A stretch of 64,000 nucleotides of DNA from an uncultured Gammaproteobacteria bacterium. Its GTDB lineage: Bacteria; Patescibacteriota; Patescibacteriia; S139-126. A program made the translations under genes and the position numbers. Positions within the stretch are counted from its first letter, which is position 1; each line of letters opens with the position of its first letter. Shown piece after piece: positions 1 through 64,000 of this stretch. Below the pieces are notes generated by a model that saw only the letters and a program-made list of their open reading frames with translations, did not search any database and was not told the origin of the DNA. The stretch covers positions 121,154 through 185,153 of the forward strand of contig CAZUKA010000002.1 in NCBI GenBank assembly GCA_964620905.1, given 5' to 3'.

Positions 1-2
1 AA

Positions 3-701
3 AAATCATCAAACAATAAAGGTTTTTCTGTTTGGGTTTTTTTTGGCGCAGCTATTGGACTTTTATTTTTATTTATTGTTTTATTTTTTGTTAAATTATA
101 TTTTTATGAAAATAGTAACAGTTCAGCAATTATCAAATATGCTGCCGGGCCAAAAATTTCTTACGGTGATCCTTTAATTCGGGATGCAAAAACAGTTTAT
201 CCCAAAGTAATGTCAGATGATGTCAGAAAAGGTAATACCAATTCGCGAGTGACTATTTTTTATTATTGTGATTTGTTAAGCCCTTTATGTAGCCAACAGC
301 AAGAAGAGATTTATAAGTTATTGGCTTTTTATACGGATGATATTTTAAGAATTGTTTGGAAAGGAACCGCTTCTACCCCGGTAGGTTTATTAGCCCAACA
401 AGCTGCTTATTGTGCTAATGCTCAAGGAAAGTTTTGGGAATACCAGCAGGAAGTATTTAAAAATCAATCTAATATAGATATTAGATTTGTAGAAGTTTTA
501 GCGGAACAGTTAAATTTAGCTACTGACGAGTTTAGAACTTGTCTATATGAAGGCCAAATGGAAGGCAAGGTTTATCAAAACAATTTTGAAGCCGAAGACA
601 TGGGAATTGATGCTCTACCGTATTTTTTTATTGACAACACTCCCTTTCGTGGATTTTTCAGTAGTCAAGAATTAAGTGAAATTATCAATGAGTTTTTATA
701 A
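3..701 (+). CDS. DsbA-like thioredoxin-fold protein, membrane-anchored, 5'-partial
   Basis: The reading frame is open from nt 3, so the start lies upstream of the window. The upstream part encodes a TM helix (VWVFFGAAIGLLFLFIVLFFV). The FWEYQQEVFKNQ segment is DsbA-like, with an atypical C-x6-C (CDLLSPLC) in place of CxxC. Track ORF 210..701 is the in-window Met fragment. Confidence 0.5.
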   Translation, partial: KSSNNKGFSVWVFFGAAIGLLFLFIVLFFVKLYFYENSNSSAIIKYAAGPKISYGDPLIRDAKTVYPKVMSDDVRKGNTNSRVTIFYYCDLLSPLCSQQQEEIYKLLAFYTDDILRIVWKGTASTPVGLLAQQAAYCANAQGKFWEYQQEVFKNQSNIDIRFVEVLAEQLNLATDEFRTCLYEGQMEGKVYQNNFEAEDMGIDALPYFFIDNTPFRGFFSSQELSEIINEFL

Positions 702-2241
702 ATTAAAAATAGTCCCGGTCGTTTTTTTTGGATTTATATTTTTTTTATTTTTTACTTCCCAAGCATCAGCTCAACAATGTATATGGAGGGATACTTTTGG
801 CTGTGCTGGTTTTGGTGAATATACACAATATTCTCCTAATATAGAATTATGTGAGGGCGATCCTCCTAATAATAGTTCAACATGTTGCTGTCGACCCTCA
901 ACGCCCCCTCCGTCTGGGTACCAGTGGACCACTAGTTTAAGTTGTGGTAGTTTGGGTTATGAATGGTTTCAATACTTTGGTGATCCAAATAATTGTGGAG
1001 TGAAACCACAAGGCGGAACTTATTGTTGTGTTTATCAATCAAATTTTGTAAATATTGGTGGTTGTTGTCAGCGTGTGTGTGAACAAGGTAGTTTTAATTG
1101 TTCTGATGGTTGTTTTCAGGGCAATTGCCCAAATAGTATTCCGGGAGTTGTTCGTTATGTTTATACACAATCAGGTGATTGTCAGAGTAATGTATGTGTT
1201 TATGTTACAGCTAGCACTGGAACAGTAGATACAGTTCAAAGTGAGCCGATTGAATTCAAGCCACAGGTAACCATTCCTGGTTCAATTAAAATAGGAGATA
1301 AGACTTTTTCTATTAATCGTGATCAGGGTATTATTGTTGATGGTGCTCTATTATCAAGATATATTGGGGTGCTTTTTAATTGGTTGATTGGTGTTATTGG
1401 TATTATTGCGGTGGTTTATCTGGGTTGGGGTGGCATGCAGTGGCTGGCAGCTGCGGGTAGTGCGGAAAGTATAAATAAAGCCAAAGAAACTATCAAAGAT
1501 GCCATAATCGGTTTGGTATTGGTAGCCGGGTCATATACAATGTTATTTATTATCAACCCGCAGTTGGTAGGGTTTGATAAGCTTAACATTGAAGAGGTAG
1601 AAGGTATAATTTTAATAAGTGATACACAATACGAAAAAATTACTGGTAAAAAACCAGTTAAAGCATTTAGCGAAGAAATGAAAAATGCTATGAGGCAAGT
1701 TTCTCAAGCCAACAATATACACTATTGTGTTTTAGCGACAATTTTTACCAAAGAATCAGCAGGTAATGTCAAAGCTTTGGGTCATGATGAAAATGTGAGG
1801 AAAGAGGGAATTAAATCACGTCGGGATTTTATTAATAGTGGTTGTTTATTATTTAGTGGTAAAAAATCAACTGCTGTTTGTAGTATTACTGGAGCTGCAA
1901 TAAATGATGATAAAATTGATGAGGGTAAATCTGATTTGGGATTGGATTGGCGGTTTTCACATGGTATTGGAGTTGGACAAATTACTATTTACCCCAACGG
2001 ACCAGCTTGTAATGGAGCATCACATTGTCGACAGATTGGCAATAAATCATATACTCCCAAGAGTTTGTTTGATCTTAATACAAATTTAGATGCCGTAGTA
2101 ACTTTGTGGAAAACAGATGTTTGTTCAGGCAACGTTAATCAAGACTGTTTTCGTAAATATAATGGTAGCGGACCAGCTGCTGAAGAATATGGGCGAGAAG
2201 CTTGGGCCATATATAATAATTGTTTAACACAAAATCCCTAG
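676..2241 (+). CDS. cysteine-rich secreted/membrane protein with a TrbC/VirB2-like double-TM segment and a C-terminal lytic-transglycosylase-like region
   Basis: Signal peptide, then many Cys. A hydrophobic pair (LIGVIGIIAVVYLGWGG...LVLVAGSYTMLFII) resembles conjugative pilin or T4SS proteins. C-terminal 'TKESAGN' looks like an SLT catalytic motif. AT-rich host codon usage. Confidence 0.45.
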   Translation: MKLSMSFYKLKIVPVVFFGFIFFLFFTSQASAQQCIWRDTFGCAGFGEYTQYSPNIELCEGDPPNNSSTCCCRPSTPPPSGYQWTTSLSCGSLGYEWFQYFGDPNNCGVKPQGGTYCCVYQSNFVNIGGCCQRVCEQGSFNCSDGCFQGNCPNSIPGVVRYVYTQSGDCQSNVCVYVTASTGTVDTVQSEPIEFKPQVTIPGSIKIGDKTFSINRDQGIIVDGALLSRYIGVLFNWLIGVIGIIAVVYLGWGGMQWLAAAGSAESINKAKETIKDAIIGLVLVAGSYTMLFIINPQLVGFDKLNIEEVEGIILISDTQYEKITGKKPVKAFSEEMKNAMRQVSQANNIHYCVLATIFTKESAGNVKALGHDENVRKEGIKSRRDFINSGCLLFSGKKSTAVCSITGAAINDDKIDEGKSDLGLDWRFSHGIGVGQITIYPNGPACNGASHCRQIGNKSYTPKSLFDLNTNLDAVVTLWKTDVCSGNVNQDCFRKYNGSGPAAEEYGREAWAIYNNCLTQNP

Positions 2242-2245
2242 GATT

Positions 2246-3592
2246 ATGAAACAAATTTTTGCCTGTACCAAGTGCGGAGCACAGTTTCAAAAGTGGGAAG
2301 GTCGGTGTCGGGAGTGTGGTGGTTGGGGGACTTTACAAGCGGAAAACGTGAGTACCAGCACTGAGAAAAAAAATAGTAATAATTTCAATCCGCTTGATGC
2401 GGATATTATTGATTTAAGCCAAGTGACAGCTGGAAGTGTTGGTAGGATAAAAATTGGTGAGCTAGAAATAGATCGTGTGTTGGGTGGTGGCTTAGTACCT
2501 GGTTCATTATTATTACTTGGTGGCGATCCAGGGGTTGGCAAATCAACTTTGGTTTTGCAGATAACTGACTATTTGTCTAAACAAGATAAAGATATTTTGT
2601 ATGTTTCTGGGGAAGAATCAGCCGAACAGGTAAAAGGCAGAGTAGAAAGAATGAAAATCAATACAAAACATCTTAAATTTATTGCCAGTACGCAAGTTGG
2701 GGCAATTTGTGCAACTTTGACAAAGTACAAACCAACGTTGGCTGTGATTGATTCAGTACAGACTATGGTTTATGAGGAAGTGGAAACCGAAGCAGGTGGT
2801 GTGTCTCAAATTCGGGCTGTGGCAGCAAAATTGATGGAAACTGCCAAGCAAAACAATATCTGTATAATTTTGATTGGTCATGTAACCAAACAAGGCCGGG
2901 TGGCAGGTCCCAGAACCATGGAACATTTGGTGGATGTAGTGTTGTATTTGGAAGGTGACAAGCAACAACAGTTTCGTATTTTGCGGTCAGTAAAAAACCG
3001 TTTTGGGTCAACTGGTGAGGTGGGAATATTCAAAATGAGTACACGGGGACTTGAACCAGTGAAGGATCCAGCTGGAATATTTGTTCAAAGTCAGCAGTTT
3101 AGTCCAGGAACTATTCACTCGGTGATGTGGGAGGGTAGTCGAGCATTTTTGGTGGAAATTCAGGCTTTGACTTCAGCTACCAAATTTGGCTATCCCAAGC
3201 GGACGGTCAATGGACTGGATTATAAACGAGTGGAAATGTTACTGGCGGTGCTACAAAAAAGAGCCAAAATTTTTTTGGCTAGTGATGATGTGTTTATCAA
3301 TTTAGCCGGAGGTATCAGTAGTAAAGATCCAGGTCTTGATTTGGGAGTTTGTTTGGCTGTAGTATCGGCTAAATCAAATCAGTCTTTTAGTCTACCCACA
3401 GCCGCTATGGGTGAAGTGGCTTTATCTGGGCAAGTAAAAGCATCAGCACAGCTAGAAAAAAGAGTTCGGGAAGCAGTCAGGTTGGGTTATAAGAAAATTA
3501 TTATCCCTAAAACCAATATCAAAATTACCAGTAGTAAAGTCGAAATTTTACAGGTGGAAAATATTTTGGAAACAGTGAATAATAGCTTTTAG
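2246..3592 (+). CDS. radA: DNA repair protein RadA/Sms
   Basis: N-terminal C4 zinc ribbon (CTKCGAQF...CRECGGWG), Walker A GGDPGVGKSTL, RecA-like core, and Lon-protease-like C-terminal domain. Confidence 0.92.
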   Translation: MKQIFACTKCGAQFQKWEGRCRECGGWGTLQAENVSTSTEKKNSNNFNPLDADIIDLSQVTAGSVGRIKIGELEIDRVLGGGLVPGSLLLLGGDPGVGKSTLVLQITDYLSKQDKDILYVSGEESAEQVKGRVERMKINTKHLKFIASTQVGAICATLTKYKPTLAVIDSVQTMVYEEVETEAGGVSQIRAVAAKLMETAKQNNICIILIGHVTKQGRVAGPRTMEHLVDVVLYLEGDKQQQFRILRSVKNRFGSTGEVGIFKMSTRGLEPVKDPAGIFVQSQQFSPGTIHSVMWEGSRAFLVEIQALTSATKFGYPKRTVNGLDYKRVEMLLAVLQKRAKIFLASDDVFINLAGGISSKDPGLDLGVCLAVVSAKSNQSFSLPTAAMGEVALSGQVKASAQLEKRVREAVRLGYKKIIIPKTNIKITSSKVEILQVENILETVNNSF

Positions 3593-3664
3593 CTTTCGGC
3601 TTATAGCTTTTAGGTAAATAATTACTAACAGCTGGAAGCTAACAGCTACAAGCTAGAAGCTAAT

Positions 3665-3988
3665 TTAGAGTGCTTTAACTATTCTCTCAAAATCTTTTAA
3701 ATCTTCCCAAGAGATTTGATTTTGTTTATAGAGTTTATGTGCCTCCATGCGCATTTTGTATTTAGTGTGTCCAGAAAATTTTCCGCCCGGAGGTAGGTAG
3801 CTGGCATGTTTGGAAATAAGATCTTCAAATTTTTTCAAATCCGCACTTGATAAATTGGCTGTTTGCGAGCCGCCCTTGATTTTGGCATGGGATAATTTTT
3901 GGTGTAAAGATTCCGGTCCGTAGGATTTATTGAGTTGTGAGCCGGTTTTAATTTGTCCACTGCCAAAGATGTTTTTAAATATGCCCAT
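3665..3988 (-). CDS. hypothetical protein
   Basis: 107-aa ORF in AT-rich host DNA with no recognisable motif. An overlapping ORF at 3835..4029 is less protein-like. Confidence 0.35.
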   Translation of the reverse strand: MGIFKNIFGSGQIKTGSQLNKSYGPESLHQKLSHAKIKGGSQTANLSSADLKKFEDLISKHASYLPPGGKFSGHTKYKMRMEAHKLYKQNQISWEDLKDFERIVKAL

Positions 3989-4054
3989 TTTTTTAGTATT
4001 AAGTATTTAGTATAAAGTATAAAGGTCAAGTATATAGTTATTTTAACACTATTT

Positions 4055-4091
4055 TTTTATATAAAAAAGGACGCTTGGGGGAAGCGTCCTT
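4055..4091 (-). terminator. rho-independent terminator downstream of the DksA-like gene
   Basis: Hairpin aaggacgcttgggggaagcgtcctt followed on the minus strand by a T-run. Confidence 0.5.
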
Positions 4092-4103
4092 GGAATTGGC
4101 GGG

Positions 4104-4592
4104 TTATTTTTTTGTATGTCTGATACAATTTTTTGCGGCGGGGTAAGCTTTTAATCGCTCATATTCAATATAATTATTGGCATTTTTTTTAATTGTACTG
4201 ATTTTTTGAGCAATTGAAACTTCTTTGAAGTTTATTTTTTTGTGATTTTCAACAACGCAGTGTGGACATACTCCGTATGTCCCATTTTCTATTCTTTCGA
4301 GTGCTTTTATCATACCGATGAAAGTTTTTTTATCTCTTTCGCAAAGAAGGGCATTGGTTACTTTTGTTTGTTCTTCCGAACCGTGTTCAAAAACATTTCC
4401 TGGGATACAATTGTCATGTCCGTTTTCTTTAATTGCATTGAGCAAATGCTCAACGCTGCCATTGAGTTCATGTATTTTTTCTTTGATTAAAGATGTAAAG
4501 AATTCTCTGTCTTTATGGGAAATTACTTTCCTCGTAAGTTGTTTGGGTATGACTGTTTTTTTTGCACTCAAAGTACTCATTATAAACCTCAC
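4104..4592 (-). CDS. DksA/TraR-family zinc-finger protein
   Basis: Coiled-coil N-terminus, then ALERIENGTYGVCPHC...AAKNCIRH. This matches the DksA C-terminal motif (RIxxGxYGxCxxCG ... C.xC). The finger is partly degenerate. Confidence 0.6.
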   Translation of the reverse strand: MRFIMSTLSAKKTVIPKQLTRKVISHKDREFFTSLIKEKIHELNGSVEHLLNAIKENGHDNCIPGNVFEHGSEEQTKVTNALLCERDKKTFIGMIKALERIENGTYGVCPHCVVENHKKINFKEVSIAQKISTIKKNANNYIEYERLKAYPAAKNCIRHTKK

Positions 4593-4891
4593 TATTATTA
4601 GTTAATTTAATTTTATTTAATTTGCCGAAAACTAATAAAGTGATTATGGTGATTTATTGAAAATCATATGTTACTCCTTTCTTTTTGTTTTTTATTTTTT
4701 ATTGATACCATACGAAAATCGTATGGCTGGTTTGAAAAATCTCCGGTCACGGAGATAAAAATGAAAGTGTGAGGTTAACTTCCAAATTATCAAATGTGAC
4801 CGGTCTGGTTTGGTCTGATTCGGCTGGTCAGACCGTTTTAATTTTTAATGAATGATTATAAATTGTAAAATATAAAAATCAAATTGTCAAG

Positions 4892-6949
4892 CTATTCGGG
4901 ATGAATAAATGTATATTTATTGGTAAATTCTTTTTTAAGCAAAGGATATAGGTCAAGATTGGGTGAGGTGGTTATTATTTTTTGAGCTGCTTCTCTGGCA
5001 TTTTTTATTGTTTCCCAATCGTTAAGATCAGCAATCTTTAAATTCCAAAAACCTGATTGTTTGGTGCCATATAGTTCTCCACCGCCTCGATTTTTTAGGT
5101 CATATTCGGCTAGTTTTATGCCATCATCATAAAGAGTCATAGCTTGCAGGCGATGTAAGGTATTTTTGTTTTGATTGTCAGTAAAAAGTAGACAATAGGA
5201 TTGAATGTTCGATCGACCGACTCTACCTCTAAATTGATGTAATTGTGCCAAGCCAAATCTATCGGCCCCCTCGATTATTATTAAGTTGGCATTGGGAACA
5301 TCAACGCCAACTTCTATCACTGATGTGGATACCAAAATATCAATTTTTTTATTTTTAAAGTCAGTCATAATTTTTTCCTTGACAGCTGATTTTAATTTGC
5401 CGTGCAGTAAACCAATTCTAAATTGGGGAAATATTTTGGTAGTCAATTTTTCGTATTCTTGAGTGGCTGCTTTGACACCTAAACGATCTGATTCATCAAT
5501 TAGTGGGCAAATGACAAAAGCTTGTCCGCCGGCTTGGATTTTGTTGGCAATAAATTGATAGGCCTGAATACGGTTTTGTTCAGCAACAATTTTTGTGATT
5601 ATTTTTTTTCTACCCAGTGGTTTTTCACGAATAATTGAAATATCCAAATCACCATAGATAGTAAGAGCTAAGGTTCTAGGAATTGGCGTGGCGGTCATTG
5701 AGAGAAAATGGGGAATAGTATTTTTTGTTTTGTCTTTTAGTTTTTTTCTTTGTTCAACACCAAAGCGATGTTGTTCATCAACAATAATTAGGCCAATATC
5801 AGTATAAGCAACTTTTTCTTGCAATAAAGCGTGAGTGCCGATAATTATATCCACTTTTCCTTGAGACAAAAATTTTTTTAGTTCGGATTTTTTTATATTT
5901 GAGTCATTTATTTTTTGATGTGTTCTAGTGAACAGACAAATATTTAGTTTGAATTTTTTCAGAGTATTTTGAAAAGTGTGGTAGTGTTGTTGGGCTAGAA
6001 TTTCAGTTGGTGTCAAAACTATGGACTGTAATTTATGTATGGCACAATTTAAACAGGCAATAGCTGCTACAACTGTTTTTCCAGAACCTACATCACCTTG
6101 CAACAATCGATTCATGGGTTGAGTAGCACTGATATTTTTCAATATTTCCCAAGCTGATTTTTTTTGGTCTACGGTCAAAGTAAATGGCAATGATTTTACT
6201 AAATCCCTAGTTTCTTCTTGATGGAAAGGGATAGTTGGGGCTGTTTGTTTGGCTAGTAATTGTTTATTTTTTTCCTTTTGTAATGAAATAAAAAAGAGTT
6301 CATCAAATTGCAGTCTTTTGGTAGCCAGTAAAAATTCGTTTTTCGTTTTTGGCCAATGAATATTGTATAAGGCTTGATTGAGGGAGGGTAATTGGTATTT
6401 ATTGGTAATTATATTTGGTAAATAATCTTGGTAGTTGTTTAAAAGCGGAGTAATAATTTTTATCAGTTGACGTAGTTGTTTTTGACTTATACCTTGGGTG
6501 GTTGGGTAAATTGGAATAATTCTGCCAGTATGAATGTGCTGTTCAGTTTTTTCCCACAGAGGATTGGTAAATTGTAGAGTATGATAGTCATCATCTACTC
6601 GGCCAGAAATATATATTTCCTCACCTCGATTTAAGTATTTATGTAAATAAGGTTGATTGAACCAAATAGTTTTGATAGAACCTGTCTCATCGCTAATCAA
6701 ACATTCAGTTAGGTGCAAACGTCTGTGTCTAGCTCGGCGACTGGAAATAAGTTCTATTTTACCTTTCACAGTAGCAGTTTCATTTATTTTCAAATCAGCA
6801 ATAGGCTTGAGGTTAGAAAAATCTTCAAAACGATAAGGAAAATGCCAAAGTAAATCTTGGGCATAGATTAGACCAATTTTTTTTAGTTTATTGGCAGTCG
6901 CTTTTCCAACTTTTGGTAAGTCAGAAAGTTTGGTATTTAGAGTTAGCAT
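4892..6949 (-). CDS. recG: ATP-dependent DNA helicase RecG
   Basis: Wedge/OB N-terminal region. Helicase motifs GDVGSGKT, DEQHRFGV, TATPIPRT and QxxGRVGR. Confidence 0.9.
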   Translation of the reverse strand: MLTLNTKLSDLPKVGKATANKLKKIGLIYAQDLLWHFPYRFEDFSNLKPIADLKINETATVKGKIELISSRRARHRRLHLTECLISDETGSIKTIWFNQPYLHKYLNRGEEIYISGRVDDDYHTLQFTNPLWEKTEQHIHTGRIIPIYPTTQGISQKQLRQLIKIITPLLNNYQDYLPNIITNKYQLPSLNQALYNIHWPKTKNEFLLATKRLQFDELFFISLQKEKNKQLLAKQTAPTIPFHQEETRDLVKSLPFTLTVDQKKSAWEILKNISATQPMNRLLQGDVGSGKTVVAAIACLNCAIHKLQSIVLTPTEILAQQHYHTFQNTLKKFKLNICLFTRTHQKINDSNIKKSELKKFLSQGKVDIIIGTHALLQEKVAYTDIGLIIVDEQHRFGVEQRKKLKDKTKNTIPHFLSMTATPIPRTLALTIYGDLDISIIREKPLGRKKIITKIVAEQNRIQAYQFIANKIQAGGQAFVICPLIDESDRLGVKAATQEYEKLTTKIFPQFRIGLLHGKLKSAVKEKIMTDFKNKKIDILVSTSVIEVGVDVPNANLIIIEGADRFGLAQLHQFRGRVGRSNIQSYCLLFTDNQNKNTLHRLQAMTLYDDGIKLAEYDLKNRGGGELYGTKQSGFWNLKIADLNDWETIKNAREAAQKIITTSPNLDLYPLLKKEFTNKYTFIHPE

Positions 6950-7175
6950 GAATTAATTATAACTAAATAAAAATAAATAAAAAACAGCCCTCCGCTGTAT
7001 AATTATCAATTATTAATAACCAGTTACTAGTCAATTATTTAATTTATTAATTAACTAATTAGAAAATTCATTAGATATTAGTTATTAGTAATTGGTTTTA
7101 TTTATTATTTATTCTAGTTTCAATATTCTAAGTTTAATTATGGTGCCCCCGATAGGATTCTCATCCAGTCATTTT

Positions 7176-7250
7176 TGGTGCTCTCAGTAGGAATCGAACC
7201 TACATTACGAGATCCGCAATCTCGCGTTCTATCCGTTGAACTATGAGAGC
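7176..7250 (-). tRNA. tRNA-Arg (anticodon read as GCG)
   Basis: A 75-nt cloverleaf on the minus strand: acceptor GCUCUCA/UGAGAGC, D-stem GUUC/GAAC, anticodon stem CGAGA/UCUCG with loop UUGCGGA, T-arm GUAGG-UUCGAUU-CCUAC, then ACCA. Confidence 0.75.
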
Positions 7251-7261
7251 CTCAATTAATG

Positions 7262-7341
7262 ACGGGACGGGCCTACATTACGAGATCCCTGCCTACCGCA
7301 GATAAAACCATCTCGCGTTCTATCCGTTGAACTACAGGGGC
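7262..7341 (-). other. tRNA-like 5' partial copy carrying a 23-nt insertion, immediately upstream of tRNA-Arg
   Basis: The D-arm, anticodon stem and variable region are identical to tRNA-Arg, but the acceptor 5' strand is different (GCCCCUG). A 23-nt hairpin-forming insert (GGUUUUAUCUGCGGUAGGCAGGG) replaces the anticodon loop. No T-arm or 3' acceptor strand follows. Confidence 0.4.
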
Positions 7342-7410
7342 AAAAATTATCAAAAATAAAAGCTCAAAGTGAGCTTTTAAATATTAACAGAAGCAATAGT
7401 AAGTTTCAAG

Positions 7411-7914
7411 TTATATTTTCAACTTGCGGCTAATATTCTCTGAAATCGGTTCGCTTTCGCGCTCGATGTCTTCGTCAATATATTCCAATAAAGTATTTCT
7501 AATCTCAACTGGATTTTGGTCTTGCAAAGGAATAGGCAGTCTAGGAAGAAGCAGACTTTTGAATTCCAAATATAAATTTTTAACTTCCGGCGGCTGATAA
7601 TTTATCCAAAAATTTTTTAACTCCGGCCATTCGTAAAGCATTTGGTTTAGTATCACACCTTCTTCAGTAATACGGAAACGAATATTTTCCGGTTCTCTTT
7701 GACGGTTAATATAAATAATGACCGTGGCGATAATTAAAATGAAAATAAATAAAATATTGCTGGTGGCCACACCATAGATGATAAGAAGCGTTAGAACCAC
7801 ACTATAACCAATCAGCCAGGAACGACTGTAATGGTGTTTGATAAATTCAGGAAATTGCCAAGCTGCTAGTTCTTTACCCACTTCGTGTTCTTCTTTTGAT
7901 AAGTCTTTTGGCAT
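7411..7914 (-). CDS. membrane protein (2 TM), hypothetical
   Basis: 167-aa ORF with two hydrophobic helices and an acidic C-terminus. Host-like composition. Confidence 0.5.
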   Translation of the reverse strand: MPKDLSKEEHEVGKELAAWQFPEFIKHHYSRSWLIGYSVVLTLLIIYGVATSNILFIFILIIATVIIYINRQREPENIRFRITEEGVILNQMLYEWPELKNFWINYQPPEVKNLYLEFKSLLLPRLPIPLQDQNPVEIRNTLLEYIDEDIERESEPISENISRKLKI

Positions 7915-8039
7915 ATATCTGGATTATACAAGATTTTTATCAGTTTGACAATTATAAACAGTTAGTTATAATATAGACAAAGAAGATATTTTAGTGTGCT
8001 GTGGTGAGTTAAAAACTTACCTTAGCACATTAACAAAAC

Positions 8040-8180
8040 CGCCATTCTAATTTGTGCGGTTTTTTGTTTATCTTGTCCTTCTAGTACTGTTGTTTTTTGA
8101 CAATAGTACTAGGAGGGCACAGGCAGACAAACTGCCGCAGGCACTTAGGGTTGGTCACCTAAGCTGTGAGTTCTCCTCAT
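8040..8180 (+). ncRNA. candidate structured RNA or 5' leader (GC-rich, multi-hairpin)
   Basis: GC-rich island inside a 480-nt ORF-free AT-rich gap. A 16-bp stem lies at 8085-8117 (ccttctagtactgttg / caatagtactaggagg). Nested helices AGGAG/CUCCU and CACAG/CUGUG enclose two hairpins, GGCAGACAAACUGCC and CUUAGG-N8-CCUAAG. I could not assign a family. Confidence 0.35.
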
Positions 8181-8188
8181 AATAATTA

Positions 8189-8371
8189 ATGTGTAAATTT
8201 ATGTACACAGCAATTAGAGGAGCTCTAACCTTAGCTTTGACTATTCTGGTGCTCCAGATTTTTTTGCCCGAAGTGGCTAGTGGACTAATCGCTCTAGTAG
8301 CGAGAATGCTAGAAATCGCTTTGGCGATTCTCTCCCAAGTCCCAACCTCTTTGGCGCAATAATAAATTTAA
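8189..8371 (+). CDS. small hydrophobic peptide (about 56-60 aa, 2 predicted TM)
   Basis: ATG at 8189 or 8201 gives MYTAIRGALTLALTILVLQIFLPEVASGLIALVARMLEIALAILSQVPTSLAQ, with the stop followed directly by the terminator hairpin. Too short for the ORF track. Confidence 0.35.
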
Positions 8372-8403
8372 GCTTCTGATTAATTCAGAAGCTTATTTTT
8401 TTT
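8370..8403 (+). terminator. rho-independent terminator
   Basis: aagcttctga-ttaat-tcagaagctt followed by a 9-nt T-run. Confidence 0.6.
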
Positions 8404-8713
8404 CGTAAAATATTAGAATCAAAGAAACAATCCCAATAATCACTCCTAGTATTTGATATTTATTTAAATTTTCTTTGTACAACCAAAGTCCAATAATAGC
8501 TGCTAAAATAGCACTAGCTACAGAAAAGATAATTGCTCCACGAGCTAAACCACTGCCTGATTTTAAAGCCCAAAGCCAAAAAGCATTGGCAGCTACATAA
8601 CCTAAAATAGCACCAATCCATCTGATCTTACCACCGTGCAGTGAATATTCCTTGGCAATAATATCTGCTATTGATTCAAATAGGATAAGTAAAATTAGTC
8701 CAATAACCCACAT
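8393..8713 (-). CDS. SMR/DMT-superfamily-like small 4-TM membrane protein
   Basis: About 106 aa from Met at 8713, four TM helices, a conserved Glu in TM1 (LFESIAD), similar in size to EmrE. The track ORF extends to 8785 through an upstream Met that is probably not used. Confidence 0.45.
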   Translation of the reverse strand: MWVIGLILLILFESIADIIAKEYSLHGGKIRWIGAILGYVAANAFWLWALKSGSGLARGAIIFSVASAILAAIIGLWLYKENLNKYQILGVIIGIVSLILIFYEKK

Positions 8714-10406
8714 TCTTTTTATTAATAATATAATTATAATATAATTGACAGTAATAATAAATCTCACTACAATATTTAAGTACAATTAAATATATGGAGA
8801 GGTGGCCGAGTGGCTGAAGGCGGCAGGTTGCTAACCTGTTATAGGAGTTTAAATCCCTATCGAGGGTTCGAATCCCTCCCTCTCCGCCAGATTGGCAACT
8901 TTGAACCTTAGTCACGGCAAGGGTTTTTGAGCCCTTGCCACCGACTTTTGGGGGTTCGAAATTGCTAGAGTTTAAGTCCATAAGAACATCAAAGACTGGC
9001 GTCCATATCGGCGTCAGTTTTTGATTTTGCACCGTGAAGCCCTCAAAGCACAGCTTCACCAGTGTTCGCTTCTGATGCATACCACTGGTCTGGAATACTT
9101 TGTCGGCGTGTTCCGTGAAGTCGAGTATCTCGTTAAACTTTTGCACGAATTTGTCCGACTTACCCTCAAGAATCGACAAGCGTTCCTGATACATCTCTTT
9201 CTCCTTTAAAAGCTCGTCCTGAATCTTTATAAACACATCTGCGTCTATGATGCGTTTTGAGCGATCCACAACGATGTTACGGATCTGTTGTTGCACCCTT
9301 ACCAACTCCTGCTTGAGAGTCCTTCGTTCCTTTTCTTCCTGACCCATTCGCTCTTTGGCGAAGTGCTGGAAGTAAGCATCCAAGACCTTCTTAAATCGAT
9401 CCGGCAACTGCACCCTAGAGAGATGCATTGCGACCTGTTCCTCAACCGTCTCCCATCGTATGTATTTACGCTCTGAACAAGCCTTGTCGTTCCAATGGGT
9501 GCATGCGTAGTAGAGATGACCCTTTTGCGTCTGTCCACAGAGCGTAGAACCGCAGACGGCACATCGCATAAAACCGGCCATCGGATAGGAGTGCTTGCGA
9601 CTGCGATCAGCAGAGTGATTGTGTTGTTGGATGATCTCTTGAACGTCATCAAATACCTTTTTAGTAATCAAAGATGGAAAGTTTGCCTGACATGTTGCTG
9701 AACGGGTTTTAACAAGACCATAGTAGATCGGGTTTGCGAGAATGTGTTCGATCGACGTCCGTCTCACTAAATTGCCGTACTTACTTTTGAAACCACGCTT
9801 GGCAAGTTCGGCCGCAAGCGAATCGTAGCTGTACTTTCCAGTCGCGTAGAACTCGAAGGCCATCTTTATAAATGGTGCTCGTAGATTGTCGACAATGAGC
9901 GATTTTGTTTTCTTGTCGTTTAAGTAGCCAGTCGGTGCGTATCCAGGGAACCGGCCACGCTCTACGGCCTCCTTGAGACCCTTCTTGACCTCCCAGCTGA
10001 TGTTCTGGGACGTCCATTGAGCAATTGAGGACATGATGTTCTCGACCAACTCTCCGGAGAAAGACTCATCAAATTGCTCGACCACCGAGATCAGACGAAC
10101 GTCATGCTTTTTGAGCATCATCTTGATGGCCGCATAGTCGGCAACGTTGCGACACATACGGTCCAACTTGTGCATTAAGATAACGTCGACCTTGGCATCG
10201 GTCTTTGCTCGGTGAAGCATTTTTTGAAGCTGTGGACGTTCGACCGTTCGAGCCGATTCGCCCTTCTCCTCGTAGATGCCATCCTGTGCAAGATTCCAGT
10301 GGTGATCCATGCCGTACTTCTGACATGCTTTCACCTGTGCTGGAATACTCAGTTCTCGTTCGGCCTGACGAGAGGTAGAGACACGGCCGTAGATTAAATA
10401 ATTCAT
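8676..10406 (-). CDS. large serine recombinase (phage integrase)
   Basis: N-terminal resolvase catalytic domain (YGRVSTSRQ), recombinase domain, zinc ribbon (CAVCGSTLCG...YYAC), coiled-coil. The ORF has no stop before attL. Its last ~70 codons are the antisense of tRNA-Ser, so the phage-encoded part ends near 8890. Confidence 0.85.
   Translation of the reverse strand: MNYLIYGRVSTSRQAERELSIPAQVKACQKYGMDHHWNLAQDGIYEEKGESARTVERPQLQKMLHRAKTDAKVDVILMHKLDRMCRNVADYAAIKMMLKKHDVRLISVVEQFDESFSGELVENIMSSIAQWTSQNISWEVKKGLKEAVERGRFPGYAPTGYLNDKKTKSLIVDNLRAPFIKMAFEFYATGKYSYDSLAAELAKRGFKSKYGNLVRRTSIEHILANPIYYGLVKTRSATCQANFPSLITKKVFDDVQEIIQQHNHSADRSRKHSYPMAGFMRCAVCGSTLCGQTQKGHLYYACTHWNDKACSERKYIRWETVEEQVAMHLSRVQLPDRFKKVLDAYFQHFAKERMGQEEKERRTLKQELVRVQQQIRNIVVDRSKRIIDADVFIKIQDELLKEKEMYQERLSILEGKSDKFVQKFNEILDFTEHADKVFQTSGMHQKRTLVKLCFEGFTVQNQKLTPIWTPVFDVLMDLNSSNFEPPKVGGKGSKTLAVTKVQSCQSGGEGGIRTLDRDLNSYNRLATCRLQPLGHLSIYLIVLKYCSEIYYYCQLYYNYIINKKNVGYWTNFTYPI
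8796..8889 (+). tRNA. tRNA-Ser (anticodon GCU)
   Basis: Acceptor GGAGAGG/CCUCUCC, anticodon stem GCAGG/CCUGU with loop UUGCUAA, long variable arm, T-arm GAGGG-UUCGAAU-CCCUC, discriminator G plus CCA. Its 3' end is the attachment-site core. Confidence 0.85.
8871..8899 (+). repeat. attL direct repeat (tRNA-Ser 3' end)
   Basis: aatccctccctctccgccagatt(G)gcaac matches 47985-48013 with one mismatch. Confidence 0.8.
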
Positions 10407-10457
10407 AATTTGTTTTTATATAACTTGAGGGCTCTCCTTTGTGGAGAGCCCTGGCGA

Positions 10458-11174
10458 TTAATATTTTTTTATGTGATATGTCAGCCTTCCTAACATCTTG
10501 CTTTCACTCAGAGGGTAGGATTTCTTGAACCCTTCCTTCTCCGGTCGAAGCTCAAGATGGTCGCCCCTCACTTGGTAATAAGTCATCGCCAAACCATCCG
10601 GCGTGCTCATGATCACAATGTCACCATTTTTGGTTGGTGCATCGGCATCAAGGATTATGAAGTCCCCGGAAAGAATACCGGCATCGGGGAGTGCAAGATC
10701 GGATACACGGAGTCCAAATACTCGATGTCCCGGAATCACACCATCCTTGGGAAGTAAAACAAAATCACTCGTTCGACTCAGATGACCATCGAGATCGTCG
10801 ATGGGGATCGCTACGAGCACCGGCAATTTGAAATGACCATCAACAGAAAAAGAATTTTTCAATTCCTCAAGCCCTTGCTCAAGTCTGCTTGCGGCCTCGT
10901 GTACACGCTTCTCGCCGACACCCTTGATGTCGAATTTATAATTGCTCTCCATGCTGACCTGTCGGATTTTGCCTTCGGTCCAACGCTTCCTCACCTCCTC
11001 CTCGGGGAGTTGGTAGGCCTTAGCGAAAGTGACCAGCTGTTTCTGAGATGGAATGCGAGCTCCATTCTCCAGCTGGCTGATATAGCTCGACGAAAAACCG
11101 AGCCGCTCGGCCAGCTCTTTTATAGTCCACTTATTCGATTCTCTTTGTTTTTTTAGATATGAACCAAATGACAT
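10458..11174 (-). CDS. CI/LexA-like repressor (XRE HTH plus S24 peptidase-like C-terminal domain)
   Basis: N-terminal HTH (WTIKELAERLGFSSSYISQLENGARIPS), C-terminal beta-rich LexA/CI-type domain. Divergent from the Cro-like gene. Confidence 0.7.
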   Translation of the reverse strand: MSFGSYLKKQRESNKWTIKELAERLGFSSSYISQLENGARIPSQKQLVTFAKAYQLPEEEVRKRWTEGKIRQVSMESNYKFDIKGVGEKRVHEAASRLEQGLEELKNSFSVDGHFKLPVLVAIPIDDLDGHLSRTSDFVLLPKDGVIPGHRVFGLRVSDLALPDAGILSGDFIILDADAPTKNGDIVIMSTPDGLAMTYYQVRGDHLELRPEKEGFKKSYPLSESKMLGRLTYHIKKY

Positions 11175-11242
11175 ATTTGTTGATTTTGCTTAATCGGTTA
11201 ATGGCGACCTTGATTGCTTAACTATAGCAAATTAGTAAACAT

Positions 11243-11258
11243 TAAGCAACTTTGCTTA
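11243..11258. promoter_or_regulatory. operator palindrome TAAGCAA-CT-TTGCTTA
   Basis: Perfect 7-bp inverted repeat in the repressor/cro intergenic region. Confidence 0.55.
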
Positions 11259-11283
11259 TCCACACCCCAATATATTGACCTTG

Positions 11284-11299
11284 TAAGCAAAATTGCTTA
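11284..11299. promoter_or_regulatory. operator palindrome TAAGCAA-AA-TTGCTTA overlapping a putative cro promoter
   Basis: Second copy of the palindrome. It sits between ttgacc (11274-11279, -35-like) and taatat (11298-11303, -10-like). Related half-sites occur at 11186-11193 and 11214-11230. Confidence 0.5.
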
Positions 11300-11333
11300 A
11301 TATGACTGTAGGGGTCTAAAAGTTAAACAATTT

Positions 11334-11540
11334 ATGAACAAAACACCAGTGAATGTAAAACTCCGTGACCTTCGAATCAAGAAAGGGCTAACGCAATACC
11401 AACTAGCCCGAATTCTTGGTTTTAGGCACAACACTGCGATCAGCCGGTACGAGACAGGACGGAAGCGTCCGAATCTCGAAACAGCCCAGCGGATCGCTTT
11501 GGCTCTCGGAGTCAGAGTAGAGGAAGTTTTCTTGCCTTAG
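11334..11540 (+). CDS. Cro-like XRE-family HTH regulator
   Basis: 68 aa with HTH LTQYQLARILGFRHNTAISRYETGRKRP. Divergent to the repressor. Confidence 0.75.
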   Translation: MNKTPVNVKLRDLRIKKGLTQYQLARILGFRHNTAISRYETGRKRPNLETAQRIALALGVRVEEVFLP

Positions 11541-11593
11541 GCAAGGTGGGGTCAATAAAAGTGTGAGGTCACTCTTATGAACCAAACCACCGC

Positions 11594-11872
11594 ATGTCCA
11601 AACCAGACAAAGAAGAGGAAGCTCTTGTTGAGCTTACTCGCAATGCACTCGCCGAGGTACTCGGTCGAGAGCCGTCCCGACAAGAAGTTTGGAAAGTCCA
11701 TGCTGGCTTTAAGCGCATGGCGTTCATGCTATTGGATCACATGGATCACATTAAAAAACATGACAACGAAAATCCTGATCAAGAGACTCTTCCGGAGGAT
11801 GTGGAGCCGGATGACTCGGAAACCGCCAACAAGGAAGGAACTTCTTTGGAGACGGGAGAGTCTTCTGACTAA
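11594..11872 (+). CDS. acidic hypothetical protein
   Basis: 92-aa protein-like frame. The overlapping 11577..11972 frame is R/W-rich and less plausible. Confidence 0.35.
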   Translation: MSKPDKEEEALVELTRNALAEVLGREPSRQEVWKVHAGFKRMAFMLLDHMDHIKKHDNENPDQETLPEDVEPDDSETANKEGTSLETGESSD

Positions 11873-11965
11873 TTTCACCATCCGAGAGCTTGAAAATCCA
11901 ACTATGCGACGAGACTTCTGCCGAGCGATGGACAACATCGATCGAGCCCTACCCAAATCCAAGGA

Positions 11966-12595
11966 ATGGTAGACGGCGTCTTACTCTCCCCTCAATGGCG
12001 CCAGACGGTGATGGGAGGAATAAGGCGCGGTCTGTGGTCGATCACGCCTTTATTATTCGTTGCCATGTCCGATGAAAAAATAAAAGTTAGAGATTTAAGA
12101 AATGGCGATTGGTATTGGATCAACAAAGTACTCCTTGATGAGTACGGCGAGAAACTCAAGCCAATCGGCATCGCAATTTATAACTGCCTGGCGGCACATG
12201 CTAATCAGGAGGGTTTTTGTTTTCCCTCACACAAGCACATTGCCAAAAAAATAGGAGCCAGCATCTCGAGCGTGCAAAGAGGCATTCGGGAACTTATAAA
12301 ACTGAATCTCGTCCGCAAGGGCCGACAACGCTACCACAACCTGTACTACCTGTTGAAACTAGATAGGTCATACAGACCGACCTCAAACAAGCTCGGTCAG
12401 TCAGACCAGTACATCGGTCATGCAGACCGGTCAGATCAGTCAGCCGGAACTACTAACAAGAATAAAGAAAAAGATTTAAATAAAAAGAATTACGCTCGTG
12501 ATCAAAAAACTGTGGATAACTTGGAGGAAATGAAATCGAAGCTCGTTGAAAAGATGTCGATGGGTGCAAAAAAGACGGCAATGGATGACACCTGA
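11966..12595 (+). CDS. winged-HTH DNA-binding protein (possible replication initiator or DnaD-like organiser)
   Basis: FPSHKHIAKKIGASISSVQRGIRELIKLNLV is typical of phage replication-initiator HTH domains. The likely start is the internal Met near 12068. Confidence 0.45.
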   Translation: MVDGVLLSPQWRQTVMGGIRRGLWSITPLLFVAMSDEKIKVRDLRNGDWYWINKVLLDEYGEKLKPIGIAIYNCLAAHANQEGFCFPSHKHIAKKIGASISSVQRGIRELIKLNLVRKGRQRYHNLYYLLKLDRSYRPTSNKLGQSDQYIGHADRSDQSAGTTNKNKEKDLNKKNYARDQKTVDNLEEMKSKLVEKMSMGAKKTAMDDT

Positions 12596-12720
12596 TTTGT
12601 CCGTTAGCCGACCGGGAGGTAGTCGACCCCGAACCGGAAACGTTTATTAATTAATTCCATGATCAAAGGTTTCTGAAGCTCCGGAATCAATACCAAGCGC
12701 CAGCGACCCCAGCGAATAAT

Positions 12721-13011
12721 ATGGAACAAGAACCATTAAATATCGGCAATTGCCCTCATTGCACAAACATCGTCTTCAAGAACGGCGCATTTAATTCCAA
12801 TGCTTCATTCACGATGCGTTGTCCCAGCTGTCAGAAACTTCTTGAGATAGAAATAAAAACAAGGATTGAGATCACTATAAAACCTGCTGAAAGATACATC
12901 TCAGAGAAAAAACCAAAGTTCGGAAAATTATCAATTGCTTTTCTACTGCCGATTCCAGCTACCCATTATGCAGTGTGTGCTTGCGTAATGTGTGTAAATT
13001 GTCTTTTTTGA
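12721..13011 (+). CDS. zinc-ribbon protein
   Basis: CPHC...CPSCQ pair. Confidence 0.35.
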   Translation: MEQEPLNIGNCPHCTNIVFKNGAFNSNASFTMRCPSCQKLLEIEIKTRIEITIKPAERYISEKKPKFGKLSIAFLLPIPATHYAVCACVMCVNCLF

Positions 13012-13070
13012 GAGGACAGTTCGTTGAAAGTAAAAAGGAGCTCAACGCCCCTTTTTGTATTTTGCTTTGG

Positions 13071-14246
13071 TTATCGCAGTAGACCTGCTAGTTTATTTTT
13101 TGCGCTTACAAACGAATCTTTTTCAGATTCAGGAATAGTCCCTCCTCGGGGGAAATTCGTAGTTTGAGGGTTTATGGGATTACCATCTTCAAACATGGCA
13201 TATTGCAGATGGGGGCCAGTTGAGATACCTGTCGACCCTACATAACCAATAACGTCTCCCTGAACTACATCCACACCATTTTTAATACCTTTGGCGATCT
13301 TTGAAAGATGGGCGTATTGCGTAAGATAACTGCCATGCTTCAACTCCACCGTAATACCGAGTCCACCTTTTGAACCTGCAGTGGTTACTTTTCCATCTGC
13401 AGTAGCAATGACTGGTGTACCCGAATCGGCGGCGTAGTCGATCGCGCGATGCGGAGTGACTTTTTTAGTTACTGGATTGGTACGCTGGTAGCTATAGCCT
13501 GAACTTATCCGAGCGTAATTAAGCGGCGATTTAAGAAACTGACGAGCAAGTGACTGTCCATCCGCGTCATAGAATTTATCGTTATAACGGAATGCTGTGT
13601 ATGTTGTGCCACTATTAGTAAATTTGGCGGCCAACACTTTACCAGCGCCAGCATCCTTGCCGTCCAATGATCGTTTTTCGTAGACAACAGAAAACGAATC
13701 GCCACCCCTAATATCAGTAGCGAAGTCGATATCGCTTGAAAAGATATCAGCGATCTCCATCGTGACCTTATCTGCAATACCAGCATTTTGAGCCGAGACA
13801 AAGAGTGAATCGGTTATAGTCCCATTTGCGGTTACGTTTTGTATTTGATACGGAATAGGTTTTGTAGTTGCTTTAAAAGCGTCATCCTCTTTTACCACAA
13901 TGACAACCGTCTCACTCGTAAGCGGATATTCCACTGAAGCAAACACCTCATTTATAAAGATCAGCTTAATAACCTTACCTGTTTGAATTCTTGTGAAGTC
14001 GAAGGCCTCCTTTGAGGAATTAAGGATAGCAAGAGCCTGATCATAAGGAATCTGAAAAGACCCTAAGATACTCGTAAAAGTGTCGCCGGACTGTATTTTG
14101 TACTCGGCGACCTTTTTCTGATCCGTGCCTATTGCCTGTTGCGCTTGGACTTCTTGCTCGGGCTCGTTATTTAAAATTTTTGAACTTACGAGGGGGACGG
14201 ACGCCATCAGGATACCCCCGATCACTAACGAAACTATTATGTTCAT
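13071..14246 (-). CDS. M23 family metallopeptidase (secreted)
   Basis: N-terminal TM or signal sequence. M23 motifs HRAIDY...D and GSTGISTGPHLQY (HxH). Confidence 0.88.
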   Translation of the reverse strand: MNIIVSLVIGGILMASVPLVSSKILNNEPEQEVQAQQAIGTDQKKVAEYKIQSGDTFTSILGSFQIPYDQALAILNSSKEAFDFTRIQTGKVIKLIFINEVFASVEYPLTSETVVIVVKEDDAFKATTKPIPYQIQNVTANGTITDSLFVSAQNAGIADKVTMEIADIFSSDIDFATDIRGGDSFSVVYEKRSLDGKDAGAGKVLAAKFTNSGTTYTAFRYNDKFYDADGQSLARQFLKSPLNYARISSGYSYQRTNPVTKKVTPHRAIDYAADSGTPVIATADGKVTTAGSKGGLGITVELKHGSYLTQYAHLSKIAKGIKNGVDVVQGDVIGYVGSTGISTGPHLQYAMFEDGNPINPQTTNFPRGGTIPESEKDSFVSAKNKLAGLLR

Positions 14247-14331
14247 AGGTCATTCATTTTAACAAAAATAGCTCTTCATTTCAACCTCATAAAGAGCCTT
14301 ATTTTTAGGCCTATAATGACGGAAAATAATC

Positions 14332-16236
14332 TCATCTAAACAGCCTCAGCCCATTCAGAATCACAAGGATTGCCACTCCGGTATCGGCGGCAATAGCAAT
14401 TCCAAGATGTGCCATTCCAAAAACCGCCAAAACCACGAAAACAAGTTTTGAACCGACTGCCAGAGCAATATTGAACTTCACTGTTCCGAGGGTTCTTTTG
14501 CCAAGGCGAATTACATCAGGGATCAACTCGATACGGTCGCTCATAAGCACCATGTCTGCTGTTTCAAGGGCGATGTCCGTTCCTTTTCCTCCCATTGCGA
14601 TTCCTACATCGGAAAGGGCGAGGGCCGGAGCGTCATTAACGCCGTCGCCGACCATAGCTACAACCCCATACTTGCTTTTTAACTCCTTTATTTTCTCGAC
14701 TTTTTCCTCAGGTAAGAGTCCTGCAAAAACATTTTGGATGCCGAGCAACTTTGCTATATACGATGCACTATGAACATTGTCTCCGGTAAGCATTGTCGGG
14801 ACTATATTATTTTCCGAAAGCATCTTTACTGTCTTCGCCGAATCTTCTCGAACAGTATCTGATATGCCGATCATTCCCATGACCTTATCTTTCTCGCTTA
14901 CAAGGACTACTGTCTTTCCCTCCATCTCGAGCTTTTCGACTTGCTTTGATAGTTCACCGATAGACACATTATGAGCATCCATCATCTTGAGATTGCCGAC
15001 ACAGTGTTCAAGATCATTGCAGACTTTGCATATAGCCTTTCCTCCTTTGCCGGGAATGTTCTGGTACGACTCCATTTGGTGTGGAGTAATTCCTTTTTTC
15101 TTTGCGTATTCGATGATCGCCTCTGCAAGCGGATGTGTTGAGAATGACTCCATACCGGCGACATCCTCAAGCAGTTCTTTTTCGGTAAACCCATCAAAGA
15201 CGACGACATCGGTAACTACCGGCTTACCCAGCGTCAGCGTTCCGGTTTTATCGAATGCGATTGCTTTTACTTTGCCAAGAAGCTCAAGATATTTACCTCC
15301 CTTGATAAGAATGCCTTTCTTCGATGCTCCACCGAGAGCGGCGGTGACAGTGACTGGGGTAGCAATAACAAGAGCGCATGGACAGGCGATTACCAAAAGC
15401 GTGATCGCACGTTCAAGCCAAACGTAGAAACTACCGTCAAAGAAAAGCACTGGTACTCCTACGATGAAAAGTGCCGCGATTGCTATGCTGGGCGTATAGT
15501 ATTTGGCAAAGCTTTCGACAAACTCCTCCGACTGAGTCTTTGACTTTTGAGCACCGGATACCAGCTGTACGATTTTTGAAATAGTTGAATCCTTGCTTGC
15601 TTTCGTGACTTTGATCTCAAGATATCCATTGACGTTGATTGTTCCGGCATAAACCGCATCTCCAACGATTTTGTCTTTTGGGAGGGACTCACCAGTGATA
15701 GATGCCTCGTTAATAGCACTCGTACCTATGACGATAACACCATCGAGAGGGATGAGATCACCTGGCTTTACCACCACGATCGAATTCAAAGCTACTGCAT
15801 CAATATGCACAGTAGAACCGTCTTTGAGTGTTGCTTGTTTTGGATTATTGCTTATTAATTCCTCGAGGGCTTTGCGAGAACGTTTTTTGCCGAAGCTTTC
15901 AAACGCCTCTGCAAGAGAAAAGAAAAATACGACCGCTGACGCCTCGCCAAGCTGTCCGAGGTAGAGAGCGCCAATGGAGGCGACCACGACCAAAAACTCA
16001 ATATTGAGAAACTTCTTTTTCGTGAGACCCTCGAATGCTTCTTGCACGACGAAGATGCCCCCCACGATGATAGCCGTAAGAAAAAGTATGTTTGTTATAT
16101 TTTCTGCGATTCCTGCGTAGGAGAGCAGAAAGCCGACAACTGTACCGACACCAGAAATAATGGTCGCAATTGTACGCCAGTTTATCGACTTCTTTTCTTC
16201 CACGATCTCTTCTGTTTTACAGCATTGTGATGACAT
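14332..16236 (-). CDS. P1B-type heavy-metal translocating ATPase (Zn/Cd/Pb-type features)
   Basis: CPC in TM6, DKTGTLT, MLTGD, GDGVNDAP. TM7 Lys (GSK) and TM8 Asp (AADTG), with no MxxSS, favour a ZntA/CadA-like specificity. No N-terminal HMA domain, only an N-terminal Cys-Cys. Confidence 0.88.
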   Translation of the reverse strand: MSSQCCKTEEIVEEKKSINWRTIATIISGVGTVVGFLLSYAGIAENITNILFLTAIIVGGIFVVQEAFEGLTKKKFLNIEFLVVVASIGALYLGQLGEASAVVFFFSLAEAFESFGKKRSRKALEELISNNPKQATLKDGSTVHIDAVALNSIVVVKPGDLIPLDGVIVIGTSAINEASITGESLPKDKIVGDAVYAGTINVNGYLEIKVTKASKDSTISKIVQLVSGAQKSKTQSEEFVESFAKYYTPSIAIAALFIVGVPVLFFDGSFYVWLERAITLLVIACPCALVIATPVTVTAALGGASKKGILIKGGKYLELLGKVKAIAFDKTGTLTLGKPVVTDVVVFDGFTEKELLEDVAGMESFSTHPLAEAIIEYAKKKGITPHQMESYQNIPGKGGKAICKVCNDLEHCVGNLKMMDAHNVSIGELSKQVEKLEMEGKTVVLVSEKDKVMGMIGISDTVREDSAKTVKMLSENNIVPTMLTGDNVHSASYIAKLLGIQNVFAGLLPEEKVEKIKELKSKYGVVAMVGDGVNDAPALALSDVGIAMGGKGTDIALETADMVLMSDRIELIPDVIRLGKRTLGTVKFNIALAVGSKLVFVVLAVFGMAHLGIAIAADTGVAILVILNGLRLFR

Positions 16237-16240
16237 ACGT

Positions 16241-16426
16241 TTATTTGTTTTTCCAAGACTTCTTTAAGTCTTTCCAAAATCTCTTGTGAATTTCTATAGT
16301 GTCAGCGAGATGTTTTTCGGCCAAATGCTTCACATCGCCACCAGCTTCTCCTATTATTTCTTGGTGGATTCTAATTTCTTCTTGAGCGTGATCCTTTAAT
16401 GCTTGTATTGCTTTTTTGAGGTTCAT
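16241..16426 (-). CDS. small hypothetical protein
   Basis: 61-aa ORF directly downstream of the ATPase gene. Confidence 0.3.
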   Translation of the reverse strand: MNLKKAIQALKDHAQEEIRIHQEIIGEAGGDVKHLAEKHLADTIEIHKRFWKDLKKSWKNK

Positions 16427-16441
16427 ATGTTTTTTGTTTTA

Positions 16442-16663
16442 TTAATTAGTAATGAGTGTGGTAGTTGCCGGTGATTCTTGCACCGCTTTCTTAGTACTAT
16501 TCCTGTCGTTCCGAGTGGCATATGCATAACCGAGGAGCAAAATAAGCAGTACCACCGTGATGGCAACTTTTTTCGGCTCTACCTTGTCAGAGTGGTTATG
16601 CATATACTTTAATAATTGACGTAGTATTTGATCTTCGCGCTGGCCGTTAGATCGGAAACCCAT
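16442..16663 (-). CDS. small membrane protein, hypothetical
   Basis: 73 aa with one TM. Its start overlaps the end of the upstream gene. Confidence 0.3.
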   Translation of the reverse strand: MGFRSNGQREDQILRQLLKYMHNHSDKVEPKKVAITVVLLILLLGYAYATRNDRNSTKKAVQESPATTTLITN

Positions 16664-17271
16664 TTCTGCGCTTCTTGTTGGAACTTCTGTCCCTTAAGTT
16701 GTTCACCGACCTGCTTCCTGAAATCCTCCATCTTCACGTCTTTGGGAGGAGTTGCCTTTGAATCTTTGATGTAGGTATCTATCTCTGCCTCAGTTACCGC
16801 CACCTTGTCAGCAAGCAATTTTTCCAGTTTCTTCTGGATGGTTATTTGCTCTCGAAGTTTTTCCTCTGTCATACCTTGCTGAGCAAGTGCCGTTTCAAAG
16901 GTCCCGCCTTGTGCAGTGACTTGAGTCTTTATCTTATCAATTTCCGCGTCAATTTCCTCTTTGGTCGCAGTCACTTTTTGCTTGTTCAATTCAGTCTCAA
17001 TAAGCTTCTTATCGATGATCGCTTCAAGCGCTTGTTTGCCTCCTTGTTTTTCCAACTCCTTAATGACTGATAGACGGCTAATCGGACTGCCGTTTACCGT
17101 TGCGGCCACAAAGATTCCTTTGGCAAAGAACAGAGCAACAATGATAAGAATTACTGCGACTCCGATCGCAATAACGAGCGGTTTGGGCTTCTTAAATTTC
17201 AAGTTTACATACCCCGATTTGTGTTCTTGCGGGAAGTTCTGTGTTTCTAATTTATTTATGTCCTGTTCCAT
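16609..17271 (-). CDS. SurA N-terminal-domain-like periplasmic chaperone, membrane-anchored
   Basis: TM anchor followed by AATVNGSPISRLSVIKELEKQGGKQALEAIIDKKLI, typical of SurA_N/PpiD-like chaperone domains. Confidence 0.55.
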   Translation of the reverse strand: MEQDINKLETQNFPQEHKSGYVNLKFKKPKPLVIAIGVAVILIIVALFFAKGIFVAATVNGSPISRLSVIKELEKQGGKQALEAIIDKKLIETELNKQKVTATKEEIDAEIDKIKTQVTAQGGTFETALAQQGMTEEKLREQITIQKKLEKLLADKVAVTEAEIDTYIKDSKATPPKDVKMEDFRKQVGEQLKGQKFQQEAQKWVSDLTASAKIKYYVNY

Positions 17272-17282
17272 ATTTTTATATC

Positions 17283-18032
17283 TTAATTATTAATTTTAAG
17301 AGCATCGTCTAACATTTTTTTGAATTCCTCATATCCTCTTGGATTCTCAATCTTTTTGCCGTTGAGGAAGAAGGTTGGGGTACCTTGAATGCCTAATTTT
17401 GTTCCAGTATTTTTATCGCGTTCAATACGATTTTTAACCTCTTGCGAATCTACATCTTGTTTAAATTTAGCAAGGTCGAGACCAAGCTGTTTTGCATATC
17501 CTTCAAAAACCTCAGGGGTAGCGATTTGCTTTTCTCCCCAATCTCTCTGGTTTTCAAAGACAATATCGTGCATCTCCCAGTATTTTCCTTGTTTGCCGGC
17601 GGCTTCAACGGCAGATGCTGATGTCATGCTGTTTTTGTGTCCGGGGAGCGGAAAGTATCTTACAACAAATTTCACCCTATCTTTATATTCTTCAGACAAG
17701 CGTTTTACCACAGGATAGTACGCGCCACATGCTTCGCATTCGAAATCAAGATATTCAACAAGCGTGACTGTCCCTTCTTTATTCCCCTTAACCCAATCAT
17801 CCGATGCAACCGTGAGAAGTTCACTAGTTGGAACAGTCGGTCGAGTCGCTCCATACCAGAAAAGTCCGCCAATTGCTCCGGCAATGACGAGTATTATCGC
17901 GAGCCTCTTTGTCCATTGCTTAACTTTATTTGAGCGTTGATGTAGCTGTTCTTCTCTGGCTTTTTCTTGTCGCCTTATCTCTTTTCGCTCTTTTTTGGTG
18001 AGCGGTTTATTATTTTGTTCATTCAATTCCAT
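17283..18032 (-). CDS. DsbA-like thiol:disulfide oxidoreductase (membrane-anchored)
   Basis: TM anchor and thioredoxin fold with a CEAC active site (LDFECEACGAYYP). Confidence 0.75.
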   Translation of the reverse strand: MELNEQNNKPLTKKERKEIRRQEKAREEQLHQRSNKVKQWTKRLAIILVIAGAIGGLFWYGATRPTVPTSELLTVASDDWVKGNKEGTVTLVEYLDFECEACGAYYPVVKRLSEEYKDRVKFVVRYFPLPGHKNSMTSASAVEAAGKQGKYWEMHDIVFENQRDWGEKQIATPEVFEGYAKQLGLDLAKFKQDVDSQEVKNRIERDKNTGTKLGIQGTPTFFLNGKKIENPRGYEEFKKMLDDALKINN

Positions 18033-18055
18033 GATGGTATATCAATTAATGTTAA

Positions 18056-19132
18056 TTACTTAACGAGCTTTTCCGGTCCCACCGCCCGATCATATCTTCT
18101 GCCATCAAACATAATTGTGGGTATTTTGATCGTTTTTATTCTGTTCTCTACAATCTCTTTTTGACTAGCTAATCTTGTTTGTATTTCGCCTGAATTAACA
18201 GCTTGCCGTATCTTGTTGCGGTCATCTTCTGAGTACCCGATATCAGTGAGCCATGAAAGGATTTTATCTTCGGCCTCCTTTGCGGTATACATCGTGTTGA
18301 ATTTTATCTGATAGTCCACATTGTCTGTATCTTTGCTGGTGAACATCCTTTCCAAAATCTGCCAATCGGCTGGTGTTTTTGCCGAAGGTAATGGATAGAG
18401 CTTCACCGCCTCCAGATATGAGGCAATCATCTTAGAATGCGGAAAGCGGTAACCGTTGGACTGTTTGTTGTCCGGTATTGGGTATACCAGATAGGTTAGG
18501 TTGTAGCGGTCGGCAAAATCAGTCTCCTTAATATTACCAAACAACTTGGCGCAGAATTTACAGCTTGGATCGATTATCTCAAGAGCGACAGATTTACTAG
18601 AATCATATGGTTTGTAGTAGGTGTTGGATTCGGAAATAAATTCGTTCGGGTTCCACTCTTTAAATCGGTTCGGGATCATTGTGATCGTCTCGCCCAAGGT
18701 AAGCACTCCGTCTTTAGCCCACATGAGCACTTGTCCTTCTTTAACTGACACCCAGAATCCTGGTTTTCCAGAGTTTATTCCACAACCCCCACCACCCAAT
18801 GAACAGGACTCTGGATTATTTGGGTTACAAGTGTCATAGACGAACAAATTGAGACCACTATTAAGCACCACTAAAAGACTCCACATGCTTAGAATCACAA
18901 AAACCGAAGCCAAGACCCCAATCCACCGATCAAGAAATCTAGCTAAGCGGGGTTTAGTAACGATAAATTTGCCCAAAAGTTTGGCCTTGGCTTCTTCTTG
19001 GAAATTAATATCGCACGGTCTGAAGGTCATTTTTCTGAGTACGCACTTCCATGCCTTTTTTGCCAAGGATCGGTAACTGGCCGAAAAAATACCCAAGACC
19101 GCGAAAATGATAAATGCTGCTATGCAAAACAT
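18056..19132 (-). CDS. membrane protein with thioredoxin-like CxxC domain (disulfide oxidoreductase)
   Basis: Two N-terminal TM helices, paired loop cysteines, and a C-terminal soluble domain with IDPSCKFCAKLF (CxxC). Confidence 0.5.
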   Translation of the reverse strand: MFCIAAFIIFAVLGIFSASYRSLAKKAWKCVLRKMTFRPCDINFQEEAKAKLLGKFIVTKPRLARFLDRWIGVLASVFVILSMWSLLVVLNSGLNLFVYDTCNPNNPESCSLGGGGCGINSGKPGFWVSVKEGQVLMWAKDGVLTLGETITMIPNRFKEWNPNEFISESNTYYKPYDSSKSVALEIIDPSCKFCAKLFGNIKETDFADRYNLTYLVYPIPDNKQSNGYRFPHSKMIASYLEAVKLYPLPSAKTPADWQILERMFTSKDTDNVDYQIKFNTMYTAKEAEDKILSWLTDIGYSEDDRNKIRQAVNSGEIQTRLASQKEIVENRIKTIKIPTIMFDGRRYDRAVGPEKLVK

Positions 19133-19136
19133 ATTT

Positions 19137-20348
19137 TTATAAGTTAGTGATAATCGTTTTAAGTGTTTTCACAAAGAACTCGACTTGTTCTTTGGTATTG
19201 TTAAGGCCCAACGAAACTCTCACCAAAGGCGGATATTTTTTCAGATTTTTCAAGTAATAGTGACAGCAAAAATAACCGCTTCGCACCATGATGTTCTGTG
19301 CGGAGAGAAAGATTGCTAGACGATGAGCATCAATCTTGTCGAAATAGAAGCTCGTGATAGGACTAGGAGAACTATTAATAAGCTTCAGCGTTGGAATTTG
19401 AGAAAGCTCATTAAAAAGAAACTGCGCAAGCTTTTCTTGGTGGACGGGTGCTGACACTCCTTCCTTCTTAAAACTTTTGAGCCAATCCAAGGAGGCGCCA
19501 AGACCAACAATGCCAGCGAAATTTTGTAGACCAATTTCTAACCTACTTCCTAAGTCATCCGAATCGGATATCAGCCGATATTTTTCCGCTTCCACATCTT
19601 CTACCATACCTCCGCCAATAAATCCGATGTCCAGTGCGGCAAGAAGAGATTTCTTGATAATGATTACTCCTAAGCTGGGGCCATACATTTTATGTCCGGA
19701 AAAGAACAATGCGTCAAAATCACTTTCACGAATGATCTTTTGGTCATGGCTTATCCCTTGAGCGGCATCAACAAGTACTATCCCGCCTGTTTTGTGAACA
19801 TCATCAGTGATTTCCTTTAAGTTGATCAACTCGCGTCCATCAATATTGGACATACTATTTAGAACTACGATTGCGCCGGAAATATCATCTTTGTTGTACA
19901 TTAACGATCCGTTTGCTGACCGCTCTAGGATAGTGCGCGGAATGCTCAGTCTTTTGGCGGCAGTCATCGTCGGCAAAAACACCGAATTGTGCTCAATGTC
20001 CGAGGTTATAATTTTATTGAACTTCGGAGGCAACTGGCCGAGTACCAAATTTATGCCGTAAGTAGTGTTCAGCGTAAATGCCACCGCATATTCGGAAGCT
20101 GGCTTACCTACGAACGATAGTACTTTCTTTCTTGTCTCCTTTATTTTTTCATCCAGCTTTATACCCCAATCGTATTTCACCCGTCCTCCGCATGAATTGT
20201 ACTCGTGGTAATACTCCGCCATAGCATCAATAACTTGCTGTGGACGCAGTGTTTGGCATGCCGAATCCAGATATAGGACATCTTTGTTCAGATAAGAGAA
20301 ATCTGGATCATCATTTTTTGTTTTTTTGTTGATGTTTAAGAAATTCAT
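19137..20348 (-). CDS. class-V aminotransferase / cysteine desulfurase family protein
   Basis: PLP-lysine motif SGHKMYGPSLGV (SufS/NifS-like). Confidence 0.75.
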   Translation of the reverse strand: MNFLNINKKTKNDDPDFSYLNKDVLYLDSACQTLRPQQVIDAMAEYYHEYNSCGGRVKYDWGIKLDEKIKETRKKVLSFVGKPASEYAVAFTLNTTYGINLVLGQLPPKFNKIITSDIEHNSVFLPTMTAAKRLSIPRTILERSANGSLMYNKDDISGAIVVLNSMSNIDGRELINLKEITDDVHKTGGIVLVDAAQGISHDQKIIRESDFDALFFSGHKMYGPSLGVIIIKKSLLAALDIGFIGGGMVEDVEAEKYRLISDSDDLGSRLEIGLQNFAGIVGLGASLDWLKSFKKEGVSAPVHQEKLAQFLFNELSQIPTLKLINSSPSPITSFYFDKIDAHRLAIFLSAQNIMVRSGYFCCHYYLKNLKKYPPLVRVSLGLNNTKEQVEFFVKTLKTIITNL

Positions 20349-20350
20349 AA

Positions 20351-21094
20351 TTATTTTTCCTGCAAAGCTGTCTCAATGAGTTGCTTTATAGAAGCATATG
20401 GCTGTGCGCCAGAGAGTGGATATTTTTTGCCGTTTTTGGCAACAACAATACTCCACGGTGTGCCATTGCCACCAGTTGCTTGAGCATTTTGCACCTCGTC
20501 TTCTATGTGTTTATCGTATTTAGTACTTGCAAGACATGTGCTAAATTTCGTCTTATCTAAACCGACATACTCTGCGATCTTTGGTAGCTCTGCAAGGTCG
20601 AGTCCGTTGTTTGCAGGAGTGATTTCATAGAGGCGATCAGCATATTCCCAGAATTTGTCGTTTCCTCCCTGGTCGTTTGCACACTCAAGCGCAACAGCTT
20701 CTTTTCGCGCTTTAGAGTGAAGCTGATCAAGTGGAAAATGTCTGTACACCCAAGCTACTTTTCCATCCTTGCCGTAGGTATCGATTACTTCTTTCATTGT
20801 TGTATGAAATCTCTTACAGAACGGGCATTCGGTATCCGAATACTCGACTATTTTTATCGGTGCATCTGGATTGCCTCGAATGTGGTCTTTTGATGTGACG
20901 GGCGTCATTTGTTCAAGATCACCTGTCTGCTGTGCCACCTGCTGTTGTTGTGGCTGATTTGCGGTACCTGCTGTAGGTGCCTTGCCACCGCTGTAGATTA
21001 CTGCGCCGGCAATGAGTACTCCAGCAATAACTACAGCTATTGGCATAGAAAGCGAGAACGTATTTTTTTGTGTTTGTTGATTATTTTCTTCCAT
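20351..21094 (-). CDS. DsbA-like thiol:disulfide oxidoreductase
   Basis: TM or signal sequence plus CPFC active site (YSDTECPFCKRFH) and DsbA-like insertion. Confidence 0.8.
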   Translation of the reverse strand: MEENNQQTQKNTFSLSMPIAVVIAGVLIAGAVIYSGGKAPTAGTANQPQQQQVAQQTGDLEQMTPVTSKDHIRGNPDAPIKIVEYSDTECPFCKRFHTTMKEVIDTYGKDGKVAWVYRHFPLDQLHSKARKEAVALECANDQGGNDKFWEYADRLYEITPANNGLDLAELPKIAEYVGLDKTKFSTCLASTKYDKHIEDEVQNAQATGGNGTPWSIVVAKNGKKYPLSGAQPYASIKQLIETALQEK

Positions 21095-21159
21095 ATCAAT
21101 ATAAAGTTAAAATTAATAAAGCCAGCACAAAAAAGTGCTGAACTGAGAGAAAGCGGACG

Positions 21160-21576
21160 TTAGAAAATCTTCGGATTAAGAATTCCACTAGAAAAAGCTT
21201 CTTGGAGGGGATCAAATATCTGATACTTTCTTAAGTAAAAAGGGTTTATGTATATCTCTGGCCAAGGTTGATCGTGTATAGAAAATTTCTTCCAAGCTCC
21301 AATTGCCAATAAGGCAAGCAGTGCGAGAAGTGCAGAAAGAAAAGATAGAGCATCTTTTGCCGGAAGCGTGGTAAACATGCTCTGCCATTCCTGAATATGC
21401 TCCATCGGGTTCATTTTGCAGATAGACATCGAGTGACCGCTGAACGGACAGTTTCCTGTTGCAGTACTCATGTCCATTGCTCCAAGACCGAAACACGATA
21501 TGCCAAAAAGAAGGACAGTAAGAACTGCAAGTATGATGGGAAACTTTATTATGTTTTTAGTCGATTTGAAAAACAT
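21160..21576 (-). CDS. membrane protein, hypothetical (Cys/His/Met-rich loop)
   Basis: 138 aa with two TM helices and a NCPFSGHSMSICKMNPMEH loop that may bind metal. Confidence 0.4.
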   Translation of the reverse strand: MFFKSTKNIIKFPIILAVLTVLLFGISCFGLGAMDMSTATGNCPFSGHSMSICKMNPMEHIQEWQSMFTTLPAKDALSFLSALLALLALLAIGAWKKFSIHDQPWPEIYINPFYLRKYQIFDPLQEAFSSGILNPKIF

Positions 21577-21593
21577 ATATCAATTATACAAAA

Positions 21594-24383
21594 TTAAAAT
21601 CCATACTGATCCATTCGTAATTTGAAGGCATCACGGCCACCCTCAGTGACGAGGATTATTTCTTCCTTAATTTCCTTTTTATCGATTGCACCCATAGCTT
21701 TGATTGATCCACGGGTCTGGTCGCCAGCTTTTATGTAATCGCAACAGACTACAAGTTCGGCATCGCCATTAACGACAAAGTTTGCACTGTGGCTTGCAAA
21801 AATAAGCTGTCGTTTACTCTTAGCTCTCCAGACCTGCTGGACGATATCTTTGAACATCTTACTATCGATATCGTCTTCTGGCTGGTCAATGATTAGTGGC
21901 GCACCTGACTGATTCAAAAGGACGGTGAGCAAAGCCGTTGCTTGTTGGCCAGCTGACGCATCTGAAAATCCGATATAGTCTTTCTTTGCCTTGTTGGTGC
22001 AATAAGAAAACTTTGGATTAAATTCCAGCTCTGTGACAGAGAGGTCGAGCCACCGTGCAGAGTCAAAGCTAGTCGCAATTCTTGTGCGTTCAGTATCGAT
22101 AAAATTGCACTTATTAAGAATCGGAGTATCCGGCATCTCATCGGGTCCCTCCGTAGAGTGCAGTGCGAGCTTCTCAAGTTCTGAAAGAATGCCGTTCCAC
22201 TCAACAAGTGGATTGCTGGCTTTCAACAGAGATTGACAGATTTTCTCAAGCTTCGCTTCGTTGATATTCATACCGGAAAAAGCCGTCTTGAGTTTTAGAG
22301 TGAGGGCGTTGGTGTCCAGACTGTTTGTGATTTCCGCCTTAATGAGATCACCGGATAGTGCGGTGAACTGAGTACATTGCTTTTCAAGAGCCTTGATCTT
22401 TTGAGTATGCAAGCCGTCCCACTTAGTGCGGAGTTTTTTGTACGCAGTTTCCGGATCGCCAAGAGCCGCAAGCGCGTTGCGTTTTTCCGTCTGCTGTTTT
22501 TTGAGTGTGGCGATACGCTTCTCAAGAGTTTGTATCTGATCGAGCTGTTGCTGGTTAACCTTAGCTTTTACTTTTGCGGCCTCGTATTTCTTATCAAATG
22601 TCACCTTAAGTTTTTCCCACTCCTTGATCTCGTCGTTGATAGTCTTAAGTGATGCTGGCTTAAAAAGATTTGAGAGTGCGGTAACGCCAGCTTCTATTTC
22701 TGTAAATTTAGAAGCGTATTTGGTTTGAATTCGGCCGATCAGAGCTTTATTCTCCAGCTCGACTTCCTCCTCTTCGACTTCCTCGCCCTCTAATGCCTCT
22801 ACAAGATTCCCGACATGTTCCTGTGTGGTCTCAAGCTCGTTTTTGAGAGCTTCAATGATCGCTTCCTCGTTATCGTATTTTGCCTTCTGATCGATAGTTT
22901 TCTGATCCTCCTTAGACAATCCCTTGAGACTCTTGCGAAGTTTTCCCAGCTGTTCGGTCGATGAAGCTATCTCTACATTATTTTTATTGACCTCCGCCTC
23001 GATTTCATTCATCCGGATTAAATCACCATAAGCGGATCGCATCTTTGCTTCCGTGTCTCGCACATCCGAACGAATTTGATCGAGTTCCTGTTTGATTGGA
23101 AGTTCGACAAAACGCTTCAGCTCATCGATGCGTACACCTACGCTACTTAGCTGTTTCTGACTGTACGCTTGGATCGGAAGCAAATTTCGTACTTGCTGTT
23201 CTGTGGCCGGAGAGAATTCGCCATCGCCAATTTTAAGCAAAATTTCCTGCTTCTTTGAGTTACGTTTTACGATATGGGGTACATCGTTGAGAAGGAATTC
23301 GACATGCACCTCACCGTCAAATTTCTGGAGAGTATTGTCGATTAAATTCTTGCGCTTGGTCTGCACGATGTCCATGTCCTCGCTCTCTACCGGCTGATCA
23401 CAAAGACCCCATCGGAGATATTCGAGGATTGTAGACTTGCCTGTACCACGACCACCAATGATGGCGTTGTACTGCTGGTTTAAATCAAAGCCAACCTGCC
23501 CAAGAAACTTGGAGTTTGTGACGCTGATCGATGTGATCCAAAGATTCGGGAGTTCGGGTTCAACGAGAGAGACTCTGGATTCTCTGGCCAAGCATGCTTG
23601 ACGGAGTGCCTCTGCAGTCGGTTCTGACCATTTAACGTATGTGCTAGGTAGGCCAAGATCGGAATGATCACGTTTGCGGTTATCGGAAGTTTGAAAGACC
23701 GCAATCGGTTTGTACCCATTGTTTTGCTGGCGTCCCTCGAGGATATTTTTGTAGCCATCGCTCGACTTTGAATACTCACCATCAACATAACCACCCACGC
23801 AACGCATCTCTTTGTAGTGCTTTGCAAATCCGTCACGGAAAAGAGTTTTATGTCCTGCAGTGGTGACGTTCGGAAGTATGATGTATTTTCCTTTAAGCCA
23901 AAAGTGCTGGTTTAGTCGATCCTCGAGATCGTTCAATCCGGTGATCGATGTCGGCGATACAGACTCAACACTTGCGAGTTTGCTATTTGTCGGATCGGTG
24001 GCCGCAATAGTGAGTGTGGTCAGAATGTCCCCAAATTTTGTCTCGTCGAAATCAGCATCAAGCAAAAGTATCGCTTGGCACGGTGGAGATGAAAGTGTGA
24101 GCTCGATACCAGGAAAAACAACGATCTGATCCTGTGGTTCAATGGATTCACCGATAAGATTAACTTCCGATGCCGCCGCCGCTTTCACATACGGAAACAT
24201 GCAAAAGTCATGGTGATCAGTTATCGCAATCGCATTGAGACCTTTTGTTCGGCATGCCTGAATAAGCTCTTCTGCATAAGCTTTGCGTTCTGCTGGTGTA
24301 GCGGCTTCCGCACCGTCCCAATTTGCATCTCGGGGAGTGTGAACTTGGAAGTCGCATTTGTAGAAGTGTGCACCTTTGTCCAT
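21594..24383 (-). CDS. PHP-phosphoesterase fused to SMC/Rad50-like ABC ATPase with long coiled-coil (candidate defence protein)
   Basis: N-terminal PHP motifs (QVHTPRD, ITDHHD). Walker A IIGGRGTGKST, about 350 aa of coiled-coil, a signature-like SGDLI, Walker B LIIDQPEDDID, H-loop FASHS. Confidence 0.8.
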   Translation of the reverse strand: MDKGAHFYKCDFQVHTPRDANWDGAEAATPAERKAYAEELIQACRTKGLNAIAITDHHDFCMFPYVKAAAASEVNLIGESIEPQDQIVVFPGIELTLSSPPCQAILLLDADFDETKFGDILTTLTIAATDPTNSKLASVESVSPTSITGLNDLEDRLNQHFWLKGKYIILPNVTTAGHKTLFRDGFAKHYKEMRCVGGYVDGEYSKSSDGYKNILEGRQQNNGYKPIAVFQTSDNRKRDHSDLGLPSTYVKWSEPTAEALRQACLARESRVSLVEPELPNLWITSISVTNSKFLGQVGFDLNQQYNAIIGGRGTGKSTILEYLRWGLCDQPVESEDMDIVQTKRKNLIDNTLQKFDGEVHVEFLLNDVPHIVKRNSKKQEILLKIGDGEFSPATEQQVRNLLPIQAYSQKQLSSVGVRIDELKRFVELPIKQELDQIRSDVRDTEAKMRSAYGDLIRMNEIEAEVNKNNVEIASSTEQLGKLRKSLKGLSKEDQKTIDQKAKYDNEEAIIEALKNELETTQEHVGNLVEALEGEEVEEEEVELENKALIGRIQTKYASKFTEIEAGVTALSNLFKPASLKTINDEIKEWEKLKVTFDKKYEAAKVKAKVNQQQLDQIQTLEKRIATLKKQQTEKRNALAALGDPETAYKKLRTKWDGLHTQKIKALEKQCTQFTALSGDLIKAEITNSLDTNALTLKLKTAFSGMNINEAKLEKICQSLLKASNPLVEWNGILSELEKLALHSTEGPDEMPDTPILNKCNFIDTERTRIATSFDSARWLDLSVTELEFNPKFSYCTNKAKKDYIGFSDASAGQQATALLTVLLNQSGAPLIIDQPEDDIDSKMFKDIVQQVWRAKSKRQLIFASHSANFVVNGDAELVVCCDYIKAGDQTRGSIKAMGAIDKKEIKEEIILVTEGGRDAFKLRMDQYGF

Positions 24384-24386
24384 AAA

Positions 24387-24890
24387 TTAAAATTTCGTAA
24401 TATGCTCCTGATTGCTTGAATAGCCTGCAGTGCCGTCGTTAGTGGCCATGCTGAAGTACGACTTCTTCGCAACGATAATAAAGTCTTCAAAGAATGGTTT
24501 GAACGACAAAACCTGCGAGTCTGCTTGCAGTGCTCGCATGAGTTTCTTGTCGTCCTCATTCGGAGTCGGATCAGTAGAGCCGGGATGATTGATCAAGACC
24601 ATAAACTTCTTGGCAAGAAATAGAGAAAAGTAATGCCAGAGCATCTGCGTGTCGAGATTCTTGGGGGAGGAACCAAGAAAGACCTGATGCCCGAGGAACA
24701 GGTTTTTGTCATCGAGATAGATTCCAATCACTTTGGAAACTGCCTCGTCTTCCAAGTCTTTGAGGAATTTATAGAGGTCTTCCGGATCACGAACCTGACC
24801 CTGAATCGGAGGCTCTACATCGGTCTCAACGATCTCATATTTCTTGAGATATCGTTTGCCGTCATCATTTTTGTGTTCATCATTTTTCAT
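24387..24890 (-). CDS. RadC-like JAB/MPN domain protein
   Basis: LINHPGSTDPTPNEDD matches the RadC HNHPSG...PS..D signature, with the first His replaced by Ile. There are 3 nt between its start and the stop of the upstream gene. Confidence 0.65.
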   Translation of the reverse strand: MKNDEHKNDDGKRYLKKYEIVETDVEPPIQGQVRDPEDLYKFLKDLEDEAVSKVIGIYLDDKNLFLGHQVFLGSSPKNLDTQMLWHYFSLFLAKKFMVLINHPGSTDPTPNEDDKKLMRALQADSQVLSFKPFFEDFIIVAKKSYFSMATNDGTAGYSSNQEHITKF

Positions 24891-24915
24891 AGGCGATTTC
24901 CAAAGTTTGGTTAAT

Positions 24916-25992
24916 TTATAATTTTACATACCGGGTCCCACGACCACGTCCGACCCGTTTGACCAGTCCGAGTTCGATCAATCGTTCCAGTGCCTGACTG
25001 ACCGTAACACCGACAATGCCGGTGGCTTTGGCAATCTCGCCCGGAGCGGCCTCGCCGACCGATGAGAGATACTTCCATACCTCGTATTGCTTGGGAGAAA
25101 GGGTGTCTTCGACTTTTTCATCTTGCAGATACGAGAGAGCCTTCGTTGCTTGTTCTTTTACGACCGACAAAAAGAAATTAAGCCATGGCACGATGGTATC
25201 GTGTTCGGTCTTGAATGTTTCCTGAGACTTGCGAAGTGCCAAGTAGTATTCATCCTTGCGACGTTCAACAATTTGCTCGTGTGAGACGTACTGCACGAAC
25301 TGGTAGCCAGATCGGAGTAGCAAAAGATTTGTGAGAACGCGCGAAAGACGCCCATTGCCGTCTTCAAATGGGTGGATTTTTAGAAACTCAACTACGAAAT
25401 TTGCGATGAGAAGCAAAGGATGGAAACGATTCTTCTCAAAAGCGTCCGTTGTCCAATCAACAAGTTCCTGCATTTCCTTTGCAGTCAGAAATGCTGGCGT
25501 CGTCTCGAACATGATTCGAGCGACTTTGCCGTCCGGTCCAAGTACACCGACAGTGTTCTCTTTCTTTTTGTAACCGCCACGATGTGTGTCGTCCTTGTGG
25601 GAGTATTTAAGAAGCTGATTGTGAAGCGATGTGATCACGCTCTCTCGAAGTGGTAGGGTCTGGAAGCTGTCGAATACATTCTGAAGTACCTCAAGATACC
25701 CCTGCACCTCCTGCGTGTCACGATCGGAAAACTTTGAGACTGAAAGTCCCTGCATAATTTTCTCAACCTCTTCGTCGGTGAGCTTCGCACCCTCGATACG
25801 AGTGGATGCACCGGCAGAAGTAATAAGCACCGACTGCTTCAAGCTAGTAATGGCTTGCGGAGTCATTCGCAAACCGGACTTAAATTCACCTCGAATACCA
25901 TCGATCTCTGCCAAGAGAGCAACGATGTGTGGCTCGGGGTTTTTGATCCTGAGATCAAACTTTTGAGTGATATCGTTCATAATTTTGCTCAT
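24916..25992 (-). CDS. Fic/DOC family protein with C-terminal winged HTH
   Basis: Fic motif HPFEDGNGRLSRV. The N-terminus has an inhibitory-helix-like S-TRI-EG ([ST]xxxE[GN]). The C-terminal HTH is VGVTVSQALERLIELGLV. Confidence 0.85.
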   Translation of the reverse strand: MSKIMNDITQKFDLRIKNPEPHIVALLAEIDGIRGEFKSGLRMTPQAITSLKQSVLITSAGASTRIEGAKLTDEEVEKIMQGLSVSKFSDRDTQEVQGYLEVLQNVFDSFQTLPLRESVITSLHNQLLKYSHKDDTHRGGYKKKENTVGVLGPDGKVARIMFETTPAFLTAKEMQELVDWTTDAFEKNRFHPLLLIANFVVEFLKIHPFEDGNGRLSRVLTNLLLLRSGYQFVQYVSHEQIVERRKDEYYLALRKSQETFKTEHDTIVPWLNFFLSVVKEQATKALSYLQDEKVEDTLSPKQYEVWKYLSSVGEAAPGEIAKATGIVGVTVSQALERLIELGLVKRVGRGRGTRYVKL

Positions 25993-26129
25993 ATACGTTA
26001 TGTATGTGATTATATGGGATTATATGATTAAATGCAAGTAATAGGCCTGTGGGCGACCAACAACCCACCAAAACAAGGGATTTTCGCCATTAAACACGAC
26101 TTTGTGGTATAATATCCACAATAATCCTT

Positions 26130-26597
26130 ATGCAAAAAGACTTCACATTCCAGCTCATCAAAGGAAAGATTGGTGAGATCATCTTCGACCAAATGTTCCG
26201 AGAAGCGGCCGAATTTACGGTCATACCTTTTGGCTACGAATCAACTGTGCCAGAGATCGCACAATTTGCCCGATCGGTAGAGCATAAAGAAGTACTCGAT
26301 GCGATCCGCAACACCCCAGATTTTGCTCTCATCTCCCACAACCAAAAGCAGGTCTTTTTGGTAGAGGTTAAATTCAGGACGAGAATGAATTCCGAGGAAG
26401 TGCTCAAGACCGCTGGAAAGATACACGAGCGATGGAAGCTCGCATGGCTTTTTATCGCCACGCCGGATGGTTTCTACTTCGATAGCTGTACTAACGTGAT
26501 CGAGAAGGGATCAATTATGCCTCTCAACGCCAGCTGGGTGAATCCGGAACTGCAGAAAAAATACTTGGAGATAATGAATAAATTCCAGACCGACTAG
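26130..26597 (+). CDS. hypothetical protein with possible PD-(D/E)xK nuclease motif
   Basis: 155 aa. The spacing E...PDFALISHNQKQVFLVEVKF resembles a D...(E)VK restriction-endonuclease-like core. Weak. Confidence 0.35.
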   Translation: MQKDFTFQLIKGKIGEIIFDQMFREAAEFTVIPFGYESTVPEIAQFARSVEHKEVLDAIRNTPDFALISHNQKQVFLVEVKFRTRMNSEEVLKTAGKIHERWKLAWLFIATPDGFYFDSCTNVIEKGSIMPLNASWVNPELQKKYLEIMNKFQTD

Positions 26598-26719
26598 ACT
26601 TATACACAGTGTGCATATTTCCAATCCACTTGTGCGAACTTTATTCGTAGTGCTATAATAAATTCACAATCGAATAACTTAATGCCTCAAGGGGCATTCC
26701 TGAAAGGGATTCCGAGTTT

Positions 26720-26769
26720 AAGGGCTCGTGACCAATCGCTTAATTGCGAAAGGTCACGAGCCCTTTTTC
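26720..26769 (+). terminator. rho-independent terminator
   Basis: aagggctcgtgacc...ggtcacgagccctt followed by tttt. Confidence 0.6.
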
Positions 26770-26926
26770 GTTATCCGATTGTTTCCAGCTCTCTGATACC
26801 TCCCGGGTCGAGCATCCACCAACTGTGATCGACCTCACACTGCACTGGACTCACGGGTCCCGTGTAAATAAAAAAAATTTCACAGCGGATGTGGGGGTGT
26901 CGGAGAGCTGGAACAAAATAATATTT

Positions 26927-27946
26927 ATGTTTTCCAAATTTCAATCATTACCAAGTTACTTCGGCGGCAAGCGAAAGCTTGTAAAGCACATTTTCAAACC
27001 TATCAAAAAGACAGAGGGTGTTTTTATCGATGCATTTCTTGGAGGCGGATCAGTAAGTCTCTATGCAAAAGCAAAAGGATACAAAGTTATTGCGAACGAC
27101 ATCGCATTCCGATCCGTGATCATCGGCCGGGCCCTGATTGCCAACAACAACGTGAAGCTAGAGAGCGAGGACTTGGCAAGACTCTTCCTCAAAGCCAAGC
27201 ACGACGGCTTTATTCGCAAGAACTATTGCCCGAAAGTATTCACGAGTAAGATCGCAGACTTTCTCGACACCGCTATCGTGAATGCTCATGCAGTCGAGAA
27301 CGAAACCAAGCGACATCTTCTCCTACATCTCCTCATAAAGTTTATTTTGTCCTGCCGACAATTTGGAAAATTCACGCACACCAGAGACACGCTCGATCTC
27401 GAAGCCCGAAAGTGGGAGTGGCCTCTCCGGTCCAAGTCGCATGCCCCGAAAAATCTCCGCATGATCCAAAACCCGATGATGACTTTGGAAAAATTAAAAG
27501 ACGAAATTAATCATGGCGTATTTGATAATCATCAAGACAATGAAATTCATCAAAAAGATGTGTTCGACTTTCTCAAGAAAGTTACTGGTGATGTTGTTTA
27601 TTTTGATCCTCCTTATCCTGGCTCTTCTGCCTACGAAGTTGAGTATGGGATTTTAGATAACATCCTTGTCGGCAAAAAACTCGACAACAAACCCAGCCCT
27701 TTCTCCAACAAAGATGCCGATGAATTCCTTGAGCGGATGTTCGAGTCGGCAAAGCACATTCCTCAATGGATTATCTCCCTCGGCCAGAACAAGGAGGATG
27801 TGGGAGTGAAGCCGGACAAGCTTCTCGCAATGGTGCAGAAGCATCGGAAGGCCGAAGTGATCATGCTCGATCACAAATGGTCGGTGTCAAACGCCGGAGG
27901 TCGAAACCAGAGCAACAATATCGAGTACATGATCATAACTGTATGA
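26927..27946 (+). CDS. Dam-type N6-adenine DNA methyltransferase
   Basis: N-terminal SYFGGKRKL, motif I FLGGGSV, motif IV DPPY (VYFDPPYPG). Start chosen at the Met downstream of the terminator. The track ORF begins at 26744. Confidence 0.85.
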   Translation: MFSKFQSLPSYFGGKRKLVKHIFKPIKKTEGVFIDAFLGGGSVSLYAKAKGYKVIANDIAFRSVIIGRALIANNNVKLESEDLARLFLKAKHDGFIRKNYCPKVFTSKIADFLDTAIVNAHAVENETKRHLLLHLLIKFILSCRQFGKFTHTRDTLDLEARKWEWPLRSKSHAPKNLRMIQNPMMTLEKLKDEINHGVFDNHQDNEIHQKDVFDFLKKVTGDVVYFDPPYPGSSAYEVEYGILDNILVGKKLDNKPSPFSNKDADEFLERMFESAKHIPQWIISLGQNKEDVGVKPDKLLAMVQKHRKAEVIMLDHKWSVSNAGGRNQSNNIEYMIITV

Positions 27947-28752
27947 AAAAATTAACAGAACAAATCAAGACGGTGAAAATAAAGGAATGCGTTCCGAACT
28001 GGTGGAATCCCAACGAGATGAACGCTCGCCAATTTGCGTCGCTCAAGAAAGCGATCACGAAATTCGGACAGACGAAGCCGATTCAAGTCGGCATCTGGCC
28101 GAACATGAAAGTCAAAGACGGCTATGTGATCGTCGGTGGTTATCACACATGGAAAGTGCTCGGCGAGATCGGTAGTGCAGAGATCGAAGTGAACGTCCAC
28201 GAATTCAAAAACGAGGACGAAGCCAAGCTCTACGGATTGACCGACAACATTCACGGGTCCAACCAGCAAATCAAACTCGGCAAGCTCGCATACGAGCTGA
28301 CACAAAACGGATACTCAATCAAAGAGATCGCAAGCAACCTCGGCGAGGATGACGTGAATGTCAAAGATGCCCTCGACCTCGTGAAAGACGAGATCGAAAA
28401 GAAAATGATCGAGCTTAAGAAAGCGGAACGTGAAAACTTTGTCATCCTGAACTTTATCGTCGACAAAGACCCGAAAGAAGCGGCCGATGATTTTATTACT
28501 GCCGTCACTGCCTTTGCCAAAACCAAGGGTGTAAAAGTGTCCAAGGCAGTGAAAGACGTGAATTCGCAGAGAGAAACCATTGCCCTTATAAGCTTCAACG
28601 TAACCAATCCGCAGAAAAACGTTGTAGATGAAGCACTTTCTGCGTTAACCAAGACCGAAAAGATGACCGATAGTGAGGCGATTGCGGAGATTTGTGGTCG
28701 TTTTTTGCATACACCAACTCACACCAACATACACCAAAATGGCAAAAATTGA
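27943..28752 (+). CDS. ParB-like nuclease domain protein
   Basis: N-terminal ParB/Srx-like segment (KECVPNWWNPNEMN...FGQTKPIQV). Such genes commonly sit next to terminase genes in phages. Start placed at the Met at 27943. Confidence 0.55.
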   Translation: MKKLTEQIKTVKIKECVPNWWNPNEMNARQFASLKKAITKFGQTKPIQVGIWPNMKVKDGYVIVGGYHTWKVLGEIGSAEIEVNVHEFKNEDEAKLYGLTDNIHGSNQQIKLGKLAYELTQNGYSIKEIASNLGEDDVNVKDALDLVKDEIEKKMIELKKAERENFVILNFIVDKDPKEAADDFITAVTAFAKTKGVKVSKAVKDVNSQRETIALISFNVTNPQKNVVDEALSALTKTEKMTDSEAIAEICGRFLHTPTHTNIHQNGKN

Positions 28753-29161
28753 CGTCAAAAACAAAAAGAGTCAGGAGGCCGTACGGCTCAAGTATGAGGG
28801 TGAGACGTATGAGACCATATCCAAAAAGCTCAAGACCCCAATTGATACCATCAAGAGCTGGTTTCGGAGTGAGGGGCCACTGCGAGAGGAGTACGACACC
28901 TATGCTAACGAACAGAACGAGCTTCGGCTTAGTGAGTCGAACCAAATCCTCAAGAGAAACATCCACACCGCCTCGAACATGCTCGTTGCCCTCATGGGAA
29001 GTCCGGACGATAACGTCAAATTTCGTGCCGTCAAAGAGATGCACGATCGTGTCCATGGCAGTCCCAAGCAGACGTTCGATCGTGAGGGACTGTTTGGCAC
29101 AGACATAAGCTATGAACAAATCCTCCGCAAAGCCAGAGAGAAACCCCCTCCAGATGGTTAA
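28739..29161 (+). CDS. terminase small subunit (putative)
   Basis: HTH-containing 140-aa protein (ETYETISKKLKTPIDTIKSWF) directly upstream of and overlapping TerL. Confidence 0.5.
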   Translation: MAKIDVKNKKSQEAVRLKYEGETYETISKKLKTPIDTIKSWFRSEGPLREEYDTYANEQNELRLSESNQILKRNIHTASNMLVALMGSPDDNVKFRAVKEMHDRVHGSPKQTFDREGLFGTDISYEQILRKAREKPPPDG

Positions 29162-30761
29162 AGACATCACCGAAGTGATGAGGATTTGTGATGCTGATCC
29201 GCAAACCTTCATCGAGCACTGTTTATCAATAAAAACCAAGAATCAGCAGACAGTTCTTTTACACCTGAATACCGCACAGACCATGATCCACGACAGGATC
29301 ACGGCACTCCGGAAACTAGGCAAGCCGATAAGAATGATCATCTTGAAAGCGAGACAGGAGGGGGTCTCCACTCTCTGCGAAGCTCTGATCTTCGAACGGA
29401 CTGCCAGATTCGAGAACACAAACTCGCTTATAGTCGCACACGAACCCGAATCAACAGATGCAATCTTTGCCATGAGTAAGCTCTTCTACGACTTACTGCC
29501 AACGTGGGCGAAGCCAATGCGTCGGTACGACAACAAGAAGCAGATGGTGTTCGAGAATCCGGAGGAGAAATCGAGAGCAAAAGACCCAGGACTGCGAAGC
29601 CGAATGGTTATCGCAACTGCCGAGAAAGCGAAAGTGGGTAGAGGTTTGACCCTCCACAACTTTCACGGATCGGAAGTGGCGTTCTGGAAAAACGCAAAGG
29701 AACTGATGCTCTCGGTACTGCAAGCAATCCCGAACCTACCGAACACAAGCGTGTTCCTAGAGTCCACTGCCAACGGATTCGGAGGTGACGGCGAATACTT
29801 CTACAAGACCGTGCAAGACGTACTTGCCGGTAAGAGCGAATTCGAGCTTGTGTTCCTGCCATGGCACCTGATGGATGAATACAGCACGCCATTCACCGGA
29901 GATAAAGAAAAGATAAAGTTTTCCGAATCTCTGGACGAATACGAAAAGAGTATCAAGGCATCCGCAAAGCTGACCCTTGAACAGCTCAACTGGCGACGCT
30001 GGGCGATCCAGAACCTGACCGGTGGAGACATCGAGAAATTCAAACAGGAGTACCCAGCCACGATCGAGGAAGCATTCGTTGCCTCAAGTAGGTCAGTCAT
30101 CCCGAAGCAGTACATCGAAGCCCAGGGCAAATTCACCCGAAGCCCGATACGAAAGCTCGACGACATCCTGATCTACGAGGAACCGAATCCGAAACACTTC
30201 TACAGCTTGGGTGCAGACCCGAGCGAAGGAATCGGACAAGACGACTCCGCAATCACGATCTTCGACAAGATGACCGGCAGAGAGGTGGGATCGTACATCG
30301 GACAGATACAGCCGGACTTGTTTGCCAAGAAAATCAAACAGGCGGCCGAACTCTTCAACGATGCACTGGCAGTAGTGGAAATAAACAATCACGGTCTAGC
30401 GGTAATCAACGCTCTCAAAGGCGAATACTCGAATCTCTACCAACGCACGGTGTTCGATAAGCAGACGAATACCAAGCGCAAAGAGCTGGGATGGAAAACA
30501 AGCCAAACCACAAAGCCCCTCATGGTAGATGACTTCATCTCCGGACTCCGAGATGACGACATCGGACTCTCAAGTCAGACAACCGTAAGCCAGATGATGA
30601 CGTTCGTACACACGAATGAAAGCAACCGGTACGGAATGGGTGCAGAGAGCGGACAGAAAGACGATGCCCTTATATCGGCAATGCTCGCATGGCAAGGACT
30701 GAAAGAACTACCGAGCGAGATGCCAAACAGGAGAAAAGGTCGAGCAATGAAACTTTACTAA
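29112..30761 (+). CDS. terminase large subunit
   Basis: N-terminal ATPase region (ARQEGVSTL P-loop-like) and C-terminal RNaseH-like nuclease (GADPSEGIGQDDSAITIFD). Size and synteny are typical. Confidence 0.85.
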   Translation: MNKSSAKPERNPLQMVKDITEVMRICDADPQTFIEHCLSIKTKNQQTVLLHLNTAQTMIHDRITALRKLGKPIRMIILKARQEGVSTLCEALIFERTARFENTNSLIVAHEPESTDAIFAMSKLFYDLLPTWAKPMRRYDNKKQMVFENPEEKSRAKDPGLRSRMVIATAEKAKVGRGLTLHNFHGSEVAFWKNAKELMLSVLQAIPNLPNTSVFLESTANGFGGDGEYFYKTVQDVLAGKSEFELVFLPWHLMDEYSTPFTGDKEKIKFSESLDEYEKSIKASAKLTLEQLNWRRWAIQNLTGGDIEKFKQEYPATIEEAFVASSRSVIPKQYIEAQGKFTRSPIRKLDDILIYEEPNPKHFYSLGADPSEGIGQDDSAITIFDKMTGREVGSYIGQIQPDLFAKKIKQAAELFNDALAVVEINNHGLAVINALKGEYSNLYQRTVFDKQTNTKRKELGWKTSQTTKPLMVDDFISGLRDDDIGLSSQTTVSQMMTFVHTNESNRYGMGAESGQKDDALISAMLAWQGLKELPSEMPNRRKGRAMKLY

Positions 30762-30763
30762 AT

Positions 30764-32659
30764 ATGGCAACCACCAAACAATTACAAAAATATAATAGCG
30801 AGTACGACGAAGCGAAAAAGAACTTCGTGTACTATTTCAAACCCGAATTTGATCGGGGTTATAAGCTGTTCTCATCCTACAACGGCGATCGTGCCGCCGA
30901 GCTTGAGCTGACCAATGACGGTGAGATATGGCAGTCCAACGTTTTTATTCCCCAAGTATTTGCATACATCAAGACGTTCCTCCAAAAGACCGTCGGCATT
31001 ACCCCTGACTTCAAGCTCGAGGGAAAGAATAACGAAGCCCTCAAAGACCTGATCCTCTGGCTGTGGGAAGTCGGAATGAGTGACGACCTGATCGATTACT
31101 TCCTGCAAGTCTTTATCTGCGGAACGACCATTGGCAAAGACTTCCTCAAGAAAGAGACCAAGAAAAAGAGAAAGAAAGAGATAGGCATTGTCGAGAAAAT
31201 AAAGAAACTCATATTCAAGACCGAGACCTCCAAGATCACCTTCCGTCCTGACTTTGACCCCGTAGACATTTATAACTTCTATCCTCACCCGAGGATGAAA
31301 AAGATGTCCGACCCGTTCCCTGTATTCCACCGATACGTGCTGACATTGGATGAAATGAAAGCCCAATATCCAGATGTTCCATCGAGTAAGTGGACTCAAT
31401 TCGTAGACAAAGACGGAGTGGTTACAAAGTCCGGTGGAGATACAACCGACTACGCATACGTGCGAAAGGAAGTCCTGATCCAACTGCGTAAGAGTTTGAG
31501 AGAGACAACCAAAGCATCCTCACCAATCGAGGGCAACCCGAATAATCCGGTCCAAATGCCAATAACCGATGAGAAGCTCTTCGAGGTCGTAGAGAGATGG
31601 ACTGACGACATGATGACCGTATTCCTGACTATGGACGGAACACCGATCGAGATCAAAGACGGTGAGAACCCATACGACCATCAAGAGAAACCCTACTCTC
31701 GTACCGGCTTCTTCCCCCGAGCGTTCTCGTTCTACTGGCTCGGTATACCGAAACTGGTAGACCATTTGCAGGAACTCTTAAACTCCGTAACCAATCAGAG
31801 AGTGGATGCCATCACAATGAAAATCCACAGCATGATTGCCGCGGCACCAGTGGCTCTCCCCGGTTATAAGCAATCAACCATCAGCATACGACCGTTAGGA
31901 ATTCTGTGGACGAATGATCCAAACTCCGTAAGAGAGCTGAAGTTTGGAGATGTGAACTCCTCTGCGTTTATTGAGCCGGATCACATCAAAGAAGCAATGC
32001 GTATCGCAGTCGGAATCGACGAATACACAACCACTGCCGGTGCAGATAAGAGACAGACGGCAACCGTTGCCTCGTTCATGCGAGAAGCAACACTCGAGGG
32101 AGTAAAGCTTTTCCTGATCATGTTACGAGGTTCGTACATCACGCACTTTGAACACTGGATTTGTATGGTCAAGCAATTCTGGACAACCAAAGGCGTGATG
32201 CCAGACAAGGCCGTCGCAATTCTCATGCGTCACGGACTTATAACCCCTGAGACAGAAAACATCGAAGGACTCTTTGACGATGAATACGAGATATCCCTCG
32301 AATCAACTTCGGCTCTCGCTTCCTCCTCCGAGCTCAAGAAAGCAAAAGACTTGGAACTCTGGGATCTGATCAAAGAAGTAGACCAGATCGTGGATTCAGA
32401 AACCGGCACGGTGTACTCCGTAAAGAAATTCAAAGTCCTGATGAAGCTCTTTGAGGATTACGGCTGGGAACCGGACAACTACATCAGCGAAATAAAACAA
32501 CAGCCGGTCACACCTCCGGTTGACCCAATGACTCCACCGGAAACTGGAATACCGACCGGTGATGCACCTGCGATTGATACACCGCCCGATGTAGTGCCAG
32601 AGCAAGGACTCCCCGGTAACGAAATAGGTGCGATGCTCGGTAACGCAATGAAACAATAA
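30764..32659 (+). CDS. portal protein
   Basis: About 630 aa directly after TerL, acidic C-terminal tail. Called on synteny and size. Confidence 0.65.
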   Translation: MATTKQLQKYNSEYDEAKKNFVYYFKPEFDRGYKLFSSYNGDRAAELELTNDGEIWQSNVFIPQVFAYIKTFLQKTVGITPDFKLEGKNNEALKDLILWLWEVGMSDDLIDYFLQVFICGTTIGKDFLKKETKKKRKKEIGIVEKIKKLIFKTETSKITFRPDFDPVDIYNFYPHPRMKKMSDPFPVFHRYVLTLDEMKAQYPDVPSSKWTQFVDKDGVVTKSGGDTTDYAYVRKEVLIQLRKSLRETTKASSPIEGNPNNPVQMPITDEKLFEVVERWTDDMMTVFLTMDGTPIEIKDGENPYDHQEKPYSRTGFFPRAFSFYWLGIPKLVDHLQELLNSVTNQRVDAITMKIHSMIAAAPVALPGYKQSTISIRPLGILWTNDPNSVRELKFGDVNSSAFIEPDHIKEAMRIAVGIDEYTTTAGADKRQTATVASFMREATLEGVKLFLIMLRGSYITHFEHWICMVKQFWTTKGVMPDKAVAILMRHGLITPETENIEGLFDDEYEISLESTSALASSSELKKAKDLELWDLIKEVDQIVDSETGTVYSVKKFKVLMKLFEDYGWEPDNYISEIKQQPVTPPVDPMTPPETGIPTGDAPAIDTPPDVVPEQGLPGNEIGAMLGNAMKQ

Positions 32660-32663
32660 CACT

Positions 32664-32903
32664 ATGACTCAACCACTTCACAAAGACATAGAAGCAACGA
32701 TCAGCAACTTGTACGAAACCAAGTATTTTGAAGCGTTGTCCGAGCTTATTGCGAGTGAACTCGAAACCACTAAGACGTGGCTACTCAACAAACAACTGAC
32801 TGCAGACGAGATTCGGTTTTATCAAGGTCGAGCCGAGGGACTCGGAGTCATACTCCTGCAGATAAAAGCTATTCACGATGAACATGTGAAAGCACCACCG
32901 TAA
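32664..32903 (+). CDS. hypothetical protein
   Basis: 79-aa ORF followed by a structured region and a terminator. Confidence 0.4.
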   Translation: MTQPLHKDIEATISNLYETKYFEALSELIASELETTKTWLLNKQLTADEIRFYQGRAEGLGVILLQIKAIHDEHVKAPP

Positions 32904-33001
32904 AACAAAACAACCAAAGGAAATCGCCAAACATTTTTTGAGAGGTTCAGCTGGCCTCTTAAGATAGGATTTCTGGCGATTTCCATATCTTGAGAGACCA
33001 A

Positions 33002-33031
33002 CCGAGCCTCCCGAAAAGGGGCTCGGTTTTA
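33002..33031 (+). terminator. rho-independent terminator
   Basis: ccgagcctcccgaaaaggggctcgg followed by tttt. Confidence 0.5.
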
Positions 33032-33098
33032 TTAACAGCAGACGCCAACGTTCCGACCGTGATCGGATACCAAGGATCAATCTGCCATTAACACGCCT

Positions 33099-33941
33099 AT
33101 GGAAAAACCAAACGAATCCGGCGCCGAACCGAAAACACCGTCATTTGACGATGCAGTCGGCAAGGAACAACCGGTCAATTCAATCCCGTCAGGCACCTCG
33201 AAAGAGGAACAACCTGACAAGAAACCGGACGCCTCGAAACCCGAGGATCAATCCGGCGGTACGCCAGCCGATAAAGGCGAAAGTCCCGAGGACAAAGACA
33301 AAAAGCCCGAGGGCGACAAGACCTTCTGGGGCAAGTTCAAGAGCGAGGATGATGCAAAACGCTCATATGACGAAGCCCAGACCAAGATTATCGATCAAGG
33401 TAAAGAGATCAATGATCTCAAAACCTCAACTGAGAAAAACCAACAATTTCTCTCGGTACTCGATAAGGCACTGGTCAAGAATCCGCAACTAGCCGAACAG
33501 CTGAAAGCAAGTATTGCCGAAGCTATGAAAGCCAGCGATGCAGAGCCAGAGGATCAACCGGACATCGACACACTCCTCGATAAGAAGCTCGAGGAACGGG
33601 AAACGAAAGCAAAGACCAAGACCGAGATAGACAAATGGATTGCCGATCACGAGGACTTCAAAACTCCAGAGATCGGTCACCAGATTCTCGATCTTATCGA
33701 GAAAGAAAAGCTTCCGTTCAATGCCCGAACGCTTCAACTGGCCTACGATTCCGTAACCAAGGATTCGCAGACAAAGAAAGCGGCCGACGAAGCTCTCAAG
33801 AAAGAGGAAGTTAAAAACCTCGAAAGAGAGAATGCATCAGGAGTCGGCGGTGGCCAACCAGCCACCAAAGGCAAAACCGACCAAGAAAATCCATTCGATG
33901 ATCTTGTCGGTGAAAGTATTAACCCCAACAAAGTCCGGTAA
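33099..33941 (+). CDS. scaffolding protein (putative)
   Basis: Highly charged (K/E/D) helical protein between the portal and major capsid genes. Confidence 0.55.
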   Translation: MEKPNESGAEPKTPSFDDAVGKEQPVNSIPSGTSKEEQPDKKPDASKPEDQSGGTPADKGESPEDKDKKPEGDKTFWGKFKSEDDAKRSYDEAQTKIIDQGKEINDLKTSTEKNQQFLSVLDKALVKNPQLAEQLKASIAEAMKASDAEPEDQPDIDTLLDKKLEERETKAKTKTEIDKWIADHEDFKTPEIGHQILDLIEKEKLPFNARTLQLAYDSVTKDSQTKKAADEALKKEEVKNLERENASGVGGGQPATKGKTDQENPFDDLVGESINPNKVR

Positions 33942-33997
33942 CGCTTATAAGATTTTGAGGTCTCGTGAGCGGTTGCCGGCAGTAACAACCACAACCT

Positions 33998-35221
33998 ATG
34001 GCAGAACCAAATCACATCATCGGCACGAGGAACACGCTGACTATTGAACAGTCACAACGTATTCCCGATGTCGACGACAAAATCTTCCTGCTTGAACCCG
34101 GAGAATCTCCGCTCACTGCTTTCTTGACCCAAATCGGAAAAATCGGTGACGGAGGTGGCAAGTTCAAGGGCATGGCTCTCCAAAAGAGAGTCGTGTACAA
34201 CCCGGAATTCACTGAGTACGAGGATCAGTATTCCGGAGTCTGGGCTCGGATCAACAACGGAGCCGGATACGCATCCGGTGACACAGCGTTGGTCGTAGAC
34301 AGCCCGGGCGCATCAATCTTCACCAAGTTCGACCTCATCAAGAACACTCGAACCGGTGAAATCATGCGTGTCACTTCGGTCAACTATTCCACGAACACCC
34401 TCACGGTAGCTCGTGGAGCCGGTGCGACAGCGGCGGCCGCCATCCTAGATGACGACTGGCTGTTGGTCATCGGTCCCGCCTTTGAGGAAGGGTCTAAGTC
34501 TGGCGATTCCAACACGACCAAACTCGTGAAGGTAACCAACTACACCCAAATCTTCAAGACCAAATTCGGCGTCACCCAAACCGAGAACGCTTCGAAGCTC
34601 TATCCGCAAGGCAACCCCGGTGCGGACTTGAAGTACCTGCGTGCAAAGCATGGTATCGAACAAGCAAAGAAAATCGAACGTGCGTACTGGTTCGGTGAAA
34701 AGAAAGAGGTCACCGGTCCCGATGGTAAACCGCTTCGCCTCTCCGGAGGAATTTTGGAAGCGATCATCGCCGCCGGCAACGTCCAGGACGAGGCGTCTTC
34801 AGCTTTGACCGAAGCGGAATTCCGATCGTTCCTGCAGAACTATGCGTTCAAGTACGGATCAGCCGAGAAGTATTTCTTCTGCGGTAACACCGTGCTCGGA
34901 TACTTGGAAAGCTTTGCAACTTCCAAGATGTACATCGTGCCGAACGACAAGACCTACGGAGTCGAAATCCGTAAGTTCCAGTCGTCATTCGGAACGCTGA
35001 ACATTGTTCGCCACCCGATGTTCGACAACCAGTATGCCGGCCTTGGCGTAGTGGTCGATCTCTCCACGCTCAAGCATTGCCCACTGAATGGTCGAGACAC
35101 TTCTCTCGAAACCAACATTCAGGACAACGATGCTGACGAGGAAGTCGATCAGTACAAGACTGAAGTCGGTCTACAGAGAGTCAACTTCGAAAAGAACGCA
35201 TTGCTCAAAGGCGTCGCCTAA
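33998..35221 (+). CDS. major capsid protein
   Basis: 407 aa directly after the scaffold gene, followed by a strong hairpin. Called on synteny and composition. Confidence 0.65.
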   Translation: MAEPNHIIGTRNTLTIEQSQRIPDVDDKIFLLEPGESPLTAFLTQIGKIGDGGGKFKGMALQKRVVYNPEFTEYEDQYSGVWARINNGAGYASGDTALVVDSPGASIFTKFDLIKNTRTGEIMRVTSVNYSTNTLTVARGAGATAAAAILDDDWLLVIGPAFEEGSKSGDSNTTKLVKVTNYTQIFKTKFGVTQTENASKLYPQGNPGADLKYLRAKHGIEQAKKIERAYWFGEKKEVTGPDGKPLRLSGGILEAIIAAGNVQDEASSALTEAEFRSFLQNYAFKYGSAEKYFFCGNTVLGYLESFATSKMYIVPNDKTYGVEIRKFQSSFGTLNIVRHPMFDNQYAGLGVVVDLSTLKHCPLNGRDTSLETNIQDNDADEEVDQYKTEVGLQRVNFEKNALLKGVA

Positions 35222-35241
35222 ATCGAATAAGCGTCTCTGCT

Positions 35242-35282
35242 CTTACTCGCTGGCTTTCACTCACGTGGAAGCCAGGAGTAAG
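35242..35282 (+). terminator. terminator-like hairpin downstream of the capsid gene
   Basis: 15-bp stem cttactcgctggctt / aagccaggagtaag. No clear T-run. Confidence 0.3.
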
Positions 35283-35323
35283 GGTGGAGGCCGAAATTAC
35301 AAATTAATCACCCAAACTTACTT

Positions 35324-35680
35324 ATGGCTAAATTCAATTCACACATCAAAAGTTTGCGAATCGTACTCAAGTCCGCCCAGCCGATATTCGAGGGAGGCCT
35401 CAAGGTCGGCGACACCCCGGGCGAGTACGCTCAATTCTCAGACGGACAATTCGAGACCGCAAACGAGGAACACGTTTCCAAGTTAGAGGGTCTCTCAACA
35501 TACGGCATCGATTTCTGGAAAGTTTCCGAGGAATCCACACCGATTGATCCGCCGACAGTCGACGGCGAACTGCAGAAACTCACCAAAAAGGAATTACAAA
35601 CCTTGGCCGGCGAGAAAAACGTCGAACTAGACGGTTCAGAAACCAAAGACCGCCTGATCGAACTCCTGCAGGGCAAATAG
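35324..35680 (+). CDS. hypothetical virion protein with SAP/Rho-N-like C-terminus
   Basis: KLTKKELQTLAGEKNVELDGSETKDRLIELLQGK resembles a SAP/Rho N-terminal motif. Confidence 0.4.
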   Translation: MAKFNSHIKSLRIVLKSAQPIFEGGLKVGDTPGEYAQFSDGQFETANEEHVSKLEGLSTYGIDFWKVSEESTPIDPPTVDGELQKLTKKELQTLAGEKNVELDGSETKDRLIELLQGK

Positions 35681-35715
35681 ACCATTATGAGGTCGCTAAA
35701 TAACACACCAATCTT

Positions 35716-36495
35716 ATGGCAATCGTATCAGCAGACTTAAAAGAATATGAGTCGAACAGTGCCGACTCAGACGGCGGTGGAATCACGGCAACAGAAGTCG
35801 TGGACAACGTCGATAACAATCTCTTCACCGACATAACAGGCGACGAGGCGGCGGCCGGAGGCACTGAATACCGGAAATCCTTCCGCAAGAATACACACGG
35901 ATCACTTTCGTGGCAGAACGTCGTGACATGGCTTCAATCACAACCGACCAACGCCGCCCTCTCATTCGGATTCGGCATTGATCATGCAGATGATGTCGAT
36001 GGTGCTCAGGGAAACATGTCAGCGTTCTCCGCAAACGCTGTTGTCGCCGTCGTTTCCGACGGTGCAGACACAAGACAGGTGACAATCGTCGGCGAGGATG
36101 CATCTGGAAACAGACAGACGGAAAACCTGACACTGAACGGAACGACTGAGGTCGTCGGTGCTCTAACGTTCTCCAAACTCTACGGTGCATATGTGGCATC
36201 GCTTTCCGGATCACGCATCGTAACAATCCGACAAGGATCAGGAGGCACTACTCGAGGCACCATCGGAGTAAACAAAAAGACCAGCTTTATCTGGTACGGC
36301 AGACGTTACTCCGGAGGATCTCCAGTCGATGCCGAGGGTGGAAACATGGCAAGCAAACCAGCTGGCATGGGACACGGCGACATTGCGTCCGCTGGAAACT
36401 TCGGCATTTGGTATCGCCTGACATGGCCAGCCGGAGCCGGTGCAGTAACCGCTAATTCAAGCCAGGTTAAATCCGAGGGCGACACGGCGGCGTAA
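35716..36495 (+). CDS. hypothetical structural protein (Gly/Ala-rich)
   Basis: 259-aa ORF in the structural module. Confidence 0.4.
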   Translation: MAIVSADLKEYESNSADSDGGGITATEVVDNVDNNLFTDITGDEAAAGGTEYRKSFRKNTHGSLSWQNVVTWLQSQPTNAALSFGFGIDHADDVDGAQGNMSAFSANAVVAVVSDGADTRQVTIVGEDASGNRQTENLTLNGTTEVVGALTFSKLYGAYVASLSGSRIVTIRQGSGGTTRGTIGVNKKTSFIWYGRRYSGGSPVDAEGGNMASKPAGMGHGDIASAGNFGIWYRLTWPAGAGAVTANSSQVKSEGDTAA

Positions 36496-36514
36496 ACGGA
36501 AAAATCAATGAGCT

Positions 36515-38068
36515 ATGGCTAAAACATTCTTAACAAAAAAGAATAACGCCAAGAGCACGATCACGGACAATCCTTTGACATCGGGTGCGACTACCGTGAA
36601 CGTGCAATCCGGCGACGGTGCAAAGTTTCCGGCGGCTCCATTCCACGCCACGCTCTATACGAGCGATCCGAGCGTGGGCGAAATTGTGAAAGTAACTGTT
36701 AAATCAATAGATGCATTCACAATCGAGCGAGCCAAAGAAAACACGACCGCCCAAGAATGGGCGCAAAACACCAAAATCGAACTCTTGGTAACAGCCAAGC
36801 TCTTTGACGACTTCCAAACCCGAACCGAGATCATTGTCGCAACCGACGGGTCGGGAGATTACAACTGCGACGGAACGGCTGATCAAACAGAGATAAACGA
36901 AGCGATCAGCAACTTGCCAGCCGGTGGCGGTATTGTTCGCCTAAAGAAAGGAACATACACACTGACTGGTCTCGTTGAAATTCTCAAAGACAATGTCGTG
37001 TTTGAAGGCGAAGGGGCGTCGACGCTTATAAAAGCGGCCAATGCCAGTAACCTCGGCGACATTGTGCGTGTGGGAGACGGCGGTACGACACCGTACTCGA
37101 ATATCGTCATCAGGAACCTAAAAGTCGATGGTAATCAAGCCAATCAAACCTCCGGAAATTCCAGCCCGATAGTGCTCTGGGGTACAAGCTCAAACAAGCA
37201 CAAACGAATTCTCATCGAGAACTGCTGGCTTACCGGTGCGCGTCTTGACTGTCTGAAAGTCATCGGCGTAGAGGAAAGCATAATCAGAAATTGCTTCATC
37301 CATGACAACACCGGAACTGGAATAGGTCTCTTCACCAACTCACAGCACAACACAATTACAGGAAATGTTCTGACTTCAAACGGCTACGGCGTGTATGACA
37401 GTGCATGCAATTACAACACAATAACTGGCAACGTAAGTCGAAGCAATGGTTATGGATTCTACCTGAGCGGTGCGTGGCGAGAAGCCATCACCGGCAACGC
37501 CATCTTCACCAGCACGAACTACGGAGTGTACATCGTCGGGGGTCAAAGGAATGCCGTAACCGGCAATCATCTCTACGGCGATAGCTGGGGAATGATTATC
37601 GGAAATAGCTCAAACATCACCAAGTACAACGTCATCTCCGGAAACACGGTCGCGTGGGCGACGAACCAAGGCATCGCTCTCTATCACGGAAGCGGTACCA
37701 CGATCAGTAACGTGATAACTGGCAATCACATCTTCGGATGCGGAGGTCATGGAATTTACCTGTACGGATCTTCCTACAACACTGTAACCGGAAACGCCAT
37801 TGATAACGCTTCCCGGACGACCAACAACACGTCCCATAGCATATTCCTCACTAATAATGGAACGGTCTATTCGACTTACAACGTTATCTCTTCGAACAAT
37901 TGCCACGCGACTCAAGCGAACAAGTCCGCCTATCACATCCGTGAACAGAGTACGAGCGATGACTTCAATCTAGTAATCGCAAATGTCTGCAAGGACGGAG
38001 TGACCGCACAGATCGGACTTCAAGGCACCAACTCAGTGAGAGGAACAAACATTCCAGCAACTGGATAA
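36515..38068 (+). CDS. tailspike/tail fibre with right-handed parallel beta-helix (pectate-lyase-like) repeats
   Basis: Repeated (N/I)TGN / NxxxxN-hairpin repeats (NTITGNVLTSNGYG, NAITGNAIFTS, NAVTGNHLYG, NTVTGNAIDNAS) are typical of beta-helix depolymerase domains. Confidence 0.65.
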   Translation: MAKTFLTKKNNAKSTITDNPLTSGATTVNVQSGDGAKFPAAPFHATLYTSDPSVGEIVKVTVKSIDAFTIERAKENTTAQEWAQNTKIELLVTAKLFDDFQTRTEIIVATDGSGDYNCDGTADQTEINEAISNLPAGGGIVRLKKGTYTLTGLVEILKDNVVFEGEGASTLIKAANASNLGDIVRVGDGGTTPYSNIVIRNLKVDGNQANQTSGNSSPIVLWGTSSNKHKRILIENCWLTGARLDCLKVIGVEESIIRNCFIHDNTGTGIGLFTNSQHNTITGNVLTSNGYGVYDSACNYNTITGNVSRSNGYGFYLSGAWREAITGNAIFTSTNYGVYIVGGQRNAVTGNHLYGDSWGMIIGNSSNITKYNVISGNTVAWATNQGIALYHGSGTTISNVITGNHIFGCGGHGIYLYGSSYNTVTGNAIDNASRTTNNTSHSIFLTNNGTVYSTYNVISSNNCHATQANKSAYHIREQSTSDDFNLVIANVCKDGVTAQIGLQGTNSVRGTNIPATG

Positions 38069-38074
38069 ACGCTT

Positions 38075-39376
38075 ATGTTCAACTCCTACCAATTCAACAG
38101 CGCAAGACTCAACGACACCGGCTCTTCAGCCGTGAGCAAGGCAATGAGCTACGTGCTCGACGTGTTCGGATTGATATCAAAGCCGGTCACGTATGTCTTC
38201 GATCAAGCGATAACAGTGGAAGCCATACGAACGTACCTGCTCGACATCAAAAATCTTGCTGGAAAAGTAGGAACGTATCTCATGGACGTGTACGCTCTCG
38301 CCGAAAAAGCTCTGACGTATGTCTTCGACATGCGAAGCCTTATCGACAAAACATCCACCTACCTCTGGGACGGACTGCAACTCATCACAAAGCAAATCAC
38401 ATATCTGATCGACATCATCGGCGGTGCTGTGATGACGATGACTTACAAGCTCGATGTACGGCAACTGGCAACAAAGAGTACGACATACCTGCATGACATC
38501 CTACTCACGATCGGACAGACGATAACTTACGTGTTCGACTCATTCCTGTCGGCCGCGCGAGAGACAACGTACCGGATGGATATAAGAAATCTTGCGACAA
38601 AGCTCACAACTTACCTGATCAATATCGGGGATGTGGTCGCAAAGATCATGACGTACAGATTCGACATGCGAAATCTAGCAAGCCACGCAACCACGTACCT
38701 ACTCGATCTTCGAAGCCTGATAAGCAAAACATGGACGTATGTGCTGGATGTAAGAAACCTTGCGACCAAGAGCATACAGTACCTGTTCGACATGGCCGGT
38801 GCTGTCAGCAAAAGCACTGAGTACGTGTTTGACGTGCTGATGAGTGCAATAAAACAGACGACCTATCTCTTCGACATGAGAAGCCTTGCAGAAAAAGCAT
38901 CAACATATCTTCTCGACATTCGAGGACTCATTGCAAAGATGATGACGTACATATGGGATATCCGGATGCTCGCATCGAGAGTGACGAGTTACCTGTGGGA
39001 CATCAAAAGCTTCGTGTCCAAGTCGATCACATACACATTCGACATCCTAAGTTATATCGCCAAAGTCTGGACGTACCAATTCGACATCCTGATTGGAGTC
39101 GGCAAGGTGTGGACGTATCTTCTCGACATTCGAGGACTGGTATCGAGGACGTGGAAGTACGTGTGGGACATCCTGAAAATTCCACCCGGTGTAAAGATCG
39201 CCATTGAATTCCTCTCGGCAAAAATATCCGTGCTCATGCTTTCCGCAAAAGAAACGCTGGGACTTACCACTGCCAAGAACAACATTGAGGTCAAAACTGC
39301 CCGAGCAGATCAACAGCTTCAGAATGCAAAAGCTGACGTGACGCTTCCGAGCAATAAGCAAAACATAAACTTATGA
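38075..39376 (+). CDS. tandem 14-aa repeat protein (TY-x-x-D-[IM]-R-x-L-A-x-K-x-x), likely fibrous virion protein
   Basis: More than 20 consecutive 14-residue repeats, e.g. TYLLDIRGLIAKMM, TYIWDIRMLASRVT, SYLWDIKSFVSKSI, TYTFDILSYIAKVW. Confidence 0.55.
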   Translation: MFNSYQFNSARLNDTGSSAVSKAMSYVLDVFGLISKPVTYVFDQAITVEAIRTYLLDIKNLAGKVGTYLMDVYALAEKALTYVFDMRSLIDKTSTYLWDGLQLITKQITYLIDIIGGAVMTMTYKLDVRQLATKSTTYLHDILLTIGQTITYVFDSFLSAARETTYRMDIRNLATKLTTYLINIGDVVAKIMTYRFDMRNLASHATTYLLDLRSLISKTWTYVLDVRNLATKSIQYLFDMAGAVSKSTEYVFDVLMSAIKQTTYLFDMRSLAEKASTYLLDIRGLIAKMMTYIWDIRMLASRVTSYLWDIKSFVSKSITYTFDILSYIAKVWTYQFDILIGVGKVWTYLLDIRGLVSRTWKYVWDILKIPPGVKIAIEFLSAKISVLMLSAKETLGLTTAKNNIEVKTARADQQLQNAKADVTLPSNKQNINL

Positions 39377-39687
39377 GCATAAAAATCGTACAAAACGACT
39401 CCCGTCCTCCACTGGAATTCTCCCTGACGCAAGACGGTGCTCCGGTAAACCTTACTGGATGCACTGTGAAATTCTACATGAAAAACGCTACAACCGGATC
39501 GGTAAAGATCAATGGTGTTGCGTGTACGATCACCGACGCAGTCAAAGGAAAATGCCGGTACAGCTGGACGGGTTCAGACACCGACACGGTCGGAACGTAT
39601 CTCGGTGAGGTCGAGGTCACGTTTGGCGACGGAAAGATTCAGACCGGCTTCAAACAATTATCAATCATCATCCGTGATGACATCTAA
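39373..39687 (+). CDS. hypothetical small virion protein (beta-rich)
   Basis: 104-aa ORF whose start overlaps the stop of the upstream gene. Confidence 0.4.
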   Translation: MSIKIVQNDSRPPLEFSLTQDGAPVNLTGCTVKFYMKNATTGSVKINGVACTITDAVKGKCRYSWTGSDTDTVGTYLGEVEVTFGDGKIQTGFKQLSIIIRDDI

Positions 39688-39693
39688 ACGCAT

Positions 39694-40326
39694 ATGAACC
39701 GAGGCGAAATAAGACAATCAATAAAAAACGAAGTCGACGATCAAACACTCGACGATACGATCTCAAACTCGTGGATTCAACGTGCGGATGAAAAGGTGCA
39801 AAGCTGGCGTCCTCCCGAGGATCGTGATCAGACATTCGACTACTGGGACTACCTCAAGACCGAACAGCCATACACGACGGTAGCCAACCAACCAAAATAT
39901 CCAGTTCCCGAAAATTACCGAGCGTTCGTGGAATTAAAGATCGGAACTGATACACAACCGTACACGCTGATCGACTTCCGAGCACGTACCCGATACACGG
40001 ATCACGTGGTGTACACACTCGGCGGTTCTTTCTACCCGATAACAACTCCGACTGCAGACGGCGACGCAATGATGCTGGTCTTTGTCCGCATATCGGATGA
40101 CTTCGCATCGGATAACGACGAGCCAGAGGTCGAAAAGTTATATCACCAAGCCTACGTCGAATGGGGCAAAAAGATGTACTACAACCAGCAAGGCGACACC
40201 GAGCTTGAACGCCAAGCTGATAACAACTTCGAACGGATCATGATCGGAAAATGGCGAGATCAAGAGCTTGCCCGAATGGCGTCGGCCGACGATCAAGCTT
40301 CAATCCCACGAAGCAGTCTCGTATAA
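39694..40326 (+). CDS. hypothetical structural protein
   Basis: 210-aa ORF. Confidence 0.4.
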   Translation: MNRGEIRQSIKNEVDDQTLDDTISNSWIQRADEKVQSWRPPEDRDQTFDYWDYLKTEQPYTTVANQPKYPVPENYRAFVELKIGTDTQPYTLIDFRARTRYTDHVVYTLGGSFYPITTPTADGDAMMLVFVRISDDFASDNDEPEVEKLYHQAYVEWGKKMYYNQQGDTELERQADNNFERIMIGKWRDQELARMASADDQASIPRSSLV

Positions 40327-40330
40327 ATCT

Positions 40331-42019
40331 ATGGCACTAGCAAAGAAAATCTGGAAAGCGTCACGATTCCACAAAGGCATTTCAAATCTGAATGCCGACG
40401 GTAGTTTTTGGTTTTCAAATGGACTCGACATAGACCAGTACCCTCCGTACATCAAAGTCTCAAATAAGTTTTTCAAAGAATCGGACAGCGTGTTACTACC
40501 AGCACTCGATGAACCGTGGGGTATGGCGTATTTCAACAACCGGTACTACATGGCGAACCGTAACAACGGAAAGATTTTTGAGAATACTTACTCCAGCTGG
40601 GTGGAAGTCCACGACAACGTGAACATCTGGGGAGGAAGCGGAATGTTTGCAGACGAGGATTATCTCTACTACGCCGGAAGTACGTGGATCGGACGCTACG
40701 ACAAAACCACATGGACGGACTCGTGGCAGTCGCTCAACGTTAATACCGCTTTTGATCCCGTACCAATCACAAAGTTTTTGAAATTCATCTGTTTCGGAAA
40801 CAAACAGTACATGGCGGCGTGGGATACGGCCGCAAGTTCATGGAATCCAAACCGGCTGACGCTTCCATCCGGATACGTCATTCGCTGGCTCGCTCCACTT
40901 ACCGACTATCTGGTGGTCTCTGCTCATCATGAGAGCCAAGGATCGGCATTGTTTTTCTGGGATGGATATTCACAAACCTATAACCGTGTCCTCCAGCTGA
41001 CGCAAACGGAATGCCTATCCGGTGTCGTCGATAAAAACGTGCTGTACATGGTGATGAGAGACGGCTGGATTTGCCGGTTCAACGGTGCAGGAATCGAAAA
41101 GCTGAATCGCTTCCCAGACATGGACTACCAAGACTATATCAACATCCTTGCTCAATGCGTAAAGGTGTACCAAGGCATGATCTACATCGCAAAAGCATCG
41201 AACACATTCGAAGTGACCCGACGCCATCAATTCTGCGGAATCTGGGTATTCAATCCTGCGACCAACGCCCTCTACTACAAACACCGGTTCTCAAACAATG
41301 CGGTCAATAACCACACCGGCGGTGTCTCAAGCGTGCAATTCCTATTCGTCGATCGAAACACGATCCGTGTCGGATATCGAGACAGCACGAAATACATCGT
41401 CGATGTGAACCATGACACCGGAACGTATCGGCCGTACGACTTCGGTGCGTACTGGGTCAGTCCACTTGTGGATGACGAACCGTATCTGCGAAAGAGATTC
41501 AAGCAAGCGATCTTGAACTTTATGAAGCCGATGCCGAACAGTAGCTTCTCTCGGTTTGAAGTGAAGTACAACACGAGCGAACGCTGGGTGCGAGACATGA
41601 AAAGTGTAAACAGTGGTGGTTCCGACTTCTGCATCCTTTCAAGTTTTCCGACTGGCATGGAAATCGGCGACGAAGTGATAGTAACGACCGGCGGTGCGGC
41701 CGGACAAACACGGCATATCAAAGCTATGGACACCGTAACCAAACGCATCGACTTTGACGAAACGCTTTACTATGTCGGCGGTTCGATCGGGACGATGTCG
41801 GCCGGTGACATGGTCATGATCACGCCTTTCAAAAAACTCGGAACGATCAAGGGAAACGAAAACTCCGGCAAGGTAAACAAGATGATCCGCTTCAATGCGA
41901 GGACAAAGAAAATCCAATTCAAGGTCGAAATTTGGAGTAACTCCGGCTTCGGTGGCGAGTGGGACATGGGTCTGAAAGATTTCTCCGCCATTTTTGTGCC
42001 GGATCGAATAATCAAATAA
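40331..42019 (+). CDS. virion structural protein (W/Y-rich, beta-propeller-like?)
   Basis: About 560 aa from the Met at 40331. The track ORF begins at 40268. Confidence 0.45.
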   Translation: MALAKKIWKASRFHKGISNLNADGSFWFSNGLDIDQYPPYIKVSNKFFKESDSVLLPALDEPWGMAYFNNRYYMANRNNGKIFENTYSSWVEVHDNVNIWGGSGMFADEDYLYYAGSTWIGRYDKTTWTDSWQSLNVNTAFDPVPITKFLKFICFGNKQYMAAWDTAASSWNPNRLTLPSGYVIRWLAPLTDYLVVSAHHESQGSALFFWDGYSQTYNRVLQLTQTECLSGVVDKNVLYMVMRDGWICRFNGAGIEKLNRFPDMDYQDYINILAQCVKVYQGMIYIAKASNTFEVTRRHQFCGIWVFNPATNALYYKHRFSNNAVNNHTGGVSSVQFLFVDRNTIRVGYRDSTKYIVDVNHDTGTYRPYDFGAYWVSPLVDDEPYLRKRFKQAILNFMKPMPNSSFSRFEVKYNTSERWVRDMKSVNSGGSDFCILSSFPTGMEIGDEVIVTTGGAAGQTRHIKAMDTVTKRIDFDETLYYVGGSIGTMSAGDMVMITPFKKLGTIKGNENSGKVNKMIRFNARTKKIQFKVEIWSNSGFGGEWDMGLKDFSAIFVPDRIIK

Positions 42020-42023
42020 ATAT

Positions 42024-42230
42024 ATGCCCGAAGAAACACTAACATTTCGACTTGAAAAGATAGATGCAGAGAATGTGAAAAAGACTGACACACGTGAGGA
42101 AGTGTCGGTCGTAAATGTTCCAGCTCTGCAGTTTCAGAAAGTAATACTGGAAAAAACGATCAGTGACTCGCAAGAACAGCTCGACCAAATCAATGAGGTC
42201 TTGGTCGAGTGGGAAAAATTACCGAAATAG
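42024..42230 (+). CDS. hypothetical protein
   Basis: 68-aa ORF. Confidence 0.3.
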   Translation: MPEETLTFRLEKIDAENVKKTDTREEVSVVNVPALQFQKVILEKTISDSQEQLDQINEVLVEWEKLPK

Positions 42231-42451
42231 TTATGGATGATTACAACAATAAAAACAATCAACAGCCGAAGCAGGATTTTGATCCAAATCTGGGGTCGAT
42301 CTTAACCCTACTTCGAGACATCCCGGTGCTTAACACCGTTCCGTCTGACGCACCAAGAACACAGATCAGTTTTGCGTTTTACGAGAGCGGTGGCACACGC
42401 CGGTTCTATGTCTTTTTTAACGGAGCGTGGAGGTACGCAACCCTTACTTAA
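42209..42451 (+). CDS. hypothetical protein
   Basis: 80-aa ORF. Confidence 0.3.
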   Translation: MGKITEIVMDDYNNKNNQQPKQDFDPNLGSILTLLRDIPVLNTVPSDAPRTQISFAFYESGGTRRFYVFFNGAWRYATLT

Positions 42452-42457
42452 AAACTT

Positions 42458-43792
42458 ATGGCAACAATAACAATACAAAAAGGTCAAACATTATCGGGAA
42501 TCGCCAAACAGCAAGGCACGACACTCGATGCCTTAATGAAAGCAAACCCGTCAATCAAGAATGCGAACCTGATATACGCCGGTGCGAGTTTGAACTTGCC
42601 CGGAGCACCGACTTCACCCGTTGTTGCCCCTAAGGCGAGCGTTCCAACCCCTCCTGCACCTGTGACACCTTCTTCGCCCGTAACCCAGCGCGTTGACCAA
42701 ATTTCGAGCACGGGGACGACCGGTGTACCCCAGAAAAGCACCCTGTATGGCGCTGAAGTGCCTTCTTCGACCAGCTTGCTCACAAAATACCGATCTGAAC
42801 TAGGTCTCGATTCTGCCCTCAAAAGCATGCAGGACAACCAGACTGCCTACCTCGATACCCTCAAGAATTTGCCGAAAAAAGCAGACATCTACGCACAAGA
42901 AAAATCGAAACTTGGCATAGACGTGATGCAGAAAAATCTGCAGAGCTTGGATGATCGTTTGGCAACGATGGAAATGTCACTCGATGATTCAGAGAAAGAC
43001 ATTCGTGATCGAATGGTTAAAAGCGGTGCGATGGTGACGGAAAGCCAAACGCAACGCTTGGTCGCTACCGAGAAACAACCACTCATGGATGAGTACAGAA
43101 AACTTCTCAACGAGCGCAATCGACTAGCCGACAAACTCGGAGTAGCTGATACATCGGCAAAAGAGTCGGCCGGCATGCAGTACGAGGACTCGACACTACC
43201 ACTCACGATCGCAGAAAAAACTCTCGGCTTCCAGAAAGACCAATACGGCGTTCTCGGGGATCTCTTGAAGCAAGTATTCGGTGCTTCAGAAAAAGACGTC
43301 GCCAACATTATAGACGATGCCAAGTACGGCAAAGATCAAGAAAAGAAAGATGCTCAAGATGTGATCGACCGTGCAATCAAACTCGCAAACCTCGCCAACG
43401 ATACTCCGGCCGGCGTGTCTTACGATATCGGTGGCACAAAGGTCACAGGAAAAAAAGTCTCAAGCGGTTCTGATGGAGGAGGATCATCGAGCGATGTAGA
43501 AGCTTACGCACTCGAGCTTCTAAACAATCCAAACTTCACTGCAAGTAACGTGCCTCAAAACATCCGTGCTCAAGTTCTGCAGAAACGAGATCAGATCATC
43601 GCTGAAGCAAACACGCAACAGCAAGCTGATGCGGCGGCTCAAGCTTTGAAATCGAGCCAGCCAAAGATAACAGCTCAAGACTTCGGTGCTGGGGTCAAAG
43701 ACGTATTCACTCAACAGATACCGAGTATTGCGAAGTCCGGATTCAACACCAGCAAGAACTTCCTGAAAGGACTCTTCGGCATCGGAAATTAA
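42458..43792 (+). CDS. LysM-domain virion protein
   Basis: N-terminal LysM (ITIQKGQTLSGIAKQQGTTLDALMKANP...LIYAGASLNLP), a Pro/Thr linker and a coiled-coil-rich body. Confidence 0.6.
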   Translation: MATITIQKGQTLSGIAKQQGTTLDALMKANPSIKNANLIYAGASLNLPGAPTSPVVAPKASVPTPPAPVTPSSPVTQRVDQISSTGTTGVPQKSTLYGAEVPSSTSLLTKYRSELGLDSALKSMQDNQTAYLDTLKNLPKKADIYAQEKSKLGIDVMQKNLQSLDDRLATMEMSLDDSEKDIRDRMVKSGAMVTESQTQRLVATEKQPLMDEYRKLLNERNRLADKLGVADTSAKESAGMQYEDSTLPLTIAEKTLGFQKDQYGVLGDLLKQVFGASEKDVANIIDDAKYGKDQEKKDAQDVIDRAIKLANLANDTPAGVSYDIGGTKVTGKKVSSGSDGGGSSSDVEAYALELLNNPNFTASNVPQNIRAQVLQKRDQIIAEANTQQQADAAAQALKSSQPKITAQDFGAGVKDVFTQQIPSIAKSGFNTSKNFLKGLFGIGN

Positions 43793-43798
43793 AACGCT

Positions 43799-46612
43799 AT
43801 GGCTTACATCAAAGACCCTAAAACTGGAAAGTATGTGAATACCGGTTCTGCACCGGCCACTCCTCCACTCACACCATCAGCACCATCAGCTGGTACTGCA
43901 GTGAAGTACCAAAAGAATGCCGAGGGAAAATTTGTGACGACTGAAGTTCCAAAAACGGCCGGTAAGCCAAACGTGACCACAGTCGAGGGACTACGTGATT
44001 TTGCTCTGCAAAATAACGTGGACGTCTCCTCCACTCAACCTAAAGAATCAACCCTGCAAAAAATACTCCACGTACTCAACACCGGAGGATATGCAGTCGG
44101 TGGCCTTATAAGTGGAAAAGGAATCAAAGCCGGAATCCAAGAACGCATTCAGCCATCTGAAGCACTCGGAATAAAAAGCAAAGTCGGTGGATTTATCGCA
44201 GACATTTTGCTTGATCCTACGACGTACCTCACATTCGGCTACGGGGCCGGTGCAAAACTAGCGACAAAGGCCGGTACAGTCGTGTTGAGCAAAGCTGGAA
44301 CATCAATCCTCAAGAAATCGATCCTTGAAGTCGGAGAGACTGCCGCCCGAAAAGCATTTGCAGAAAAAGTTCTTGCCGAGGGTGGTGAGAAGTTTTTAGC
44401 CAAAGGAGGTCTTAAATTTGCCGGTAAACAGATACTTCCACGATCGGCGGTCACTGCACCGTTCAGAGCGGCCGACTGGATCGCAGAAAAAACACCTGTG
44501 GTCGGCAAACTATACGAGAGTGCAAAAGACCTCGCAGGTAAAGCATTCGTACCGTTTAAGAGCATCAAAGAATTGCCGGGACGAATCGGAGAGGATTACG
44601 TTGATAAATTTTCACAATTTAGTAAAGCAACACGATCGGAAGTCAGTAAAGCTGTCGGTGAAGCAGTCGATCTTGGTAAGACAGCAACAAAAGAGCTCGG
44701 AAAAGATGCTGGAACTAGAGTCGGCCGACTGATCGAGGGAATGACAGACATTCCTGTAAAGACAGCCGCCGGAGTCGAGCAAGTAGCAACTAAAGGAAAC
44801 AGTGTCATCGACAATATCATCGGACACATTCAAGGCGAACATAAACGCTTTGCATCTTTAGAAAAAGAACGAGGACTGCTCGACACCGAGATTCCAGATT
44901 ATCTGCGTCACTACCTGACACCAGAGGGTCGTGAGTTCCTCGCAAAGAATACTGACGTTGCACAAGAGCTTCTGCAAAAGACGAGAGTAAGCACTCCGTT
45001 CGCAAAAGAAAGAAACCTCGATGACACGATCGTAAATATTAATAGTTACTTCCGCAAGACTCACGGCGTGAAGCTATTCGAGCAAGACGCATTCAAAGCG
45101 TTTGGTGCTCGTAAAGCCGAACACGTCAAAGCCGTGAATACCTACGACTTTCTGACTGACGTTGGAAAACAATTCGGCAAGCAAGCCGAAATGGTCACCA
45201 AAGAATTTAAGCATCCGATAAGTGGACAGATGGTGAAAAAAGAAATGGCAAAGCCAATCTTCGACAACGGAATGCGATACATCGAAAGCACCGTGCCTCA
45301 ACTCAAAGGCGTACTTCTGCCCGAACAGATCGTGAAGCATGTCGAGGAAACTTATAAGGTGCTAACGAGCGATGAAGCGACAAAGGGTTTCCTTAAAATC
45401 TACGACAAAGCTCTCGGATTTTGGAAAGGATCAGTGACCGGATGGTTTCCAGCATTCCACGTTCGAAACTCGATCGGTGGAGTTTTCAATAATTTTATAG
45501 CTGGAGTCAAAAACCCTGCACGCTATCTGCAGGGAGATCAAATCGCTCGGGGTGCAAAAGGATCGATCACAACCAAGCTGGGTACGAAATACACCTACCA
45601 GCAAATAAAAGAAATTGCTGAGAAGCTGGGAGTGGTAGGACAGCCCGGTTACTTGGATGTGATGCGTGAGGTCGAAAAAGATGTCGGTAAAGGTGCTGTC
45701 GGCAAACTTATGGATCTGCCGAAAAACGCAATGGAGATCACTGAGAACAGATTGCGTCTGCCTCTTTTTGTGGATCGCTTAATCAGAGGAGATGCACCAG
45801 AGCAAGCCGCAAAGTCTGTATTCCAATTCCACTTCGACTACGCACCGGAAGCACTCGCACCGTTTGAGCAGAACATTATGAAGCGACTGTTGCCGTTCTA
45901 CCGATGGACTCGTGGCAACATTCCGCTTCAGCTCGAGCAGATGGTAAAGCAACCGGGCAAGTATGCCTCCATCGGCAAGTTTGTAGACAACCTCCAAGTC
46001 GACAAAGAGAAAGCCAAAGAGGAATTCCAATATCTGCCTCCGTACATGCGTGAGGGATTGCCGGTCCGACTTGGTGAGAAAAACGGATTCTCACAGTACC
46101 TCTACGGTCTAGGTCTGCCGGTCGAGGATATCAACAGACTCTATAAAGGAAGCCCACAGCGAACGTTGGCGAGTATGGTCGGCGAACTATCACCGATCCT
46201 GAAGTATCCGATCGAAGCGGCCACCGGTCAGAACCTATTCACCGGTGAGCCGATCAAGGAAGGAAGCCGAGTCTATCCATTCGTGAATGCAGTCCCCGGA
46301 CTGCGTGACTGGCTTGAGGTTACCGAGCATAAAAATAAGGACGGCAATATCAGTTATCGAGGAAACGCTTATAAGCTTCACTTCCTCAATACCGCTCTTG
46401 GTCGCTTCTACACCACAGCTGGAAAACTTTCCGATGACAACACATCAGGAGTCGTGAAGTTTCTCTACGGACTCGTCGGTGCAAAAGCAAAGTCAGTCGA
46501 CATGGAAAAAGAAAAGTTCTGGCGTGATCGAGACATTCAAGATCGACTCGAGCAAGCGTTGGAAAGTAGAGGTCTCATCAACAGATTCGATTCGGTATAC
46601 GTACCAAAATAA
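43799..46612 (+). CDS. large virion protein (937 aa; possible internal/ejection or tail-associated protein)
   Basis: Largest ORF of the structural module. The Gly/Ala/Lys-rich N-terminal third gives no clear tape-measure periodicity. Confidence 0.45.
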   Translation: MAYIKDPKTGKYVNTGSAPATPPLTPSAPSAGTAVKYQKNAEGKFVTTEVPKTAGKPNVTTVEGLRDFALQNNVDVSSTQPKESTLQKILHVLNTGGYAVGGLISGKGIKAGIQERIQPSEALGIKSKVGGFIADILLDPTTYLTFGYGAGAKLATKAGTVVLSKAGTSILKKSILEVGETAARKAFAEKVLAEGGEKFLAKGGLKFAGKQILPRSAVTAPFRAADWIAEKTPVVGKLYESAKDLAGKAFVPFKSIKELPGRIGEDYVDKFSQFSKATRSEVSKAVGEAVDLGKTATKELGKDAGTRVGRLIEGMTDIPVKTAAGVEQVATKGNSVIDNIIGHIQGEHKRFASLEKERGLLDTEIPDYLRHYLTPEGREFLAKNTDVAQELLQKTRVSTPFAKERNLDDTIVNINSYFRKTHGVKLFEQDAFKAFGARKAEHVKAVNTYDFLTDVGKQFGKQAEMVTKEFKHPISGQMVKKEMAKPIFDNGMRYIESTVPQLKGVLLPEQIVKHVEETYKVLTSDEATKGFLKIYDKALGFWKGSVTGWFPAFHVRNSIGGVFNNFIAGVKNPARYLQGDQIARGAKGSITTKLGTKYTYQQIKEIAEKLGVVGQPGYLDVMREVEKDVGKGAVGKLMDLPKNAMEITENRLRLPLFVDRLIRGDAPEQAAKSVFQFHFDYAPEALAPFEQNIMKRLLPFYRWTRGNIPLQLEQMVKQPGKYASIGKFVDNLQVDKEKAKEEFQYLPPYMREGLPVRLGEKNGFSQYLYGLGLPVEDINRLYKGSPQRTLASMVGELSPILKYPIEAATGQNLFTGEPIKEGSRVYPFVNAVPGLRDWLEVTEHKNKDGNISYRGNAYKLHFLNTALGRFYTTAGKLSDDNTSGVVKFLYGLVGAKAKSVDMEKEKFWRDRDIQDRLEQALESRGLINRFDSVYVPK

Positions 46613-46616
46613 CAAT

Positions 46617-46844
46617 ATGGAAAGAACAGCCTATCAAAACAAAATACAAGATGAGCGTCTCGACCGTGTAGAAAAGACGGTGAACGAAATCAAAGACAAT
46701 CATCTCATACACCTACAGACCGACATGAGCAAGGTCGGAACCGACGTTGATTGGCTCAAACGATTTTTCTGGATCATCGCTACGGCGTCAGTGGGAGGTC
46801 TGATCACAGCAATTATTAACTTACTACTAACCATCAATAAATAA
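46617..46844 (+). CDS. XhlA-like lysis-associated membrane protein
   Basis: 75 aa from the Met at 46617: coiled-coil N-terminus plus a single C-terminal TM (FFWIIATASVGGLITAIINLLL), directly upstream of the endolysin. Confidence 0.5.
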   Translation: MERTAYQNKIQDERLDRVEKTVNEIKDNHLIHLQTDMSKVGTDVDWLKRFFWIIATASVGGLITAIINLLLTINK

Positions 46845-46848
46845 ACTT

Positions 46849-47415
46849 ATGGAAATCATTCAAAAGAAATCACCAAACTTCTGGGTCGGTCGCAAAGGTT
46901 ACCGGCCGGAGGGCGTGGTCATCCACATCATGGACGGCACACTCATCGGCACCGATTCATGGTTCGCAAATCCCTCATCGCAAGTAAGCGCGCATTACGG
47001 AATCGGGAAAAATGGCGAAGTCCACCAATATGTGCAAGAAAACGATTCCGCCTGGCACGCCGGTCGTGTCGATGCACCTCTCTGGAAGCTTATAAAACCG
47101 AATGTGAACCCGAACCTGTACACGATCGGGATCGAACACGAGGGTAAGCCAAACGATGTATGGACTGACTCTATGAAGCAATCAAGTGCAACCTTGATCC
47201 GAGAAATTTGCCAGCGATGGCAGATTCCAATCGACCGGAATCACATCGTTGGCCACTTTGAGATCTTCTCAAAGAAACCAAACTGTCCGGCAAGCAACAA
47301 ACAGATTCTCGACGAACTGGTAGACCTTGCCGGCCAACAGACGACCAATCCCTCTATCGAGGATGGTGTGAGGAAAATCGAGGAAGGATTGGAAATTATT
47401 AAGCGAGCATTTTAA
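46849..47415 (+). CDS. N-acetylmuramoyl-L-alanine amidase (amidase_2/PGRP-type endolysin)
   Basis: GVVIHIMDG...SAHYGIGKNGEVHQYV...AWHAG...GIEHEG...HF match amidase_2 zinc-site motifs. Confidence 0.85.
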   Translation: MEIIQKKSPNFWVGRKGYRPEGVVIHIMDGTLIGTDSWFANPSSQVSAHYGIGKNGEVHQYVQENDSAWHAGRVDAPLWKLIKPNVNPNLYTIGIEHEGKPNDVWTDSMKQSSATLIREICQRWQIPIDRNHIVGHFEIFSKKPNCPASNKQILDELVDLAGQQTTNPSIEDGVRKIEEGLEIIKRAF

Positions 47416-47420
47416 CCACT

Positions 47421-47630
47421 ATGACAACACCACAAAAAGAAGCCCTGAAGCACCTTGCAATCGTGTTCTTTTACTCCGCAGTATCAGCAATCCTGCCGAT
47501 ACTGATAGCCTATGCCGAGAATGACCCTCGTTGGGCATTATTGATCCCGGTGATCAATGCTGGGTGGTATTCGGTAACCCGATACCTCAAAGAACAGAGA
47601 TTGATCGAGGATGCCCGAGGGGAGGAATAA
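47421..47630 (+). CDS. holin-like small membrane protein
   Basis: 69 aa with two TM helices, immediately after the endolysin. Confidence 0.5.
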   Translation: MTTPQKEALKHLAIVFFYSAVSAILPILIAYAENDPRWALLIPVINAGWYSVTRYLKEQRLIEDARGEE

Positions 47631-47984
47631 TCGCTAAAGCTTGCGGAAATCCGGTCCTAGTAGACCTTCTGTGCGAAAGCCGGAACGTCAAAATAGGCCG
47701 GATTTTCCTTGTGAATTCTTCGTAATTCACGTACAATTCTATCTATACGATTGAAAGAAACTGTTGTTCTAGGCCGTGTAATCGGTTCAAAGTTCCGCCA
47801 ATCGTCACCGCCATTCCTAAATTTGTGAAGTTAGTCACGAATTTAGGAATGGTGAATGCGGATGTTGGGATTCGAACGGGCAGGAATGAGCAAGTCCCGA
47901 CAAGGTCGGGACGCAGCGAGATGACATTGAATGTCCGGTGGACATTCAATGCTGCCCAGGGCAAGGAGCTGAAAGATCCGCGGA

Positions 47985-48013
47985 AATCCCTCCCTCTCCG
48001 CCAGATTAGCAAC
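47985..48013 (+). repeat. attR direct repeat (copy of the tRNA-Ser 3' end)
   Basis: aatccctccctctccgccagatt(A)gcaac. GC-rich phage DNA lies to the left and AT-rich host DNA to the right. Confidence 0.8.
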
Positions 48014-48046
48014 CTTTATTTCATTAAAGGTTTTAATTTTACCGTT

Positions 48047-48613
48047 ATGAAGAATATTACCAAAAGACAGATAGTGTGGTTTGTTATATTAGTACTTATA
48101 TTATTAATACTTTTAATAATACAGTTTAAACCATTTGTCGGTGAAGTGCAGTGGAATGAGGTTTTTGCTTATAGTATTATGCTTTTGGTGGTTGGAGGTG
48201 CTTATGAATTGTGGCAATGGTTAAAAAAACAAAATAAGATGTATCGCTTTGCTTTTAGCATCGGACTTATGAGTATAATTTTTCTTGGTTGGGTAAGCGG
48301 TGCAGTTGGTATTATTGGAAGTGAAAATAATCCAGTTAATTTGATGTATTGGGCGGTGCCAACTGTTATGATTATTGGGTCATTTGTTTCGCGTTTTAGG
48401 TCAAAAGGGATGTCATATACACTATTTAGCACAGCACTAGTTCAATTTTTAGTTCCTGTAATGGCATTGATTATTTCCTCCGAAGTATCTTGGGGCAATG
48501 CTGGTGTCATTGGTGTATTTATAATTAATTTTATATTTGTTACCCTTTTTGCTGGATCATCCTGGTTGTTTCGTCAATCAAGCTATTTTGATTCTAAGAT
48601 TGGCTACAAATAA
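48047..48613 (+). CDS. polytopic membrane protein, hypothetical
   Basis: About 188 aa from the Met at 48047, five or six TM helices, AT-rich. The track ORF 47825..48613 crosses attR and is too long. Confidence 0.5.
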   Translation: MKNITKRQIVWFVILVLILLILLIIQFKPFVGEVQWNEVFAYSIMLLVVGGAYELWQWLKKQNKMYRFAFSIGLMSIIFLGWVSGAVGIIGSENNPVNLMYWAVPTVMIIGSFVSRFRSKGMSYTLFSTALVQFLVPVMALIISSEVSWGNAGVIGVFIINFIFVTLFAGSSWLFRQSSYFDSKIGYK

Positions 48614-48751
48614 ATTTCGAAAAGAAAAATTATATTATAAATAAATTCAGTTTGTTTGAAAATTTTCATAAACTCGAGTTATATGTGCTAAGTGGTAATG
48701 ACTTAGATTTTAGTTTTCTTAGACAAGAGTACAAAAATAAAGTTAGTATTT

Positions 48752-49411
48752 TTAGTTTTTTGCCAGCACCAGTCCGATGACTTTGTTGGCACCGTTTTGT
48801 CGCAGTACTTTAGCTGCTTCATTTAAACTCGCGCCAGTAGTGACAACATCATCTACTAATAATATTTTTTTGCCAATGATTTTTTCTTTGTTGGCAACTG
48901 AAAAAACACCGCTAATATTTTTTTGTCTCTGGTGCATATTCAATTTTGTTTGGTGTTTGTTGTATCTATGTCTAATCAATGCGTTGGTAATTAGTTTTGT
49001 TTGTAACCAAACACTAATTTCTGTAGCTAAAATTTCACTTTGATTAAAACCTCTTTCCAAATACCGTCGGTGGTGCAGGGGAATAGGTACAATAACAAAA
49101 TTTTGCAAACTTTTTGTTAATTTGTTTTTTTTGATATAAGTTACTGCTAAAGTAGCTAGTATGTTTCCCAAGTGTTGTTGATAGTGAAATTTATATAGGT
49201 CAATCAATCTGGCCAAAACATTATAATTGTAAAAACTGGCGATATGTACCTGATCAAGATAGTCTTGATAGCGGATTTTTTCTGGTGGTTGGCTGGGTCT
49301 AATAGGAATTTTTTTTAAACATTCCGGGCAGATGAACTCTCCCAGACTATTACAAGACAAACACTCTTTGGGGAAAAAGAGTGTCTGTAAGAAAGATAAT
49401 ATTTTTTTCAT
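48752..49411 (-). CDS. comFC: ComF family protein (phosphoribosyltransferase domain)
   Basis: N-terminal Cys4 zinc finger (CLSCNS...CPEC) and PRTase motif ILLVDDVVTTGASL. Confidence 0.8.
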   Translation of the reverse strand: MKKILSFLQTLFFPKECLSCNSLGEFICPECLKKIPIRPSQPPEKIRYQDYLDQVHIASFYNYNVLARLIDLYKFHYQQHLGNILATLAVTYIKKNKLTKSLQNFVIVPIPLHHRRYLERGFNQSEILATEISVWLQTKLITNALIRHRYNKHQTKLNMHQRQKNISGVFSVANKEKIIGKKILLVDDVVTTGASLNEAAKVLRQNGANKVIGLVLAKN

Positions 49412-49419
49412 ACTATCGA

Positions 49420-51942
49420 TTAGCTAACCACCAATTTTTTTTGTCGCACCGAAAGTTTAAAAGATTTTTTTAGGGAGTTTTTCAAGAAAGCATCGGCTAA
49501 CGGTTGATCAACATATTTTTCTATATTACGTCTGATTTCGCGCGCGCCTTTATTGATGGCAATGCTTGTTTGTGCTAGCCAAGTTATAGCTGTTGGAGAT
49601 ATATCCAGTTTTAGGCCACGCTTTGCCAAGTTGGTGGCCAATTCAGCAAGTTGTAACCTGACGATTTTTTTCAAACTGTTTTTATCCAAAGCGTTGAAGA
49701 CCAATATTCGATCTAAGCGATTTAAAAGTTCTGGTTTGAATTCTTGTTCTAATTCTTGGATTACTTGTAGTTTTATTTGTTCGGCTGTGAATTTTTGCCC
49801 AACTTTATTTTGGCTGAAACCAAAAGACAAAGCATTACTAAATTTGTCCGAGGCAAGATTGGAAGTCATGATAATAATGGTGTGTTTAAAATTTATTTTT
49901 CTCCCCTCGGCATCTGTTATGTGACCTTCATCTAAAATTTGTAACAACAGATTGAAAACATCCGGATGACCTTTCTCTATTTCATCAAATAATACAACAC
50001 TGTATGGTCGGCGTCTGACTGCATCAGTGATTTTTCCGCCTTCTTTGTAACCAACATAACCTGCCGGAGCGCCTATTAGTTTGGAAATATTGAAGCTTTC
50101 GGCAAATTCTGACATATCGATTCTGATCAATGATTGCTGATTACCAAAATATTCTTGTGCCAAACGTTTTGCTAGTTCTGTTTTTCCAACGCCCGAGGGG
50201 CCCAAGAATAAAAAGCTACCAATCGGACGATTTGGATTGTTTAGACCAATTTGAGCTTTTTTGATAATAGCACAAACCGAGGCGATTGCTTCACTTTGAC
50301 CGATGATGTGCTGATTTAATTTTTTTTCTAAATTATAAATTCTTTGATCGTTTTGTTGATTGAGATAAGACAAGGGAATACTGGTAATTTGCGCTACCAC
50401 CTGACTAATTTCATTGGCATCGATAGGGGGTTTGACTGGGGGATTTTGTTTTAATCGATTTTCAATTTTGGTAATTTCTTGTTTTAATTTTTTTTCTGAC
50501 TCTTTTAGACTAATGGCCAAATCATAGTTTTCTTCTTTGATAGTTTGATATTTTTGTTTATTGATCCGTTTAATTTCATCATGCAGGATCATAAGTTTTT
50601 TCTGACTGAGATTGGGTTTGTATTTAATTTTTGCTCGACTAGCAGCTTCATCTATCAAGTCGATTGCCTTGTCTGGTAAAAATTTTTCCGGTTGATAACG
50701 GATAGATAGATCAACTGCTAACAAAATAGCTTCATCACTTATTTTTACTTGGTGATAATTTTCATAATATTGGCGTAGACCTTTGAGAATATTGATGGTT
50801 TGTTCTCGGGAAGGCTCGTTGATTTGAATTGTTTGAAATCTGCGTTCCAGTGCTGGGTCAGATTCTATGTATTTACGGTATTCGTTCATAGTGGTGGCAC
50901 CAATACATCTGATTTCTCCTCGGGCGAGCGCGGGTTTTATAATATTGGCAGCATCCATAGTGCCACCGGTAGTAGAACCAGCGCCGATAATATTGTGAAG
51001 TTCGTCAATAAAAATTATTATATTTGGGTCTTGTTTTATTTCCTCTAAAATATTTTTCAGTCTTGCCTCAAATTCTCCCCGGTACATAGTACCTGCTAGC
51101 ATTAATCCTAGATCAAGATTAAGTATTTTTTTATTTTTTAATATTTCCGGCACATCATTTTGTACAATTTTCTTAGCCAGTCCTTCAACAATAGCAGTTT
51201 TGCCCACACCCGGATCACCCAATAGCAAAGGATTGTTTTTGTGACGCCGCGACAGAATTTGAATTAAACGTTCAATCTCTGATTGGCGACCAATGACCGG
51301 GTCAATTTTTTGTTGGATTTCCTCACTGGTCAGATCAATAGAAAAAAGTTCTAGTAGACTTTTTTCCCGGGTAATATTTTTTTGTTCTAAATTTTTATCC
51401 TCCTGCCAGGTGGGGTTGAATACTTCGGAAAAAACGTCGGTAATATCGGAAAAATTTGAAGTTGAGTTTAAAATAGTTTCTAGATTTTCTTGTAAGCGTA
51501 TTAGAGGTATATTTTTTTCCTGAAATAGTTGACTAATTTTTTCATCGGGTAGGAGAATAATAGCCAGTAGTAAATGTTCTGTGCCGACATAAAGATGCCG
51601 GTATTCAAAGGCCAGATTCAACATTTTGGTAATAATTTTTTGAGCAGCAGCAGAAAGTTCCAAAGTGATTATATTGTGATTGCTCATTCCTTCAACCAGT
51701 TTGTGATTTTCGCTTAAACCGTTTTTGTGTAATATTTCCGCCGCCAGGCTCCCAGGTTGTTTCAAAATGCCTTGCAGTAGATGAATTGGTTCCACGGCAT
51801 TTAAATTTTCCTGTTTAGCCAAAAAACCAGCAATCTTCAAAGCATTTTTTAAATGTTTAGTAAATTTATTAAATATATCGGCATTGATCATAAATAAATA
51901 TTTTAGTATAGAGATTATACGACAGATAACTGCATCTGGCAA
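49420..51942 (-). CDS. Clp/Hsp100 AAA+ chaperone (ClpC/ClpB-like)
   Basis: Clp_N repeats, two AAA modules (GDPGVGKT and GPSGVGKT) and a short coiled-coil linker. Confidence 0.88.
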
Positions 51943-52038
51943 CCCGGGGAAAGCAAAATAGTTAGAACGGTTTTAATATTCTGAAGAGATAAAATCTAAA
52001 AACTAATCCCAGTTCGTTTTGGGCGGAGCGAGAATAAT

Positions 52039-52947
52039 TTATTGAGAGACTGGTCGGGCCATTTTGCGTAAAGCCGCGATTCTTTCTTCAATTGGTGGAT
52101 GAGTAGAAAAATATTTGGTAAAATTTTTGCCTTGCAAGGGATTGGCGATATACAGATGAGCCGTGGCTTTATTACTACGTCCGATTTGAGCATGAGTTGA
52201 TATTTTTTCTAAAGCCCGTGCCAAGCCTTCGGGATAACGGGTGAGCAGTGCTCCGGAAGCATCGGCTAAAAATTCTCTTTTTCGAGAAATTGCTAGTTTT
52301 ATAAGTTCGGCAAATATTGGCGATAAAATTGCCAGGATCAGTCCAACCAAAGCAAAAACGGCCGTATTGTTTTGTCGATGATTTGAATCACGAAAAAAAT
52401 TGAAACGGATAAACCAATCAGCTAGCAAGGTAATAGTACCAACCAGTACAATCACCAGCATCATGAGTCTAATATCAAAATTTTTAATATGTGATAGTTC
52501 ATGGGCAATTACTCCTTCGAGTTCTTCATTTTCCAATCCCTCAATAATTCCAGTGGTTAGAGCAATAGATGAATGTTTAGGATCGCGCCCAGTAGCAAAA
52601 GCGTTTAACGCTGGGTCTTTGATGAGGTAGATTTTAGGCATCGGTATTCCGGCTGTGATTGAAAGGTTTTCAACCAACCGAAAAACATAAGGGTTTTGTT
52701 CTTGGCTAATCGGTCCAATTGCCCCGGCGGTTTTGAGGGCTATTTTATCTCCCTGGTAGTAGCTGATTAGAGTCATAAGTACAGTAATAATAACTGCTAT
52801 GATAAGCCCATTGTAGCCATAACCAGTTGCTTGACCAATAACATAACCCAAAAAGATTACCAAAATAGTAAAAATAGTAATCAAAAGCACACTTTTTCTT
52901 TTATTGGAATCAATTTGGGAATACATAAATATAAAATCAAAATGCAA
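52039..52947 (-). CDS. htpX: M48 zinc metalloprotease HtpX
   Basis: Four TM helices and HELSHIKN (HExxH). Confidence 0.85.
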   Translation of the reverse strand: MHFDFIFMYSQIDSNKRKSVLLITIFTILVIFLGYVIGQATGYGYNGLIIAVIITVLMTLISYYQGDKIALKTAGAIGPISQEQNPYVFRLVENLSITAGIPMPKIYLIKDPALNAFATGRDPKHSSIALTTGIIEGLENEELEGVIAHELSHIKNFDIRLMMLVIVLVGTITLLADWFIRFNFFRDSNHRQNNTAVFALVGLILAILSPIFAELIKLAISRKREFLADASGALLTRYPEGLARALEKISTHAQIGRSNKATAHLYIANPLQGKNFTKYFSTHPPIEERIAALRKMARPVSQ

Positions 52948-52988
52948 AAATCAAAATGCAAAATTTAATTTAATTTTAGTAATTTTAT

Positions 52989-53543
52989 TCAGAATTGGAC
53001 TTTGACGTTTTCACGTTCTTGCGCTTCGGCAATTTCAAAAAATTCTCGTGCTTTAAAGCCCAAGGAATTAGCAATTAGATTGTTGGGAAAAACTTGAATT
53101 TTGGTATTGAAGTCACGTACCATACCATTGTAAAAACGTCTGGCAGCTTGGATTTTATTTTCTGTGTCAGATAATTCGTCTTGCAATTTAGCAAAGTTTT
53201 CACTGGCTCGCAGTTGCGGATAGTTTTCTGCTACGGCAAATAGCGACTTCAAAGTATTAGATAACATATTTTCTGCTTCTGCTTTGTCAGCTAGTGAGCC
53301 GGCTTGCATGGCTTTGCTCCTAGCTTCGGTAACTTTGGTAAAGAGTTCTTTTTCGTGGGCAGCATAACCCTTGACAGTTTCCACCAGATTGGGAATTAAG
53401 TCATAACGTCTTTTTAGTTGAACATCTATATCACTCCAAGCCTCATCAACTCGGTTTTTCAAACGAATCAGTCCATTGTAAACAGCAATCAGCCACAGGA
53501 CAACCGCTCCCAAAATGATAAATAAAATAGTTGTTGTTTGCAT
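52989..53543 (-). CDS. lemA: LemA family protein
   Basis: N-terminal TM plus LemA-typical YNGLIRLKNRVDEAWSDIDVQLKRRYDLIPNLV. Confidence 0.85.
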   Translation of the reverse strand: MQTTTILFIILGAVVLWLIAVYNGLIRLKNRVDEAWSDIDVQLKRRYDLIPNLVETVKGYAAHEKELFTKVTEARSKAMQAGSLADKAEAENMLSNTLKSLFAVAENYPQLRASENFAKLQDELSDTENKIQAARRFYNGMVRDFNTKIQVFPNNLIANSLGFKAREFFEIAEAQERENVKVQF

Positions 53544-53556
53544 AATTTTTAATTAA

Positions 53557-54153
53557 TTATTTAGTTAGAAAATGAGTGGTTTCTATTTCCAAGGCAGTAA
53601 AAGAATCACTGTTTATTTTTTGTTGTGCCTTGATGCTGACATTGTCATCAATTCGCAGATCATTGATGGTGCCAGGTACGGTTTTTATTTCCGCCGGACC
53701 AACTTGGTCAGCTTTTTCATAAATGTTATTTACTTGAATGTCAGTTTCGTTGGTGATTTTAACTTCATATATTTTTTCCTCAAAGGTCATATTTAAAAAT
53801 GATATGATTGATTTTTCTTTATCAATCCCAATTATTCTTCCTTGGCGATTGAAAGCCGGAGAAATTCGTTCATCAGCTAAAATAATTTCATTGAGCAATG
53901 TTTCTGGTAGATCAAACTCATCTAGATCAGTATTGGGAGCAATTTGTTCAATAAGAATTTGTTTTTCGGTTTTTTCCGTTTCAGTGTCTGTTTCCAGGTT
54001 TACTGTGTCGGTTTTATCGGTTGTGGCAGGTGGAGTTGCCGGTGCAAAAAGACCGAGATTATTTTTATACCAAGCTAAAAATATTATCAAAATAACTAAG
54101 CAAAAAACCAAAATACCACTGGCTATAATGACTTTTTTTTGTTTGGCTTCCAT
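53557..54153 (-). CDS. membrane-anchored hypothetical protein
   Basis: 198 aa with an N-terminal TM. Co-directional with lemA and htpX. Confidence 0.5.
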   Translation of the reverse strand: MEAKQKKVIIASGILVFCLVILIIFLAWYKNNLGLFAPATPPATTDKTDTVNLETDTETEKTEKQILIEQIAPNTDLDEFDLPETLLNEIILADERISPAFNRQGRIIGIDKEKSIISFLNMTFEEKIYEVKITNETDIQVNNIYEKADQVGPAEIKTVPGTINDLRIDDNVSIKAQQKINSDSFTALEIETTHFLTK

Positions 54154-54216
54154 AGAGATTTTTTATTTTTATATTTTTATTGTATAATTAATACCAACAG
54201 TAGTCAATTCAACCTT

Positions 54217-57078
54217 ATGTCAAAAAACAGCTTTTTTATAGGATTAATAACTTTTTTTAGTTTTTTTATTTTTTGTTTTTTTGCCCCAGAAGTTCAGGCA
54301 CAATGTTATAGCGGTAGTTGGGCACAACCAACCTGTGATCCTACCAGAGTTGATCCTGGTTCGTGCAATATTTTACCACCGCTTTTTTCCGGAGCAACTT
54401 GTGAGCAAGACACTGGCTATTTGCGAATTGACAAGTATACTACTCAAGCTAGAGATAAAACTTATCTGACAGGAGGAATTATTCAGGTAGGTGATGTAAC
54501 CGCTAATTGGAAGCCAACTAACGGTGGTTGGATTGCTGCTCAAGGACCAATTATGTCAGGGATATTTCCTCCTGCATCTCCTCCGCCAAGCGGTTATAAT
54601 TCTAGTGGTGATATTGCCGCCCAGCTTGATATCTCTGCTGGTAGTAGTTTGCAGGTAGGTGGTTCGGCTTATTTTTATGGCGTTGTAAATATGTATAATA
54701 GATTAAATGTTAGTAGTATAACAACAATATCAGGAGATCCTCGTGACGAAAATTTATTACAAGTTGTTGATGCTGGTACTGAAACAGGAAATAGTTTATA
54801 CGTTCAGCAAAGAGGTGGAAGCAGAGGAAATATTTTAGTTTTAGAAACGACTGATAGAAATACCATAGCTGTTGATTATCGGGGTTATTTTAGCGCCACG
54901 CAAGATTTTGAAATTAAACAAGGTAGGGACTCTAGTTTTCGCATTAAAAAAGAAGACGATAATACTCTATTGAATCTGGATAATGTTGGGCAGTTAACCG
55001 TTGGTACTTCAATTTTTTCTAACCCAGGTAGGATAGAGACTTATGGCGAAGTAGTTGGTCGTCGCATTACTTCTTACAATAGCCTTAATCAGCCGCGTGG
55101 TCCTATTCAAGGTGATTATTTGCCAACTAGTGGTACGTCTTGTTCTTCATTAACTACTAGTACAGTTTTATTTTTTGATAAAACTTCAAATCAGTGGGTG
55201 TGTCGTGAACCTACAGCCATGGGTGCTACTGGAAATTTACTGTCTGTCTTGCAAGCTGGGTCTGATGCTTCTAGTTTTACTGGTAACGTTTTAATAGGCG
55301 GTCCGAATCCAACTTTTATTGGTAGTAGTGGTTTTACTGGTCCTACTTTGAATATAGATGCGAATGTTAATATTACCACAGCAGACAGCGTTATAGGTAA
55401 AATAGATTTTACTGACGCTCAGAGTTCAAGTCAGGCCTTTATTCAAGTAACTCGTGGTAGTATTGGTGGCCAATCAACAAATATGGATTTTTATACTGGA
55501 AATGCTAGAGCTATGTATATTAATCATACTCAGGATATATTAATGGGAGTGACAGGTGGAAAAGTAGGTATTGATTTAGGTGGTTCCAATCCCACACTTT
55601 CGCAAAAATTGGAAGTTGGCAATCCTACTGCTGGTGAGACAGCTAGAATAAGAATTACAGATACTAATCCTAACGATAATGCCGAATTACAACTAAAATA
55701 TAATACTGGCGCTAATGACCATTGGGCGATATATGTTGCTAATAATCAAGATGATTCTTATCGTATTTGGGGCGGTGGTAGCGATAGAATGGTTATTACT
55801 CAAACTGGATTAGTTGGCTTGGGAGTAGTACCTGCCAATGCTAGATTGCATTTATTCAATCAGGGTAGTAGTGGTAATACCAGTCTAAGATTGCAGTATG
55901 ATTATACTGATTTGAATCCCAATGGTGAGAGAGACAGCGATTGGTATCTGCAAGCAAATACTACACAAGGTTCTTTTAGAGTAGTAAATAATAGTATTTC
56001 TCGATTAACTATAATGGATTCTGGCAATATTGGTATTGGTAATAATATAAACAATCCTAGTGCTAATTTGCAGGTTAATCCTTCAAATAATGTTGAGGGT
56101 GTAAAAATTGTTACCAGTAATTTTTCACCGTTGGTAGTGAGGAATAGTGGAGATACTGCTGATTTATTTCGGGTTAATCAAAATGGATATGTGGGTGTAA
56201 ATGTTACACCAACAAATGGAAGGTTACATGTGTCAGGGACTTATAGTGATGGGTGGAGTTCTGGTTTTCGACTAACTAGAACAGGTGATGCTACGGTTGA
56301 CGATGCTGATTTTCGCATTAATGTAATTGATTCTAGTACATATTTTAAAAATTTTTATTACGGTCAGAATTTTGAATTCAGAAACTCTTCAGATACTGCA
56401 GTAATGACAATAAGATCTACCAGTCCCTCAGTAATTAGTGGAAATTTTGGTGCATCAAACGGTGCAAATTGTTCTGTTGGACAAGTATTGATAAAAACTG
56501 GTGTTAGCACTTGGGCATGCGGTGCAGCTGGGAGTGATCAGGATTTGAGATCAGTTTTGTCGATCAATAATGATGCCGATGGTCAGGATATTTTAAATGT
56601 TGGAAATCTAACTGTAAATAATAAAATTACTGTAAATACCATTGACCCGGTTTATACTATTCAAGGTGAAAAATATGCTACTTATATGCCTGCTATGACC
56701 GGGGTTAAGGAAGAAACTACCGGGCTTTTTAAATTGGTATATGATCAAAAAAGTGGACTAGCGGTTTATACAGCTGATTTCAATAAACTGTCCAAAGAAT
56801 CTGATTTGTGGTTGTTTGCTCAGACTATAAATTATCAGGAAAATTTTGATCAAGTGGTAGCTTTACTTACCCCGGCTTTTGATGGTCGAGTTTGGTATGA
56901 GAAAGATGTTATTGAAAAAACTTTGACTATTTATGCCAAACCCATCAACCAGCTTTCAAAAGTGTATGAGGTATCTTACCGTTTGACTGGTCCGAGATTT
57001 GATTATGAACAATGGCCAAATACAACCGATGAGGATGTTGAAGGATTGAATTTGGATAAATTTTTGCAAGGACAATAA
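54217..57078 (+). CDS. large secreted surface protein (about 950 aa)
   Basis: Signal peptide (FFAPEVQA), Gly/Ser/Thr/Asn-rich beta-rich repeats. Start taken at the Met at 54217. Confidence 0.55.
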   Translation: MSKNSFFIGLITFFSFFIFCFFAPEVQAQCYSGSWAQPTCDPTRVDPGSCNILPPLFSGATCEQDTGYLRIDKYTTQARDKTYLTGGIIQVGDVTANWKPTNGGWIAAQGPIMSGIFPPASPPPSGYNSSGDIAAQLDISAGSSLQVGGSAYFYGVVNMYNRLNVSSITTISGDPRDENLLQVVDAGTETGNSLYVQQRGGSRGNILVLETTDRNTIAVDYRGYFSATQDFEIKQGRDSSFRIKKEDDNTLLNLDNVGQLTVGTSIFSNPGRIETYGEVVGRRITSYNSLNQPRGPIQGDYLPTSGTSCSSLTTSTVLFFDKTSNQWVCREPTAMGATGNLLSVLQAGSDASSFTGNVLIGGPNPTFIGSSGFTGPTLNIDANVNITTADSVIGKIDFTDAQSSSQAFIQVTRGSIGGQSTNMDFYTGNARAMYINHTQDILMGVTGGKVGIDLGGSNPTLSQKLEVGNPTAGETARIRITDTNPNDNAELQLKYNTGANDHWAIYVANNQDDSYRIWGGGSDRMVITQTGLVGLGVVPANARLHLFNQGSSGNTSLRLQYDYTDLNPNGERDSDWYLQANTTQGSFRVVNNSISRLTIMDSGNIGIGNNINNPSANLQVNPSNNVEGVKIVTSNFSPLVVRNSGDTADLFRVNQNGYVGVNVTPTNGRLHVSGTYSDGWSSGFRLTRTGDATVDDADFRINVIDSSTYFKNFYYGQNFEFRNSSDTAVMTIRSTSPSVISGNFGASNGANCSVGQVLIKTGVSTWACGAAGSDQDLRSVLSINNDADGQDILNVGNLTVNNKITVNTIDPVYTIQGEKYATYMPAMTGVKEETTGLFKLVYDQKSGLAVYTADFNKLSKESDLWLFAQTINYQENFDQVVALLTPAFDGRVWYEKDVIEKTLTIYAKPINQLSKVYEVSYRLTGPRFDYEQWPNTTDEDVEGLNLDKFLQGQ

Positions 57079-57197
57079 ATTTAGTTTTTTAGTTTAGATG
57101 AACCCGATTTTTTTAAAAAATCGGGTTTTGTCAACAGGTTTGCATATTTTAGAAATTGTGTTTATAATAATTTACCGCAGAGATTTTAGATAAATGG

Positions 57198-58793
57198 TTG
57201 TTTTACACTATGAATGAAATAAAAAGACATAAATATTTGTTTATCAATATTGTAGCCCTAAGTATAGTGGGAGCAGTTTTTAGTTGGTTAATTTTATCTG
57301 ACTATCAAAGTGGTGATATTTTTGCCACTGGTAAAACTGATACCAATATAGATGAGCAGGAAATAAAAGTTTTAACCAACCGTCAAGGTAAAGAGTGGTT
57401 TTTACCGGTTGGTACTTATAAATTTAAATCATCGGTTAGTAAAAAAGATCTGAAATTTTTATCAGGGGAAATTGATCCTTTGGATGCCGCGGTAGGTGAA
57501 AAGCAAAAAATTAGTATAATTGTCCAATCACCAGTCGGTGTGAAAAAAGTTTTGGCGCGAATTGCCACTGACAAAAAAATAAAAGAACTGGAGTTAACAA
57601 AGGTAAGTTCGGTATCGGCACTTGATTATACATCTGATTATTTTATCTTGGCTGGTCAAGATTTAAAAATTGATTCCAAAATTATAAAAATAGTGCGGTC
57701 ACTAGAAACGGTGGCGAAAAAAATATCTGTTTTCAATTTTGCCAGCGCGCAAAGCAATGCAGGGGAAAAATGGGAAGCTACTTGGTTGGTGGATGATACT
57801 TATGAAAAAAATTATAAAATTACATTTATTGCCGAAGATAATAGCGGTCTGACAAACAATTTTACTTTGACTTGGTCTGACCCTTGTCCGATAGCTATCA
57901 ATGCTTTGCCGCCCGGTGGTAGTGGTAGTACTTGGGGATTGGAACAAGATTGTACAATTTTGCCAGGGATGGTTGATGGAATTGAGAATGGTAATGTTTT
58001 GATTGATAAGGGTAATACTATTTTTGTTCAAGGTACTTTTGTATTCAACCCGAATTTTCGCATCGATGTTGCTGATGGAAATATTATAATTGGTACTAGT
58101 AGCGGCGGCCAAATCAAAAAAACCTATATGTGGTATTGTGATCCAGATGGTGATGGCTATACCAGCACTGGTCAGATTGGTACTATCTATGCCCAAGATA
58201 CTAAACCAGCTTGTGGTGGGGGTACTGGAGGTGGTTTTAACAATTTACTGCAAAGAGTAGTAAAACTATTTAAACCACAACCAACTCTATCGGCAGAAAT
58301 CTGCGGTAAAACCACTTTAGTTTATGCCAAGCGACGCTATGATTATAAAGGCGTAGCCGATGGCTCATTAAAAGACTGTTACGAAGAATCACAATATGCC
58401 CATGATGGTTCAACTGTTTTTTGTGAAAAAGGTCGTAACTGCGATCGAATTACTGGTAGTTGTGATGGTAGTGCAAATTTTGACTATAACTGTGATAATA
58501 TTATTACCCAACAATTTACAACTATAGCCAGTTGTGGTTATGCACCCCAAGGTTGTTATAATGGATGTTATAGCAGTTGTGATCAGTTTCTCACTCCTGG
58601 TTGGAAAGATAGCCCGGCTCCAAATTGTGGAGATCAAGGAATAATGGCAAATATCTGTTACCACAATGGTGATGGATTTTGTGGAGAAGATTTAAACAAT
58701 GGAAATCCGCTTTATTGTAGTGGTTCAAGACCATATAACTGTCTGTGGATGGAGCCGGATGGCAATACAACAGTAACACAACCTTGTAGGTAG
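57198..58793 (+). CDS. secreted cysteine-rich protein
   Basis: N-terminal TM or signal sequence and a C-terminal third very rich in Cys (CDPDGDGY, CGGG, CDGSANFDYNCDN). Confidence 0.5.
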   Translation: MFYTMNEIKRHKYLFINIVALSIVGAVFSWLILSDYQSGDIFATGKTDTNIDEQEIKVLTNRQGKEWFLPVGTYKFKSSVSKKDLKFLSGEIDPLDAAVGEKQKISIIVQSPVGVKKVLARIATDKKIKELELTKVSSVSALDYTSDYFILAGQDLKIDSKIIKIVRSLETVAKKISVFNFASAQSNAGEKWEATWLVDDTYEKNYKITFIAEDNSGLTNNFTLTWSDPCPIAINALPPGGSGSTWGLEQDCTILPGMVDGIENGNVLIDKGNTIFVQGTFVFNPNFRIDVADGNIIIGTSSGGQIKKTYMWYCDPDGDGYTSTGQIGTIYAQDTKPACGGGTGGGFNNLLQRVVKLFKPQPTLSAEICGKTTLVYAKRRYDYKGVADGSLKDCYEESQYAHDGSTVFCEKGRNCDRITGSCDGSANFDYNCDNIITQQFTTIASCGYAPQGCYNGCYSSCDQFLTPGWKDSPAPNCGDQGIMANICYHNGDGFCGEDLNNGNPLYCSGSRPYNCLWMEPDGNTTVTQPCR

Positions 58794-58921
58794 ATTTATA
58801 TATTTAAAACACCGCCCTGACTGGACGGTGTTTTTGTAGGTTTATTTTTTAATAAATACTCTTAAGCTTACTTACAAAGTTTGTACTGAAAAAAACCACC
58901 TAATTTAAGGTGGTTTTTAGT

Positions 58922-59992
58922 TTATGAATCCAATATACCTAAGGTGAGTTCGTTTATCAGTTCTTTAACTGAGAGAATTTTATTAACTCGGTGCACATTG
59001 GCACCAGCAAAAATTAAACCTTCATCTATTTTACCTTTGAAAGAGTCAACTAGTTTTACCGCTATACAATAGCCGGCTTGATCTCTTTCGCAGGAGTCAA
59101 TGCAATGATAAGGGCAAATAGTTTTGGTTGGTTTATCTTCAGTTAATTTTTTTAAGAATGGATTCATAATAGCTCTGCCTGGCATGCCGACTGGACTTTT
59201 GATAATCATAATATCTTCTTTTTTTGCCTGGATATAGGCTAGCTTGAATTCTTCTGCCACAGGGCATTCACGGGTGGCCACAAAACGTGTTGCCATTTGT
59301 ATGCCACTAGCACCAAGTGCAAGAAAATGAGCGATATCGCTACCAGTATAAATTCCACCAGCCACAACCAAAGGGATTTTTTTGCCGATTTTTTGTTCAT
59401 ACGGTGCAATTATTTTTAGTGTGTCAAGTAAAATTTTTTCCAAATTATAATTTATTGGATCAGCTAATTGCTCCAAAGAGAATCCCAGGTGACCACCTGC
59501 CAAAGGACCTTCAATGATAAAGGCGTCAGGTAGGCGGTCATATCTTTCCCAATAATTTATAATTATTTTAGCTAGTCTAGCTGAACTAATGATTGGAACC
59601 AAAGCCACATGAGGTTCAGGTACTATTTCTGGTAAGGTTTTAGGAATCCCTGCACCATAGACGATAATATGAGCACCAGCCTTAACCGCTGTTTTGATTA
59701 GTTCATTTTTATTGGTTAACACGCCCATAACATTGATGGCAAAAGGATTTGAGGTAAGATTTTTTAGAATTTCAATATTTTTTTCCAATGATTGATTGGA
59801 AATTCTGATATAATCAGCAGCTTTGACACCTTTATAGAGATCCATTAGACCGATAGTGGTCAGTGTTCCTAAACAATCTGCTTGAGCTACAGCAGCTACT
59901 AGGGTTGGTCCGGTAATACGAACGCCCATTGAACCCATAACAATAGGTAAACGAAAACTATATTGGCCAATAGTAAGTTTTGGTATTTTCAT
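58922..59992 (-). CDS. nitronate monooxygenase / FabK-like (NMO family) enoyl reductase
   Basis: TIM-barrel FMN oxidoreductase motifs (IIEGPLAGGHLG and the GAxG Gly-rich loops), with a C-terminal Cys cluster (CPYHCIDSCERDQAGYC). Confidence 0.75.
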   Translation of the reverse strand: MKIPKLTIGQYSFRLPIVMGSMGVRITGPTLVAAVAQADCLGTLTTIGLMDLYKGVKAADYIRISNQSLEKNIEILKNLTSNPFAINVMGVLTNKNELIKTAVKAGAHIIVYGAGIPKTLPEIVPEPHVALVPIISSARLAKIIINYWERYDRLPDAFIIEGPLAGGHLGFSLEQLADPINYNLEKILLDTLKIIAPYEQKIGKKIPLVVAGGIYTGSDIAHFLALGASGIQMATRFVATRECPVAEEFKLAYIQAKKEDIMIIKSPVGMPGRAIMNPFLKKLTEDKPTKTICPYHCIDSCERDQAGYCIAVKLVDSFKGKIDEGLIFAGANVHRVNKILSVKELINELTLGILDS

Positions 59993-60260
59993 GATATAAC
60001 TTCCTTGTATTTTGATATTTTTAAGGTAAATTGTTTTTAGTTTGACACTAAATTAATTTTTGGTCAAAATTATTTGACAATTTTTTATTTTTCCATTAAT
60101 ATAATTTCACAATTAAATAACCCTTAGTATGTTTGTCAATTGGTATATTTTTGCTTTATGAATGGCAAACAGAAGCAATAAGGAAATATTAGCCCTTATT
60201 GGGCTTTTTTTAAATCAATTTATTAGTAATTAGTATTAATAATTAGTAATTAACAAGTGT

Positions 60261-60686
60261 ATGCCCACAATTCATCAATTGATAAAGAGACCAAGAAAAA
60301 CAAAAAAAGCCAAGTCTAAATCACCGGCTTTACAATCTACTTTCAATGTTTTGCGTCGGCACCGGACAAAATTACCCAAAGGCAGTGCTTTTAAGCGGGG
60401 GGTTTGTGTGAAAGTTACTACTACCACACCAAAAAAACCAAATTCAGCTTTGCGTAAAATCGCTAGAGTCAGACTTTCCAATGGTATGGAAGTGACAGCT
60501 TATATCCCTGGAGAAGGACATAATTTACAAGAACATAGCGTAGTAATGATTCGCGGGGGCAGAGTAAAAGATTTACCAGGTGTGCGTTATAAAGTAGTAC
60601 GGGGGGTGTTTGATACTCAAGGTGTGCAAAATCGTAAACAGAGCCGATCTCGTTATGGTGCTAAACGGCCAAAAGCAGAAAAATAA
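60261..60686 (+). CDS. rpsL: 30S ribosomal protein S12
   Basis: [13 protein letters not shown]...[10 protein letters not shown]...[16 protein letters not shown]. Confidence 0.95.
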
Positions 60687-60731
60687 TAAGCAATTCCTAA
60701 TACTTTATTCTTAATTCTAAATTCAAATATT

Positions 60732-61211
60732 ATGCGTGGAAAAAGAGCATCTAAAAGAAAAATAGAACCAGATCCAAAGTATCATTCTTTGGAAGTGGCC
60801 AAATTTATTAACCACATCATGTTGCATGGCAAAAAAGCCGTTGCTCAAAAAATTGTTTATGATTGTTTTGACTGGTTGACTTCTAAAACTAAACAAAAAC
60901 CGATTGAGATTTTTGAAAAAGCTTTGCGTAATGTCGCCCCAGTAGTAGAAGTAAAAGGTAGACGCGTGGGAGGAGCTAACTATCAAGTGCCTATTCCTGT
61001 AACCGGAGAGCGAAAAAACAATTTGGCTTTTAGGTGGTTAATCGAAGCGGCCCGCAATAAAAAAGGTAAAGCCATGTCACAAAAATTAGCCGAGGAAATT
61101 TTAGCCGCCACTAACAATGAGGGCGATGCTATCAAAAAGAAGCAAGATGTACAAAGAATGGCCGAAGCAAACAGAGCTTTTGCCCATTTTGCCAATTTTG
61201 TCAGACGCTAA
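60732..61211 (+). CDS. rpsG: 30S ribosomal protein S7
   Basis: Conserved S7 sequence directly downstream of rpsL. Confidence 0.93.
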   Translation: MRGKRASKRKIEPDPKYHSLEVAKFINHIMLHGKKAVAQKIVYDCFDWLTSKTKQKPIEIFEKALRNVAPVVEVKGRRVGGANYQVPIPVTGERKNNLAFRWLIEAARNKKGKAMSQKLAEEILAATNNEGDAIKKKQDVQRMAEANRAFAHFANFVRR

Positions 61212-61253
61212 TTAGTTCAATTATTAATTTTAAAATTGTAAATTATAAAAAAT

Positions 61254-63347
61254 ATGGCTCGAGAATATTCATTAGAAAAGACACGTAATATTGGTATTAT
61301 CGCGCACATTGATGCCGGTAAAACTACGGTTTCAGAAAGAATTTTGTATTATACCGGTAAAAAACATAAATTAGGTGAAGTACATGAAGGGCAAGCGGAG
61401 ATGGATTGGATGGAACAAGAAAGAGAAAGAGGAATAACCATTACTTCCGCTGCCACTACTTGTTTTTGGAAGGACTGTCGGATCAATATTATTGATACCC
61501 CTGGACACGTTGATTTTACCGCCGAGGTGGAACGTAGTTTGCGTGTTTTGGATGGTGGAGTAGTGGTTTTTGATGGTGTGGCTGGAGTAGAATCACAATC
61601 CGAGACGGTCTGGCGACAAGCTGATAAATATAGTGTGCCGCGCATTGCTTTTATCAATAAGATGGATAGAATGGGCGCAGATTTTTATTATGATTTAAAG
61701 ACGATTCACGATCGTTTAACCAAACACGCCCACCCGATTCAATTGCCAATAGGGGCGGCGGAAACCTTTCAGGGTATTGTAGATCTGTTGGAACAAAAGG
61801 CTTATTATTATCGTGATGATTTGGGAGTTAAAATTGAAGAAACCGAGGTACCGGAAAATATGCAAGACAAAGTAGCACAATACCGAGGAGAATTAATTGA
61901 AGCTATTGTAGAAAATGACGAGCATTTGATGCATAAGTATTTGGAAGGTGAAGAAATACCGGTAGATGAATTGCGCCGAGTTTTAAGACAAGCAACTATT
62001 GAAAGTAAAATCGTACCGGTTTTATGTGGCAGCGCTTTAAAGAATAAAGGCGTACAAAAAATGTTGGATGCTGTGATTTATTATTTACCATCGCCTTTGG
62101 ATGTGGAAGCACCCATTGGACACGATGTTGATGATCATGATAAAGAAATCCCACTAGCTATTGGTGATGATAAACCATTGGCTGGATTAGCTTTTAAGAT
62201 CGCTACTGACCCTTATGTTGGTCGTTTGACTTTCTTTCGTGTTTATTCTGGTACCATCAAATCTGGTAGTTATGTTTTAAATAATACCACGGGTGAGAAA
62301 GAAAGAATTAGTCGTTTACTACGAATGCACGCTAATCATCGGGAAGAAATTGATGAGGCATATGCTGGTGAAATTGCCGCCATTGTTGGTCTTAAAAAAA
62401 CTACCACTGGTGACACACTCACCGATGTGGATCATGCTTTACTTTTAGAAAAAATAGAATTTCCAGAACCGGTTATTTCTATTGCTGTTGAACCAAAAAC
62501 TAAGCAAGATCAGGAAAAAATGGGCACAGCTCTCCAAAGATTGGCCGAAGAGGACCCAACCTTTAGGGTGAAAACTGATGAAGAGACTGGTCAGATGATC
62601 ATTTCTGGTATGGGAGAATTGCATTTGGATATTATTGTTGATCGGATGAAACGAGAATTTAAAGTTGAAGCTAACGTTGGCAAACCCCAGGTGGCTTATA
62701 AAGAAACAATCAAAGCTCAAGCTGAAGCCGAAGGAAAATATATCAGACAATCTGGTGGTCGGGGACAGTATGGTCATTGTTGGGTACGAGTGGCACCAAA
62801 TGAAGCTGGTAAAGGTTATGAATTTATCGACGAGATTAAAGGTGGGGTAATACCAAGAGAATATATCCCAGCAATAGATAAAGGTATCAAGGAAGCTTTG
62901 GAAAATGGCGTCTTAGCTGGATATCCGGTTATTGATGTTAAAGCTACTGTTTACGATGGTTCTTATCATGAAGTTGATTCTTCGGAAGCGGCTTTTAAAA
63001 TTGCGGGTAGTAAAGCTTTTCAGGATGCCTTTAAAAAAGCCTCTCCGATTTTACTGGAACCGATTGAAAAGCTGGAAGTGGTTGTTCCAGAAGAATATAT
63101 GGGTGATGTGATTGGTGATTTAAATGCCAAACGAGGACAAATTTTAGAGATGACTGACCGGGGTAATAATAAAGTGGTTTATGCTTATGTACCTTTGGCT
63201 TCCATGTTTGGATACGTAACAACTTTACGTTCTATGACCCAAGGGCGCGGTACTTCATCTATGGAATTTGCTCATTATGCTGAAGTACCAACTAATGTTG
63301 CCAAAGAAATAATTGAGGGTAATAGCGGTAAACAAAAGCAAGAATAA
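61254..63347 (+). CDS. fusA: elongation factor G
   Basis: [25 protein letters not shown] and EF-G domains IV and V. Confidence 0.95.
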
Positions 63348-63365
63348 ATAACTTAAATTATTTTT

Positions 63366-63662
63366 ATGGAATGGCAAAATATTATATCAACTTTAAAAAA
63401 AATTGGTCATGAGCTGGTGATCATGGATAAAGAAGATACTTATGTTTTGATGCCTTTTAAACGTTATGATGAATTATTGAACAGTCAACGTGATATTAAA
63501 CAAATGAGTGAAGAAGAGTTAATTCAAAATATCAATCAACAGGTGGCAGATTGGCGGGTTAGCCAGCAACAAATAGAGCAAGAATCAGAGATAAATTTGG
63601 CAGATAAGTCAGTTTCTTCAGCAGATAATGATGATATGTTTTATATAGAACCGGTTGAATAA
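63366..63662 (+). CDS. small acidic hypothetical protein between fusA and tuf
   Basis: 98-aa ORF. This position in the str operon is unusual. Confidence 0.35.
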   Translation: MEWQNIISTLKKIGHELVIMDKEDTYVLMPFKRYDELLNSQRDIKQMSEEELIQNINQQVADWRVSQQQIEQESEINLADKSVSSADNDDMFYIEPVE

Positions 63663-63902
63663 GTTTCCACAAGTTTTCAATAACTTATTCAAAAAAGTTT
63701 AATTTTAGCTAATTTTAGTTGAAATAGTAAAAAAATCTGTATTTTTTTATTAGTAAAGGTAAATACTTGCAAAATAAAAATAACTTTGTTATAATCACCA
63801 AGCATATTTGATTTGAATAATTAATAAATAATTTTAATTTATAGTTAACGGCTGGGTAAAACCCAAACTATTTTGGGGTCGTTAACGAGAGGTAACAATA
63901 AA

Positions 63903-64000
63903 ATGGCAGAAATGTTTGATCGTTCAAAAGAGCACGTCAATGTCGGCACCATCGGTCATGTTGATCATGGTAAAACTACTTTAACTGCCGCCATGTTGAC
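63903..64000 (+). CDS. tuf: elongation factor Tu (5' fragment; continues beyond the window)
   Basis: [32 protein letters not shown]. Confidence 0.9.

What the first reader, a model, noticed from the sequence alone, without database searches (positions are those of the whole stretch)
13071..21576. Phage-carried envelope oxidative-folding and metal-efflux cargo block
Nine co-directional minus-strand genes lie inside the prophage between the lysogeny module and the defence operon. They encode an M23 peptidase, a P1B ATPase with Zn/Cd-type TM7-Lys and TM8-Asp signatures, a SurA-like chaperone, two DsbA-like CxxC oxidoreductases, a membrane thioredoxin-like CxxC protein, a cysteine desulfurase and a Cys/His/Met-loop membrane protein. 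Their GC (about 40-48%) is slightly lower than that of the structural genes, which suggests mosaic acquisition. The host encodes very cysteine-rich secreted proteins (676-2241, 57198-58793) and its own atypical DsbA (3-701). A lysogen-supplied disulfide-bond-formation and metal-homeostasis toolkit is therefore a plausible lysogenic-conversion module.
Basis: partly seen in the sequence, partly recalled or inferred. Interest (0 to 1): 0.6.

Follow-up and report, generated by a model that had tools for sequence, protein, structure and literature searches.

The report
Phage-borne SufS–membrane-DsbA redox and metal operon
A temperate phage of an ultra-small (CPR) bacterium carries a host-derived operon for envelope disulfide chemistry and zinc/cadmium export, and its core is an undescribed pair (a cysteine desulfurase plus a membrane-anchored DsbA with cysteines on both sides of the membrane) conserved across CPR bacteria and DPANN archaea.

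Summary
Window 13071-21576 holds nine co-directional minus-strand genes plus two small ORFs, and all the predicted domains pass profile, residue or fold tests. The block lies inside a ~39-kb prophage bounded by a 32-nt repeat at the 3' end of tRNA-Ser (8871-8902 / 47985-48016). It has no att or IS repeats of its own. It exactly fills a variable cargo slot (12535-21590) that holds unrelated genes in a sibling phage. Its GC3 (43 %) lies between host (27 %) and phage structural genes (56 %).

The same block occurs in two other, unrelated prophages. More often it is chromosomal, among metal-homeostasis genes of other CPR genomes.

The block's organising principle is a strict two-gene module: a SufS-type desulfurase with two extra invariant cysteines, plus a 358-aa protein made of a two-helix, five-cysteine membrane module and a DsbA-fold domain. 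The two genes are adjacent in 84 of 87 loci. A short-form relative in CPR and DPANN keeps the same linkage in the reverse gene order. No Pfam or NCBIfam family matches the membrane module, and six full-text searches found no description of the pairing.

I propose a transmembrane thiol/persulfide relay, possibly quinone-independent disulfide generation. That mechanism is inferred, not shown.

The parts
8796..8889 (+). tRNA-Ser (GCT), the integration target
   Evidence: ARAGORN
8871..8902 (.). attL core, covering the 3' end of tRNA-Ser
   Evidence: 32-nt direct repeat, 30/32 identical to 47985-48016. Sequences shown.
8676..10406 (-). Large serine recombinase (phage integrase). The ORF reads through attL.
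   Evidence: Resolvase, Recombinase and Zn_ribbon_recom domains. 576 aa when integrated, 504-524 aa in the reconstructed excised form.
10458..11174 (-). CI-type repressor (HTH plus S24 peptidase)
   Evidence: Pfam
11334..11540 (+). Cro-like HTH protein
   Evidence: Pfam HTH_3
11966..12595 (+). HTH_36 early protein. The left breakpoint of the cargo slot (~12535) lies at its 3' end.
   Evidence: Pfam. blastn against the sibling phage.
12721..13011 (+). 96-aa Cys-motif ORF belonging to the phage backbone. It converges on the end of the block.
   Evidence: A homologous 96-aa ORF is present in the sibling phage.
13071..14246 (-). Membrane-anchored M23/Csd3-type (MepM/ShyC-like) protein with a non-canonical HLQ motif
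   Evidence: Pfam and NCBIfam. HRAID plus GPHLQY, conserved in the orthologues.
14332..16236 (-). P1B-2 (Zn/Cd/Pb-type) P-type ATPase without an HMA domain. Its N-terminus carries a Cys-Cys pair.
   Evidence: TIGR01525 and TIGR01512 above cut-off. ZntA 4UMV E=2e-114 with CPC, Lys and ADTG retained. Motifs listed.
16241..16426 (-). 61-aa soluble helical protein of unknown role
   Evidence: No family hit. Conserved at 54-78 % identity in 5 block loci.
16442..16663 (-). 73-aa ORF with one TM helix. It overlaps the SurA-like gene's 3' end, and its reality is uncertain.
   Evidence: No homologue detected in other loci.
16609..17271 (-). Membrane-anchored SurA-N-like chaperone domain protein with no PPIase domain
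   Evidence: SurA_N_3 1.9e-8. TM anchor.
17283..18032 (-). Membrane-anchored DsbA-family protein (CEAC, GTPT cis-Pro loop)
   Evidence: Thioredoxin_4 4e-31 and DSBA 3e-17. Motif. Anchor.
18056..19132 (-). Mem358. A two-helix membrane module with invariant C3, C30, C40, C102, C110 and C117, followed by an extracytoplasmic DsbA-fold domain (C191-K-F-C194, K-I-P338-T).
19137..20348 (-). SufS/CsdA-type cysteine desulfurase of a distinct subfamily. It keeps PLP-Lys220, His120, Arg356 and catalytic Cys361, and has two extra invariant cysteines, Cys31 and Cys53.
   Evidence: Pfam and NCBIfam. PDB alignment to E. coli SufS, about 1e-39. Conservation in 81 plus 44 orthologues.
20351..21094 (-). Membrane-anchored DsbA-family protein (CPFC plus a second Cys pair)
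   Evidence: Thioredoxin_4 3e-27 and DSBA 8e-16. Motif.
21160..21576 (-). Mem138. A 2-TM protein with an outward-facing invariant loop (C43-P-x3-H48-S-x3-C53-x2-N-P-x-E-H60...M67) and a conserved C-terminal EAFSxGILNPK motif. Putative metal-binding protein.
   Evidence: 155 homologues with no Pfam domain; the few that carry an organism name are CPR. Alignment A3.
12535..21590 (.). Variable cargo slot of the phage. This segment has no nucleotide counterpart in the sibling phage.
   Evidence: blastn of the window against IMGVR_UViG_3300025154_002045. Contents of the sibling's slot.
21594..24383 (-). Ppl-type defence protein (PHP plus AAA/SMC-like ATPase)
   Evidence: PADLOC Ppl 3.8e-37. Pfam.
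24387..24890 (-). RadC-like JAB domain protein
   Evidence: Pfam
24916..25992 (-). SoFic-type Fic protein with a wHTH domain (defence)
   Evidence: PADLOC SoFic 4.6e-45
29112..35221 (+). Terminase large subunit, portal and major head protein (phage hallmark genes)
   Evidence: PHROGs
46849..47415 (+). Endolysin (amidase)
   Evidence: PHROGs
47985..48016 (.). attR core
   Evidence: Direct repeat D7

Best explanation
**What it is (shown).** The block is an accessory operon of CPR-bacterial origin. It sits in the hypervariable cargo slot of a temperate CPR phage and is oriented with the lysogeny genes. It combines two parts:
- An envelope thiol-redox system: two membrane-anchored DsbAs, the SufS-like enzyme and Mem358.
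- Envelope and metal functions: a ZntA-type Zn/Cd exporter, an outward-facing Cys/His/Met-loop protein, a SurA-N chaperone domain and an M23-type wall protein.

**The core (shown).** The conserved core is the SufS-like/Mem358 pair.

**Mechanism I think most likely (inferred).**
1. The cytoplasmic PLP enzyme converts L-cysteine to alanine and forms a persulfide on Cys361. Cys31 and Cys53 may act as an internal relay.
2. The sulfane sulfur or the resulting disulfide passes to Cys30/Cys40 on the strongly basic cytoplasmic loop of Mem358.
3. Redox or sulfur equivalents are relayed across the two-helix module to the outward cysteines (C3/C102, C110/C117) and then to the CxxC of the fused DsbA domain.
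4. The DsbA domain re-oxidises the two anchored DsbAs, which oxidise secreted proteins.
5. Net reaction: cysteine-derived S(0) acts as the two-electron acceptor (S(0) to H2S) in place of the quinone used by DsbB/VKOR. The sulfide by-product and the ZntA-type pump would jointly lower thiophilic-metal stress.

**In a lysogen (inferred).** The phage would supply or boost this capacity.

**Rough likelihoods.**
- Host-derived cargo operon in a phage moron slot: about 0.9.
- SufS-like and Mem358 act together in a Cys-based relay: about 0.7.
- The direction is oxidant supply (a DsbB/VKOR substitute): about 0.3.
For: **Prophage and cargo slot.** att repeats. Hallmark phage genes. Sharp breakpoints against the sibling phage at 12535 and 21590, with unrelated genes in the sibling's slot. 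No block-specific repeats. GC3 is 0.43 against 0.27 for host and 0.56 for structural genes.

**Recurrence.** The same block sits at the integrase-proximal end of two other prophages: L015 (tape measure, Dit, Tyr integrase) and L011 (endolysin, integrase). It is also chromosomal among metal genes. Nucleotide identity to chromosomal copies is 85-86 % over the Mem138-to-SurA part.

**Core pair.**
- SufS-like is adjacent in 84 of 87 loci.
- The intergenic distance is -1 to +8 nt in 72 of 80 pairs.
- No other neighbour is conserved.
- A short-form family (same N-module plus an ordinary DsbA domain) has SufS-like in the same operon in about 45 of 53 informative loci, in the opposite gene order. Independent gene calls in DPANN genomes confirm this.

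**Residues.** All 8 Cys of Mem358 are invariant in 85 orthologues. C3, C30, C40, C102 and C110/112 are invariant in 87 short forms. In SufS-like, K220, H120, R356, C361, C31 and C53 are invariant.

**Topology.** The loop at 20-69 averages 12.5 K+R (net +8.7). The segment after TM2 is net -4.3.

**Fold.** The C-terminal domain has a DsbA fold.

**Established chemistry (my knowledge, not tested here).** Persulfides oxidise dithiols to disulfides and release H2S. SufS-type enzymes hand persulfide to a partner cysteine.
Against: - No experiment exists, and the direction of flow is not determined by sequence.
- A two-helix protein has no mid-membrane cysteine, so it is unclear how equivalents cross about 30 Å. 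It would need oligomerisation or a diffusible sulfur species.
- The N-module is modelled with only moderate confidence (pLDDT 55-80).
- I did not test whether carrier genomes lack DsbB/VKOR or quinones.
- The family is present in only 157 species-level genomes of the 185,579-species collection scanned, so it is accessory, not the general CPR solution.
- The metal-island context and the structural similarity to ScsC fit a copper-stress repair role as well as an oxidase role.
- No relative of Mem358 was found in 2.9 million IMG/VR contigs, so phage carriage is uncommon.
- Promoter and terminator scans are uninformative, so expression in the lysogen is inferred from gene orientation only.
Confidence: 0.55

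Rival explanations
1. Reductive or isomerase (Scs-like) system. Mem358 plays the role of ScsB/DsbD fused to ScsC. It keeps its DsbA-fold domain and the two DsbAs reduced so they can repair metal-induced (copper, cadmium) mis-oxidation of envelope cysteines, or bind Cu(I). The desulfurase has an auxiliary role such as Fe-S repair or sulfide supply.
For: The best structural matches include ScsC from Caulobacter, Proteus and Salmonella, and BcfH. The extended block is embedded among Cu/Zn genes: 14 P1B ATPases, plus cupredoxins, DUF305, HMA and DsbD_2. Short forms have C-[Y/F]-x-C active sites. Cysteines lie on both membrane faces, as in electron-importing relays.
Against: A cysteine desulfurase is not a source of reducing equivalents, yet it is the one strictly conserved partner. 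No thioredoxin or thioredoxin reductase is conserved next to the pair; one was seen in a single Nanoarchaeota locus only. The pair-only loci have no metal genes nearby. There is no sequence or fold similarity to DsbD, CcdA or ScsB.
Confidence: 0.2
2. Sulfur or sulfide delivery for metal detoxification. The desulfurase mobilises sulfur. Mem358 carries it as a persulfide to the outer face, where sulfide precipitates or caps thiophilic metals (Zn, Cd, Cu) alongside the efflux pump. Disulfide chemistry is secondary.
For: The pair is linked to a ZntA-type pump in 20 of 87 loci and to other metal genes. Mem138 carries an outward Cys/His/Met metal-type loop. The enzyme has a SufS-type active site.
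Against: Most loci (pair-only, and DPANN) have no metal genes nearby. The invariant fusion partner of the N-module is always a DsbA fold with CxxC and a cis-Pro loop, which are hallmarks of protein thiol-disulfide exchange. Monothiol variants are rare, at most 4 of 87.
Confidence: 0.12
3. Iron-sulfur membrane protein. Cysteines of a Mem358 dimer ligate Fe-S cluster(s), and the dedicated SufS-like enzyme supplies sulfur for them. The protein would be a redox sensor or electron conduit rather than a thiol relay.
For: There are invariant cysteine sets on each face (2 per monomer inside, 4 outside). A dedicated desulfurase sits next door.
Against: No scaffold (SufU, SufB, IscU) or iron-handling gene is conserved nearby. 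Assembling a cluster on the outer face of a Sec-type membrane protein is implausible. The outer cysteines lie next to a DsbA domain.
Confidence: 0.08
4. The block serves the phage's own lytic cycle (folding of virion or lysis proteins), or it is a neutral passenger from a chance-nested island.
For: Phages do carry folding helpers. The sibling's slot contains a tyrosine recombinase, so cassettes may insert there.
Against: The block is transcribed opposite to all lytic and structural genes and in line with the repressor, integrase and defence genes. Structural proteins contain 0-1.5 % Cys. There are no att or IS repeats or mobility genes in or around the block. All nine named ORFs are intact, and the residues that are invariant across the Mem358, SufS-like and Mem138 families are retained. 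The same block was captured independently by three phage types.
Confidence: 0.05

Closest known systems
DsbA-DsbB and DsbA/VKOR (including natural VKOR-thioredoxin fusions, and MdbA-VKOR of Actinobacteria)
   Same: A membrane protein with cysteine pairs at the outer membrane face partners a DsbA/Trx-fold domain with CxxC and a cis-Pro loop. As in VKOR-Trx, the two are fused in one polypeptide. Additional free DsbAs are encoded alongside.
   Different: It has two helices rather than a four-helix bundle. It shows no sequence or fold similarity and no recognisable quinone site. It has an extra invariant Cys pair on the cytoplasmic side. It is obligatorily linked to a cysteine desulfurase.
ScsABCD / DsbD-DsbC (transmembrane reductant relays; the copper-stress Scs system)
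   Different: DsbD, CcdA and ScsB have 6-8 TM helices with cysteines inside the membrane and take electrons from thioredoxin. Here there are 2 TM helices, no intramembrane Cys and a desulfurase partner.
SufS-SufE, SufS-SufU and CsdA-CsdE persulfide transfer pairs
   Same: It is a type II (SufS/CsdA-like) PLP desulfurase with the catalytic Cys, Lys and His conserved. It is encoded next to a dedicated cysteine-bearing partner.
   Different: The partner is an integral membrane DsbA-fusion, not a soluble SufE/SufU/CsdE. The enzyme scores below the SufS and CsdA family cut-offs (226 against 475 bits). It carries two extra invariant cysteines (C31, C53) near the active-site region.
ZntA/CadA (P1B-2 ATPases)
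   Same: CPC, the TM5 Lys, the TM6 ADTG Asp and DKTGT are present. TIGR01512 scores above its cut-off.
   Different: It has no N-terminal HMA domain, only an N-terminal Cys-Cys. It scores below the ZntA equivalog cut-off (466 against 1240 bits).
Phage morons / lysogenic-conversion cassettes and plasmid-borne Dsb proteins (e.g. DsbP, SrgA, BcfH)
   Same: The accessory genes sit in a variable slot, are oriented with the lysogeny genes, have atypical composition and are absent from a sibling phage. Mobile-element-borne DsbA-family proteins are known.
   Different: This is an 8.5-kb, nine-gene operon combining redox, chaperone, wall and metal-export functions, in phages of CPR bacteria. The same cassette was captured by three unrelated phages.

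Membership tests
Prophage cargo (moron) / lysogenic-conversion module | Located inside the prophage att boundaries | tested here: met
   att repeats at 8871-8902 and 47985-48016. The block lies at 13071-21576.
Prophage cargo (moron) / lysogenic-conversion module | Dispensable: absent from, or replaced in, closely related phages | tested here: met
   The sibling phage is collinear at 84-90 % identity but carries unrelated genes in the slot.
Prophage cargo (moron) / lysogenic-conversion module | Own promoter/terminator, and expression in the lysogen | tested here: inconclusive
   The consensus scans are not above the shuffled expectation. Only the gene orientation (same as repressor and integrase) is suggestive.
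Prophage cargo (moron) / lysogenic-conversion module | Confers a host phenotype | not testable with these tools
   This needs complementation or lysogen comparison.
Independent island nested in the prophage | Own att/IS repeats or mobility genes at the block edges | tested here: not met
   No direct repeat of 9 nt or more. The only match is a 10-nt inverted one, within the shuffled range of 7-13 nt. The block contains no recombinase or transposase.
DsbA family (Mem358 C-terminal domain; the 249-aa and 247-aa proteins) | Thioredoxin fold with a helical insertion | tested here: met
DsbA family (Mem358 C-terminal domain; the 249-aa and 247-aa proteins) | CxxC active site and cis-Pro loop | tested here: met
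   CKFC with K-I-P-T (invariant), CEAC with GTPT, and CPFC with GTPW (sequences).
DsbA family (Mem358 C-terminal domain; the 249-aa and 247-aa proteins) | Extracytoplasmic location | tested here: met
   N-terminal anchors and the positive-inside rule. This is a prediction only.
DsbA family (Mem358 C-terminal domain; the 249-aa and 247-aa proteins) | Thiol oxidase activity or redox potential | not testable with these tools
   This needs biochemistry.
DsbB or VKOR | Four-helix transmembrane bundle with a quinone site and family sequence signature | tested here: not met
DsbD / CcdA / ScsB | Six or more TM helices with two cysteines inside the membrane | tested here: not met
   Mem358 has two TM helices. 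Its cysteines lie at the membrane faces, not within the helices. No DsbD_2 hit.
SufS/CsdA type II cysteine desulfurase | PLP-binding Lys, active-site His, and catalytic Cys on the C-terminal loop | tested here: met
   K220, H120 and C361 align with E. coli SufS K226, H123 and C364 (residue numbers from my knowledge). They are invariant in 81 plus 44 orthologues.
SufS/CsdA type II cysteine desulfurase | Score above the curated family cut-off (TIGR01979 sufS; TIGR03392 CsdA) | tested here: not met
   226 against 475 bits, and 179 against 494 bits. It is a separate subfamily.
SufS/CsdA type II cysteine desulfurase | Soluble sulfur acceptor (SufE/SufU/CsdE) encoded alongside | tested here: not met
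   No conserved neighbour other than Mem358 or the short form.
P1B-2 (Zn/Cd/Pb) ATPase | DKTGT, TM4 CPC, TM5 Lys and TM6 Asp | tested here: met
   Motifs. Alignment to ZntA 4UMV. TIGR01512 scores 489 bits against a cut-off of 313.5.
P1B-2 (Zn/Cd/Pb) ATPase | N-terminal HMA metal-binding domain (typical, not obligatory) | tested here: not met
   No HMA hit. The alignment starts at ZntA residue 153.
M23 (LytM-type) metallopeptidase | Profile match plus the Zn-binding HxxxD and HxH motifs | tested here: inconclusive
   The profile match is 2.3e-27 and H266-x3-D270 is present. HxH is H-L-Q in this protein and in five of the six block-linked orthologues found; the sixth is cut off before the motif. 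That the second His is a Zn ligand is from my knowledge of LytM.
SurA | N-terminal chaperone domain plus parvulin PPIase domain(s) | tested here: not met
   Only SurA_N_3 is present, in a 220-aa anchored protein with no Rotamase domain. It is SurA-N-like only.

The most novel reading that the evidence does not exclude
The SufS-like enzyme plus the [two-helix five-cysteine module]-DsbA protein form a previously unrecognised, quinone-independent disulfide-generating machine. Cysteine-derived sulfane sulfur would be the terminal electron acceptor for oxidative protein folding at the cell surface. The system would substitute for DsbB/VKOR in ultra-small, respiration-less CPR bacteria and DPANN archaea, and temperate phages would move an elaborated version (with extra DsbAs and metal export) between CPR hosts.
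Probability: 0.25. Interest if true: 0.9.

Novelty: new variant of a known kind. Interest (0 to 1): 0.7.

Why it matters
There are three reasons.

1. **Phage biology.** Few prophages of CPR bacteria have been characterised (my knowledge; one full-text search here found none for this lineage). Here an 8.5-kb envelope-redox and metal-export operon is shown to be exchangeable phage cargo that three unrelated phages captured independently. This is a concrete candidate for lysogenic conversion in a lineage that cannot yet be cultured.

2. **An undescribed gene pair.** The analysis exposes a strictly linked pair: a SufS-subfamily enzyme with extra cysteines, and a membrane DsbA with invariant cysteines on both membrane faces. 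It is conserved in hundreds of CPR and DPANN lineages, is annotated only as 'hypothetical' or 'DsbA family', and is not described in the literature I could search.

3. **A testable question.** By general knowledge, these organisms lack respiratory chains and quinone synthesis. How they re-oxidise DsbA is therefore an open question, and this pair makes it directly testable with standard E. coli dsbB/dsbA complementation and in-vitro redox assays.

Even if the direction of flow turns out to be reductive, or the product is sulfide for metal detoxification, it would be a new type of transmembrane cysteine relay coupled to a desulfurase.

Tried and rejected
- **Mem358 in IMG/VR.** I searched with the single protein and with the profile and found no relative. 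So I could not quantify phage carriage from a viral database.
- **Exact terminase look-up.** The protein is not on record.
- **Promoter and terminator scans of 12400-26800.** Promoter-like sites (18 against 22.4 expected) and terminator-like sites (22 against 14.3 ± 4.0) are not clearly above shuffled expectation. One hairpin at 21141-21122, between Mem138 and DsbA2, is noted, but I give it no weight.
- **Block-specific att/IS repeats.** None found. I rejected the nested-island reading.
- **Monothiol (CxxT) DsbA variants as evidence for a pure sulfur-carrier role.** Only about 2-4 of 87 short forms lack the first Cys, and some of those are alignment shifts. I dropped the idea.
- **A third conserved partner gene** (SufE/SufU, thioredoxin, reductase). 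Clustering the neighbours of 80 loci found none.
- **A first metagenome scan with a 20-sequence alignment.** It failed because the alignment was too diverse. I repeated it with 5 sequences.
- **Six literature searches**. They returned nothing describing the pair, CPR disulfide machinery or phage-borne Dsb/metal cassettes. The library lacks many subscription papers, so absence is not proof.
- **Not attempted.**
  - A whole-genome census for VKOR, DsbB or quinone genes, because the tools give only loci.
  - Multimer structure prediction.

Full report
**1. What is in the window**

The window is a ~35-37 % GC host segment interrupted by a 42-53 % GC island between about 8.9 and 48.0 kb. A 32-nt direct repeat (30/32 identical) lies at 8871-8902, overlapping the 3' end of tRNA-Ser-GCT (8796-8889), and again at 47985-48016. 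Between the two copies lie:
- a large serine recombinase, an HTH/S24 repressor and a Cro-like protein;
- terminase, portal, major head protein, tail-fibre proteins and an amidase endolysin.

This is therefore a ~39-kb prophage integrated into tRNA-Ser. Exact-sequence look-ups place the host in the CPR/Patescibacteria: near-identical proteins come from Nomurabacteria, Parcubacteria and Minisyncoccia MAGs. The window derives from a 266-kb NCBI contig.

**2.

ORFs at 13071-21576 are all on the minus strand with gaps of 2-85 nt. Profile searches confirm the following:
- an M23/Csd3-type protein;
- a heavy-metal P1B ATPase, with TIGR01525 and TIGR01512 above their cut-offs;
- a SurA-N domain protein;
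- two DsbA/Thioredoxin_4 proteins;
- a class-V aminotransferase closest to SufS/CsdA.

The ATPase aligns with Shigella ZntA (4UMV, E=2e-114). It keeps DKTGT, CPC, the TM5 Lys and the TM6 ADTG Asp, and it lacks an HMA domain. The Zn/Cd-type call is correct.

The 138-aa protein has no family. It has two TM helices and an invariant outward loop, C-P-x3-H-S-x3-C-x2-N-P-x-E-H...M.

There are two additional small ORFs (61 aa and 73 aa). The 61-aa ORF is conserved in five other loci.

One qualification: the M23 protein has HxxxD, but HLQ where M23 enzymes have HxH. This is conserved in five of the six block-linked orthologues found; the sixth is cut off before the motif. Its peptidase activity is therefore uncertain.

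The host-side claims also check out:
- 676-2241 has 26 Cys in 521 aa and a T4SS-pilin domain;
- 57198-58793 has 20 Cys in 531 aa;
- 3-701 is DsbA-like without a CxxC.

The adjacent genes are indeed defence genes: PADLOC Ppl at 3.8e-37 and SoFic at 4.6e-45.

**3. The block is exchangeable phage cargo, not a nested island**

An IMG/VR phage (IMGVR_UViG_3300025154_002045) has a terminase 94 % identical to the window's. At nucleotide level it is collinear with the window over:
- 8858-12535 (84 %);
- 21590-24390 (90 %);
- 24423-26113 (87 %);
- 26598-40740 (88 %).

The only large window-specific segment is 12535-21590. That is the block plus a diverged copy of a 96-aa backbone ORF.

The sibling fills the slot with a tyrosine-recombinase-like gene, a 174-aa gene and a PD-(D/E)xK nuclease. 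It also carries a 4.8-kb restriction-modification-type insert between Ppl and RadC.

The two flanks of the block share no direct repeat of 9 nt or more. Their only match is a 10-nt inverted one, inside the shuffled range. The block contains no mobility gene.

Composition supports mosaic origin:

| Gene set | GC3 |
|---|---|
| Host | 0.27 |
| Block | 0.43 |
| Defence | 0.49 |
| Structural | 0.56 |

The block's codon usage correlates about equally weakly with host (r = 0.36) and with structural genes (r = 0.34).

The block, the defence genes, the repressor and the recombinase all point leftward. This is opposite to the Cro/early genes and the structural genes. That is the arrangement expected for genes expressed in the lysogen, but expression itself was not tested (one search is uninformative).

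**4. Where else the block occurs**

The 358-aa protein (Mem358) has more than 500 close homologues, all 354-361 aa long and with no Pfam domain.

A scan of one genome per species found 157 carriers. By record title most are candidate-phyla (CPR) lineages — Nomura-, Peri-/Peregrini-, Gracili-, Sacchari-, Doudna- and Abawacabacteria — with some titled only 'bacterium' or, probably wrongly, Gammaproteobacteria or Bdellovibrionales, plus a few Acidobacteria-labelled MAGs.

The full block occurs only in the clade at least ~58 % identical to the window protein: the pair flanked by two DsbAs in 25 loci, with a P1B ATPase in 20, the SurA-like gene in 11, Mem138 in 9 and M23 in 6.

Two of these copies are in other prophages:
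- L015/L002 has tape-measure and Dit tail genes (Dit 2e-21), then the block, then a tyrosine integrase, then host alr and serS.
- L011/L099 has an endolysin, then the whole block from Mem138 to M23, then a phrog_1 integrase.

Neither shares structural genes with the window phage.

Most copies are chromosomal:
- L016/L096 lies among RF, FtsEX and CTP synthase. It carries extra CDF, Band_7 and PPIase genes.
- L008 lies between a CopA-like ATPase, DUF305 and HMA-DsbD_2 on one side, and TsaE and Sua5 on the other.
- An aggregate Pfam census of 148 unlabelled flanking ORFs is dominated by P1B ATPases, cupredoxins, DUF305, HMA, CDF and DsbD_2. No phage family appears in the top 25.

Nucleotide identity to the nearest chromosomal copies is 85-86 % over Mem138 to SurA, but only 65-75 % over the ATPase and M23 genes. 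The cassette is itself mosaic.

No relative of Mem358 is present in IMG/VR. Phage carriage is therefore real and recurrent, but a minority state.

**5. The core is a two-gene system**

*Linkage.*
- The SufS-like gene lies immediately upstream of Mem358 in 84 of 87 loci. One of the three without a hit is a 1.4-kb contig with no room upstream; an ORF-based recount of 85 loci likewise left only two apparent exceptions.
- The stop-to-start distance is -1 to +8 nt in 72 of 80 pairs.
- No other neighbour is conserved.

*Mem358.*
- In 85 orthologues all eight cysteines are invariant: C3, C30, C40, C102, C110, C117 and C191-x-x-C194. So is the K-I-P-T cis-Pro loop.
- Residues 2-19 and about 70-98 are hydrophobic helices.
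- The loop between them averages 12.5 Lys+Arg (net +8.7). The segment after helix 2 is net -4.3.
- By the positive-inside rule, C30 and C40 face the cytoplasm. C3, C102, C110, C117 and the C-terminal domain face outward.
- The AlphaFold model has mean pLDDT 83, above 90 in the C-terminal domain and 55-80 in the membrane part.
- Nothing resembling DsbB, VKOR, DsbD or CcdA matches the membrane part.

*The partner enzyme.*
- It aligns end-to-end with E. coli and B. subtilis SufS at about 1e-39.
- The PLP Lys (K220), His120, Arg356 and the persulfide-forming Cys (C361) are invariant.
- It scores below the SufS and CsdA cut-offs.
- It carries two further invariant cysteines, C31 and C53. They replace non-cysteine residues in two N-terminal segments of SufS, which from my knowledge of SufS lie near the active site.

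**6. The linkage extends beyond this clade**

An exhaustive profile search of 1.84 billion representatives found 64 full-length relatives at E <= 1e-30. It also found many proteins — most of the 404 hits — that match only the N-terminal ~110 residues, mostly of ~300-316 aa and some of ~150 aa.

These short forms have the same membrane module, with C3, C30, C40, C102 and C110/112 invariant in 87 of 87. It is fused to an ordinary DsbA/Thioredoxin_4 domain, mostly with C-[Y/F]-x-C and a GTPT loop.

In 80 metagenomic loci of the short form, a SufS-like gene with the same C31/C53/C361 signature lies downstream:
- 53 loci have at least 1.1 kb of downstream sequence;
- in 29 of these it is directly adjacent, often overlapping by 4 nt;
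- in about 16 more it lies within 0.9-2.7 kb;
- in 5 it is absent.

Linkage that survives a reversal of gene order is strong evidence of functional coupling.

Named members come from Vogelbacteria and Liptonbacteria (CPR), and from Woesearchaeota and Nanoarchaeota (DPANN). Independent gene calls on DPANN contigs show the DsbA-family gene and Aminotran_5 with overlapping stop and start codons.

**7. Mechanism**

*Shown.* The evidence establishes a cytoplasmic SufS-type enzyme, a partner with invariant cysteines on both membrane faces, a fused outward DsbA domain and, in the window's clade, two further anchored DsbAs.

*Inferred.* The steps of my preferred model are:
- The enzyme forms a persulfide from cysteine. 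The sulfane sulfur, or the disulfide formed when it is resolved, passes to C30/C40.
- Redox equivalents reach the outer cysteines and the CxxC of the DsbA domain.
- The DsbA domain re-oxidises the DsbAs.

Chemically, a persulfide plus a dithiol gives a disulfide plus H2S (established chemistry, from my knowledge). So S(0) could replace the quinone of DsbB/VKOR. The arrangement of outer cysteines mirrors DsbB/VKOR logic: a membrane-proximal pair, then a loop pair, then CxxC. By general knowledge, CPR and DPANN organisms lack respiratory chains and quinone synthesis. I did not test this here.

*Weak points.*
- There is no intramembrane cysteine to carry equivalents across the bilayer.
- The direction of flow is undetermined.
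- The metal-island context and the similarity to ScsC fit a reductive copper-stress role equally well.
- The family is accessory, found in 157 species.

I therefore put about 0.7 on a joint Cys-based relay and about 0.3 on oxidant supply specifically.

The remaining block genes are the ZntA-type pump, the outward Cys/His/Met-loop protein, the SurA-N chaperone and the M23-type protein. All are envelope-located apart from the pump's cytoplasmic domains. They plausibly deal with thiophilic-metal and envelope stress.

**8. Comparison with known systems, and novelty**

The components belong to known superfamilies: DsbA, SufS-type desulfurase, P1B-2 ATPase and M23. The phenomenon (moron cargo) is also known.

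What appears to be new:
- the two-helix five-cysteine membrane module, which has no curated family;
- its obligate pairing with a dedicated desulfurase subfamily across CPR and DPANN;
- the repeated capture of the elaborated operon by CPR phages.

Six full-text searches found no description. Absence from that library is not proof.

I rate it a new variant of a known kind (a thiol-disulfide system with a novel membrane partner and energy or sulfur source). There is roughly a one-in-four chance that it is a genuinely new, quinone-independent route to disulfide bonds.

**9. Verdict**

Interest is 0.7.

Noticed in passing
window 8676-10406 (minus) and attL 8871-8902: The serine-recombinase ORF reads through the att core into the antisense strand of tRNA-Ser. 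It is 576 aa in the integrated state and 504-524 aa in the reconstructed excised (attP) form. Integration therefore changes the enzyme's C-terminal tail.
   Followed up: partly
window 21594-25992; L088 435-5372 (sibling phage): The window's defence genes are Ppl and SoFic, with a RadC-like gene between them. The sibling phage has an extra 4.8-kb insert between Ppl and RadC, with two type II/PglX-like methyltransferases and two unknown genes. So a second variable hotspot lies next to the cargo slot.
   Followed up: partly
window 8900-48000 versus the flanks: The prophage is about 48 % GC (GC3 0.56 in structural genes). Its CPR host is about 35-37 % GC (GC3 0.27). This is an unusually large compositional gap for a temperate phage and its host. 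Terminases at least 90 % identical occur in MAGs labelled Nomurabacteria, Magasanikbacteria and Minisyncoccia.
   Followed up: no
window 38075-39376: The 433-aa tail-region gene contains imperfect repeats spaced at multiples of 42 nt (families D1 and D2), which implies a repeated ~14-residue unit.
   Followed up: no
window 7219-7258 and 7310-7349: A 40-nt direct repeat (83 % identical) overlaps tRNA-Arg (7176-7250). It may be a scar of an older integration event at a second tRNA.
   Followed up: no
window 676-2241: The Cys-rich host protein (26 Cys in 521 aa) carries a T4SS_pilin domain (PF18895, 1.6e-9). It is probably a surface or pilus-type protein, and its many cysteines would need oxidative folding.
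   Followed up: partly
L182 7509-10227 (Nanoarchaeota, GCA_023133595.1): In this DPANN locus the short-form/SufS-like pair is followed by a thioredoxin-reductase-like flavoprotein (Pyr_redox_2) and a 536-aa protein with two DsbA domains. This could be a clue to the electron partner, but I saw it in one lineage only.
   Followed up: no
P0355, P0373: Stand-alone proteins of ~150 aa consist of the N-terminal membrane Cys module alone. In Nanoarchaeota they have a very Cys-rich C-terminal tail. So the module can exist without a fused DsbA domain.
   Followed up: no
L001 (Logan SRR10807893 contig); window ~16530: A 29.4-kb contig is 100 % identical to the window over its overlap with the block. It ends inside the block at the junction between the SurA-like and ATPase genes. 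This is the same point where nucleotide identity between block variants drops from ~85 % to ~65-75 %, which suggests a recombination junction that breaks assemblies.
   Followed up: partly
L012, L018, L019, L025, L039, L048, L073: Serine recombinases 21-29 % identical to the window's integrase lie within a few kb of the pair or block in several other loci. This hints at further mobile-element contexts that I did not resolve.
   Followed up: no
L031, L046, L052, L055, L060: Full-length Mem358/SufS-like pairs also occur on large contigs (up to 1.27 Mb) labelled Bryobacteraceae or Terriglobia (Acidobacteria). This is either genuine transfer outside CPR or mis-binning.
   Followed up: no

What the first reader, a model, noticed from the sequence alone, without database searches (positions are those of the whole stretch)
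21594..25992. Prophage-borne three-gene operon: Fic, RadC-like JAB and a PHP-phosphoesterase fused to an SMC/Rad50-like ATPase, a candidate antiviral defence system
Three tightly spaced minus-strand genes, with gaps of 25 nt and 3 nt, sit between the prophage cargo block and a PD-(D/E)xK/Dam pair.
- The 929-aa protein joins an N-terminal PHP metal-dependent phosphoesterase (QVHTPRD, ITDHHD) to a Walker A/coiled-coil/Walker B ABC ATPase. This is a one-chain Mre11/SbcD-substitute plus Rad50/SbcC-like layout.
- A PHP+ATPase single-gene architecture resembles the 'Ppl' family reported in systematic defence screens. I recall this from the literature and cannot confirm homology here.
- The upstream JAB protein has a RadC signature lacking the first metal-binding His (I-N-H-P-G-S instead of H-N-H-P-S-G), which suggests a non-catalytic or regulatory role.
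- The Fic protein carries both the HPFEDGNGR active site and an inhibitory-helix motif (S-TRI-EG), i.e. an auto-inhibited AMPylator or Doc-like toxin.
This combination, expressed from a lysogen, reads as an abortive-infection or nuclease-based defence module. The three-gene combination itself has not been described as far as I know.
Basis: partly seen in the sequence, partly recalled or inferred. Interest (0 to 1): 0.85.

Follow-up and report, generated by a model that had tools for sequence, protein, structure and literature searches.

The report
Prophage defence slot with separable genes
Three adjacent genes in a prophage of an ultra-small (Patescibacteria-type) bacterium are real, and two belong to known anti-phage families, but they are independent, swappable cassettes in a variable defence slot, not one new three-gene system.

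Summary
The three minus-strand ORFs, their 25-nt and 3-nt gaps and all quoted motifs are confirmed.

**What the genes are**
- The 929-aa protein is a full-length member of the NCBIfam 'TrlF family AAA-like ATPase' (494 bits, cutoff 350). It is a PHP domain fused to an SMC/Rad50-like ABC head with a coiled coil.
- It is homologous end to end to the validated single-gene anti-phage exonuclease Ppl (hhalign 99.75%, 24% identity).
- The Fic protein is a class II Fic with a winged-helix tail and matches PADLOC's SoFic model.
- The RadC-like protein has a degenerate JAB site.

**Why it is not one system**
- Of 80 TrlF loci from genomes, only two, both the same prophage family, carry Fic and RadC.
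- Of 52 RadC loci with enough downstream sequence, TrlF is adjacent in 1, about 4.8 kb away in 5 and absent in 46.
- In relatives the same slot holds type I, II and III restriction-modification, AbiE and other cassettes.

**Verdict**
This is a defence hot spot in a tRNA-Ser-integrated temperate phage, and TrlF is most likely an autonomous Ppl-like cassette. One twist: this TrlF clade replaces four canonical PHP histidines with invariant Gln, Gln, Asn and Arg. It is a new member of known kinds, of modest interest.

The parts
24916..25992 (-). Fic gene (358 aa). A class II Fic AMP-transferase-type protein with an N-terminal inhibitory helix motif (STRIEG), the catalytic loop HPFEDGNGRLSR and a C-terminal winged helix. 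SoFic-like.
   Evidence: Pfam Fic 61.6 bits, MarR_2 27.8 bits. PADLOC SoFic E 4.6e-45 over residues 27-356. NCBIfam SoFic scores only 55.8 bits against a cutoff of 550. PDB 8uqu_A E 2.1e-34 at full length. Both motifs kept in 44 of 44 orthologues.
24387..24890 (-). RadC-like JAB-domain gene (167 aa) with a degenerate metalloprotease site. A conserved backbone gene of this phage family that marks the edge of the variable slot.
   Evidence: Pfam RadC 35.1 bits. A profile of 24 homologues against PDB 2qlc gives E 2.9e-6, with the Glu, first His and Ser of the JAMM motif not matched. The first-His position is I, L, M or V in 85 of 85 copies. The subfamily has 148 proteins in the search (the 120 listed are 62-100% identical).
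21594..24383 (-). TrlF-family gene (929 aa). PHP domain plus SMC/Rad50-like ABC ATPase with a coiled-coil insert. A full-length homologue of the anti-phage protein Ppl.
23559..24383 (-). PHP-like phosphoesterase domain of TrlF (about residues 1-275). Variant metal site: D11, Q13, H15, D19 / D56, H57, H58 / E94 / Q103 / N172 / D234, R236.
   Evidence: Alignment with Ppl and enterobacterial TrlF. Site pattern across about 80 clade members. Pfam PHP 22.3 bits, below cutoff. A low-confidence domain model (pLDDT 55) still gives 10 PHP-fold proteins among its top 11 PDB matches, E 0.01-0.08.
23130..23558 (-). N-terminal half of the ABC ATPase head (about residues 276-418), with Walker A GGRGTGKST at residues 310-318.
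   Evidence: Invariant columns in 57 homologues. Model secondary structure. Sequence.
22104..23129 (-). Coiled-coil insert (about residues 419-760). No CxxC zinc hook.
   Evidence: Long helices 419-484, 491-531, 546-572, 580-606, 611-641 and 644-676 in the model. No CxxC anywhere in the protein.
21597..22103 (-). C-terminal half of the ABC head (about residues 761-929): signature SAGQQ, Walker B LIIDQPEDD, H-loop SHS.
   Evidence: This is the region best matched by the Ppl models.
25993..26129 (.). 137-nt divergent intergenic region upstream of Fic. A possible promoter region, not shown to be one.
   Evidence: One promoter-like match on each strand here, but the count for the scanned region is not above chance (19 found against 24 expected).
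21160..21576 (-). 138-aa membrane-protein gene, 17 nt after TrlF and followed by a terminator-like hairpin at 21141-21122. It belongs to the DsbA cargo block, not to TrlF.
   Evidence: No family hit. It directly follows RadC, or comes after another cassette, in relatives that lack TrlF: L090, L134, L150, L129. Hairpin.
26744..27946 (+). Dam-type N6-adenine DNA methyltransferase (the ORF is 400 aa; independent gene calls give 339 aa). Backbone gene on the other side of the slot.
   Evidence: MethyltransfD12 79.5 bits. Syntenic with ParB and TerL in most relatives.
8871..8893 (.). attL: 23-bp direct repeat AATCCCTCCCTCTCCGCCAGATT at the 3' end of tRNA-Ser (8796-8889).
47985..48007 (.). attR: second copy of the 23-bp repeat. 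The prophage spans about 8871-48007.
   Evidence: The GC shift matches.
8676..10406 (-). Large serine recombinase (prophage integrase).
   Evidence: Resolvase 105 bits, Recombinase 51 bits, Zn_ribbon_recom 33 bits.

Best explanation
The region is the proximal end of a variable defence and cargo slot in a 39-kb temperate phage. The phage is integrated into tRNA-Ser of a low-GC, most likely Patescibacteria (CPR), host. The three genes are separate modules, not one machine.

(1) The 929-aa protein is a TrlF-family PHP plus SMC/Rad50-like ATPase.
- Shown: it is a full-length homologue of Ppl, it has no conserved partner gene, and it sits in defence islands, on plasmids and inside a BREX locus elsewhere.
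- Inferred, by analogy with what is reported for Ppl: it acts alone. The ABC heads would dimerise on ATP, with the coiled coil as a DNA-engaging arm. The PHP domain would be the phosphoesterase that attacks invading-phage nucleic acid, probably at DNA ends and when nucleotide pools fall. A lysogen would thereby be protected from superinfection.

(2) The Fic protein is an auto-inhibited class II Fic with a winged-helix tail, of the SoFic type.
- Inferred: it is an abortive-infection AMPylating toxin.

(3) The RadC-like protein has lost three of the five JAMM catalytic residues but is strongly conserved.
- Inferred: it is a non-catalytic backbone gene of this phage family that happens to border the slot, possibly a binding or regulatory partner.

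In sister prophages the position occupied here by TrlF holds type I, II or III restriction-modification, AbiE, Hsp70-like, AAA_15+VWA or MTase+DUF87 cassettes, or nothing.
For: TrlF identity:
- NF045780 scores 493.9 bits against a cutoff of 350, full length.
- Homology to Ppl has probability 99.75% over 819 columns.
- The ATPase motifs are invariant in 57 homologues.

No fixed partner for TrlF:
- 62 immediate co-directional neighbours in 80 genome loci fall into 53 sequence clusters, the largest with 3 members.
- Their Pfam and PADLOC hits are ResIII, HNH, HsdR/HsdS, GmrSD, TIR/ThsB, PD-(D/E)xK, DpnII, HinP1I and REase_II.

Defence and mobile contexts elsewhere:
- TrlF lies between pglX and pglZ of BREX in Vibrio plasmid pLH80-1.
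- It lies directly after a type III RM on Sphingobium plasmid pMI3.
- 947 plasmid records match, 674 of them conjugative.

Separability of the three genes:
- Only L002 and L004 of 80 TrlF loci have Fic-RadC-TrlF.
- Among RadC loci, Fic is adjacent in 38 of 58. TrlF is adjacent in 1 of 52, 4.8 kb downstream in 5 of 52 and absent in 46 of 52.
- L090 has RadC directly followed by the membrane-protein gene, with no TrlF.
- L081, L012 and L018 have Fic but no RadC.

Slot contents in relatives.

Prophage status: att repeats, integrase, repressor and TerL.

Literature:
- Ppl mechanism as reported: PMC12904381 and PMC13434339, the latter citing Xu et al., Mol Cell 2026.
- SoFic as a toxic single-gene defence: PMC12249575.
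Against: - No experiment shows anti-phage activity for any TrlF-family member. The only genetics, on the Photorhabdus TRL, tied a temperature phenotype to trlG and not trlF (PMC7554251).
- This TrlF clade lacks four of the His ligands present in Ppl (Q13, Q103, N172, R236). Nuclease activity is therefore less certain than the Ppl analogy suggests.
- Pfam PHP is below threshold and the PHP part of the models has low confidence.
- Fic and RadC are adjacent in two thirds of relatives with a constant short gap, so some functional link between those two is not excluded.
- All RadC-bearing loci belong to one phage lineage, so shared ancestry and function cannot be separated there.
- I did not read the Ppl primary paper (not held).
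- Host assignment rests on the labels of MAGs carrying near-identical genes, not on the window's own marker genes.
Confidence: 0.7

Rival explanations
1. One reading: Fic, RadC-like and TrlF form one integrated three-gene defence system. For example, TrlF would sense DNA, the pseudo-JAB would act as adaptor and Fic as effector.
For: Tight spacing of 25 and 3 nt on one strand. The same trio occurs with the same spacing in L002, L004, L122 and L163.
Against: Those four loci are the same prophage lineage, with 77-100% identical proteins. TrlF is absent from 46 of 52 RadC loci and separated by RM cassettes in 5 more. About 74 of 80 TrlF loci have neither Fic nor RadC. Fic occurs without RadC. The co-directional array continues past TrlF for six more genes.
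Confidence: 0.04
2. Fic and the RadC-like protein form a two-gene toxin-antitoxin-like module, analogous to SoFic with its downstream antitoxin AS1. The pseudo-JAB protein would restrain or tune the Fic toxin. TrlF is an unrelated neighbouring cassette.
For: Fic is immediately upstream of RadC, with a gap of about 25 nt, in 38 of 58 assessable loci. E. coli Sofic is toxic despite its inhibitory helix and is neutralised by a small gene just downstream (PMC12249575). The RadC-like protein is catalytically degenerate yet highly conserved, as expected of a binding protein.
Against: RadC occurs without Fic in 20 of 58 loci. Fic occurs without RadC and is followed directly by a methyltransferase in L012, L018 and L081. 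AS1 is 47 aa and unrelated to JAB. All data come from one phage lineage. In L151-L157 RadC is oriented with Dam, ParB and TerL and has no Fic.
Confidence: 0.18
3. TrlF is not immunity. It would be a phage DNA-repair or recombination enzyme, a one-chain SbcCD/Mre11-Rad50 substitute used in phage replication or end processing.
For: Head fold closest to Smc, Rad50 and SbcC. phrog_77 'SbcC-like' E 3.3e-7. PGAP attaches the GO term 'double-strand break repair' to TrlF entries.
Against: Present in only 6 of 52 sister prophages with otherwise syntenic backbones, so it is dispensable for the phage. It sits on the lysogeny/cargo side, not in a replication module. Elsewhere it lies in RM/BREX/TIR islands and on conjugative plasmids. 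There is no Mre11-type domain or partner and no zinc hook. Only seven weak, partial matches exist in 50,697 sequenced phages.
Confidence: 0.06
4. TrlF of this clade is a defence protein, but its PHP domain no longer works as a Ppl-type His-rich metal exonuclease. It would act as a nucleotide or ligand sensor, or as a phosphoesterase with different chemistry or substrate.
For: Ppl has DFHNH, H, H and SDAH. This clade has DFQVH, Q103, N172 and SDNR, and these residues are conserved in about 80 members at 41-96% identity. The Vibrio TrlF differs from Ppl at the same positions in other ways (ALQVN, AADVAR).
Against: Eight acidic or His residues remain (D11, H15, D19, D56, H57, H58, E94, D234; invariant or nearly so), enough for a two-metal site. 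Gln and Asn can also bind metal ions. Strict conservation argues for an active site rather than decay.
Confidence: 0.25

Closest known systems
TrlF family AAA-like ATPase (NCBIfam NF045780), named after trlF of the Photorhabdus laumondii temperature restriction locus trlR-trlF-trlG (PMC7554251)
   Same: Full-length match above the curated cutoff. Same PHP + ABC head + coiled-coil layout and similar length. 25% identity over the whole length to a PGAP-annotated Vibrio TrlF.
   Different: No TrlG (AlbA_2/HATPase_c_4, 'RNA-binding domain') or TrlR partner here or in the 80 related loci. Such a partner is present next to the Vibrio TrlF. The PHP site residues differ between the clades. No function has been shown for TrlF itself.
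Ppl, a single-gene anti-phage PHP-ATPase. Reported to be an ssDNA 3'-5' exonuclease activated by NTP depletion and 3'-OH overhangs (Xu et al., Mol Cell 2026, as cited in PMC12904381 and PMC13434339).
   Same: Homologous over 819 columns, probability 99.75%. Same domain order. Appears to work without a fixed partner. Found on mobile elements.
   Different: Only 24% identity. Scores 162.6 bits against a cutoff of 1000 for the Ppl model. Four Ppl His ligands are replaced by Q, Q, N and R. Activity is untested.
SoFic / Sofic single-gene defence (class II Fic with a C-terminal domain), with its antitoxin AS1 in E. coli H397 (PMC12249575)
   Same: The PADLOC SoFic model matches residues 27-356 at E 4.6e-45. 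Catalytic loop, N-terminal inhibitory motif and C-terminal winged helix are present.
   Different: Far below the NCBIfam SoFic equivalog cutoff (55.8 against 550). The closest solved structure is another Fido protein, 8uqu (E 2e-34), whereas SoFic 3eqx gives E 1e-6. The downstream gene is a 167-aa pseudo-JAB, not a 47-aa peptide.
RadC-like JAB domain proteins of mobile elements (PF04002; PMC5512222, PMC3239186)
   Same: Pfam match above cutoff, and the profile matches RadC structure 2qlc. Found as a solo gene in a prophage.
   Different: Glu, first His and Ser of the JAMM motif are missing in every member. It is a narrow subfamily of 148 proteins with no match among sequenced phages.
SbcCD / Mre11-Rad50
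   Same: The ABC head with coiled-coil insert is structurally closest to Smc, Rad50 and SbcC heads. A phosphoesterase is coupled to it.
   Different: The phosphoesterase is PHP-type and fused, not a calcineurin-like Mre11/SbcD subunit. The coiled-coil insert is about 340 residues (419-760), which I take to be short next to Rad50/SbcC (comparison from my own knowledge), and has no CxxC hook. No chromosome-maintenance context.
Defence hot spots of temperate phages and satellites, e.g. P2/P4 (from my own knowledge of the literature, not checked here)
   Same: A fixed position between conserved backbone genes carries mutually exclusive defence cassettes in sister prophages.
   Different: The host lineage is Patescibacteria, and the anchor genes (Dam, ParB, Fic, RadC-like) are different.

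Membership tests
TrlF family (NF045780) | Full-length match to the curated model above its cutoff | tested here: met
   493.9 bits against 350. Residues 3-928 against model positions 1-944 of 944.
TrlF family (NF045780) | PHP-like N-terminal domain fused to an ABC/SMC-type ATPase with a coiled-coil insert | tested here: met
   The PHP-only model's top PDB hits are mostly PHP proteins, but weak.
TrlF family (NF045780) | Operon with trlG (AlbA_2 + HATPase_c_4) and trlR, as in the founding Photorhabdus locus | tested here: not met
   The neighbours are RadC-like and a membrane protein. No recurrent partner in 80 loci, and AlbA_2 is not among the 25 listed of 82 matched Pfam families. A TrlG-like gene is present next to the Vibrio TrlF. 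This is a context feature, not part of NCBI's model.
Ppl (NF042955 / PADLOC PDLC02208) | Match above the curated cutoff | tested here: not met
   162.6 bits against 1000. PADLOC Ppl E 3.8e-37, with the best stretch only at the C-terminal 120 residues.
Ppl (NF042955 / PADLOC PDLC02208) | Homology along the whole chain with the same domain order | tested here: met
   hhalign probability 99.75%, E 2.9e-27, columns 14-937 against 3-888 of 891.
Ppl (NF042955 / PADLOC PDLC02208) | Canonical PHP His ligands (HxH, H, H, DxH) | tested here: not met
   Q13, Q103, N172 and R236 stand in place of four His, and this is conserved across the clade.
Ppl (NF042955 / PADLOC PDLC02208) | Acts as a single gene | tested here: inconclusive
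   No conserved neighbour and solitary copies exist, but autonomy was not tested functionally.
Ppl (NF042955 / PADLOC PDLC02208) | 3'-5' ssDNA exonuclease activity, NTP inhibition and anti-phage protection | not testable with these tools
   Needs biochemistry and phage challenge.
SoFic defence | Match to the SoFic detection model | tested here: inconclusive
   PADLOC SoFic E 4.6e-45 at full length, but the NCBIfam SoFic equivalog scores 55.8 against 550.
SoFic defence | Fic catalytic loop HxFx(D/E)GNGRxxR | tested here: met
   HPFEDGNGRLSR, kept in 44 of 44 orthologues.
SoFic defence | Class II layout: the inhibitory motif (S/T)xxxE(G/N) lies N-terminal to the Fic core, and there is a C-terminal domain | tested here: met
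   STRIEG at residues 62-67. MarR_2 winged helix at residues 300-348.
SoFic defence | Toxicity, AMPylation and phage protection | not testable with these tools
   Needs experiment.
RadC-like JAB (PF04002) | Domain match above the gathering score | tested here: met
   35.1 bits against 22.1. Profile against 2qlc E 2.9e-6.
RadC-like JAB (PF04002) | JAMM metal site E...HxHx7Sx2D | tested here: not met
   Only the second His and the Asp are kept. Glu, first His and Ser are absent in all members.
SbcCD / Mre11-Rad50 | Rad50-type ABC head split by a coiled coil | tested here: met
SbcCD / Mre11-Rad50 | Mre11/SbcD calcineurin-like nuclease and a CxxC zinc hook | tested here: not met
   No such domain or neighbour. 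No CxxC.
Proposed new three-gene system | Co-conservation of the three genes beyond close relatives | tested here: not met
   2 of 80 TrlF loci. TrlF adjacent in 1 of 52 RadC loci.

The most novel reading that the evidence does not exclude
The TrlF clade to which this gene belongs spans Patescibacteria, Acidobacteriota, Bacteroidota, Planctomycetota, Actinomycetota and even archaeal MAGs, at 41-96% identity. It has exchanged four canonical His ligands of the PHP site for invariant Gln13, Gln103, Asn172 and Arg236, while every ATPase motif stays intact. The clade may therefore be a mechanistically distinct, still uncharacterised single-gene immunity protein whose PHP domain senses or cleaves something other than what Ppl does. 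In Patescibacteria phages it would ride in a defence hot spot anchored by a Fic / pseudo-JAB pair that may itself be a toxin-antitoxin-like unit.
Probability: 0.25. Interest if true: 0.5.

Novelty: new member of a known kind. Interest (0 to 1): 0.3.

Why it matters
- It removes a false lead. The 'new three-gene system' is three independent modules, two of them already catalogued (TrlF/Ppl-like and SoFic-like).
- It documents a clear defence hot spot in a widespread family of temperate phages of Patescibacteria. These bacteria are usually described as poor in classical immunity (PMC12455944).
- It flags a large, cross-phylum TrlF clade that nobody has tested for anti-phage activity. Its non-canonical PHP site makes simple transfer of the Ppl mechanism unsafe.
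- The TrlF clade and the Fic / pseudo-JAB pair are both cheap to test in E. coli.

Tried and rejected
- **Solved structures by sequence.** The single sequence gave no hit, and the profile gave only weak SMC Walker-A matches. No Ppl or TrlF chain is in the copy searched.
- **Ppl primary paper.** It is not held, so the mechanism is taken from two citing papers.
- **PHP domain modelled alone.** pLDDT was only 55. The top 11 Foldseek hits are nearly all PHP proteins, but none reaches E 0.001, so this counts as consistent and not as proof.
- **Promoter and terminator scan.** Promoter-like sites are not above chance (19 against 24 expected), so the proposed promoter at 25993-26129 is unverified.
- **Link between the RadC C-terminal CxCGH motif and Fic presence.** None found: 32:15 against 10:5.
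- **RadC-like subfamily in sequenced phages.** No match.
- **Junction alignment of TrlF-plus and TrlF-minus relatives.** Too divergent for a base-exact breakpoint.
- **PADLOC on TrlF neighbours.** Many defence models hit (363 families), but the summary format does not give a per-gene fraction.
- **Chromosomal SbcC/RecN reading.** Rejected because of the patchy, mobile, defence-island distribution.

Full report
**Observation.** The gaps are 25 and 3 nt. Profile searches confirm Fic (61.6 bits) with a C-terminal MarR-type winged helix, and RadC (35.1 bits, cutoff 22.1). For the large protein they give several ABC/SMC ATPase models plus a sub-threshold PHP hit (22.3 against 26.4 bits). The quoted motifs are all present. 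The element is a prophage. A 23-bp direct repeat lies at the 3' end of tRNA-Ser (8871-8893) and again at 47985-48007. This brackets a GC-richer 39-kb segment that encodes a large serine recombinase, a CI-like repressor, TerL and a weak portal match. One correction concerns the 'operon'. The co-directional array does not end after three genes. It continues for nine genes with gaps of 65 nt or less. The only terminator-like hairpin in that stretch follows the fourth gene.

**A twist in the PHP site.** I aligned the N-terminal domains of the window protein, five clade members, a Vibrio TrlF, an E. coli plasmid TrlF and Ppl. Ppl and the E. coli TrlF keep the His-rich PHP motifs (DFHNH/DFHLH, H, H; Ppl also SDAH). 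The window clade has DFQVH, Q103, N172 and SDNR. Across about 80 members at 41-96% identity the pattern D11-Q13-H15-D19 / D56-H57-H58 / E94 / Q103 / N(H)172 / D234-R236 is essentially fixed. Such conservation argues for a working site. But it is not the canonical one, so the Ppl exonuclease mechanism can be transferred only with caution. A domain-only model was poor (pLDDT 55). Ten of its top 11 PDB matches are PHP-fold proteins (PolC PHP, RNase AM, PHP phosphoesterases) at E 0.01-0.08, which is consistent but weak.

**Are the three genes one system?** I tested co-conservation from both ends.
- From TrlF: a scan of one genome per species gave 80 loci with 8-kb flanks. Only L002 and L004 have Fic and RadC directly upstream, and both carry the same Dam-ParB-TerL phage backbone. 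L001 and L009 have RadC further upstream, with methyltransferase or M.HinP1I/R.HinP1I genes in between. L012 and L018 have Fic about 5 kb upstream and no RadC.
- TrlF neighbours: the 62 immediate co-directional neighbours of TrlF fall into 53 sequence clusters, the largest with 3 members. Their domains are ResIII, HNH, HsdR/HsdS, GmrSD, TIR/ThsB, PD-(D/E)xK, DpnII and HinP1I.
- From RadC: the subfamily is narrow, with 148 proteins in the search (the 120 listed are 62-100% identical). A metagenome scan gave 80 loci. Fic is immediately upstream in 38 of 58 assessable loci. TrlF is adjacent in 1 of 52, 4.8 kb downstream behind a methyltransferase cassette in 5 of 52, and absent in 46 of 52. In L090 RadC is followed directly by the membrane-protein gene that follows TrlF in the window.
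- From viral contigs: an IMG/VR relative (L081) has Fic, then methyltransferases, then a 337-aa gene, then TrlF, with no RadC.

**What the slot is.** In sister prophages the position after RadC carries one of many cassettes:
- type III RM (N6_N4 methylase with a ResIII/RE_endonuc protein);
- type I RM (HsdM/S/R);
- HaeII or HinP1I type II RM;
- AbiEi/AbiEii;
- an Hsp70-like three-gene set;
- an AAA_15 ATPase with a VWA protein;
- a methylase with DUF87.

This is a classic defence hot spot between conserved backbone genes. TrlF also sits in defence contexts elsewhere. It lies between pglX and pglZ of a BREX system, with a TrlG-like gene, on a Vibrio plasmid. It lies directly after a type III RM on a Sphingobium plasmid. 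It is solitary between transposons on an E. coli plasmid. In all, 947 plasmid records match, 674 of them conjugative. Only seven weak, partial matches exist in the sequenced-phage collection.

**Fic and the RadC-like protein.** The Fic protein has the catalytic loop and the N-terminal inhibitory motif in 44 of 44 orthologues. It matches PADLOC SoFic over its full length and is closest to the solved Fido protein 8uqu (E 2e-34). It fails the NCBIfam SoFic equivalog cutoff. Similar Fic genes sit at the ends of streptococcal prophages. The RadC-like protein keeps only the second His and the Asp of the JAMM motif. The Glu, first His and Ser are missing in all copies. It is probably non-catalytic, yet many positions are invariant. 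E. coli Sofic is toxic and is neutralised by a small downstream gene, AS1 (PMC12249575). A Fic / pseudo-JAB toxin-antitoxin-like pairing is therefore a fair rival, which I put at about 0.18. However, RadC without Fic (20 of 58 loci) and Fic without RadC (three loci) show that the pairing is not obligatory.

**Mechanism, with shown and inferred steps.**
- Shown: the family assignments, the architecture, the intact ATPase motifs, the variant PHP site, the prophage borders, the separability of the genes and the variable slot.
- Inferred: TrlF acts alone in the lysogen as a Ppl-like, ATP/NTP-gated phosphoesterase against superinfecting phage nucleic acid. Fic is an auto-inhibited abortive-infection toxin. 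The RadC-like protein is a structural or regulatory backbone gene.

Overall confidence in this picture is 0.7.

**Host.** Near-identical TrlF and RadC proteins (96-98%) sit on contigs labelled Minisyncoccia, both with a longest contig of 181,454 bp. Further copies are labelled Kaiserbacteria, Saccharibacteria, WWE3, Nomurabacteria and other Patescibacteria. The window's flanks are 32-39% GC. A Patescibacteria host is therefore likely but was not proven from marker genes. Prophages of about 44 kb in Paceibacteria have been reported, with a C-5 methylase read as an auxiliary gene (PMC12455944). That paper's main text never mentions Fic or RadC.

**Verdict.** The locus is a new member of known kinds: a TrlF/Ppl-type cassette and a SoFic-like gene next to a pseudo-JAB, in a prophage defence hot spot. 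Interest is modest at 0.3. It comes mainly from the untested TrlF clade with its non-canonical PHP site and from the hot spot in Patescibacteria phages.

Noticed in passing
window 13071-21576 (minus strand): The prophage cargo block after TrlF contains an M23 peptidase, a P-type (E1-E2) ATPase, a SurA_N-like protein, two DsbA-like thioredoxins, a 358-aa Cys-rich membrane protein with no family, a class-V aminotransferase (cysteine-desulfurase-like) and a 138-aa membrane protein. At least the start of the block (membrane protein and DsbA, plus further genes in some loci) recurs in L002, L004, L122, L134 and L163. It looks like envelope, oxidative-folding or metal functions carried by a phage of an ultra-small bacterium.
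   Followed up: partly
window 26130-26597 (+): The 155-aa ORF called 'PD-(D/E)xK' has only a sub-threshold TnsA-like hit (E 0.006). It is an optional gene between Dam and Fic, present in L084, L087, L088, L109, L115, L135 and L163 and absent from most relatives. Some relatives have a 72-aa Sigma70_r4-like gene there instead.
   Followed up: partly
window 8676-10406 (minus strand) and 8796-8893: The longest ORF of the serine integrase runs across attL (8871-8893) and the tRNA-Ser gene into host DNA. Its C-terminal tail is therefore created by integration. The homologue in L081 is 538 aa, against 576 aa here.
   Followed up: no
L151-L157 (metagenome loci): In these relatives the RadC-like gene points the same way as Dam, ParB and TerL and has no Fic upstream. 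This is an inverted arrangement relative to the window.
   Followed up: no
RadC-like C-terminus: window 24387-24450; alignment A3: About three quarters of RadC-like copies end in a C-x-C-G-H-Q-E-Y motif, a possible small metal site. The window copy has AGYSSNQEH instead. The motif shows no correlation with Fic presence.
   Followed up: partly
L111 4551-7588; also L132, L136, L148: One slot cassette consists of a 171-aa protein, an 837-aa Hsp70/MreB-like ATPase and a protein of about 540 aa with no family (present in L132, L136 and L148). It occupies the same position as known defence cassettes and may be an uncharacterised defence system.
   Followed up: no
L086 11256-12266; also L001 3862-4872 and L081 6983-7996: A 337-aa protein with no Pfam or PADLOC hit sits 4 nt upstream of TrlF in L001 and L081 and is the last plus-strand gene before TrlF in five more loci. 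In L093 and L101 it precedes a 468-470-aa gene, and in L142 an unrelated 380-aa gene. It travels with N6_N4 methyltransferases and may be the nuclease of an unrecognised RM system.
   Followed up: partly
L166 (Vibrio parahaemolyticus plasmid pLH80-1) 3981-7894: TrlF plus a TrlG-like 'RNA-binding domain-containing protein' is inserted between pglX and pglZ of a BREX-1 system. This would be an embedded second defence module.
   Followed up: no
L040 and L055 (genome loci): TrlF homologues at 43-46% identity occur in contigs labelled as archaeal MAGs (Methanoperedens, Methanofastidiosum). This indicates cross-domain spread of this clade.
   Followed up: no

What the first reader, a model, noticed from the sequence alone, without database searches (positions are those of the whole stretch)
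38075..39376. Virion gene encoding more than 20 tandem 14-residue repeats
The 433-aa protein is almost entirely a 14-aa tandem repeat, TY-[LVI]-x-D-[IM]-R-x-L-A-x-K-x-x, a 42-bp period at the DNA level that has diverged at the nucleotide level. It sits directly after the beta-helix tailspike gene. Such strict short-period repeats suggest a fibrous beta-solenoid or alpha-helical-zipper rod, perhaps a fibre shaft or needle. The repeat copy number could vary between variants. I do not recognise this repeat family.
Basis: seen in the sequence. Interest (0 to 1): 0.6.

Follow-up and report, generated by a model that had tools for sequence, protein, structure and literature searches.

The report
Unannotated 14-residue phage fibre repeat
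A prophage gene encodes a protein made of 25 copies of a 14-amino-acid unit; the same unnamed unit is widespread in phage structural proteins, often attached to head-tail junction (neck) proteins, so it is probably the shaft of a neck-attached fibre whose fold has never been solved.

Summary
ORF 38075..39376 (+) encodes 433 aa with 25 in-register 14-aa units (aa 25-374) and no indels. The DNA units have diverged (48% identity) and the gene is under purifying selection (dN/dS 0.11-0.20). About 29 orthologues have 20, 25 or 26 units, always whole-unit differences.

The unit, T-phi-x-[W/Y/F]-[D/N]-phi-R-x-x-phi-x-K-x-x, defines a large unannotated superfamily: 86 representatives among 1.84 billion proteins and 47 HMM-confirmed viral loci. 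It has no Pfam family, functional PHROG or PDB relative.

The arrays are fused to neck proteins (the T4-type gp15 of KVP40-like Vibrio phages; a head-closure protein), lie beside Neck1 genes, or carry lectin domains. A second unknown family, p259-like, co-occurs (15/47 versus 1/140 loci, p=2e-9) and is present in the window.

Here the gene lies between the tailspike gene and a translationally coupled BppU_N-like anchor gene plus the head-to-tail adaptor gene, in a 39-kb prophage, probably of a CPR bacterium.

Best reading: a beta-rich fibre or rod shaft attached near the neck. The fold and oligomeric state remain unresolved (AlphaFold pLDDT 45-57).

The parts
38075..39376 (+). Repeat protein gene (433 aa plus stop)
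   Evidence: ORF list. Orthologues of 363, 433 or 447 aa in about 29 loci. dN/dS 0.11-0.20. A3-HMM score 288.6 bits; the only such ORF in the window.
38075..38146 (+). N-terminal non-repeat segment, aa 1-24 (MFNSYQFNSARLNDTGSSAVSKAM)
   Evidence: Outside the 14-aa register. 67% identical to the 56%-identity orthologue L007, so better conserved than the array.
38147..39196 (+). Array of 25 tandem 14-aa units, aa 25-374
   Evidence: In-register print-out, autocorrelation and unit composition. 51% identity to L007, with Y2 100% and D5 96% conserved.
39197..39373 (+). Conserved C-terminal tail, aa 375-433, made of about six 9-10-residue mini-repeats (xxAKxxxxx)
   Evidence: 78% identity to L007 against 51% for the array. 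Lag-9 autocorrelation 0.23 across orthologues. Candidate docking segment (inference).
39373..39687 (+). p104: stand-alone BppU_N-like domain protein, translationally coupled to the repeat gene (ATGA overlap)
   Evidence: Pfam BppU_N E=4e-12, 46.5 bits against a cut-off of 23.1. The ATGA junction is conserved in every one of the 20 metagenome loci where it can be read, and the same 4-nt overlap follows from the ORF coordinates in the window, L007 and L009. p104-like genes lie adjacent to array genes in 3 of 47 other loci.
35716..36495 (+). p259: member of an unknown protein family that co-occurs with array proteins
   Evidence: Homologues within 1-4 genes of the array gene in 15/47 array loci against 1/140 control loci, Fisher p=2e-9. 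Lies immediately after the gp15-array gene in KVP40 and F86. No PDB or Pfam assignment. The Bbp16 hint was rejected.
36515..38068 (+). Beta-helix tailspike gene (517 aa), immediately upstream
   Evidence: Pfam Beta_helix E=2.7e-25; N-terminus matches tail fibre phrog_8469.
39694..40326 (+). Head-to-tail adaptor gene (SU10-type), two genes downstream
   Evidence: Pfam SU10_adaptor E=7e-13, 49.9 bits against a cut-off of 27.

Best explanation
The gene encodes a virion structural protein whose body is a rod or fibre shaft built from 25 copies of a 14-residue, beta-strand-plus-turn unit. The unit belongs to a large and so far unnamed superfamily of phage repeat arrays that act as a modular spacer. 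In other phages the array is fused to head-tail junction proteins (T4-type gp15, a head-closure protein) or carries lectin-type sugar-binding domains. In this 39-kb prophage the array is free-standing. I infer that its conserved C-terminal tail, together with the co-translated BppU_N-like protein p104, anchors it at the adaptor/neck region, and that it works with the p259-like partner as a neck-proximal fibre (a whisker or collar fibre) that contacts the host surface or positions other fibres. Shown: the repeat, its conservation and selection, the superfamily, the fusions, the gene neighbourhoods and the partner association. Inferred: beta fold, elongated shape, attachment site, oligomeric state and function.
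For: The gene is real and constrained. It sits in a podovirus structural module between the tailspike gene and p104 plus the SU10-type adaptor gene, with synteny conserved at 56-93% identity. Superfamily: 86 proteins at E<=1e-3, 22 at E<=1e-10, and 47 HMM-confirmed viral loci. Neck links: L019 array fused to head closure Hc1 (phrog_161, E=1.3e-7) and followed by Neck1; L004 and L006 array genes lie directly upstream of Neck1/tail completion genes; KVP40 and F86 gp15 consist of a T4 gp15 domain (PDB 4HUH, E=6e-53) plus a C-terminal array scoring 62-64 bits. Lectin or CBM accessory domains (Laminin_G_3, CBM_4_9, DUF2341) suggest an adhesion role. Partner p259-like is enriched with odds ratio 65, p=2e-9. 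The ATGA coupling to BppU_N-like p104 is conserved. Beta evidence: residue alternation, Gly at positions 8 and 11, Pro in 17% of units, Pro-Gly at positions 8-9 in the BUCT551 array, and an all-beta AlphaFold model once an alignment is given. The array is the fastest-evolving part of the module while its length is fixed within clades.
Against: There is no confident structure: pLDDT is 45 (single sequence) and 57 (with alignment). The fold search found nothing. No proteomic or imaging data show that this protein is in the virion or where. In a podovirus every fibre gene lies near the adaptor gene, so position alone does not separate a neck fibre from a tail fibre. Some arrays sit elsewhere: the BUCT551 array is at the C-terminus of the central tail protein. 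Most superfamily members have no context information. The neck seeds did not propagate to most of the 47 loci, so the neck link rests on five independent lineages. The roles of p259 and p104 are unknown.
Confidence: 0.55

Rival explanations
1. It is the shaft of a conventional tail fibre or a tail needle. It would attach to the tail through one end and reach the host with the other, with no particular relation to the neck.
For: It lies directly after the tailspike gene. BppU_N-type domains anchor receptor-binding proteins to tails in lactococcal phages (from established knowledge of TP901-1 BppU). The BUCT551 central tail protein ends in a related 14-aa array. PHROG families overlapping distant arrays are labelled 'tail protein'.
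Against: There is no distal receptor-binding domain: the termini are the most conserved parts and the array the most variable. Tail needle genes normally follow the nozzle gene (general knowledge), and this gene precedes the adaptor gene. The independent fusions are to neck proteins.
Confidence: 0.2
2. It is a head fibre or capsid decoration. The p259-like protein would bind the capsid surface and the array would project from it.
For: The p259 and repeat genes lie between the major capsid gene and the adaptor gene, where decoration genes often sit. p259-like is the strongest conserved partner. Two p259-like members gave a faint Pfam hit to the capsid cement protein Bbp16.
Against: The Bbp16 relation failed a profile comparison (probability 0.3%), and the p259-family profile has no PDB match. 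In KVP40-type phages the array is covalently part of gp15, a tail-top/neck protein and not a capsid protein.
Confidence: 0.15
3. The array is an alpha-helical coiled-coil rod. Fourteen residues equal two heptads, as in fibritin-like whiskers.
For: The single-sequence AlphaFold model is all helix. Positions 6, 9, 13 and 2 can be read as a/d core positions. Some weakly matching arrays (phiNIT1 orf378, L001) look coiled-coil-like.
Against: That model has pLDDT 45. With a 65-row alignment the prediction becomes all beta. Position 4, which would be the exposed f position, is aromatic in 95% of units. Positions 1, 4, 6 and 10 are beta-branched or aromatic in 54%, 96%, 82% and 73% of units. 17% of units contain Pro, some sub-families have a fixed Pro at position 3, and BUCT551 has Pro-Gly at positions 8-9.
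Confidence: 0.1

Closest known systems
T4 fibritin (wac) neck whiskers and other neck or collar fibres
   Same: An elongated repetitive protein encoded beside the neck genes. In KVP40-type phages the array is physically part of the neck protein gp15, encoded three genes after wac.
   Different: Fibritin is a heptad-based trimeric coiled coil with a foldon (established knowledge). This unit has 14 residues, is beta-prone and contains Pro and Gly, and shows no sequence relation. KVP40 has both wac and the gp15 array.
Triple beta-spiral shafts (adenovirus fibre, reovirus sigma1, PRD1 P5)
   Same: A short period (15-16 residues) with alternating hydrophobic residues in a strand followed by a tight turn. 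It serves as a spacer between an anchor and an adhesion domain (established knowledge).
   Different: The period here is strictly 14. There is no invariant Gly or Pro at the turn in this protein (Gly 20% at position 8). The signature is an aromatic followed by Asp/Asn. A trimeric state was not testable, and there was no PDB sequence hit.
14-residue beta-rolls (YadA head / Hep_Hag repeats; Lolium ice-binding protein)
   Same: The same 14-15-residue period, and precedent that such a period can build a single-chain beta-solenoid rod (established knowledge).
   Different: The consensus differs (these have small-residue cores such as SVAIG or xxNxVxG). No Pfam hit. The core here would have to hold Tyr/Trp/Phe plus Ile plus Leu. 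AlphaFold did not return a solenoid.
TP901-1 BppU-type anchoring of receptor-binding proteins
   Same: p104 matches BppU_N above the Pfam threshold and is co-translated with the repeat protein, which suggests an anchor-plus-shaft pair.
   Different: Here the anchor domain is a separate 104-aa protein in a podovirus, not the N-terminus of a baseplate protein. The interaction is inferred only.

Membership tests
New 14-residue 'aromatic-Asp/Asn' array superfamily (defined here) | Strict 14-residue period over many consecutive units | tested here: met
   25 units without an indel. In the superfamily the anchor spacing is 14 in 814 of about 1070 cases.
New 14-residue 'aromatic-Asp/Asn' array superfamily (defined here) | Aromatic or large hydrophobic residue at position 4, D/N at 5, aliphatic at 6, frequent R at 7 and K at 12 | tested here: met
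   Window units: position 4 is F/L/W/M/I/H, D 24/25, position 6 is I/V/M/L in 22/25, R 10/25, K 17/25. Superfamily: aromatic 95%, D/N 97%, position 6 I/V/M/L about 92%. Note that in this protein the invariant aromatic is Y at position 2.
New 14-residue 'aromatic-Asp/Asn' array superfamily (defined here) | Significant match to a profile built from many independent members | tested here: met
   A profile built from window units alone finds 86 proteins at E<=1e-3 among 1.84 billion. The A3 HMM scores the window ORF at 288.6 bits; window blocks are 4 of its 65 rows.
Pentapeptide / hexapeptide repeat proteins | Period of 5 or 6 residues and a match to the Pfam models | tested here: not met
   Autocorrelation peaks only at 14 and its multiples. 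No Pfam hit at E<=0.01.
Heptad coiled coil (fibritin-like) | Continuous helix-compatible sequence with an a/d hydrophobic core and polar b, c and f positions | tested here: not met
   An aromatic sits at the would-be f position. Pro occurs in 17% of superfamily units. Residues are rich in beta-branched types. The AlphaFold model with an alignment is all beta. All of this is indirect, as there is no experimental secondary structure.
Triple beta-spiral fibre shaft | A 15-16-residue unit with a conserved Gly/Pro turn; an obligate intertwined trimer | tested here: inconclusive
   The period is 14. Gly is enriched but not conserved at position 8. The trimeric state could not be modelled with the tools available.
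YadA-like / Hep_Hag 14-residue beta-roll | A match to the Hep_Hag/YadA head motif | tested here: not met
   No Pfam hit, and the consensus is different.
T4 gp15 tail completion / connector family | A gp15 globular domain | tested here: not met
   The window protein has only 24 non-repeat N-terminal residues. The gp15 domain is present in the KVP40 and F86 relatives (PDB 4HUH, E=6e-53), which share only the array.
BppU_N domain (for the partner p104) | Pfam PF10651 match above the gathering score | tested here: met
   46.5 bits against a cut-off of 23.1, E=4e-12.

The most novel reading that the evidence does not exclude
The 14-residue array is a new fibrous beta fold, and together with the p259-like protein it forms a previously unseen neck or collar appendage. 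This appendage would be shared by very different phages, from T4-type Vibrio phages (as a gp15 extension) to podovirus prophages of candidate-phyla-radiation bacteria, and would act as an additional host-recognition or sensing organ.
Probability: 0.3. Interest if true: 0.7.

Novelty: new variant of a known kind. Interest (0 to 1): 0.6.

Why it matters
Phage fibres and whiskers decide host contact, yet much of their repetitive shaft sequence is unannotated. This analysis defines a widespread repeat module that has no Pfam family, no functional PHROG and no solved structure. It links the module to neck proteins and to lectin domains, and identifies two conserved partner genes. Because the same array is part of gp15 in cultured KVP40-type Vibrio phages, its structure and role can be tested directly by cryo-EM, proteomics and deletion, without culturing the uncultivated host of this prophage. 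A profile of the unit would also improve annotation of structural genes in viral metagenomes.

Tried and rejected
1. Word-indexed homologue search with the whole protein found nothing. Local phmmer does detect L009 and L007 strongly, and an exact look-up did not find the window protein on record, so close relatives appear to be absent from that collection.
2. PDB sequence searches with the protein and with profiles A1 and A3 gave no significant hit.
3. tblastn of the protein against GenBank phages found nothing.
4. Single-sequence AlphaFold gave pLDDT 45, all helix, and is uninformative. A 65-row block alignment gave an all-beta model at pLDDT 57. Its Foldseek search gave no significant match (best E=0.03, TM<=0.26) and should not be interpreted.
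6. Of the 187 loci analysed from the three DNA-motif scans (W-D x4 gave 100 loci and [F/Y]-D x5 at least 120, plus seven family loci from the TYxxD scan), only 47 were confirmed by the A3 HMM. The other motif hits are other repeats or lie in other frames.
7. phiNIT1 orf378 ('minor head protein') and L001 match only the D-x-x-x-L-K part and look coiled-coil-like. I do not count them as members.
8. The Bbp16 capsid cement hint for p259 was rejected (hhalign probability 0.3%).
9. Covariation of deviations within and between units showed only local coupling in positions 7-14 and said nothing about topology.
10. Iterative searches seeded with neck, adaptor, capsid and portal proteins did not propagate across the 47 loci, so the neck association could not be quantified beyond five lineages.
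11. Literature searches found no description of this repeat or of the KVP40 gp15 extension.

Full report
**1. Observation.** The ORF at 38075..39376 (+) starts with ATG and encodes 433 aa. From aa 25 the sequence prints in 25 perfect blocks of 14 residues, up to aa 374, with no insertion or deletion. The conserved positions are T1 (20/25), Y2 (25/25), D5 (24/25), L9 (14/25), A/I/V10 (24/25) and K12 (17/25). Autocorrelation at lag 14 is 0.34 against 0.07 for shuffles (z about 20). At the DNA level the units average 48% identity, and 36% at third codon positions. Tandem Repeats Finder sees only one 1.9-copy stretch. So this is an old array kept by selection on the protein, not a recent expansion.

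**2. The gene is real and constrained.** Orthologues were found in viral contigs, genome bins and metagenomes, about 29 loci at 44-93% identity. In the loci where enough flank was fetched, the gene order is the same: capsid protein (407 aa), p259, tailspike (517 aa), repeat protein, p104, adaptor (210 aa). dN/dS is 0.11-0.20, against 0.05-0.08 for the tailspike and 0.06-0.07 for the adaptor. Against the most distant full-synteny relative (L007) the repeat protein is 56% identical, while its neighbours are 74-94% identical. Within it, Y2 is 100% and D5 96% conserved, the array overall 51%, the N-terminal 24 aa 67% and the C-terminal 59 aa 78%. The lengths found are 363, 433 and 447 aa, that is 20, 25 and 26 units, always whole units and constant within a clade. 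Irregular units keep their position across orthologues.

**3. Genomic setting.** The neighbours are:
- terminase large subunit and portal;
- an SU10-type major capsid protein (E=6e-40);
- a beta-helix tailspike (E=2.7e-25);
- a BppU_N-like 104-aa protein, p104 (E=4e-12);
- an SU10-type adaptor (E=7e-13);
- further downstream, a LysM protein and an amidase endolysin.

The closest capsid proteins in GenBank phages are only about 28% identical. The element is an integrated prophage of about 39.1 kb. A 32-nt direct repeat lies at 8871-8902, overlapping the 3' end of tRNA-Ser, and again at 47985-48016. The bacterial rpsL-rpsG-fusA genes lie at 60261-63347. Orthologous loci occur in genome bins labelled Saccharibacteria and Kaiserbacteria, but also in one labelled Gammaproteobacteria. 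A CPR host is therefore likely but not proven. The stop codon of the repeat gene overlaps the p104 start codon (ATGA). This junction is conserved in every one of the 20 metagenome loci where it can be read, and the same overlap follows from the ORF coordinates in the window, L007 and L009.

**4. A large unannotated superfamily.**
- Pfam has no match, PHROGs gives only a faint hit of unknown function, and PDB sequences give nothing.
- A 42-column profile built from the window's own units found 86 proteins at E<=1e-3 (22 at E<=1e-10) among 1.84 billion representatives.
- These carry forms of the same unit, for example TLKFDIRxxxEKTN, STLxYDVRxLAKT, TQLLWDIxNLVNKD, YTHIYNMRQLATKT and xxRWNVRAAVGR.
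- Over 390 units, position 4 is W/Y/F in 95%, position 5 is D/N in 97%, position 6 is I/V/M/L in about 92%, position 7 is R in 41%, position 10 is V/I/A/L in 88% and position 12 is K in 58%.
- All ten checked members are unnamed or 'hypothetical protein'.
- DNA-motif scans of viral contigs, followed by an HMM check, confirmed 49 ORFs in 47 loci.
- Among 29 complete proteins, 14 have an N-terminal globular domain plus a C-terminal array, 7 are nearly all array (like this one), 5 have globular domains at both ends and 3 have an array followed by a C-terminal domain.
- The recognisable accessory domains are lectin-like: Laminin_G_3, CBM_4_9 and DUF2341.

**5. Link to the head-tail junction.** Five independent lineages point to the neck:
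- In L019 the array is fused to a head-closure Hc1 domain (phrog_161, E=1.3e-7) and is followed by a Neck1 gene.
- In L004 and L006 the array gene lies directly upstream of Neck1/tail completion.
- In KVP40-type T4-like Vibrio phages the gene order is wac, gp13, gp14, gp15, a p259-like gene, then terminase.
- There, gp15 residues 1-222 match T4 gp15 (PDB 4HUH/3J2M, E=6e-53). Residues from about 225 to 450 or 504 are 15-19 units of xxIDW[S/N]xRxxVxSx, scoring 62-64 bits against the A3 HMM.
- In the window the gene precedes p104 and the adaptor gene.

There is a counter-example. The Aeromonas phage BUCT551 central tail protein ends in about 20 units of TAPYGLRPGVIADL, which may be related.

**6. 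Partner genes.** Clustering the neighbours of the 47 loci gave one dominant family: homologues of the window's p259. These are 160-195 aa and carry the motif NLFDDVSGxExxxGDTEYRC and a C-terminal GDTAA. They occur in 15/47 array loci against 1/140 control loci from the same scans (odds ratio 65, p=2e-9), always 1-4 genes away. The same family lies immediately after the gp15-array gene in KVP40 and F86, and it matches 54 GenBank records, 52 of them Vibrio phages. It has no PDB or solid Pfam assignment, and a faint Bbp16 hint failed. p104-like genes are adjacent to array genes in 3 further loci.

**7. Structure.** No confident model was obtained. The single-sequence AlphaFold model is all helix at pLDDT 45. 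With a 65-row, 84-column block alignment the model becomes all beta at pLDDT 57, and Foldseek finds nothing significant. The sequence favours beta strand plus turn:
- hydrophobic residues at positions 2/4/6 alternate with polar residues at 1/3/5/7;
- Gly peaks at positions 8 and 11;
- Pro occurs in 17% of units;
- some sub-families have a fixed Pro at position 3, and BUCT551 has Pro-Gly at positions 8-9;
- when the spacing departs from 14 the commonest alternative is 17, and in the examples read the extra residues lie in the second half of the unit.

Whether the unit forms a single-chain 14-residue beta-roll (about 12 nm for 25 units) or an intertwined oligomeric fibre (up to about 33 nm at adenovirus-like rise) cannot be decided here. 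Both lengths are inferences from known folds.

**8. Interpretation.** The best-supported reading is a modular, beta-rich shaft that phages attach to neck proteins or to lectin domains. In this prophage it is a separate protein, probably anchored by its conserved C-terminal tail and p104 near the adaptor, and working with p259. Its function is probably host-surface contact or sensing, as for whiskers and collar fibres. The rivals are a conventional tail fibre or needle, a capsid head fibre, and a coiled-coil rod. They are less well supported but not excluded.

**9. Novelty.** Repetitive phage fibres are a known kind. This repeat family, its fusion to gp15-type neck proteins and its p259-like partner appear undescribed in Pfam, PHROGs, the PDB and the searched literature. 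It is testable in cultured KVP40-type phages.

Noticed in passing
window 8796-8902 and 47985-48016: A 32-nt direct repeat (94% identical) overlaps the 3' end of tRNA-Ser(GCT) and recurs 39,114 nt downstream. These are probable attL and attR sites of a 39.1-kb prophage that contains the whole structural module.
   Followed up: partly
window 60261-63347: The bacterial str operon (rpsL, rpsG, fusA) lies to the right of the prophage. By eye the S12 protein appears to carry an unusual insertion after the N-terminal motif (compared from memory only). The host is probably a CPR/Patescibacteria bacterium, judged from the labels of bins that carry orthologous prophages, but one such bin is labelled Gammaproteobacteria.
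   Followed up: partly
window 35716-36495 (p259): This protein belongs to an unknown family (conserved NLFDDVSGxExxxGDTEYRC motif and a C-terminal GDTAA) that is strongly linked to 14-aa array genes. It is also present in 54 GenBank records, 52 of them Vibrio phages including KVP40-type phages, as a 'hypothetical protein' between gp15 and the small terminase gene.
   Followed up: yes
L268 5594-6946 (KVP40 gp15, NP_899598.1) and L269 5224-6738 (phage F86): The RefSeq product name for KVP40 gene 15 is 'tail sheath'. The protein is a gp15 tail connector/completion domain plus an unannotated C-terminal 14-aa repeat array of about 225 aa.
   Followed up: yes
window 39197-39373 (aa 375-433 of the repeat protein): There is a second, shorter periodicity: about six 9-10-residue units of the form xxAKxxxxx, highly conserved among orthologues. 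Other nearly all-array family members (L004/L006, L010, L017) also end in short tails with a different period.
   Followed up: partly
L024 3479-7795 (Aeromonas phage BUCT551 gp47): The central tail protein (1438 aa, encoded after the tape-measure gene) ends in about 20 units of TAPYGLRPGVIADL (lag-14 autocorrelation 0.55). This is possibly a Pro-Gly-containing relative of the same array.
   Followed up: partly
window 7219-7258 and 7310-7349: A 40-nt direct repeat (83% identical) includes part of tRNA-Arg(GCG) at 7176-7250. It may be the remnant of another integration event or a duplicated tRNA fragment.
   Followed up: no
window 30689-30761: The listed portal ORF (30689..32659) overlaps the end of the terminase large subunit ORF (29112..30761) by 73 nt. 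The true portal start is probably further downstream.
   Followed up: no
window 35088-35680: Two overlapping small ORFs lie between the capsid gene and p259. One (35324-35680) gives weak Arc-like/endonuclease VII PHROG hits. It is unclear which, if either, is a real gene.
   Followed up: no
window 40268-42019 and 43799-46612: A 583-aa protein after the adaptor gene looks by eye like a beta-propeller nozzle protein but has no family hit. A 937-aa protein downstream of the LysM protein also has no hit in Pfam or PHROGs.
   Followed up: no
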